A stretch of 29,930 nucleotides of DNA from Nitrospinales bacterium (GTDB taxonomy: Bacteria > Nitrospinota > Nitrospinia > Nitrospinales > JAJDAT01), in the NCBI GenBank assembly GCA_046757665.1, contig JBHHYO010000031.1:1-29930 (forward strand). The letters are read 5' to 3'. Position 1 is the stretch's first letter. The number at the start of each line of letters is the position of its first letter. The notes below the pieces were generated by a model. The model ran no database searches. It had not been told where the DNA came from and worked only from the letters and a program-made list of their open reading frames with translations. The position numbers and the translations under genes were made by a program. Positions 1-29,930 of this stretch are shown piece after piece.

Positions 1-93
1 ACTAGTCTGCGTTTCTTTCATGGCTGTTTTTGGCAAACCGGTCGTCGCAAGACGCGGCCCGGTTTGCCGTCTGAATTCAGGGAGGTGATTAAA

Positions 94-285
94 ATGAAAG
101 TTGGAGATACCATTAAATTTGATTTCTCCGGGAAAAAGAAACAGGGTGTGGTGCACAAACTTTTCCCCAACACGGTTTATCTTAAGGTGGATTTTGAAAA
201 GGACAAGGGGAAAATCGTCAAACGCAAGCGCAATGTCCTTGCGCCTCCAAAAGGCAAGAAATCCGCGGCCAAGAAAACGACCTAA
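94..285 (+). CDS. Small basic hypothetical protein, SH3/KOW-like beta-barrel pattern with Lys-rich tail (63 aa)
   Basis: GGAGGTGA RBS at 81-88 before ATG at 94. MKVGDTIKFDF..GVVHKL..NTVYLKV pattern resembles small SH3-like (YkvS/DUF2187-like) barrels. Confidence 0.8.
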   Translation: MKVGDTIKFDFSGKKKQGVVHKLFPNTVYLKVDFEKDKGKIVKRKRNVLAPPKGKKSAAKKTT

Positions 286-480
286 CCCGGTTACTGCATG
301 AGCCGATGATGCTGGTATGGAATGCAATGACTGGGCGGGCACTTTGCCGTAAAAACAAGCGCACGAAACAAGCCCGCCCCTGCACAGACTCGGGTTGGCA
401 AGCTACCGTCATGTTGCCCGCCGAAGCGTAAGGTCCGTGTGCGGATTTTAGCAATAAAGCAGAGGGAGGACCTTCGGTCC
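286..480 (+). ncRNA. Candidate structured RNA (3' UTR or independent sRNA), family not recognised
   Basis: Consecutive stems: 286-299/322-335, GGGCGGGC 333-340/GCCCGCCC 372-379, GCACA-GAC-TCGG 382-393/CCGA..GTC..TGTGC 421-442, GGAC-C(TTCG)G-TCC 468-480. No convincing ORF; bounded by a terminator. Confidence 0.4.
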
Positions 481-481
481 G

Positions 482-515
482 CCGGTTTCCTCGAGCGAGG
501 AAACCGGTTTTTTTT
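482..515 (+). terminator. Rho-independent terminator
   Basis: CCGGTTTCCTC-GAGC-GAGGAAACCGG perfect 11-bp stem followed by T8. Confidence 0.9.
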
Positions 516-537
516 GGACCGATTCCAGAAAGGGCTT

Positions 538-912
538 TCAGGAGCCTTCCTTTATAGGTGCGTGGGCGTTTAATATTCCCGATTGCAAAATATTCAAGTT
601 GCCGTGGGCGTTCGCCCGGGCGGCTTTAAAATGCATTGCGGCGGCGCCGTGTTCGCCTAGCTTGTCGAGGCACAGCGCTTCATTAAAGTGGCTTTCTCCT
701 ACCGCGCCGTCGATTTTTGAAGCCATCTGAAAATGCATCAAGGCACCTTCAAAATTGCCTTTATTCCATTCGGCGATGCCTTCGTTGTTATGCTTGTTGG
801 CCGAGGCGTTGGCTCCCGACGGCAACTGCATTGGCCCTTCTCCGCCGGCAAAGGCCGTTAACGCAAACAAAAGCAACCCAACCGCCGACAATACCGCAAA
901 AACTTTTTTCAT
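538..912 (-). CDS. Secreted tetratricopeptide-repeat protein
   Basis: AGGAGG RBS 7 nt before ATG 912. Signal peptide MKKVFAVL...TAFA; TPR-like helices (HNNEGIAEWNKGNFEGALMHF, ESHFNEALCLDKLGEHGAAAMHF). Confidence 0.8.
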   Translation of the reverse strand: MKKVFAVLSAVGLLLFALTAFAGGEGPMQLPSGANASANKHNNEGIAEWNKGNFEGALMHFQMASKIDGAVGESHFNEALCLDKLGEHGAAAMHFKAARANAHGNLNILQSGILNAHAPIKEGS

Positions 913-1089
913 CACAAGTCCTCCTAAGAAAGTGTGGAACCGGAGAAACGGATTATCTCTGCGAAGAACAACCAGTTGTTCTCCAAGTCATTGGAAATCA
1001 GTATAACCATACAAAAAAAAACCGGACTCTTCAAGCTCCTTTCAAACCGCTGTTTCCGTCGATAGAACCGCCGCCGCCCGCCGGGAACT

Positions 1090-1371
1090 TTACGTCGGTT
1101 GGCACGATCTTACAATGGCGTTGACGCCCGACAACAGGATCAGCAACAGGCCGATTTTCAGCGCCAGGCTGGTGACATATTTCTTATAGGCGGCGTCGAT
1201 CTTTTTTTCCAGTTCCGGCTCCGAGGTTGGGGTTGCCGAGTCCTCCGCATCCTCTGCGTCCGCGGCGAGATGCAGTTTTTCGGCCAACGCCGTTAAAGCT
1301 TTCCGTCTGGCGTCCGGATTCGGCAGTGTTTTAATCTCTTTTAGTCTTCCGGGAATCGATAATCTGTTCAT
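1090..1371 (-). CDS. Hypothetical protein with single C-terminal transmembrane helix (93 aa)
   Basis: ATG 1371 overlaps the msrP stop (ATGA coupling). Hydrophobic C-terminal segment LALKIGLLLILLSGVNAIV. Confidence 0.65.
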   Translation of the reverse strand: MNRLSIPGRLKEIKTLPNPDARRKALTALAEKLHLAADAEDAEDSATPTSEPELEKKIDAAYKKYVTSLALKIGLLLILLSGVNAIVRSCQPT

Positions 1372-2366
1372 GGGGTTGAAGCGTAAAGGGAAGACACCCA
1401 TTCGCCGTAACCGTTAAATTTTTGAGTGGGGTAAACTTCTCCCGTGCCGATCATTTTTTCGAATTTTTGCGACCAACGCGGATGGGGTGTGTCCGGGTCG
1501 ACATTGGATACAAACCCATACTCGTGCGGTACAAGGGTGTTCCAGAAAGTGCTGGGTTGAGTTTCGACGAACTCGATCCTGGTAATAGATTTGATACTCT
1601 TGTATCCGTATTTCCAAGGCGTTACGAGCCGGATAGGGGCTCCATGCTGTGCCGGTTGCATGTGACCGTAAATCCCTGTTGAAAGAAAAGTCAACTCGTT
1701 CATGGCTTCGGCCAGGGTCAAACCCTCGGTGTAGGGCCATGGCAGGCGGGAGTTGTTTTTTTGCCCGGGGGCCACCTCCGGGTCCAGGAAACTGACGAAT
1801 CGCACGTATTTCGCCTTGTGCGTCGGCCGGACCTTGTCGATCAACGCTTTCATGGAAAAGCCGTTCCAGGGCACTACCATGGCCCAGCGTTCGACACAGC
1901 GGTGCCGGTAAACTCTTTCCTCGATGGGCATGGAACGGATCAAGTCGTCGATCTCATAAACCGCGGCGTTTTCCACATGGCCGGTGATTTCCAGTTGCCA
2001 GGGCCGCGGTTTGAATTGTTCCACCAGTTTCCAAACCCCGTCCTTGACCGAGGTGAATTCGTAGAAATTATTATAGGTGAGCGCCCCCTCCTCGTCGGAG
2101 ATGGGCCGCTTGACAGTGTAGGCGGCATTGCGCTTGAGGTTGTCGATCTTTTGAAAATCCGTCCTCAATTCTTTTTCTTCAAAAAAATCGTCCAGGTTGA
2201 AAAACCGGGTCGCCGACCACGCCGGGGAGGTGTAAAATGCTCCCGCGATCCCCATGCCGGCGACGCCCAGGACTTTTAAAAACTCGCGGCGATTGTGATA
2301 AACCGATTCCGGTGTGATTTGCCGCTCCGGAGTCCGCCATTTTTGGGGAAGAATTATTGAAGCCAT
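1368..2366 (-). CDS. msrP: Protein-methionine-sulfoxide reductase catalytic subunit MsrP (YedY), molybdopterin enzyme
   Basis: ITPESVYHNRREFLK Tat signal, YNNFYEF, YRHRCVERW (Mo-ligand Cys), HGAPIRLVTPWKYGYKSIKSI, HPRWSQ, FNGYG. Confidence 0.95.
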   Translation of the reverse strand: MASIILPQKWRTPERQITPESVYHNRREFLKVLGVAGMGIAGAFYTSPAWSATRFFNLDDFFEEKELRTDFQKIDNLKRNAAYTVKRPISDEEGALTYNNFYEFTSVKDGVWKLVEQFKPRPWQLEITGHVENAAVYEIDDLIRSMPIEERVYRHRCVERWAMVVPWNGFSMKALIDKVRPTHKAKYVRFVSFLDPEVAPGQKNNSRLPWPYTEGLTLAEAMNELTFLSTGIYGHMQPAQHGAPIRLVTPWKYGYKSIKSITRIEFVETQPSTFWNTLVPHEYGFVSNVDPDTPHPRWSQKFEKMIGTGEVYPTQKFNGYGEWVSSLYASTP

Positions 2367-2533
2367 GGAATGCTCCCTTCATATAGATAAAGCCACCATG
2401 ACCCATGTTCTGGAGCATGGATTGAATTTCCCCAAAACGGAGAAAAGGAAAAACCAAAGTCATGCGTTATTGAGATAGAATACCATTTTATCTTAAGTCC
2501 GATCAAGAATGACAAACAATGAGGAACGCTCCA

Positions 2534-3874
2534 ATGGATGAACTGAAGCTTGACGATTTTATGAAGGGCTTGATTCGCAGAAACCCCGGTGAGACCGAAT
2601 TTCATGAAGCCGTGCGCGAAGTCGCCCAATCGGTGATCCCCTTTATCAACGAACGCCCCAAATACCGGGAAACCTGTATCCTGGAAAGAATGACCGAACC
2701 CGATCGTATCATTATTTTCCGGGTGTGCTGGGAAGACGATCGGGGAAACATCCGCACCAACCGCGGTTACCGGATCCAGTTCAACAACGCCATCGGCCCT
2801 TACAAGGGTGGGTTGAGGTTTCATCCTACGGTGACTTTAAGTGTCCTCAAATTCCTGGGGTTTGAGCAAACCTTCAAAAACAGTTTGACCACACTGCCCA
2901 TGGGAGCCAGCAAGGGAGGAGCGAATTTCAATCCCAAAGGCAAGTCCGAGCGGGAAGTCATGCGGTTTTGCCAGGCGTTTATGACGGAATTGTCCAAACA
3001 TATCGGCGAGCATATTGATGTCCCGGCGGGCGATATCGGCGTGGGTGAGCGGGAAATCAGTTTTATGTTCGGACAATACAAGCGGCTGAAAAATGAATTT
3101 ACCGGCGCGCTGACCGGAAAAGCTCTGGAATTCGGCGGTAGCCTGATCCGCAAGGAAGCCACCGGCTACGGTTGCGCGTACTTTATGGAGGAGATGCTGA
3201 ATCATATCGGCGATTCGATTGAGGGAAAAACCTGCATCGTTTCCGGCTCGGGCAACGTGGCTCAATACTGTGCTCAGAAAATCATGACATTGGGCGGGAA
3301 AGTGGTCACCATGTCAGACTCCGGAGGCTATATCTACGATGCCGACGGCCTGAATGAAGAGAAACTGGCGTTCATCCTCGACCTGAAAAACGTCCGGCGC
3401 GGCCGTATATCGGAGTTTGCCGAAAAATACGGTTGCGAGTATCATGCCGGGGAAAAACCCTGGAACGTACCGTGCGACCTCGCCTTCCCCTGCGCTACGC
3501 AGAATGAAATCGATGGAAACACCGCGCGCGCACTGGTTAAAAACGGTCTTAAAGCCATCGCCGAGGGGGCGAACATGCCCACTATGATTGACGGGATAAC
3601 CGCTTTCCAGGATGCCAAAATTCTGTTTGCCCCCGGCAAGGCCGCCAATGCGGGCGGGGTTGCGGTCTCCGGACTGGAAATGACGCAAAACAGCATCCGC
3701 CTGGTCTGGGGGCGCGAGGAAATCGAGGGCCGACTCAAGGAGATCATGCGCGAAATCCACCTGCAGTGCATCAAATATGGAGGCAAGGGGGATTACCACG
3801 ATTATGTGAAGGGCGCCAATATCGCCGGGTTTGCCAAAGTTGCAGACGCCATGCTGGCTTATGGAATCGTTTGA
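2534..3874 (+). CDS. gdhA: NADP-specific glutamate dehydrogenase
   Basis: GPYKGGLRFHP, FEQTFKNSLT, DVPAGDIGVG, EATGYG, GSGNVA, PGKAANAGGVAVSGLEM. GAGGA RBS before ATG 2534. Confidence 0.95.
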   Translation: MDELKLDDFMKGLIRRNPGETEFHEAVREVAQSVIPFINERPKYRETCILERMTEPDRIIIFRVCWEDDRGNIRTNRGYRIQFNNAIGPYKGGLRFHPTVTLSVLKFLGFEQTFKNSLTTLPMGASKGGANFNPKGKSEREVMRFCQAFMTELSKHIGEHIDVPAGDIGVGEREISFMFGQYKRLKNEFTGALTGKALEFGGSLIRKEATGYGCAYFMEEMLNHIGDSIEGKTCIVSGSGNVAQYCAQKIMTLGGKVVTMSDSGGYIYDADGLNEEKLAFILDLKNVRRGRISEFAEKYGCEYHAGEKPWNVPCDLAFPCATQNEIDGNTARALVKNGLKAIAEGANMPTMIDGITAFQDAKILFAPGKAANAGGVAVSGLEMTQNSIRLVWGREEIEGRLKEIMREIHLQCIKYGGKGDYHDYVKGANIAGFAKVADAMLAYGIV

Positions 3875-4002
3875 TCGCGGATGCCGTCCCTGAAATTTTT
3901 CCCGTCCTTTATCCGGTCTTGCCGTGACAACCGTAATATCGTATCCGCCGAGGGCAAGTGGCGGTTGGCGATAGGCCCCGACTCTTTCCCGGACGTGCTC
4001 AC

Positions 4003-5226
4003 ATGAAACTTGAATTGCACTGGCAAATACTGATCGCCATGGCCGCCGGCGCCGGATTCGCGCTTGTTTTGGGTGAGAACTCCCGTTTGGTGGAACCCTT
4101 GGGGACGGTCTTTTTCCGCCTTCTCAAAATGGTGGTGGTTCCCCTGGTTGTTTTTTCCATAACCGTCGGTGTGGCCGGCATCGGCAGTCCCAAAAACCTG
4201 GGACGCCTGGGGCTGAAAACCGTAAGTTACTATCTGGCCACCAGCCTGATCGCCATCTTGATCGGCCTGACGCTCGTTAATCTGGTAGAACCCGGAGCAA
4301 GCGCGGAACTGCAGGAAGGCCGCGCCGCCGTGTCTGCCGAAACCCTCAAAAAGCCCGCCTCGATCCAGGAGCAAATTCTGCGGATCATCCCTGTCAATCC
4401 CGTCGCCGCGGTCGCCGAAGGCGATATGCTGGCCATCATTTTCTTTTGCATGATCTTCGGCATGGCGCTGGCGCGGGGGCCGCGGGAAATCAGGGAAAAA
4501 CTGTTGCCGTTGATTGAGGCCGGATTCCAGATCATGATGCAATTGACGCATCTCATCATCAGGCTGGCTCCCTTCGGCGTGTTCGGTCTCATTGTAAAGA
4601 TGGTCAATCAAAACATGGGCGCCGGTTTTTTCAAGGCCGTGGGGCTTTATATGTTCACCATCGCCGCCGGTTTAACCCTCCATCTATTTGTTGTGTTGCC
4701 CCTGGTTTATTTTGTCTTTATGAGACGGAATCCGATGCGCCAGTTTTCCCGCATGGCCGGCGCCCTGGCGACCGTTTTTGCCACAAGTTCGTCTTTGGCC
4801 ACCCTGCCGGTGACCATGGAATGCGTCGAACGCAACGCGGGGGTTTCCAATAAAATCGCCGGATTCGTCCTGCCCATGGGGGCGACGGTCAACATGGACG
4901 GTACGGCCCTGTTTGAGTGCGTTGGGGTTTTGTTCATCGCTCAGGCTTTGGGTATCCCGCTGGGGATCGACCAGCAAATACTGGTTGTTGTGACTGCTCT
5001 TTTGGCGTCCATCGGCACCGCCGCCATTCCTTCCGCCGGTTTGGTGACGATATTTATTATTCTGGATGCCGTGGGGTTGCAAGGGCCGCTGGTTCCCCTG
5101 GTTGTGGGAACCATGCTTGCCGTGGACCGGCCTCTGGATATGTACCGCGGAATCGTTAACATTTTCAGCGATTCCGTGGGCGCGGTGATTATCGCCAAGT
5201 CCGAGGGAGAGGCTCTCAATTCGTAA
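4003..5226 (+). CDS. Dicarboxylate/amino acid:cation symporter (DAACS/SDF, GltP-like)
   Basis: FFRLLKMVVVPLV, ATSSSLATLP, LPMGATVNMDGTAL, ASIGTAAIPSAG, DRPLDMYR motifs; multiple TM helices; follows gdhA. Confidence 0.92.
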   Translation: MKLELHWQILIAMAAGAGFALVLGENSRLVEPLGTVFFRLLKMVVVPLVVFSITVGVAGIGSPKNLGRLGLKTVSYYLATSLIAILIGLTLVNLVEPGASAELQEGRAAVSAETLKKPASIQEQILRIIPVNPVAAVAEGDMLAIIFFCMIFGMALARGPREIREKLLPLIEAGFQIMMQLTHLIIRLAPFGVFGLIVKMVNQNMGAGFFKAVGLYMFTIAAGLTLHLFVVLPLVYFVFMRRNPMRQFSRMAGALATVFATSSSLATLPVTMECVERNAGVSNKIAGFVLPMGATVNMDGTALFECVGVLFIAQALGIPLGIDQQILVVVTALLASIGTAAIPSAGLVTIFIILDAVGLQGPLVPLVVGTMLAVDRPLDMYRGIVNIFSDSVGAVIIAKSEGEALNS

Positions 5227-5240
5227 GGATTATAAACCCC

Positions 5241-5285
5241 AAAAGAAAACCCCCCTCCCTCGGCTGTTGGGCCAAGGGAGGGGGG
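5241..5285 (-). terminator. Rho-independent terminator of the large cytochrome c gene
   Basis: Minus strand CCCCCCTCCCTTGGC-CCAACA-GCCGAGGGAGGGGGG then TTTTCTTTT; a G-U wobble supports the minus orientation. Confidence 0.85.
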
Positions 5286-5314
5286 CGGTAAAACTCAAGC
5301 GTTCAAGCTAAAGC

Positions 5315-8300
5315 TTACGGGGTCCGGGCGATCTGAAGATCGTCCGCGTCCAGGAACGCGCCACGTTCATCCGTGGAAAGATCTTCTTCAAGGTCGGACT
5401 CGTCAAGCTGGGGTTCCTCGGTCGAAGCAACAGCAACGTCCTTGGTCTCCACAGGCTTGTTCGCATAGTACACTTGCAACTCGTTGCGGTACGACAGGAC
5501 TTTGTCGAACAGGGCATCCGGCCAAACAGTAGCCGCCGCCAGCTGTTCTTTCGAGTCTTGCCCGTCCGCCGCAAGCAGGCGTTTGATCACGTGAACCGGC
5601 TTGCCGGTCTCGCTCGCTTCCCGCTGTGCGTTCATAACAAGAGCAACATCCGCCTTCGTGGCGGCAACCTTTTTGCCACGAACATAGGACCGCGAAATGT
5701 AAAAGAACGGGTCCTTCGGCGGTTTATGAGGCCAGGCAATACCGTTCTCGGCGCCGACGAATATCTTCTTGAATGGCGGACTCTGAATGTAGTCCACGAT
5801 TTTGTAGATTTCCTCGTCGGTCAGAACGGATTCCATCTCATCCTGGTTTCCCAGGCCCCATTCAGGCATCAACCGCGTGAAGCGGCCATTATGCGGAACC
5901 TCGAACATGTCGTCGCGGGTTCGCGCCAGGGAGTCACTGTCAAACGGGATCCCCGTGATGCCTTCACCGGTGTAGCCGTGGCAATGGGCGCAGTTCATCT
6001 CGAAGATCTGCTGACCTGTGAGATCCGATCCGCGCTTGAACGGCTTGGCCGGAGGCAGGATGCTGATGTTGCCGTCCCAGCGGAGGATAGGCTCGCGTTC
6101 TACCCAGCCTTCATCCTCGACCAGCGCTTCATAGTCCATATCCACAGGCAGGATCATGCCCTTGAGGGCCGGACGCGGAGTATAACCATACTTGATTTGT
6201 CCGCCCCAGCGCTCTGCACTGTGAAGCTCGCCGGGCAGGTCGTTGAAGGTCTCGTTCTGTCCCGGAGCTCCGAGATTGATCGCTACCTTGGTGGCGTTTA
6301 CCGGCGCGGTGCCGAAAGCGCCATGACCACAACCCAGCCAAGGTACGCCGTCATTGTCCCAGTCGCGGATTCCGCCGACGCACAGTCCCAACTCACCGCT
6401 CCGGTTTTCCTCGGACTGGATGATGTTGGTGAACATGAGTTGCTGAATCGCGTATCTCGGGAACTTGGCGATCAGCGGCTTGATCAGATGAATCGGCGTG
6501 CTGAACATGATCTCGCGCCACGCTCTCAACTGGAGAGCCATCTGCATCGACGTGAAAATGACGGTGTCGTCGCCCAGGCGACTGCGAAACACGCCGTGCT
6601 CCTCAACCCAGAAGTTCTTCCAGATGTAGTTCCAGGTCTTCCGGGCCGCCGCGGCATACTTGGGCTCGTCCAGAGTCGAGTACGCGGCAGTCAGCGCGAC
6701 GATGGCGGCGAAGTCCGCCTGGCTCCGGTCGCAAGCGCCCGACGGAGAACCGGAGACGTTGTACTCCATGCAGAAAGAACCGTCTGCTCCCTGAACGGAT
6801 AACAGCAGGTCGGCATTCTTCTTCATCAAGTCCCTGGCCCGTTTGGTGAGCTCCGGCTCAAAGTTTTCGATGTTCGGAGTCGCGATCAAAGCCAGCGGAT
6901 CCTGCATCCGGTTGTTGTACTCCCAGATGCCGATGAAGGCGAGAGCGACGTCTTCCATTTTGAAAGTGTCGCCAGTGCCAGGATTGTCGTAGCTCTTGAA
7001 CAGCCACCACTTGGTCTTGGCGGGTTTCCACTCGGATACCAGAATGCCGTTCTTGGTGTGCATCGCCTCGATGTTCTTGAACGCCATGTTGGCGACGTGG
7101 TGCGGAACGACGCCCAGGTCTTTTTCCATCAAGCCCCCGTCAACCGGCGGGTTGTCCGTGAACATTGACTGCATCCGGTAGGTGGACTGGAACAGATGCG
7201 TGGAGCCCCACAGTACGGCGGCCTGGTCGAAGAGCAGGCTACGGGGATCGTCAATCTCGTAGTTCCAGTTACGCACGTCAAGGTCGCCGGCCAGTACGCC
7301 GGGCGCATTGATGCGATGCGGGAAATACCGCAGACCCTGGGAAGGATCGTAGGTTGCCGGATTGATGCCGCCCATGTTGCCGTCCAGGTCGGCTACCAGG
7401 TTCGTTTTCAGAGCCAAAACCTGGTTGATGCGGGTCGTGGCCAAGGCGATGCCGCGGAAACCTTCTTCAGCGTCGTTGCCCTGCAACACGATGCGCTTGT
7501 TTTGCGTCGTCGGAGACGTGCCGGTGTGGGTGGCCTTCCACATGTAGTCAATCCACATGCTGGCGCGTTTCAGCATGATGCCGATACCGCCCATGTCGAT
7601 ATACTTGATCATGCCGTCGCGATCCCAGCGCCACTGGCGATTCTGGAAGAAATAGCCGGGGATTCCCCACTTGCCGTTTTTCAGGCTCTGCGGATCGTTG
7701 AACTCGTCCGCTACGGGAGTCGGTCCGATGAAATGCGGGTCGCCGCCTTCGTACTCCAGGTAGGCGGGCGCACCGTCATCCGGAAACCGCGGAATACCGG
7801 TCATTTTCCAGTACAGCGGAAAATAGTACGACAACAGCAAGTCCTTGTTGGAGATGAACCGCTCGCCGCGGTCGCGCTGTACTTTCTTGTAGTTGGTCAG
7901 CTCGATGGCTTTCATGGTCCAGTAAGGGCCATTGACCATGTTGATGCCGGAGTGGCTGGCGGCAAAACCGAAACCCAGGTTGTTGCGCGCACCCCAGTAC
8001 AACTGCTGGTTGGTGATCCAGATGAACCCCGGATTGTGGGCCAGCGGAAAGGCGGCGCGAACCATGTTGCTCAGGCCGGTCTGGCTGATCTCGAACTCTT
8101 CGTTGGCGGCCCACTGCGACCACTTCGGATAGAAGGTCCGGTCAATAACCTTGGCTTCCGGCAACTTGCTCATGTACGGGCTCAGGTCCGGCTGGAACGT
8201 GCCTTCCTTCAAGTGGATCATGCGCCCGTCCGCGTTGTTGATAAAGTACATTGCCGACGCCGTGGACACCATAAACAGCATCCCCACCATGGCAACGAGG

Positions 8301-8326
8301 ACTGCGTAAAGTTTTCCTTTACTCAT
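5315..8326 (-). CDS. Large secreted protein of unknown function (~1003 aa): uncharacterised N-terminal region, probable alpha-helical toroid (six-hairpin-like) region, C-terminal monoheme cytochrome c domain, acidic tail
   Basis: GGAGG RBS 8 nt before ATG 8326. Sec signal ending ASA; GQQIFEMNCAHCHGYTGEG (CxxCH at 5978-5992), LMPEW (candidate axial Met), LTDEEIYKIVDYI; helical repeats such as ADLLLSVQGADGSF and YAAAARKTWNYIWKNFW. Confidence 0.9.
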   Translation of the reverse strand: MSKGKLYAVLVAMVGMLFMVSTASAMYFINNADGRMIHLKEGTFQPDLSPYMSKLPEAKVIDRTFYPKWSQWAANEEFEISQTGLSNMVRAAFPLAHNPGFIWITNQQLYWGARNNLGFGFAASHSGINMVNGPYWTMKAIELTNYKKVQRDRGERFISNKDLLLSYYFPLYWKMTGIPRFPDDGAPAYLEYEGGDPHFIGPTPVADEFNDPQSLKNGKWGIPGYFFQNRQWRWDRDGMIKYIDMGGIGIMLKRASMWIDYMWKATHTGTSPTTQNKRIVLQGNDAEEGFRGIALATTRINQVLALKTNLVADLDGNMGGINPATYDPSQGLRYFPHRINAPGVLAGDLDVRNWNYEIDDPRSLLFDQAAVLWGSTHLFQSTYRMQSMFTDNPPVDGGLMEKDLGVVPHHVANMAFKNIEAMHTKNGILVSEWKPAKTKWWLFKSYDNPGTGDTFKMEDVALAFIGIWEYNNRMQDPLALIATPNIENFEPELTKRARDLMKKNADLLLSVQGADGSFCMEYNVSGSPSGACDRSQADFAAIVALTAAYSTLDEPKYAAAARKTWNYIWKNFWVEEHGVFRSRLGDDTVIFTSMQMALQLRAWREIMFSTPIHLIKPLIAKFPRYAIQQLMFTNIIQSEENRSGELGLCVGGIRDWDNDGVPWLGCGHGAFGTAPVNATKVAINLGAPGQNETFNDLPGELHSAERWGGQIKYGYTPRPALKGMILPVDMDYEALVEDEGWVEREPILRWDGNISILPPAKPFKRGSDLTGQQIFEMNCAHCHGYTGEGITGIPFDSDSLARTRDDMFEVPHNGRFTRLMPEWGLGNQDEMESVLTDEEIYKIVDYIQSPPFKKIFVGAENGIAWPHKPPKDPFFYISRSYVRGKKVAATKADVALVMNAQREASETGKPVHVIKRLLAADGQDSKEQLAAATVWPDALFDKVLSYRNELQVYYANKPVETKDVAVASTEEPQLDESDLEEDLSTDERGAFLDADDLQIARTP

Positions 8327-8587
8327 CGTTACACCCTCCATTGCGTTTCCCATGCGGCACGACTTCCATGCCGGAAAACAATTCGTTTATCGGGTTTTAT
8401 ATTTAAAGGAAAGTTGCGCCGGAATTTTGCGGGCCATCCTTTGACCCTTCGGGGTGACGCAACATCCTGGATATTCGCGGATCTCATTTCGGTAACTTCC
8501 CTCCAGTTGAGTGATAAATATAAGGTGAAAAGACCAAATAAAAAACCCTTCTAAATTCGATTCTTAAGTCGATTTTATTCGAATGTG

Positions 8588-8607
8588 TTGTCGTATTTAT
8601 ACGACAA
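8588..8607. promoter_or_regulatory. Perfect palindrome, probable transcription-factor operator upstream of the large cytochrome c gene
   Basis: TTGTCGTAT-TT-ATACGACAA (9-bp arms) in an AT-rich intergenic region. Confidence 0.6.
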
Positions 8608-8683
8608 TATGAGGACGCCATTTGTTCATCAAGCGGCGGGGAAGAAAAATCCTGTCCAACCATCTATTAATTAAGGAGTTATT

Positions 8684-8726
8684 AAACCAACCCCGCTCCC
8701 CAAGATGGCGGAAGCGGGGTTGGTTT
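8684..8726 (-). terminator. Stem-loop/terminator ending the oxidoreductase operon
   Basis: AAACCAACCCCGCT...AGCGGGGTTGGTTT 14-bp perfect arms about 27 nt past the stop at 8753; U tract is short. Confidence 0.7.
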
Positions 8727-8752
8727 CGGGGTGATGCAGACCCGACGGAGAA

Positions 8753-9859
8753 TTACATATGCGCCCGAAACTGCATGGCTTGGTAAATTCGCTCGCGTCC
8801 CATGCGAAGGGCCACTTCATGAGGATAGATTTTTTCCTCCTTGATTCGGTTGAGCAACTCCTGGGTATTAGCCATGATCGTAGTCTCGACTTTTTCAAAC
8901 GCGCCGGCTTCCGACAGCCCCTGGTATTCCGCGGCCGCGCAGATGACGCCGCCGCCATTGGCGATGACGTCGGGGATGATCATGATTCCCCGGTCATACA
9001 TTTTTCCGGCGGCTTCGTGGGTGATGGGGATGTTCGCGCCTTCGAGCACCAGCCGGGTTTTCAACAAGCCCTGGTTTTCCTCGGTGAACACATCCGGTCG
9101 CGCCGCGGGGATGAAGATATCGGATTCCAGTTCAAGTAAACGATCCCGGGGGATGGCTTTCCCGCCTGAGTATTCGGCGGCATTGTGCTTTGTTTGCAGA
9201 AACTCGACCAAGGCCGGGATGTCGAGTCCGTCGGGATTGTAGAATGCTCCGTTGTACATGCTTACGCCGATGATTATTGAGCCTTTTTCGAGCAGAAATT
9301 TCGCGGCGGCCTTGCCGACGTTGCCAAACCCCTGGATGATAACGCGGGCGTTTTTCAAGGGCAGGGATATAGCTTCGCAGGCAACATCCGCGGCGACGGA
9401 CAGTCCGAATCCGGTCATGCCCAGTTCATCCAGGGGAATGCCGCCGAAAATTTTTGGCAGTCCGATGGCGCGGCCGATTTCGTCGTAAATATAAGCCATG
9501 CATTTTTCATCGGTCCCCATGTCGGGTCCCGGGATGTAATCGGTCAGTTCCTTGATGGACTGGGCGAAGGCGCGTATCAGCATCTCCTTGTCGGGAGAGT
9601 TGGGATCGCCAAGGATGGCGGATTTTGCCCCGCCGTGCGGTAGCCCGTTGATGGCGTTTTTCAGGGTCATCGCCCGCGCCAGGCGGAACACCTCGCGGGT
9701 AGTAACGTCCGGCGCCATACGGCAACCGCCGATGGCCGTGCCCAGCGACAAATTGTCGATCACCACAATCGCCTTCACTGCCGATTTGGGCTCGTAGATG
9801 TGGATGATTTTTTCCGGACCGAGATCGTCGGCGAAATTGTCAACATAGTGTTTGCTCAT
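8753..9859 (-). CDS. Glu/Leu/Phe/Val dehydrogenase family protein, probably not glutamate-specific
   Basis: GTAIGGCRM, LARAMTLKNA, GGAKSAI, PGPDMGT, QGFGNVG, EGANIP, PDVIANGGGVI. Confidence 0.92.
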   Translation of the reverse strand: MSKHYVDNFADDLGPEKIIHIYEPKSAVKAIVVIDNLSLGTAIGGCRMAPDVTTREVFRLARAMTLKNAINGLPHGGAKSAILGDPNSPDKEMLIRAFAQSIKELTDYIPGPDMGTDEKCMAYIYDEIGRAIGLPKIFGGIPLDELGMTGFGLSVAADVACEAISLPLKNARVIIQGFGNVGKAAAKFLLEKGSIIIGVSMYNGAFYNPDGLDIPALVEFLQTKHNAAEYSGGKAIPRDRLLELESDIFIPAARPDVFTEENQGLLKTRLVLEGANIPITHEAAGKMYDRGIMIIPDVIANGGGVICAAAEYQGLSEAGAFEKVETTIMANTQELLNRIKEEKIYPHEVALRMGRERIYQAMQFRAHM

Positions 9860-9887
9860 GATGTTGCGGGTCTCCTGAGATTCTTTT

Positions 9888-12011
9888 TCAGATGACGGTT
9901 ATTTTTGCGTCCAGCACCAGCAGTTGGTTTGGGTACAAGCGGACGGGGTTGAAATCAATGTTCCCAGCTTGCGGTTCATCGACTATCCAGTCCGCGACGA
10001 ATTTCAAGAAAGAGAGCAAGCGTTCACTGTCCAGGGGCGGTCCGCCGCGGGCGCCCCGGATAATTGTTCCCGCGTGGGTTCGGAAAACCATGCGGCGCAA
10101 TTCCGCGTCCGTCGCGGGCAACAAGAGGCGTTCGATGTCCTGATAAACTTCCACGAACCGGCCCCCGGAACCGAACAGCAGAACCGGTCCGAACTGACGA
10201 TCTTGATGAACCCCCACCATCAGATCAAGTCCGGGCGCGGCCTGTTGCTCGGCCCAGATGCAATTTGGCCGAATCCGTGACATTTCCCGCCAGGTTTCCA
10301 GCAACTCAACGGTGTTTTGAATATTGAGCTCGATCCCCGCAACCTCGGTTTTGTGTTTGATGTCCGGGGCGATGACTTTCAGCGTCAGGGGAAATCCCAG
10401 CGTTTGGCCTGCCGTTTCCGCATCTTCGGCGCATTCGACTTTCATGCTTCCGGGAACGGTGACGCCGCAAGCGGCCAACATGTTTTTGATTTGAATTTCA
10501 TCCGGGGCAGTGTTGCTCCGGCCCAACCAGCCGACGGCGGGTCCGGGGTCGAAAGATTTTTTGATGCAGACCGGTGACCGGAGTTTGGGCGGCCGCGCGC
10601 GAACCAGCAAGTGGAAAGCCCGGGCGGCCTCCTCTCCCGATGGAAATACCGGGACCTCCTCACGGGCGAAGGCCGTGTGCAGTTCCGAAAACAGCGTTCG
10701 GCCAACGGCCCCCAAAACCACGGAGAGACCTTTCGGCAGTCGGGAGCACAGTAACGGTGCAATTCCGGAATCGATCCCGGCCGCTCCGGACAGCAAAACC
10801 ATCAGCAAACCGTCATACTGCCCGGTTTGGAGAAGACGCTCCACGGCAAGCGCGCATTGTTCGTTGGTCCCCGATGCCGTCAGGTCGATGGGGTTATTGA
10901 AGGAACAGTAACCCGGCAGGCTGGCGCGCAGGTATTCCTGCTCGGCCGCCGGGGGTTCGGGAAGGCGGAGGCCGGCCTGCTCGCACATATCGGTCAGCAA
11001 CACGCCCATGCCGCCGGCGTTGGAAACGACAAGCACTCGATTGCCCCTTGCCGGAGCTTGCAGAGCCAGGACTTGCAGGGCGTTGGCCAGTTCGCTCAGG
11101 CTCTGCGTTTCGATCATGCCCGTCTGGGTACATGCGGCGCGGAACACGGCGTAAGACCCCGCCAGGGACGCCGAATGGGCGTACGCCGCCTGGCGGCCTT
11201 GCCGGCCGCGGCCCCCTTTCAGGATGACGATGGGTTTGGCGCCCCCGGAACGCCGGACGGTCTCCAGCAACCGTCGTCCGTCGGCAACGCTTTCCAAGTA
11301 GAGGCCGATAACTTTTACGGCGGGGTCGTCAATAAATTCATCCAGCAATTCGCACTCGCCGATATCCACCCGGTTGCCGAAACTGACGGCCCGGTGGACG
11401 CCAACCCCCTGCTCGGCCAGCCGGTCCAGAATCGCCGACAAAAATGCGCCGCTTTGCGAAATGATTGCTGTCGGGCCGGGTTTCGGCAGGGAAATCTTGT
11501 CCATGGCAAGAAAAAAACTGTTGAACCGGTCCGGGGCGCTGAAGACGCCCAGGCAATTTGGCCCGATGACCCGCACGCCGAATTTTTTGCTTAACTGCGA
11601 CAGTTGGTCCTGCAAGTCCCTGCCCTCGCCGGCGGTTTCCGCGAATCCGCCGCTCACGACAATCAAATGGCGTATCCCGCGCCGGGCGAGAGGTTCGATC
11701 AAACCGGGAACGGCGGCGGCGGGCACGGCGGCAATGGCCAGGTCCGGGCTTGCGGGCAACTCCTCCACGGAACATGCGGCCGTGCAGTGGCGCACCGGCG
11801 TTCCGCCGGGATGAACCGTGTAAATGGCTCCCTGAAATCCCTGCGCCAGCAAACTTGCGACGATTCTCCTCCCCGGGTTTCCCGGCTTGGGAGAAGCGCC
11901 GACGACAACCACCGACCGCGGTGAAAAAAACCGCCGCAATTCGGGTCGGGATTCATCGGCTTCCATTTTCCGGTCCGGTTTGCGGGCCGATGTGATGACG
12001 GCTTTATTCAT
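9888..12011 (-). CDS. ADP-forming acyl-CoA (acetate--CoA) synthetase, fused alpha/beta
   Basis: PRSVVVVGAS, SGGFAE, IGPNCLG, ISQSGA, SFGNRVD, AHSASLAG (phospho-His), NPIDL, ATP-grasp domain with HKTE, FGPVLLFGSGG, DFNPV. ATG 12011 overlaps the upstream stop; exact start uncertain. Confidence 0.9.
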   Translation of the reverse strand: MNKAVITSARKPDRKMEADESRPELRRFFSPRSVVVVGASPKPGNPGRRIVASLLAQGFQGAIYTVHPGGTPVRHCTAACSVEELPASPDLAIAAVPAAAVPGLIEPLARRGIRHLIVVSGGFAETAGEGRDLQDQLSQLSKKFGVRVIGPNCLGVFSAPDRFNSFFLAMDKISLPKPGPTAIISQSGAFLSAILDRLAEQGVGVHRAVSFGNRVDIGECELLDEFIDDPAVKVIGLYLESVADGRRLLETVRRSGGAKPIVILKGGRGRQGRQAAYAHSASLAGSYAVFRAACTQTGMIETQSLSELANALQVLALQAPARGNRVLVVSNAGGMGVLLTDMCEQAGLRLPEPPAAEQEYLRASLPGYCSFNNPIDLTASGTNEQCALAVERLLQTGQYDGLLMVLLSGAAGIDSGIAPLLCSRLPKGLSVVLGAVGRTLFSELHTAFAREEVPVFPSGEEAARAFHLLVRARPPKLRSPVCIKKSFDPGPAVGWLGRSNTAPDEIQIKNMLAACGVTVPGSMKVECAEDAETAGQTLGFPLTLKVIAPDIKHKTEVAGIELNIQNTVELLETWREMSRIRPNCIWAEQQAAPGLDLMVGVHQDRQFGPVLLFGSGGRFVEVYQDIERLLLPATDAELRRMVFRTHAGTIIRGARGGPPLDSERLLSFLKFVADWIVDEPQAGNIDFNPVRLYPNQLLVLDAKITVI

Positions 12012-12936
12012 AACGCTCCCAATACTGATCGACGTTGCTCTGAATCCGGGCAATCAGGTCTTCGCGTTTTTCCGGCGTGAAAAGATGGCGGAACCGTTTT
12101 TGCCGTTCCAGAAACTTCTCGACCGGAACCCGTTTCCTGGGCCGCCTGGTGTGAACCACTTTCCCGTCGATGTATTCCTTGAGGGGAAAGATGCCCGTAT
12201 CCACGGCCAGTTTGGCCATCACAAGAGAGTCCTTGGGGTCGAACCCCCAACCGGTGGGACAGGTCGCCAGGCAGATAAACAACCGCGGCCCCTTCATGGT
12301 TTTGGCCCTGGCGAATTTGTTGGAAAGGTCCATAGGCTCCCTCGGCGACACCGTGGCCAGGTAGGCCGGGCGATGCGCTTTCCAGATTTCAAACAGGTCT
12401 TTTTTGTCCAGCTCCTGTCCGGCGGGATGAGCGTCCGTGCTGGGGGTGGTCTGCGTGGCGCACCCGAAGGGCGAAGCGCCGGACAGCTGGAATCCCGTGT
12501 TGCCGTAGCCTTCGTTGTCGTAACAAAAATAAATGAAATCCAGTCCGCGTTGCACGGCGGCGGAGGTGGCGCTCAATCCCATGTCGTAAGTTGAGCCGTC
12601 GCCGGCGACCACCATGAGTTGCAAATCTTCCTCTTTCGCCAGGCCGTTTTGCAGGCGGATATCCAGGGCGTCGCGCACCCCTTGCAGGGCGGGCACGGGA
12701 GAGGCCATGGTGGTGTACAACCACGACCCCTGCAACGGCGTAAAGGGATAGACCGACAGCAGGGTGAAACAACCGGCGGCATTGGCCGTCAGCACATTTT
12801 CGCCGAGCACCTTCATGGCCAGGCGCAGTCCCTCCAGACCGCCGCAACCCGCGCACAGCGGGGTTCCCGGAGCAATAAACTCGGCTCGGTTCAAATCCTT
12901 TATCTTTTTGTAACTGGTTGCGGTGGCGTTGCTCAT
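12004..12936 (-). CDS. porB: Pyruvate/2-ketoisovalerate:ferredoxin oxidoreductase beta subunit (TPP-binding)
   Basis: CAGCG, AGCF, GDG...YDNEGYGNTGFQ TPP motif, CPTGWG. Confidence 0.92.
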   Translation of the reverse strand: MSNATATSYKKIKDLNRAEFIAPGTPLCAGCGGLEGLRLAMKVLGENVLTANAAGCFTLLSVYPFTPLQGSWLYTTMASPVPALQGVRDALDIRLQNGLAKEEDLQLMVVAGDGSTYDMGLSATSAAVQRGLDFIYFCYDNEGYGNTGFQLSGASPFGCATQTTPSTDAHPAGQELDKKDLFEIWKAHRPAYLATVSPREPMDLSNKFARAKTMKGPRLFICLATCPTGWGFDPKDSLVMAKLAVDTGIFPLKEYIDGKVVHTRRPRKRVPVEKFLERQKRFRHLFTPEKREDLIARIQSNVDQYWERYE

Positions 12937-12963
12937 GACCGCACCTCCCGTTATTGTCTCCCC

Positions 12964-14184
12964 TCAGCTTGCTATGCGCTGGAGGTTGTAAAACCGTTCC
13001 AGGTCGTTCTCGTCGAACAAGAACAACGGCCCCTTGAAATCGGGCCGGTCCAGATGCTCGATCACGGCCAGGAAATCCTCGTCCCTGATATCCTTGCCGC
13101 CCAGGCCGCCGATGACCGGCAGGATTTTTTGCGGGCGGTTGTCGAGTTCATACAGGGCGGCGGTGATTTCGGAAACCGTGATGCCGCCGGCTCCCGGCGA
13201 AATATTCTGGTCGATCACCGCCACCTTGGCATGGCCGCCCAGGGCGTTGCGCACCGCGGCGGCCGGGAAGGGCCGGAAGAGCCGCAGTTTGAGGAGGCCC
13301 GCCTTGACGCCCCGACGGCGCAAGGCATCGACGGCCGCCTTCCCCTTGGTGGCAAATGAGTTGCTCATGACAAAAACATATTCGGCGCCTTCGAGCCGAT
13401 ACCTTTCCACCGGTTCATAGAAGCGGCCGAAGCGCTCGCCGAACTCGCGGGCGACTTTTCCAAACACGGTTTCCGCTTTCAGCGAGGCCAGGTGATGCTG
13501 GATTTTGAAAAACATGTAATTGCCGCCGCCGAACACCGCCGGCGCGCGCGCCATGGGTCGGGACGCCTGAAACACCGGCTGTACCGGCTCGAACGGCGGC
13601 AGAAACGCGGCGATTTCCTTGTCGTCCGGCAAAAGCACCGGCTCCCGCGTGAAGGACAGGTAAAAGCCGTCCAGGTTGACCAGAACCGGCAGGCAAACCC
13701 CGCGGTCCTCGGCGATACGGTATCCCATCAAGACGAAGTCCAGAATCTCCTGGCAGGTTTCGGCGTGGAGTTGCACCAGGCCGCAGTCGCGTGTGCTCAT
13801 CACGTCGTTGTGGTCGGGTTCCAGGGTGATGGGGGCGGCCAGCGCCCGGGAAACGTTGACCATGACGAATGGCACGCGCCATCCGGTGACGGTGTACAGA
13901 GCTTCCAGGCCGTAAACGATTCCCTGGCTGGAAGAGGCGGTGAACACGCGCACCCCCGAGGCGGCGCCGGCGCCGGCGGCGCTGAACATGGAATGCTCGG
14001 AGTCCATATTGGTGAACTTGCCCTTCATGGTGCCGTCGGCGAACCACTGGGACAAGGTTTCGACGATCTCCGTTTGCGGGGTGATGGGGAAGGCCGGGAC
14101 ATACTGCACGCGGGCCAGCCGCGCTCCCCAGGCCGCGGCCTTGTTGCCGGTTAACATGATCCTTCGACTGCCGTTTACGTCCAT
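12964..14184 (-). CDS. porA: Pyruvate/2-ketoisovalerate:ferredoxin oxidoreductase alpha subunit
   Basis: GNKAAA, AFPITPQTEIVE, DSEHS, TASSSQG, VSRAL, DHNDVM, DGFYLS, RLFRPFP, GGLGGKD. Start at 14184 or 14158. Confidence 0.92.
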   Translation of the reverse strand: MDVNGSRRIMLTGNKAAAWGARLARVQYVPAFPITPQTEIVETLSQWFADGTMKGKFTNMDSEHSMFSAAGAGAASGVRVFTASSSQGIVYGLEALYTVTGWRVPFVMVNVSRALAAPITLEPDHNDVMSTRDCGLVQLHAETCQEILDFVLMGYRIAEDRGVCLPVLVNLDGFYLSFTREPVLLPDDKEIAAFLPPFEPVQPVFQASRPMARAPAVFGGGNYMFFKIQHHLASLKAETVFGKVAREFGERFGRFYEPVERYRLEGAEYVFVMSNSFATKGKAAVDALRRRGVKAGLLKLRLFRPFPAAAVRNALGGHAKVAVIDQNISPGAGGITVSEITAALYELDNRPQKILPVIGGLGGKDIRDEDFLAVIEHLDRPDFKGPLFLFDENDLERFYNLQRIAS

Positions 14185-15080
14185 GATACGGTCTCCCTGA
14201 AAGCCTGGATGGCGTGGGTCGGGCATTCCACAAGGCAGATCAGGCAACCCTTGCAGTGCTCGTAGTCGATGTCCGGGTTGCCGTCCGGACGCAGGCTCAT
14301 GGCGCTGTCCGGGCAACGGGCGAAACAGATGCCGCACTGGTTGCAAACCTCGTAATCGATTTCCGGCCGTTGAGTGCGCCAGTTCCCCGTCTTTCGCATG
14401 GCCATGTTGGCGGCGGCGAAAATGACGGGAGCGGCGGCGGACACTTCCTTGTGGGGTGGCATGGCGAGACGCCCGGCGGTCGGGATCGTTTCTTTTCGCT
14501 TGTAAATCGGCAGGGGAGTCAGTTCCGCGAACACCCGCGACACGAGTTCCAGGTTGCGGACCAACATGTTTTCATCGATCCCTTGCTGGGACAACTCGGT
14601 TCTTACGGCCTGGACAAGGAAGCGCAATTCGATGACGCCGGTCAGGCGGGCGGCGGCCGCGGCGAGTGCGGTGCTCAGGATCATTCCCTGGTTCAGATAA
14701 TGAATGCAAAGATCAGTCAGGTCGGCCGCCGCCGGGAGGGAGGGTAGGTGATAATGCGCTTTCAACGCATCCGGATCGCGCGGCGAATTGATAAACATGA
14801 CCGTCCGTTCGTCCGCGCCTCCGGTCGGAGCCGCCAGGGGATCGGCCAGCAAGGTTTCGTCGCCGATCAGCAAAAGGTCCGGACGGGCAATGGCGCCGCG
14901 TTCGCGGACGGTTTCCCGGTCAAAGCGGGTGTAGGCGACGATCGGCGCGCCCCGCCGCTCGGCTCCGTACAACGGAAAATCCTGCGCCTGGTATCCGGCA
15001 AAAAACGCGGCGCTACCGAGAATCTGGCCGGCGGTTTTGATGCCCTGTCCGCCGCGTCCGTGAAATCTTGCCCGTAGCAT
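14175..15080 (-). CDS. 2-oxoacid:ferredoxin oxidoreductase gamma subunit fused to delta (2x[4Fe-4S]) subunit
   Basis: RFHGRGGQG, YGAERRGAP (gamma); TGNWR..P, CNQCGICFARCP and CKGCLICLVECP (delta). GGAGG RBS before ATG 15080. Confidence 0.92.
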   Translation of the reverse strand: MLRARFHGRGGQGIKTAGQILGSAAFFAGYQAQDFPLYGAERRGAPIVAYTRFDRETVRERGAIARPDLLLIGDETLLADPLAAPTGGADERTVMFINSPRDPDALKAHYHLPSLPAAADLTDLCIHYLNQGMILSTALAAAAARLTGVIELRFLVQAVRTELSQQGIDENMLVRNLELVSRVFAELTPLPIYKRKETIPTAGRLAMPPHKEVSAAAPVIFAAANMAMRKTGNWRTQRPEIDYEVCNQCGICFARCPDSAMSLRPDGNPDIDYEHCKGCLICLVECPTHAIQAFRETVSWT

Positions 15081-15158
15081 GGCCCGCCTCCTTCCTTCCA
15101 ATTGGTGGGGGAAAATCCGAAGAGGAGATTTTCCATGCCGATCAGGATCGCAACCCGC

Positions 15159-15233
15159 GGAGCTTAATGGAACAACCCGCGCGGTCCCTGGTGTTTCATC
15201 GTCTTTTACAGAGTTCCTTTGTCATTAAGCTCC
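15159..15233. repeat. Inverted repeat upstream of the oxidoreductase operon
   Basis: GGAGCTTAATG (15159-15169) / CATTAAGCTCC (15223-15233), perfect 11-bp arms. Confidence 0.6.
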
Positions 15234-15301
15234 ATGCAATTAATATAGGTCGCCCCCTGAGTTTTTTCCACGGATGAACCTGATTTTTTTTCCGTTCCCG
15301 G

Positions 15302-15658
15302 CTAGGGGGCGCGGCCGTAGTCGTCTTCGAAACGCTCGATGTCGTCTTCGCCGAAATAATCGCCGGTCTGCACTTCGATGAAGGTCAGGTTGGCGTCGCC
15401 CGGATTCGCAATGCGGTGCCTGGCGGCCTTGGGGATGTCCACGGATTGGCCGGCGGCGAGGAAAATCTCTTCCGGGCCGCGGGTCACGACGGCCTTGCCC
15501 TGGACAATGTGCCAGTGCTCCGCCCGGTGTTGATGGCGTTGCAGGCTCAGCCGCTGTTTCGGAAAAATAACGATCCGCTTGACTTTATGGTCCGGCTCGT
15601 CGGAAAGCACCTGGTAGTAGCCCCAGGGGCGGTTTTCTTTCTGTTCGGAATTCATCAT
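15302..15658 (-). CDS. Cupin protein, mannose-6-phosphate isomerase type II C-terminal domain
   Basis: RPWGYY, KVKRIVI.P.QRLSLQRHQHRAEHW, HRIANPG, FIEVQTGDYFGEDDIERFEDDYGR. Confidence 0.92.
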   Translation of the reverse strand: MMNSEQKENRPWGYYQVLSDEPDHKVKRIVIFPKQRLSLQRHQHRAEHWHIVQGKAVVTRGPEEIFLAAGQSVDIPKAARHRIANPGDANLTFIEVQTGDYFGEDDIERFEDDYGRAP

Positions 15659-15883
15659 TCTCCTTCAGGTTGGTCCGGAGGAATTTTAACCAATCGGCCA
15701 GTCTTTGGAAACCTCTTATTTTCCGTCTGTTGCGGAATCTCGGGAACGTCGGCGCGAAATCTGGGAACAACTTGAAAACATTAGGATTAACCGGGAGTTT
15801 TGACTTTAAATTTTCATTTTTCAGTAGTAATATGGGTTTCGCGGAAAAAAATCGCTGATTTTTCATCTTTTTTATCCGGACTC

Positions 15884-16210
15884 ATGAGCGAACACACGTT
15901 TGAAAAAGGTACAGATATTATCCGCGCGGGAAGTCACGGGAAAAGCGCTTTCATCATCCAAAAGGGCCGTGTCGAGGTCTCCATAAAAAACAAGTATGGG
16001 AAAAAACAGGTCCTGGCCGTCCTGGGTGAAAAGGAAATCTTTGGCGAAATGGCGCTCGTGGAATCCAAGCCTCGCACGGCCACGGTAACGGCCCTGGAGG
16101 AATGCGTCTGCACGGTGTTGACGAAAGAGGTGTTTGATAAACTTCCCGAATCCAATCCCGGCGTGCAGGCGATTAAAAAAATTATACGCCATCGGTTGCG
16201 GCGCAAATGA
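15884..16210 (+). CDS. Stand-alone cyclic nucleotide-binding domain protein
   Basis: FEKGTDIIRAG, FIIQKGRVEV, FGEMALVESKPRTATVTA phosphate-binding cassette; no HTH domain follows. Confidence 0.88.
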   Translation: MSEHTFEKGTDIIRAGSHGKSAFIIQKGRVEVSIKNKYGKKQVLAVLGEKEIFGEMALVESKPRTATVTALEECVCTVLTKEVFDKLPESNPGVQAIKKIIRHRLRRK

Positions 16211-16238
16211 CCGTGCCCCTGCCGTTTGCGGCCCGGTC

Positions 16239-17330
16239 TCAATCATGCGGAAACAAGTGGATGGCCGTCGCCTTCACCGACAGGTCCACCTCGCGGGACT
16301 CGGCCAGCCCCATGTCGGCGCAGGCCTCCCGGGTGATCAGGGCGCTGATGATGAAGCCGCAATCGACCGTCACCCGCATCACGTAGTCCTCCCGGGCGAT
16401 TGACCGGATTGTGCCGCGCCACCGGTTGCGGGCGCTGGTTTTGGCTCTTCCCGGCTCCGCCAGCACAATGTCCTCGGCGCGGATTCCCACCATGACCTTG
16501 TCCGCCGCGGCCACGCCGGCGTTTTCCACGGCGGTCAACAGATGGTCGCGCACTTTGACGTGAACCAGGCCGTCCCTGCTTTCGACCACGTTGCCGGGGA
16601 ACACGTTTTCCATGCCGACGATCTCGGCGGTGCGTTTGTGATTGGGCTTGCTGAACACTTCATGGATAAGCCCCGCTTGCAGGGTTTTGCCGCGGTCGAG
16701 GACGATCAGCCGGTCGCCCAGCGTCAACGCCTCGGTGCGGTCGTGGGTGACGAGGAAAATGGGCGCGTCGAATCCGCTCAGTTGCGACCGCAGTTCCTTG
16801 CGTAACGCGATTCGCATCGGGCTGTCGAGCGCCGCGAACGGTTCGTCCAGGAGTAGCAGGCGCGGCCGGCGCATCAAGGCGCGCGCCAGGGCCACCCTCT
16901 GCTTTTCGCCTCCGGAAAGCAGGTGCGCCCGGCGTTCCTCCAAACCCCGAAGATGAAACCGCTCGATCATCGCTGTGATGCGCCGTTCTTTTTCTCCGCT
17001 TGCCAGGCCGGTGAGGTTGTAGCCGAGGTTTTTGCGCACGGACAGGTGAGGGAACAGCGCGTGGTCCTGAAAGCAAAATCCGATGCGCCTGTCCTGCGGC
17101 GGCACGAACCGGCCGTTTTCGTACCAGGTTTCATCGCCGAAACGGATGACGCCCCGGTCGGGTTTGTCCAGCCCGGCAAGACATCGCAGGACGGTGGTCT
17201 TGCCGGAGCCCGACGGGCCGAACAAAACGGTCCAGCAATGGCGCAGTGGCATCGAGGCGCGGAAGGCGATTTCCCCGTCCGGCAGTTGCTTGTGAATGTC
17301 GATCAGAATTTCCTGGGCCATGCCGACCAT
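16239..17330 (-). CDS. modC: Molybdate ABC transporter ATP-binding protein with C-terminal TOBE domains
   Basis: GPSGSGKTT, FQDHALFPHL, LSGGEKQRVALARAL, LLLLDEPF, TSARN and VKATA TOBE motifs. Alternative start 17321. Confidence 0.93.
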   Translation of the reverse strand: MVGMAQEILIDIHKQLPDGEIAFRASMPLRHCWTVLFGPSGSGKTTVLRCLAGLDKPDRGVIRFGDETWYENGRFVPPQDRRIGFCFQDHALFPHLSVRKNLGYNLTGLASGEKERRITAMIERFHLRGLEERRAHLLSGGEKQRVALARALMRRPRLLLLDEPFAALDSPMRIALRKELRSQLSGFDAPIFLVTHDRTEALTLGDRLIVLDRGKTLQAGLIHEVFSKPNHKRTAEIVGMENVFPGNVVESRDGLVHVKVRDHLLTAVENAGVAAADKVMVGIRAEDIVLAEPGRAKTSARNRWRGTIRSIAREDYVMRVTVDCGFIISALITREACADMGLAESREVDLSVKATAIHLFPHD

Positions 17331-17980
17331 ATCCTCCGGTTCACCGCGTAAATCGTTGCCAGCGCCAGGAACGAGAACACCAAGAGCGTCAGGGATGTCT
17401 GGCCGGCTTGCTCGTAGTCCAGGGCTTGCACGTGGTCGTAAATGTCGATCGAAACCACGCGCGTCGAGCCGGGGATGTTGCCCCCCACCAGCAACACCAC
17501 GCCGAACTCGCCCAGGGTGTGGGCGAAGGACAGCACGCCGCCGGTGATCAACCCTCTGACCGAATTGGGCAGGACCACCGTGGCGAATGTTTTGGCCCGT
17601 GACGCTCCCAGCATCCAGGCCGCCTCGCTCAACTCCGGCTCCACGGATTCAAAGGCCGACAAAAACGGTTGCACGGCAAACGGCAGACTATACAAAATGG
17701 AAGCCACCACCAACCCCTCGAAGGTGAACGGCAGAGCGCTCCCGAAAATGTCCTGGTACAACTTTCCCAACGGAGAGTTGGGGCTGATGGCCACCAGGAT
17801 GTAGTAGCCGAGCACCGTCGGCGGCAGGACGATGGGCAGGGCGACGACCGCTTCCAGAAGAAACTTCCACCGCCACCGCGACAGGCTCAACCATCCCGCC
17901 AGGGGCACGCCGATCAAAAAAAGCAACAGGGTGACCACCCCAGCGAGCTTGATGGACAAGAGTAAAGGCTCGGTCATCAT
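17303..17980 (-). CDS. modB: Molybdate ABC transporter permease
   Basis: LPIVLPPTVLGYY, YSLPFAVQP, EAAWMLGAS, FAHTLGEFGVVLLVGGNIPG; ATGA overlap with modA. Confidence 0.95.
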   Translation of the reverse strand: MMTEPLLLSIKLAGVVTLLLFLIGVPLAGWLSLSRWRWKFLLEAVVALPIVLPPTVLGYYILVAISPNSPLGKLYQDIFGSALPFTFEGLVVASILYSLPFAVQPFLSAFESVEPELSEAAWMLGASRAKTFATVVLPNSVRGLITGGVLSFAHTLGEFGVVLLVGGNIPGSTRVVSIDIYDHVQALDYEQAGQTSLTLLVFSFLALATIYAVNRRIWSAWPRKF

Positions 17981-18816
17981 GGGTCATTGCCTCCGGGCGT
18001 CCGGTTGCCTCCGGGCGTCCGGTACCCGTAGCGCCGGAAAATTTTCCGGCCCTCGGGTCCCAGGACGAATTGTGCGAATGCGCCGGCGCCTTGCGGGTTG
18101 CCGCCGTTTTTTACAATCAGGAAACTCTGGGCGATGGGGCGGTGCGATGCGGTGGGGATTTCCCAATAGGTGCCGGGATTTTTCATTTTTCCTCCCGCAA
18201 CCAGGGAAAGTGCAAGGATTCCCGCCTGCGCCGCGCCGGAGTCGACAAACTGCGCCGTCTGCGAAATGTTCTCGCCCATCACCAGCCGGTCCCGCACCTG
18301 TTCATAAACGCCGAAATGCCGCATCGCCTCCACCGCCGCCCGGCCGTACGGCGCGTGGCGCGGGTTGGCGATGGCGATTTTTTTGATCGCCGGACGCAAC
18401 AGCGCCGCGAACTTTTTCTCCCGGACGTTGGCCGCGAATCCCCTCGCCACCCAGAGCGCCATGGCGCCAAGGGCGTAAGCCGTGGTGTTGCTCCCCGGCG
18501 CCGCCAACCCCGACTCCTCCAGTCTCCGCGGATAACCGGAGTCCGCCGAAAAAAAGATGTCGTAGGGCGCGCCGTTGCGGATTTGACTGTAAAAGTTCCC
18601 CGACGAGCCGAAGGAGATTTTGACCGGCACGTCCGGATGTTGCCGGCGGAAACGGTCGACCATCTCCGCGAACGCGAATTGCGTGTTGGAGGCCGCCGCC
18701 ACCAGCGCCGGCGCCGCCCGCGCCGCCGGGGCAAACGCCAAGAGCGCCACAACGCCGGCCCACAAGAACAAAGCCGCCCGCGCCGCTGGAGTTATCATTC
18801 GTCTGTTCCGTTTCAT
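17977..18816 (-). CDS. modA: Molybdate ABC transporter periplasmic binding protein
   Basis: Signal peptide; AAASN, SFGSSG, GAPYDIFFSAD, IANPRHAPYGRAA, GENISQ. Confidence 0.95.
   Translation of the reverse strand: MKRNRRMITPAARAALFLWAGVVALLAFAPAARAAPALVAAASNTQFAFAEMVDRFRRQHPDVPVKISFGSSGNFYSQIRNGAPYDIFFSADSGYPRRLEESGLAAPGSNTTAYALGAMALWVARGFAANVREKKFAALLRPAIKKIAIANPRHAPYGRAAVEAMRHFGVYEQVRDRLVMGENISQTAQFVDSGAAQAGILALSLVAGGKMKNPGTYWEIPTASHRPIAQSFLIVKNGGNPQGAGAFAQFVLGPEGRKIFRRYGYRTPGGNRTPGGNDP
17987..18022. repeat. 18-bp tandem duplication at the modA 3' end
   Basis: TTGCCTCCGGGCGTCCGG x2, encoding RTPGGN twice. Confidence 0.85.
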
Positions 18817-18838
18817 CTTTTCCTCATAATCATCCGGG

Positions 18839-20053
18839 CTAAAAGCTTACCTGAAACCGGGTGAGAAAGGCGTCCACGCCGCCGACATCCCTTCCCTGCC
18901 CGTCATCCACGTTGCTGTGTACGTAATTGAACCTGACCGCCGTGTTCGGGTTGAGCCACCAGTTCAACCCGGCCGTGATGTCGTGCAATTTGCCGCCGGC
19001 GACCGAGCCGTCGTTCAGGTCGACAAAGGAATACCGCGCGGCGACCTGCCAGGCGCCTCTGCCGCCGTCCAGGAAATTGTTCCTCGGCCTTGTCCGCCCC
19101 CACACCCCGTGCCCGTAGGACCGCGTCTCGCCGGTCAACCAGTAACCCGCCTCCACGTACCCGGCGTCCAGGTTTGCGGCCGCGGCATTCCGGACGGTTA
19201 CATGCGCGAACTCGTATTCGCCTTGCACGTGCAGGGAGTTCCAGAGAACCGCGAATTCCGGACGCAACCCCCTCACGCCGTCCGACTCAACCGCGCCGGC
19301 GCCGGCCAGCCGGATGCCGTTGACGTGTTGCTCGGCGCGTTGCGAAAACTTCACCCGGCCGTCGTTGGGGTTGTTGAATTGAAAACCGAACCCCACATGG
19401 ACCAGCTTGCTCCTGTCGCCGTTTTGCCAGGGAACGGCGGTGACGCGCCCGGCAACATTGAGGTTGCCACCCGACAAAATTTCGGACGGTTTCTCCGATG
19501 GGCTTCCCTTGGCCAGGGAAACGGCCCAGGTCAGCCGGTCGTCCCGCGCCGAGTCATAAAGAACGAACCCCGGGTTGCGGAGTTTGGCGAACGTTTGCGC
19601 CAGCGACCGCTCCAGGAACGTCAGGTCGTTGCCGCCGGTCAGCGCATCCAGGGAATAGGGCCGCTTGAAATTTCCTGCCCGGAAATTGCCGAGGACGGGC
19701 AGTTTGCGTATGCCGATGTAAACGTCCTTGAACGTGGTGTCCCTCACAAAGTCGAAATCAATCTTGAAGACGATCCGGTCATACAACACTCCGGACAAGT
19801 ACCAGCGAATGCGGCGGAAGTCGGCCTCGTTTCTTTGTGCGCCGAATTTTTTGGCGACGGCCTTGTCGTCGCGGAACAATCCCCAGTCGACGTGGATGCG
19901 GCCGCCCGTTTTGAAACGGAACGTTCCGTCCGCCGAGTCGAGCCGCAGGCCGTCCTTGATATAGACGCGGTAATCCCTCGGCTCCGCCCGCGGGGACGGA
20001 GCAGAGAACAAGAACCACAACATACCGCCCAGCAGACCGGCAAGCAGTTTCAT
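18839..20053 (-). CDS. OprO/OprP-family anion-selective outer-membrane porin, first gene of the mod operon
   Basis: Signal peptide; GGRIHVD, FRRIR, GNFKRPYSL, FLERS, QGEY, GYWLTGE, GAWQVAARYS..DLND, GLNWWLN, FNY, terminal Phe (RFQVSF). Confidence 0.88.
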   Translation of the reverse strand: MKLLAGLLGGMLWFLFSAPSPRAEPRDYRVYIKDGLRLDSADGTFRFKTGGRIHVDWGLFRDDKAVAKKFGAQRNEADFRRIRWYLSGVLYDRIVFKIDFDFVRDTTFKDVYIGIRKLPVLGNFRAGNFKRPYSLDALTGGNDLTFLERSLAQTFAKLRNPGFVLYDSARDDRLTWAVSLAKGSPSEKPSEILSGGNLNVAGRVTAVPWQNGDRSKLVHVGFGFQFNNPNDGRVKFSQRAEQHVNGIRLAGAGAVESDGVRGLRPEFAVLWNSLHVQGEYEFAHVTVRNAAAANLDAGYVEAGYWLTGETRSYGHGVWGRTRPRNNFLDGGRGAWQVAARYSFVDLNDGSVAGGKLHDITAGLNWWLNPNTAVRFNYVHSNVDDGQGRDVGGVDAFLTRFQVSF

Positions 20054-20085
20054 GAATCGTTATATATCATAAAACATAACGATTC
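20054..20085. promoter_or_regulatory. ModE-type operator (Mo box)
   Basis: GA-ATCGTTATATA-TCATAA-AACATAACGAT-TC matches the ModE consensus ATCGNTATATA-N6-TATATANCGAT; 10-bp perfect outer arms; directly upstream of porin-modABC. Confidence 0.85.
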
Positions 20086-20111
20086 GTCAACCGGTTAAAG
20101 TGGCCGTTGCC

Positions 20112-20142
20112 CGCCCTGTCATGTTGAGCCTGTCGAAGGGCG
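20112..20142. repeat. REP-like intergenic element (GTCATG.TGAGCCTGTCGAAG type)
   Basis: CGCCC-TGTCATGTTGAGCCTGTCGAA-GGGCG resembles the widespread CCCTTCGACAGGCTCA repeat that translates as LSLSK; single copy in this window. Confidence 0.55.
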
Positions 20143-20176
20143 ACATTCCCCGGTTGCTTATTTTTGCAACGAAGTA

Positions 20177-21238
20177 CTATGGCGTCAGCTTGCCGATTTT
20201 GTTCTGGAACCGCCCGCGGAAATACATCCCCATTTCGGTGAACCAGACGTTGCCCTCAGCGTCCAGCGCGATGGCGTGCGGATGCGCCCCGCGGGTCGGG
20301 ATTTTGAACGTTTCCACCCCGTAAGCCGTGTTGGGTTTGGATTTCGCCAGTTCCAGCCGGCCCACGGCGTCGGCATGGTTGTCCACGAACCAGACCCGGC
20401 CGCGTTTGTCGTCCACCGCCAGGTCGTGGGGCGTTTTGGATTTTCTGCCGAGGGGGTATTCCACCACGCTGGGCGGGTTGCCTTTTGCAAAGTCCAGGCG
20501 CGCCAGTTTTTTGCCCTTGAACTGGGTGAACCAGATACTGCCGTCCGCCGCCCGGGTCATGCCATGCGGCACGGAGGTCTCCGGCGGCACGATGAGTTCC
20601 TCCACCTTGCCGGAAGCGATGTCGAGCCGGCCGATTTTGTTGGCGTATTGCCCCTTCCAAAACTTGCCGCCCTGGGTGTACCAGACCTGGCCGCCGGTCA
20701 GGACCAGGTCGTGAGGGTTGCCCTCGTTTACGGGAAATTCCTTGATTTCGCCGCTTGCCGGGGTCAGGCGGGCGACCTTGTTGGACTCAAACTCCAAAAA
20801 CCAGATGTTGCCGGCGTCGTCCTCCGCCAGGTTATGCGGTTCGCTGTTGGCGGTGGGGATGGGGTATTCCTTGATGTTGCCGGTTTTGGGGTCCAGCCGG
20901 CCGATTTTGTTCACCCCCCATTCCGAGAACCAGATACTGCCGTCACGGGCAACGAGGATGTACTGGGGCTTACTGCCGGGCTGGGGCAGGTCGTACTCGG
21001 TGATGCCCTTGACGGTGCCCGGCTCGGCCTCGCCGGGCGTCAGTTTGCCGATTTTGTTGCCGTTGATTTCCGTGAACCACAGGTTGCCTGCCGCGTCAAA
21101 CGCCAGGTCTCCGGGGGAGCTGTCCGGAGTGGGGGTGACGTATTCGAAGATGGTCGCGGCCCGGCCCGGAATCGTCGCCAACAGGATGACAATACACAGC
21201 GCGAAGCTTTGCCAGGCTTTCATGGGAATTTTCGCCAT
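20177..21238 (-). CDS. Secreted Vgb (virginiamycin B lyase)-like seven-bladed beta-propeller
   Basis: Signal peptide; seven repeats of P-x-x-[LIM]...G.[LIV]W[FY]...NKIG[KR]L; GGAGG RBS. Confidence 0.85.
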   Translation of the reverse strand: MAKIPMKAWQSFALCIVILLATIPGRAATIFEYVTPTPDSSPGDLAFDAAGNLWFTEINGNKIGKLTPGEAEPGTVKGITEYDLPQPGSKPQYILVARDGSIWFSEWGVNKIGRLDPKTGNIKEYPIPTANSEPHNLAEDDAGNIWFLEFESNKVARLTPASGEIKEFPVNEGNPHDLVLTGGQVWYTQGGKFWKGQYANKIGRLDIASGKVEELIVPPETSVPHGMTRAADGSIWFTQFKGKKLARLDFAKGNPPSVVEYPLGRKSKTPHDLAVDDKRGRVWFVDNHADAVGRLELAKSKPNTAYGVETFKIPTRGAHPHAIALDAEGNVWFTEMGMYFRGRFQNKIGKLTP

Positions 21239-21432
21239 GGCGTGTCCCTCCCTTTTTATTTTGTCTGGAATTCAGCTATTTTAAGCCCGCAAAACGGAGA
21301 AAGCAACACGCGGGGCTTCCTCCCGCCGCCCGGTTTTCGCTTGTGCGGAGCAATGATTTTTCATAGAATGGCGGTACGACTTGTGCCAGCCCATAGCCTT
21401 CTCTTGTTTTTTCATTATCACTTCAAGCGCTT

Positions 21433-22956
21433 ATGATCAAAACCACTATCAAAATTGAAGCCACCCTTGACCACAAAACCGATTGCCTGGCCATCCCCTG
21501 TACGCAAGAAAAAAAACCCGGCGGCGTATTGCGGGAACTCGACCAGGGGCTTGAGGGGGTCATCGGACGATCGTTTGAGGACAAGCGGTTTGAGGGCAAA
21601 GCCAATCAGACGCTTCTGCTGAATGTCGGGTCGGCGGCCCGGGCGGATTATATCCTGTTGGTCGGCGTCGGCAAGGCCGAGGAAGCGACGGCGGAGAAAC
21701 TGCGGCAAGCGGCGGGCACCGCGGCCCGGCTGGCGGAAAAGTCCCGGTTCAAAAAACTGTCCTTCACGCTCGCCGACGACAAGCTCGTCAAGGTCCTGAA
21801 ATCGGGCCGGAAGGGCGGTTATTACAACCTGACGCTTGCCGTGGCGGAGGGGGCCTACCTGAGCTTGTACCATTTCGATCATTATAAAAACGCCGACCCG
21901 GACGACGAGCCTTTTCGGCTGGGCGAGCTGATATTTCTGACGCCTTCGCGGGCGCGGCGGGCGGCGGCGGAGAAAGCCATCGACCGGGCGCGCAAGGTGG
22001 CCAAGGCGGTGACCGCGGCGCGCGACCTCGCCCTGCACCCCAGCAACACCGCCACGCCTGCTTTCCTTGCGGAAACCGCAAAAAAAATGGCCGCCAAAAC
22101 CGGCATCGTCTGCAAAGCGCTGGACGCCGGGGAAATGAAAAAACTCGGCATGGGCTCGCTTCTCGGAGTCGCCCAGGGCAGTCACCAGCCGCCGAAGTTC
22201 ATCATTCTCGAATATTTCGGCGGCAAAAAGAAACAGGCGCCGGTGGTCATCGTCGGCAAGGGAGTGACGTTCGACACCGGCGGCATCTCCCTGAAACCCG
22301 CCGCCGGCATGGGGGATATGAAAATGGACATGTGCGGCGGCGCGGTGACCCTGGGCGCCCTGCAAGCGGCGGCCAGCTTGAAGTTGCCGGTCAACGTCGT
22401 CGGCCTCGTGCCCGCCGTGGAAAACATGCCCGGCGGCTCGGCCATCAACCCGGGCGACGTGCTCCGCGGCATGTCGGGAAAAACCATCGAGGTGTTGAAC
22501 ACGGATGCCGAGGGACGGCTGATCCTCGCCGACGCGCTCACTTACGCGGCCCGCTACAAACCCAGGGCCGTGATCGACCTTGCCACCTTGACCGGCGCGT
22601 GCGTCGTCGCCCTGGGGCACCACGCGGGAGCCATCCTGGGCAACGATGCGCGGTTGATCGGCAAACTGATCCAATGCGGCATGGCCGCCGGGGAACGGGT
22701 CTGGGAACTGCCTCTTTGGGAGGAATACGAAAAAGCGGTGAAAAGCGACATCGCCGACCTGAAAAACATTTCAGCCTCCACCACGGGCGCGGGGACGATT
22801 ACCGGCGCCGCTTTCCTGAAAGCGTTTGCGGGCGACCAGCCCTGGGCTCATATTGATATCGCGGGGACATCCTGGTGCCGGGAGGACCAGCCTTATGTCC
22901 CCAAGGGGGCGACCGGGTTTGGCGTGCGATTGCTTCTGAACTATCTGGACCATTGA
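21433..22956 (+). CDS. pepA: Leucyl aminopeptidase (M17)
   Basis: VGKGVTFDTGGISLKP, MKMDMCG, ENMP, NTDAEGRLILAD, IDLATLTGA, WAHIDIAG, GATGFGVR. Confidence 0.96.
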   Translation: MIKTTIKIEATLDHKTDCLAIPCTQEKKPGGVLRELDQGLEGVIGRSFEDKRFEGKANQTLLLNVGSAARADYILLVGVGKAEEATAEKLRQAAGTAARLAEKSRFKKLSFTLADDKLVKVLKSGRKGGYYNLTLAVAEGAYLSLYHFDHYKNADPDDEPFRLGELIFLTPSRARRAAAEKAIDRARKVAKAVTAARDLALHPSNTATPAFLAETAKKMAAKTGIVCKALDAGEMKKLGMGSLLGVAQGSHQPPKFIILEYFGGKKKQAPVVIVGKGVTFDTGGISLKPAAGMGDMKMDMCGGAVTLGALQAAASLKLPVNVVGLVPAVENMPGGSAINPGDVLRGMSGKTIEVLNTDAEGRLILADALTYAARYKPRAVIDLATLTGACVVALGHHAGAILGNDARLIGKLIQCGMAAGERVWELPLWEEYEKAVKSDIADLKNISASTTGAGTITGAAFLKAFAGDQPWAHIDIAGTSWCREDQPYVPKGATGFGVRLLLNYLDH

Positions 22957-22983
22957 AAACCGCCGTCGGCCAACCGCTGAGCC

Positions 22984-23463
22984 ATGCAAAATATCATTCT
23001 CATGTTTATTCATGTCATGGCCGCCGCCGTCGGCGTGGGGAGTATCGCGTACTGCCTGTTTTTGTCCGCGGCCGCCAGGAAGGCTCCGGAACGCGACACG
23101 CCGCCGGAACAGTCCCTGGAATACAAAATGATGGACGTTCTGGCTCCCACCGTTCTCGCTTGCGTTTTTGTGCTGATCGGAACGGGCGTTTATTACCTGT
23201 TGGAAAATTATACCGACCAGGTCAACCTGAAACCGGGCTATTACAATGTGTTCGGCATGAAACTGTTGTTTGTGCTCGCCGTTTTCGGTCTCAGCCTGTA
23301 TCAGACGTTTGGACTGCGCTCGCGGATTTCCGACCTGGATTTGCGGCCGGAAAGCAAAAAACTGGTTGCCGGAACTCTGGAAACCATGGCCGCCGTCAGC
23401 CGGTATCTTCTGGTCACACTGGCCACCGCCGCGTTTTTCGGGATTTGGCTGGCCCGGTACTGA
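22984..23463 (+). CDS. Four-TM membrane protein, CopD/DUF4149-like
   Basis: FIHVMAAAVGVGS (H-x-x-A-A..G motif), LIGTG, MKLLFV; four hydrophobic segments. Confidence 0.7.
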   Translation: MQNIILMFIHVMAAAVGVGSIAYCLFLSAAARKAPERDTPPEQSLEYKMMDVLAPTVLACVFVLIGTGVYYLLENYTDQVNLKPGYYNVFGMKLLFVLAVFGLSLYQTFGLRSRISDLDLRPESKKLVAGTLETMAAVSRYLLVTLATAAFFGIWLARY

Positions 23464-23537
23464 CCGCGCGGCGGCCGGCGGTTGTTGCTCTGCCGACGGG
23501 GCGCCCCTTGTAACTTTTTTCGGAAAGGAAACCGGAC

Positions 23538-23825
23538 ATGCAAAATCAAAACTCCACCGACCCCGAAAAACCGCGGAACGAAACCCCCGCCGTGCCGCAT
23601 CAAACGCCTGCTCAGACAGACAAGCCCGCTCACCAACCGGTTGAAAGGGAGATCGATTTGAATGCGGTTTTCCCTGATGAAACAAACGATCTTAACGCTT
23701 TGTTTCCCGATGCCGACATGAAACGGTTCTTGAAAAAAATAGACCACAACAAAAAAGAAATTCAGAAGATGACGCAAAACTTTGCCGAAGCAGACAAGCC
23801 CGGCAAGGTCGAGCCGCGGTCATGA
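23538..23825 (+). CDS. Hypothetical protein (95 aa)
   Basis: AAGGA upstream of ATG; disordered N-terminus, LNAVFPD/LNALFPD internal repeat, short coiled coil. Confidence 0.6.
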   Translation: MQNQNSTDPEKPRNETPAVPHQTPAQTDKPAHQPVEREIDLNAVFPDETNDLNALFPDADMKRFLKKIDHNKKEIQKMTQNFAEADKPGKVEPRS

Positions 23826-23987
23826 GGCCGGCCCGGGCGGCGCGACAGGTTTTTTGGCCCCTGCCGCCGCCTGTCAGTTGTTAAAATATTTTGGTTGCCG
23901 TTTCAAATCGTTTATTATGAAGTCCTGCAGGATGGCCCGCCGGTTGCGGGCCGTGAACACTGTGACAATGATCCGGGTTATTGCAAT

Positions 23988-25028
23988 ATGAAAAAAGTAC
24001 GGGGAACGGATTCGGCTGATCACGCCTCGAATGCAGGCACCGATTCCAGGGAAGCCGCGCAAAAGATCGCCCGCCTGCTCCTGGTGTGTGCGGATGGCGT
24101 GCGTAAAGCGGTTCCGGAGAAGCACTCCCTGCATCCCCATTTGGAGGAGTTGTGCCAGGCGCTCCGCAAAACCGTGCCCGAAGGGACGGAAACCTCCCTG
24201 CGCCTGGCGGACGAACTGGCGGCCTATTTCAGGGACAAGAAAACGGAGGAAAAATGCCGGGACTTGGAAAAAGGCGAGTTCAAGGACGCGGTTCTCGGCT
24301 TGACGCAAACGATTAAGGAACTGGCCGATGCTTCCGGCGGGTTCGACAAAAACCTGGATCGGCAAATTAAAAAGATTCAAGATTCCGATAGCGCCAAGGA
24401 TATTTTGGTCATCAAGGATCAAATTGTAACCGAAGCCGGCAAAGCCCAGTCGGAGATCGTTTCTCTCAAGGACGAACTGGAGAAATACAAGCACATCGCC
24501 AATGACCTGACCCTGCGGCTGAAGCAGTCGGAGGCGAAAGCGTTGATCGACCCCCTGACCCAGGTATTTAACCGCAACGCCTACAATTTAAAAATCAAGC
24601 AAACGGTCAAGGAATTTGAGCGTTACAAGGACCCCAGCACTTTGATTGTAGCGGATATCGATTTTTTCAAACGGTTCAACGATACCTATGGACACCGGGC
24701 GGGGGACAAGATTTTGCGTTTCGTGGCGGCGACGATTGAAAAGACCATTCGAAAAACGGATCAGGTTTTCCGTTACGGCGGCGAGGAACTGGTCTTGTTG
24801 TTGCACAAGATTGACATGGAAAACTCCGTCAAGCTGGCGGAAAAAGTCCGCCAGAATGTAGAAGACGGTTCCGTGACCTTTGAGGGCCAGGAGTTGAGGG
24901 TGACCATCAGCCTCGGGGCCACGCCTTTCAAGGAAAATGACACCGAGGCCACGATTTTTCAAAGGGCCGACGCCGCGATGTATCGAGCGAAAAACAAGGG
25001 GCGCAACCGGGTGGAGGCGATCTTCTGA
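23988..25028 (+). CDS. Cytoplasmic diguanylate cyclase (coiled-coil + GGDEF)
   Basis: DPLTQVFNR, DIDFFKRFNDTYGHRAGD, RKTD I-site, RYGGEEL, TISLG, ADAAMYRAKNKGRN. Start uncertain. Confidence 0.92.
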   Translation: MKKVRGTDSADHASNAGTDSREAAQKIARLLLVCADGVRKAVPEKHSLHPHLEELCQALRKTVPEGTETSLRLADELAAYFRDKKTEEKCRDLEKGEFKDAVLGLTQTIKELADASGGFDKNLDRQIKKIQDSDSAKDILVIKDQIVTEAGKAQSEIVSLKDELEKYKHIANDLTLRLKQSEAKALIDPLTQVFNRNAYNLKIKQTVKEFERYKDPSTLIVADIDFFKRFNDTYGHRAGDKILRFVAATIEKTIRKTDQVFRYGGEELVLLLHKIDMENSVKLAEKVRQNVEDGSVTFEGQELRVTISLGATPFKENDTEATIFQRADAAMYRAKNKGRNRVEAIF

Positions 25029-25090
25029 AAACCCCCGGCGGATTCCCCTGCGGCGGCGCCATCCATCCGGCCTGGCACGCCCGTCAATAG

Positions 25091-25594
25091 ATGATCATTC
25101 CCTTTCAAGGCAAAATACCGGAGATCGCCGCCTCGGCGTTTATTGTCGACAGCGCCCAGGTGATCGGCGACGTGGTGATCGGCGAGCAAAGCGGCGTGTG
25201 GTTCAACGCCGTCATCCGCGGCGACGTCAATTATATCCGCATCGGCCGGCGGACGAATATCCAGGACGGTTGCGTGTTGCACGTCGCCCGGGAAACGTAT
25301 CCGCTCATCATCGAGGATGATGTGACGGTGGGGCACAACGTCACACTGCACGCCTGCACGGTGCGCCGCCGTTGCCTGATCGGCATGGGAGCCATCGTCA
25401 TGGATGGCGCGGAAGTAGGCGAGGAGTCCATCGTCGGCGCCGGAGCCCTGGTCACCGCGCAAACCGTTATCCCGCCTCAAAGCCTGGTCCTGGGCGCGCC
25501 CGCGAAAGTGAAACGGTCGTTGACCGAGGACGAGATCCGCGGCATCCGCGACTCCGCGGACCACTACGTCAACGATATAACAACCTATCTTTAA
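25091..25594 (+). CDS. Gamma-carbonic anhydrase family (YrdA/PaaY-like) hexapeptide protein
   Basis: IGDVVIG, RGDVNYIRIG..TNIQD..VLH, VTVGHNVTLHAC, LIGMGA, GAPAK. Confidence 0.93.
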   Translation: MIIPFQGKIPEIAASAFIVDSAQVIGDVVIGEQSGVWFNAVIRGDVNYIRIGRRTNIQDGCVLHVARETYPLIIEDDVTVGHNVTLHACTVRRRCLIGMGAIVMDGAEVGEESIVGAGALVTAQTVIPPQSLVLGAPAKVKRSLTEDEIRGIRDSADHYVNDITTYL

Positions 25595-25612
25595 CAGGCC
25601 GGCGTGACTTCC

Positions 25613-26488
25613 ATGAACGAACCCCTGGCGGTGATCGGCGGCAGTGGGGCATACCACCTCCTGCAATCCGGAGCTTTCGGCGACGAGGCCGAATGCCGGT
25701 GCGTCGAGACGCCTTTTGGGACAAGCGCGCCCATCCACCGGTTTGCCCTGGGCGAGCGGCGGTTTCTGTTTTTGTCGCGCCACGGCGAGGCGGATTATTC
25801 CATCACCGCGCCCTACGTCAACTACCGGGCGAACCTTTATGCCTTGAAGGAATGCGGCGTACAGCGCATCGTTTCGTGGTCGGGCCCGGGGATCATCAAT
25901 CCGGCCTTCCGTCCCGGCGAGTTTGTCCTGCCGCACGACATCATCGACGAAACGCGGCGGCGCGAGGCGACGTTTTTCAAGGGCCGGGGGCACGGGTTCA
26001 TCCGCCAGAACGAACCGTTTTGCCCGCAGATTCAAGGCATCCTCCACGAGACGCTACACGCCGCCGCCCTGCCGCATCGGCAACAGGGAGTGTATGTTTG
26101 CACCGAGGGGCCGCGGCTGGAGTCGCCGGCGGAAATCCGCAAATACCGGATCCTCGGCGCCGACCTGGTCGGCATGACCCTGGCGCCCGAAGCGTTTCTC
26201 GCCCGCGAACTGGAAATGTGCTACGCGCCGATCTGCTATCTGACCAACTTCGCCGAAGGCGTGACGCCGCGGGATTATGAAAAAGGCGCCTTGTTCGAGG
26301 GAATGCAAACCGCCGCCGAGGGCGCGCGGGTCGAGCAGGCCGTCAAACAGTTTCCCCGCATCCTCGGCGATTGCTGGCTGAGGCTGGCGGAGAAGGCGCG
26401 CGCCTGCAACTGCAAGGACGCCATGTTGCGTTACAAAAAAAAGGGCGTCCTCGGCGCGGACTGGCGCTCGTGGATCGGCGAGGTTTGA
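25613..26488 (+). CDS. MTAP/PNP-family nucleoside phosphorylase, probably 6-oxopurine specific (methylthioinosine phosphorylase-like)
   Basis: VIGGSG, ETPFG, LSRHG, VNYRAN, EGPRLES.AEI, DLVGMT..PEA.LARE, TNFAEG. Alternative GTG start 25604. Confidence 0.88.
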   Translation: MNEPLAVIGGSGAYHLLQSGAFGDEAECRCVETPFGTSAPIHRFALGERRFLFLSRHGEADYSITAPYVNYRANLYALKECGVQRIVSWSGPGIINPAFRPGEFVLPHDIIDETRRREATFFKGRGHGFIRQNEPFCPQIQGILHETLHAAALPHRQQGVYVCTEGPRLESPAEIRKYRILGADLVGMTLAPEAFLARELEMCYAPICYLTNFAEGVTPRDYEKGALFEGMQTAAEGARVEQAVKQFPRILGDCWLRLAEKARACNCKDAMLRYKKKGVLGADWRSWIGEV

Positions 26489-26513
26489 GCCCGGGGGAAA
26501 GGAAAAGTTCGTT

Positions 26514-27419
26514 TTGAATGGAACAGGCAAACAACAGATTGATCTGGATGATTCCAGGGTAACGGTCAGAAAAAGCAACTGCCTCTTGTGCGGCGCCAAC
26601 CGCCCCGTCCTGTTGTTTCAAGCCAACAACTTGAGAAAAAGGACGAAAAAATTCTTCCCGGTTTCCCGATGCTCAGCCTGCGGTTTTGTCTATTCCGACG
26701 TTGTCCCGGATGACGAATCCTTGTCTCTTTATTATCAAGATAATGAAGAGCATCTGCCGCAGGAAATGAGTTTGCTGGAAAAAGGTTACTACAACCTGTT
26801 TCGCAGGCTTCCGGTACGCAGTGGGAAGGTGCTGGATGTCGGTTGCGGCAATGGCCGGTTTCTTTCCTACATAAGGGACAAGGGCTACGAGGCGGTTGGC
26901 ACGGACCTCTACGGCCTTGAGTACCCCAAAAATATTTTAAAACTGAATGTTCACAAAGGACAACTCTACGACATCGGCTTTGCGCCGGAGTCTTTTGACG
27001 TGGTCTGTTTCTGGGGTTCGCTGGAGCATATACAAGACCCCTTGAGAACTTTGCAAGAAGCTCGCCGGATTTTAAAACAAAACGGCCATGTCGTCGCATG
27101 GACTCTTAACAGGGATTCCTTTGAAGCCCGGATGTTCACGCGATATTGGCACCACATGTATGTTCCCGAACATTTCAGCCAGTTTTCCGACAAGACCCTT
27201 GGAGCCATGATCGAAAAAGCCGGCTTTACGATGATGAACATGCGACACGACATGCTGTCCTTCGGTTTCGTGGGGAGCCTTCAAGGCTGGCTTTATTCAA
27301 GAGGCATCAATATGAAAATCCATTGCATGGCCACCAACCTTCTGGCCTTGCCTTTCGATATTCTGGCTTCCCTGTGCAAAAAAAGCGGACTGATCACGGC
27401 TTATGCACGGAAGAGGTAA
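26514..27419 (+). CDS. Class I SAM-dependent methyltransferase with N-terminal Zn-ribbon
   Basis: CLLC...CSAC, VLDVGCGNG, FDVV....LEHIQDP, PEH..QFS. TTG start uncertain. Confidence 0.88.
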   Translation: MNGTGKQQIDLDDSRVTVRKSNCLLCGANRPVLLFQANNLRKRTKKFFPVSRCSACGFVYSDVVPDDESLSLYYQDNEEHLPQEMSLLEKGYYNLFRRLPVRSGKVLDVGCGNGRFLSYIRDKGYEAVGTDLYGLEYPKNILKLNVHKGQLYDIGFAPESFDVVCFWGSLEHIQDPLRTLQEARRILKQNGHVVAWTLNRDSFEARMFTRYWHHMYVPEHFSQFSDKTLGAMIEKAGFTMMNMRHDMLSFGFVGSLQGWLYSRGINMKIHCMATNLLALPFDILASLCKKSGLITAYARKR

Positions 27420-27458
27420 CGCGCTTTGTTCCAGGAGGCGCCAAACCTCAAGCAGTGG

Positions 27459-27935
27459 TCAGGGCGGTGGTTCAAAGTCTTCGGGTTGGAGGCCGTATTT
27501 GTCGTAGAGGAAGCGCAGTTGCCGCTGGGCGGCGCGGATTTTGCGGTGGACCCGTTTTTCGCCGTACAACTGCCGGGCCTTGAGGGCGGCGCGGATGGCG
27601 GCGCGGCCGTCATGCAGTCGGTCGTGGGCGATGCTCAGGTTGGCGTAGGCGGCGGCGAAATCCGCCTTCAACCGGATGGCCTGCCGGTACGCCTCGATCT
27701 CCTCGCGGTGGCGGCCAAGCCCCATCAGCGCCAGACCCAGCTTGAAATACGCCGCCGCGTCGTCGGGATGCTGTTTGATGATGTCTCTCTGCCGGTCGAT
27801 TTGCTCGTGCAAGGTTCGGCGGTACTTTTCGAATCCGGACTCCGCGGCGGCGGCCGATGCGGCGAACGCAAACAAACCAGACAACAAGACTAAAAATAAA
27901 CAACCGGCGCGTGTCAGACGTTTTTTCATCGCCAT
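27459..27935 (-). CDS. Secreted tetratricopeptide-repeat protein
   Basis: Signal peptide; AYFKLGLALMGLGRHREEIEAYRQAIRLKADFAAAYANL TPR consensus. Confidence 0.85.
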   Translation of the reverse strand: MAMKKRLTRAGCLFLVLLSGLFAFAASAAAAESGFEKYRRTLHEQIDRQRDIIKQHPDDAAAYFKLGLALMGLGRHREEIEAYRQAIRLKADFAAAYANLSIAHDRLHDGRAAIRAALKARQLYGEKRVHRKIRAAQRQLRFLYDKYGLQPEDFEPPP

Positions 27936-27940
27936 AATTT

Positions 27941-29320
27941 TCAGTCCGCCGCGTCGTCCAGGGCGAACCGGGCCGTGAAATGGCGCAGGAACGGCGGTTG
28001 CCGGGTGATCCGGTATCCGGGAACGGCGCGGCGGTTTTTCCAGACGGTTTCCAGAACCTCGATCAGGTAGTCGAAATGGCTCTGGGTATAAACCCGCCGG
28101 GGAAAGGTCAGGCGCGCCAGCTCGAAAGGCGCCGGGGTTTCGCGGCCTGTTGCGGGATCGGTTGTGCCGAACATGACGCTTCCCAGTTCGACGGCGCGCA
28201 CGCCGCCGTCCAGATAAATTTCGTTGACCAGGCTGATGCCGGGATAGGGCCGGATGTGCTCGAGGAACCGTCCCGCCTCCAGAAAAACGGCGTGACCGCC
28301 CACCGGCCGGAGCACGGGCAGGCCCATGTTGATGAGACGCTTGCCGATGTATTCCACCGTGGCGTGGCGGTAAACCTGGTAATCCATTTCCAAAGCTTCC
28401 CGCAAGCCGACGGCGATGGCCTCCAGGTCCCTGCCGGCGAGGCCGCCGTAAGTGGGGAACCCCTCGGTGAGGATCAGCAGGTTGCGGAAATCCTCGGCCC
28501 AGCGGTCGTCGTTGCAGGCGAAAAAACCGCCGATGTTGACGAGGCCGTCCTTCTTGGCGCTCATGACGGCGCCGTCGGCGCAGTCGAAGATGTCGCGGGC
28601 GATATCGGCCAGCGGCCGCCCGGCCTGCCCCGCCTCGCGGATGGAAATGAAATAGGAATTCTCGGCAAAGCGGGCGGCGTCGAGAATCAGGGGAATGCCG
28701 AATTCATGCAACAACTCCCTCGTGGCGCGAAGGTTTTCCAGCGACACCGGCTGGCCGCCGAAGGAATTGTTGGTGATCGTCATCATGGCGAAGGGAATGT
28801 TCTCCGGGCGCTCGCTCTCGATGAGGCGGCGCAGTTTTTCGATATCCATGTTGCCCTTGAAGGGATGATCCAGCGTGATGTCGAGGCTTTGCTCGATGAC
28901 GCAATCCACGGCGCGGGCGCCGGCGTATTCGAAGTTGGCGCGGGTGGTGTCGAAATGGCCGTTGTTGGGGATGACGTCGCCGGGCTTGATCCGGGTTTGC
29001 GCCAGGATGCGCTCGCCCGCCCGACCCTGATGAATGGGGAAGATGTGCTTGAATCCGGTCAGCTCCGCCACCGTGGCGCGGAACCGTTGCCAGGACAGAC
29101 TGCCGGCATAACTCTCGTCGCCCATCATCATCGCCGCCCATTGCTTTTCCGACATGGCGCCGGTGCCGCTGTCCGTCAACAGGTCGATGGTGATCTGCTC
29201 GGCGGTCAGGTTAAAAATATTGAAATGCGCCTGGCGTAGCCACCGTTCCCGCTGTTGCCGGGTGGTGATGGGAATCGGCTCCGTCATTTTGATGCGAAAA
29301 GGCTCGATGATGGTACGCAT
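27941..29320 (-). CDS. tnaA: Tryptophanase (tryptophan indole-lyase, PLP-dependent)
   Basis: EPFRIK, IDLLTDSGT, GDESYAGS, HQGRAGE, HFDTT, MSAKKD (PLP Lys), EGFPTYGGLAGRD, PRRVYT. LRHFTA has His, as in tryptophanase, rather than the Phe of tyrosine phenol-lyase. Confidence 0.9.
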   Translation of the reverse strand: MRTIIEPFRIKMTEPIPITTRQQRERWLRQAHFNIFNLTAEQITIDLLTDSGTGAMSEKQWAAMMMGDESYAGSLSWQRFRATVAELTGFKHIFPIHQGRAGERILAQTRIKPGDVIPNNGHFDTTRANFEYAGARAVDCVIEQSLDITLDHPFKGNMDIEKLRRLIESERPENIPFAMMTITNNSFGGQPVSLENLRATRELLHEFGIPLILDAARFAENSYFISIREAGQAGRPLADIARDIFDCADGAVMSAKKDGLVNIGGFFACNDDRWAEDFRNLLILTEGFPTYGGLAGRDLEAIAVGLREALEMDYQVYRHATVEYIGKRLINMGLPVLRPVGGHAVFLEAGRFLEHIRPYPGISLVNEIYLDGGVRAVELGSVMFGTTDPATGRETPAPFELARLTFPRRVYTQSHFDYLIEVLETVWKNRRAVPGYRITRQPPFLRHFTARFALDDAAD

Positions 29321-29608
29321 AATTTTCCCCCCGCTGGTGATGGTTGGCAAACCCCCACTTTGTCGATCGAGACCGGACCTTTGCCTGAATAGCCGGATTC
29401 TCCCACTTCCCGCCGATCCGATCAACCCCATTGACTTCGCCGCCCGGCGGACGGACTGAAAAGCCTGCCTACCCCTCCAGGCCATGTAACCCGGCAAATC
29501 GACGGGGCTTCCGCCGGCGCATACCTGCACTTTGCGCTATATATAAGGGATAAAAACGGAGACCGGAGACGGGCAAACGCCCGAAGCAGATCAAAGTTGA
29601 TTTTTGAC

Positions 29609-29636
29609 TTGACGAATATCCCGTTCAGATTACAAT
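29609..29636 (+). promoter_or_regulatory. Putative sigma70 promoter for the gene at 29713
   Basis: TTGACG-16 nt-TACAAT. Confidence 0.5.
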
Positions 29637-29712
29637 AATTCGATACAAGTAACCCATTGACTTTAAATCTATTAGGAACCATATTTCTTCTGAGGTTTGA
29701 GGGAGGTGTGTA

Positions 29713-29930
29713 ATGGATCACCCGCTTGAAAAAGAATTTGAATATTTCATAGAACATCACGAGGAGCTTGTGGAAAAATTTAATGGTAAGTTTGTGATTA
29801 TCAAGGATTTGCAAGTTTTAGGCGCTTATGATGATATCGTTCAGGCCATCCAGGAAACTCAAAAACAAAATCATGAAATTGGAACTTTTCTTGTTCAAAA
29901 AGTGAGCCCCGGTGATGAAGCTTATACCAT
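29713..29930 (+). CDS. DUF5678-like small protein, truncated by window end
   Basis: GGAGG RBS; MDHPLEKEFEYFIEHHEELVEKFNGKFVIIKDLQVLGAYDDIVQAIQETQKQNHEIGTFLVQKV; absent from the ORF track because there is no stop in the window. Confidence 0.75.
   Translation, partial: MDHPLEKEFEYFIEHHEELVEKFNGKFVIIKDLQVLGAYDDIVQAIQETQKQNHEIGTFLVQKVSPGDEAYT

Follow-up and report, generated by a model that had tools for sequence, protein, structure and literature searches.

The question raised by this locus is what kind of chemistry a very large exported protein performs when it carries a cytochrome c of its own. The window, that is, the whole stretch of 29,930 nucleotides of Nitrospinales DNA analysed here, contains on its minus strand a reading frame (5315..8326) for a protein of 1003 aa, P0001, in which a predicted (alpha/alpha)6 barrel is joined to a cytochrome c domain. 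The ribosome-binding site GGAGGG (8334..8339, minus strand) lies 7 nt 5' of the ATG at 8326, and an in-frame ATG at 8353 represents the longer alternative, which would yield 1012 aa. The first-pass annotation had described a 1003-aa frame with a Sec signal, and this was confirmed, the signal peptide being predicted from the sequence at residues 1-25 (8252..8326, minus strand), with a basic N-end, a hydrophobic core, and A-S-A at 23-25; similar leaders start the homologs. The gene is under purifying selection, with 181 synonymous and 74 non-synonymous codon differences from a copy that is 93% identical.

The gene is monocistronic in the window, as had been claimed, but this arrangement is the exception among the loci of the family. 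On its 3' side, an intrinsic-terminator-like hairpin with a T run (5239..5286, minus strand; stem 5249-5286, 16 pairs) occupies a position that fits a terminator, and a related locus, L097, has a similar hairpin 3' of the large gene, while the number of such sites is by itself not above chance, since seven were found versus 4.3 in shuffles. The transporter gene that follows downstream is convergent. Upstream, 426 nt are non-coding, including a 17-bp hairpin (8684..8726, minus strand) that is likely the terminator of the upstream Glu/Leu/Phe/Val dehydrogenase gene. A perfect 9-bp inverted repeat (8588..8607, no strand assigned), the sole exact instance of its pattern genome-wide, is a candidate regulator site; this palindrome and the gene's own terminator had both been proposed beforehand, and both were located. 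A permissive scan of the upstream regions of the family for FNR, CRP, Fur, sigma-54, RegA, and NsrR boxes, run without a shuffle control, found no common motif, and the sensor kinases encoded upstream of many loci differ in their domains and indicate no signal. An assembly artefact as the reason for the lone position was rejected on the downstream side: L097 aligns collinearly with the window for 7 kb (88% identity), lacks any match to a cupredoxin or barrel, and extends only 12 nt upstream of the large gene.

The cytochrome c domain (residues 770-849; 5780..6019, minus strand) is above the Pfam cut-offs, with 34.8 bits for PF13442 (cut-off 27) and 33.3 bits for PF00034 (cut-off 21.3). A single CxxCH haem attachment motif (CAHCH, residues 779-783; 5978..5992, minus strand) lies near the N-terminus of this domain, and Met820 (5867..5869, minus strand), within LMPEW at 819, is the likely distal ligand some 40 residues downstream, being present in 83 of the 84 domain-bearing homologs. 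Among the 92 aligned sequences, C779, C782, H783, and M820 are conserved in 83-84 of those 84, which, together with the Pfam matches, supports the proposed class I His/Met cytochrome c. The domain is followed by a helical C-terminal extension in the structure model (residues 850-960; 5447..5779, minus strand) and by an acidic tail (residues 961-1003; 5318..5446, minus strand) with 14 D/E versus 3 K/R and low model confidence. The pTM of 0.91 suggests that the haem domain is packed against the barrel.

The large domain is mainly helical in the model of P0001 (pLDDT 90.5), and forms a predicted six-hairpin (alpha/alpha)6 barrel of approximately 630 aa (residues ~58-685; 6272..8155, minus strand), which bears out the six-hairpin toroid anticipated from the sequence. 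The structural matches include 4xuv, at the top of the range (Z 18.9, rmsd 3.3 over 305), and 4z4j (Z 17.8, rmsd 2.9 over 344), and the resemblance to the epimerases and GH105 lies at Z 17-19 with only about 10% identity. A Pfam search of the domain returned no family, including GH105, GH88, and GH76, while the NCBIfam search of P0001 gave only cytochrome matches under the cut-off, and the PDB sequence search gave the cytochrome domain and one hairpin. Neither the PDB sequence search nor the structure searches found a characterised glycosidase or epimerase that matched over the full length, an outcome in keeping with the first-pass annotation. The nearest clusters in the ESM Atlas (0.93-0.95) are named only "hypothetical" or "putative DUF4856". 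For 20 distant homologs, the cluster names go no further than "hypothetical" and "cytochrome c domain-containing".

The motifs quoted in the annotation are all present (YLEYEGGDPHF at 189, WRWDR at 232, EEGFRG at 287, YDPSQGLRYFPH at 326, SLLFDQAAVLWG at 363, and FKNIEAMH at 416), as are the CxxCH, the Met of LMPEW, and the acidic tail. The supposed richness in Trp, Tyr, and Met holds for Trp (99th percentile for residues 26-770 against 1333 host ORFs) and Met (95th), but Tyr reaches merely the 81st. Many charged residues of the large domain are near-invariant, and the most conserved polar residues among 74 diverse homologs are E76, H423, whose counterpart in the alignment is a structural position within the hairpin repeat, D459, R604, E639, and the DxDxD loop. 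The family signature reads E639..GE645..DxDxDG.P..G.AP, and its DxDxDG motif (655-660; 6347..6364, minus strand) is likely a Ca2+-binding loop, by comparison with Dx[DN]xDG loops. The alignment of these 74 homologs has no universal His/Cys/Met set of metal ligands or His cluster, and no cofactor was found; in the clade linked to the outer-membrane barrel, H125, H198, and position 132 are variable. The redox active site that the annotation proposed in the large domain is putative, no His/Cys/Met ligand set being conserved across the wider family.

The related loci place the large protein in a different light, given that it does not stand alone but forms the core of a conserved module whose other parts are an outer-membrane channel and a cupredoxin. 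In 65 related loci, which are not independent of each other, a COG4313/FapF-like outer-membrane barrel lies upstream of the large gene in 55, a fused haem or a nearby cytochrome or cupredoxin gene is present in 55, and the C-terminal haem is fused to the large protein in 36. The prediction that haem-less homologs would sit beside cytochrome or cupredoxin genes was borne out at 19 of the 29 haem-less loci, where a gene for a cupredoxin or a CxxCH protein lies no more than 3.5 kb away, as compared with 34 of 502 large genes of the hosts; in a second background, the distal ORFs of the same loci, the figure was 16/36, although these ORFs belong to the same cytochrome clusters. The other ten haem-less loci have no carrier, and six of these end at contig edges, while L011, L063, L064, and L065 have their flanks and still no carrier. 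The electron carriers are attached in a number of different ways, with an N-terminal CxxCH in P0098 and P0124, a PSCyt1-type haem fusion in P0204, a cupredoxin fused at the C-terminus in P0120, a split form in L058/L059, where the cytochrome gene is immediately 3' of the large gene, and a cytochrome joined to the outer-membrane barrel in L041, L043, and L045. Genes for bd-I-like and cytochrome c/DOMON proteins adjoin seven loci, and also flank idr-like Mo-enzyme clusters; cytochrome c has been proposed as the electron source of the OR-N bd-type proteins, according to the available text of PMC10839748.

The operon is divided in this genome, with the large gene alone in the window and the barrel together with a type-1-copper protein on contig C28. 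The model of the partner barrel (pLDDT 73.5) resembles the COG4313-like 4rl8 (Z 26.1, rmsd 2.6, 259 aligned) and the FapF structure 5o65 (Z 24.1, rmsd 3.2, 253 aligned), with the next match at Z 18.6, and the structure comparison fits a barrel of 12 strands that has an N-terminal plug; PF13557 matched two of the approximately 14 barrels scanned, one of them above the cut-off. The cupredoxin-like protein has no match to the Pfam cupredoxin models, and its LHNPH and CDTHIHM form the type-1 copper ligand pattern (His + Cys-x2-His-x2-Met), with H..CxxHxxM present in 34/36 matches. Among 120 Nitrospinota, the large gene is found in seven, the barrel in five, and both in four, one of which is this genome, with the two genes not linked. 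A role in core nitrite oxidation was rejected on the basis of this sparse distribution (7/120). The T4-like phages keep all three genes of the module (channel, large protein, and cupredoxin), and the cultured carriers include Shewanella hanedai JCM 20706 and Pseudocolwellia agarivorans QM50. In the literature covered, chiefly through listings and abstracts, no paper was found that names this protein or module.

Because its relatives adjoin an outer-membrane channel and haem or copper carriers, P0001 is likely to be a periplasmic redox enzyme of a new type. We regard a redox function of one sort or another as probable, while the more specific reading, of a periplasmic dehydrogenase that passes its electrons through haem c and the cupredoxin to the respiratory chain, has about an even chance of being correct. 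The protein would be exported by Sec, with the haem attached in the periplasm, and a small substrate would enter through the COG4313/FapF-like channel, to be oxidised in the barrel at a site rich in Arg, Glu, and Tyr (putatively E76, Y110, R114, Y135, R151, R153, E155, R604, E639, and E645), possibly aided by Ca2+ or a different metal held by carboxylates. The electrons would then pass from haem c to the cupredoxin, from which they would either reach the cytochrome c pool and an OR-N bd-like oxidase or feed reverse electron flow. The reaction may well finish in the periplasm, since neither inner-membrane transporters nor catabolic genes are found repeatedly beside the large gene, and the pathway would be an accessory one, separate from core nitrite oxidation. 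The neighbouring genes have no recurring cofactor-biosynthesis, PQQ, haem d1, sugar transport, or catabolic genes. Self-made PQQ is unsupported as the cofactor, with pqqC above the cut-off in just 9/51 carrier genomes and not found in this one, although scavenged PQQ may be an alternative supply. The N-oxide or amine substrates suggested by the annotation fared no better, given that nosZ-like genes are present in 8/51 carrier genomes, which leaves a link to N2O unsupported, and that amine catabolic genes are absent from the neighbours scanned. The chlorite dismutase family, found in 18/51 carrier genomes, is uninformative.

The same electron wiring serves iodate reductase-like enzymes, which counts against a fixed dehydrogenase direction, and the protein may instead be a periplasmic reductase or detoxifier, in which haem and cupredoxin electrons reduce an oxidant such as HOI/I2, HOBr, or peroxide, a reading that we consider unlikely. 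It is favoured by three loci (L019, L020, and L026) where the large gene is followed by the cupredoxin, two di-haem peroxidases, a Rieske protein, and a Mo-3Fe4S enzyme, which is the gene content of the clusters for iodate respiration (idrABP1P2) in the available text of PMC10149662 and PMC11445184, and by L018, which runs on into an idr-like cluster. The cupredoxin and the bd-I-like/cytochrome c accessory genes are common to the idrABP1P2 and module loci, which are linked in 4/65 cases, but the former encode a Mo enzyme with a fold unrelated to the barrel of P0001, the three loci may have a single origin, and their Mo enzyme is only IdrA-like and putative. An IdrA-like gene is present in 12/50 carrier genomes, but no match was found in 38/50, nor at E<=1e-60 in this genome (97.6% complete), and only one of the seven Nitrospinota carriers has one, versus 11/120 across the phylum; an obligate tie to iodate respiration was rejected on these grounds.

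The barrel may also be a non-redox enzyme or ligand-binding domain (a hydrolase, lyase, or isomerase, for example), with the haem either regulatory or serving a neighbouring step, although we find this decidedly unlikely. The top 50 structural matches comprise glycosidases, epimerases, lyases, cyclases, phosphorylases, and some proteins without an assigned function; those with one are all non-redox, which counts against a redox reading. The Arg and carboxylate residues that are conserved would be apt for acid-base catalysis. Scanning 64 distant homologs revealed T9SS tails in five, DUF11 surface proteins in eight, and a cytochrome or cupredoxin domain in only five; the T9SS-tailed and DUF11 homologs bear no carrier domain, and the scarcity of carriers in distant homologs also counts against redox. 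The AGE/cellobiose 2-epimerases (PF07221) and GH105/GH88/GH76 have the (alpha/alpha)6 fold in common with P0001, with one hairpin HMM match at E 2.5e-8, but P0001 differs in its low identity, its ~250 extra residues, its fused haem, and the apparent absence of their catalytic His positions. The PF07221 HMM has no match to P0001 at E<=0.01 and none in this genome, and a precomputed PF07221 mark is found on 2/91 homologs. The AGE catalytic His are presumably at the starts of the inner helices, and hhalign sets the GHxxE and YH motifs opposite His-free segments of P0001, at a probability of just 2.5%; the conserved His of the family (267, 337, and 423) lie elsewhere in the hairpin repeat. The several distinct fusions with electron carriers argue further against this alternative, as does the lack of recurring sugar genes. 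It is likewise improbable that P0001 belongs to an electron conduit without being a catalyst, as a scaffold or surface protein that the FapF-like barrel anchors or exports in the manner of porin-cytochrome systems. The best Foldseek match of the barrel is the polypeptide channel FapF, cytochrome c is fused to the barrel itself in three loci (L041, L043, and L045), the distant homologs bear surface-sorting domains, and the identities of the barrel and large protein covary (Spearman 0.76 over 50 pairs), which joint transfer would also produce. A folded 100-kDa haem protein is nevertheless unlikely to pass through a 12-stranded barrel, a single haem is insufficient to bridge the membrane, and the near-invariant charged residues resemble an active site.

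The periplasmic dehydrogenase reading has a parallel in the quinohaemoprotein alcohol dehydrogenases and cytochrome cd1 nitrite reductase, exported enzymes that join a toroid, in their case a beta-propeller holding PQQ or haem d1, to a class I cytochrome c domain, and have cupredoxins or cytochromes as their partners in electron exchange. The haem domain of P0001 matches cd1 weakly (E 0.13), but its large domain is all-helical, and no PQQ or haem d1 genes recur near its relatives. The partner barrel has the fold of FapF and of the COG4313 channels (Pput2725, TcpY, and SphA), although it exceeds them in length (400-550 aa) and has large loops and a helix at its N-terminus. The COG4313 channels are implicated in the uptake of hydrophobic molecules in the available text of PMC4493636, and the accessible literature on COG4313 and FapF described no member paired with a protein of the P0001 type.

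The module spans many phyla, brings along a channel and electron wiring of its own, and was acquired by phages from Nitrospinota; given this spread, wiring, and phage uptake, it may stand for an energy or detoxification reaction that has escaped recognition. A redox enzyme on a six-hairpin scaffold would, if true, represent new chemistry. Tentatively, and with the odds somewhat against it, P0001 could be the first representative of a novel oxidoreductase class, built on the six-hairpin glycosidase fold without a known cofactor, which would provide an unrecognised electron source or sink for some nitrite oxidisers and many marine and subsurface bacteria, possibly in the iodine cycle, and would be worth the carriage of the whole module by phages.

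The large gene is a minus-strand ORF of 1003 amino acids (8326 to 5315), with a ribosome-binding site 7 nt 5' of its start. All of the sequence motifs listed in the first-pass annotation were found in the protein, in which the CxxCH lies at residues 779-783 and LMPEW at residue 819, and the cytochrome c domain is the only part matched by Pfam and NCBIfam. The protein had been described as rich in Trp, Tyr, and Met, which holds for Trp (99th percentile of 1333 host ORFs) and Met (95th), but only mildly for Tyr (81st). The gene does have a terminator-like hairpin of its own on the 3' side, and the palindrome reported upstream is perfect (8588-8607); no other sequence in the genome matches its pattern exactly. 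A relative with two mismatches is located on contig C1 of this genome, near 2724.

Among 7020 candidates, 91 homologs of near-full length were recovered, most of them with the haem domain, and all annotated only as "c-type cytochrome" or "hypothetical". A profile search with the haem-free domain retrieved 602 cluster representatives at E<=0.001, the weak end of which takes in generic hairpin-repeat proteins, and 80 at E<=1e-30. Pfam analysis of 64 of the 148 new representatives identified cytochrome c domains in four, a cupredoxin in one, a T9SS tail in five, and DUF11 repeats in eight, while two further representatives have an N-terminal CxxCH. The look-ups of the large domain and its homologs in the ESM Atlas and clusters returned no functional name. 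The domain is also embedded in seven giant proteins of 1800-5700 aa (P0100, P0106, P0123, P0148, P0150, P0157, and P0169), many of them Cys-rich, with DUF11 repeats in P0100.

The AlphaFold model of the protein (92 sequences; pLDDT 90.5, pTM 0.91) agrees with the six-hairpin toroid proposed earlier, given that both Foldseek and VIA-align place the predicted domain among the six-hairpin barrels, at 9% identity to the structural matches. These include GH105 4xuv (Z 18.9, rmsd 3.3, 305 aligned residues) and the cellobiose 2-epimerase 4z4j (Z 17.8, rmsd 2.9, 344 aligned). In a weak profile alignment (2.5%) to two AGE-family proteins, the His motifs of the latter fall opposite His-free segments. 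In 81 non-redundant sequences, mostly from the clade linked to the outer-membrane barrel, the near-invariant polar residues include N75, E76, Y110, R114, Y135, R151, R153, E155, R180, R233, H267, R291, H337, D367, H423, D459, R604, E605, E639, E645, and D655/657/659. This set is reduced to E76, H423, D459, R604, E639, E645, and the DxDxDG loop in 74 diverse full-length homologs picked by hand. Neither conservation set contains a His/Cys/Met cluster common to all the homologs, and there is thus no evident Cu or Fe site of the classical kind.

In 55 of 65 related loci, the gene immediately upstream of the large gene encodes an outer-membrane barrel; of the other 10, six have less than 900 nt of upstream sequence, and four encode distant homologs (21-26% identity) whose flanks are present but contain no barrel. 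The barrel of this genome is modelled as a channel of the COG4313/FapF type. COG4313 channels have been implicated in taking up hydrophobic molecules (PMC4493636). Twenty-eight loci encode a cupredoxin-like protein with H..CxxHxxM, and 36 have a fused haem. The expected association of homologs with electron carriers was borne out, with either a fused haem or a nearby carrier gene in 55 of the 65 loci. Of the 29 haem-less loci, some of which are truncated, 19 carry a gene for a cupredoxin or a CxxCH protein no more than 3.5 kb away. The background frequency is 34 of 502 for large host genes; distal ORFs in the loci themselves give 16 of 36, but these are part of the same cytochrome clusters. 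Seven loci also encode a protein resembling cytochrome bd subunit I, together with c-type and DOMON cytochromes. OR-N bd-type proteins, to which these neighbors may belong, have been put forward on non-experimental grounds as cytochrome c-oxidising O2 reductases (PMC10839748 and PMC13768755). Genes for two-component regulators often lie upstream. Neither the neighbor clusters nor the 97 + 56 neighbors scanned of the 714 called ORFs show any recurring gene for transport, catabolism, or cofactor biosynthesis. In three loci (L041:704-2311, L043:6284-7948, and L045:6355-7980), a monohaem cytochrome c is fused to the N-terminus of the outer-membrane barrel, an arrangement reminiscent of Cyc2. Just 5' of the barrel gene of locus L001, at about 6020-6455, there are some 20 exact 22-nt tandem repeats, which may be an assembly artefact.

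In the other Nitrospinales loci (L001-L003), the barrel gene comes first, followed by the large gene and then the cupredoxin gene. Here, the module is split, with the large gene alone on C31 and the barrel and type-1-copper genes adjacent on contig C28 (25257-28063), separated by a short hairpin region, with no gene between them. A 93%-identical copy lies on a metagenome contig whose downstream 7 kb are collinear with the window, and the two genes differ at 181 synonymous versus 74 non-synonymous codons; the downstream arrangement is therefore shared, and the large gene maintained. The three proteins are likely to still work together.

The host genome (2.97 Mb, 97.6% complete) has a single copy of the large gene, and a 1160-aa gene of the type II DMSO-reductase family, below the model's cut-off, which we infer to be NxrA. 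The nearest relatives that carry a name (64-67% identity) belong to Nitrospinales/Nitrospinota genomes. With hits in 7 of the 120 genomes examined for the phylum (5 of 57 when high-quality genomes alone are counted), the gene is accessory. The barrel occurs in five of the 120, four of which carry the large gene. The gene is also found in 2 of 148 Shewanella genomes, and in four copies in one Gemmatimonadota genome.

Five viral contigs carry the gene. In the four that were mapped (L069, L071, L072, and L073; ~35% GC), the barrel, large gene, and cupredoxin lie in a row among T4-like genes encoding an ssDNA-binding protein, a late-promoter regulator, a DNA polymerase, and a dNMP kinase. L069 and L071 also have a 4Fe-4S ferredoxin-like gene and a 2OG-Fe(II) oxygenase. 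In a midpoint-rooted FastTree of 51 sequences, with clades assessed by support value only, the three phage sequences included fall within the Nitrospinota clade, as sister to L001/L003 (support 0.988).

The neighbors in the window are housekeeping genes, encoding amino-acid dehydrogenases, a dicarboxylate symporter, 2-oxoacid:ferredoxin oxidoreductase, modABC, and msrP. The run at 8753-15101 (2-oxoacid:ferredoxin oxidoreductase, acyl-CoA ligase, and Glu/Leu/Phe/Val dehydrogenase) and a tryptophanase-family gene (27941-29530) possibly reflect amino-acid catabolism in a relative of nitrite oxidisers. Genes for a Vgb-like beta-propeller and a phosphate-selective-type porin (16239-21238) lie upstream of modABC, and msrP (1368-2366), which scores above the NCBIfam cut-off, adjoins a 156-aa ORF with no Pfam match.

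An idr-like cluster follows on directly from three of the large-gene loci, and a fourth locus belongs to one gene block with such a cluster. IdrA-like genes are present in 12 of 50 carrier genomes, and in one of seven Nitrospinota carriers versus 11 of 120 genomes in the phylum; none was found in this genome. Surveys of carrier genomes also recovered pqqC above cut-off in 9 of 51, nosZ-like genes in 8 of 51, and the chlorite dismutase family in 18 of 51. None of these four surveys names the substrate. The 11 Nitrospinota genomes with IdrA/AioA-like Mo enzymes (46-58% to that of locus L020) are G001-G004, G034, G037, G039, G040, G079, G113, and G118. The idr-like clusters of L084, L085, L092, and L093 share the same cupredoxin, bd-I-like, and cytochrome c/DOMON genes, often with an uncharacterised gene of ~725-775 aa after the Mo enzyme. 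The main text of PMC10839748 contains neither the word iodate nor the word arsenite.

Periplasmic dehydrogenases usually hand their electrons to His/Met haems and type-1 copper. We consider there to be an even chance that the large protein is such a dehydrogenase. In this reading, the substrate would enter through the outer-membrane channel and be oxidised inside the (alpha/alpha)6 barrel, putatively lined by Arg/Glu/Tyr, and the electrons would leave via haem c, then the type-1 copper protein, and so reach the respiratory chain. These carriers supply reductases as well, and the idr-like clusters are flanked by the same wiring, which is why a reductase or detoxifying role is retained, as a rather unlikely reading. 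The recurrence of carriers beside the gene points to redox chemistry; given that distant homologs lack them and no cofactor is evident, a non-redox enzyme and a scaffold or surface protein are also retained, each as a decidedly slim prospect.

The layout of the proposed dehydrogenase resembles that of known toroid-plus-cytochrome enzymes, and the module that of the COG4313 channel systems. Unlike these, however, the large domain falls outside the curated families, sequence comparison gives it no relative of known structure, and a literature search of titles and the starts of abstracts found no description of either protein or module. There is a fair chance that the large protein represents a new class of enzyme.
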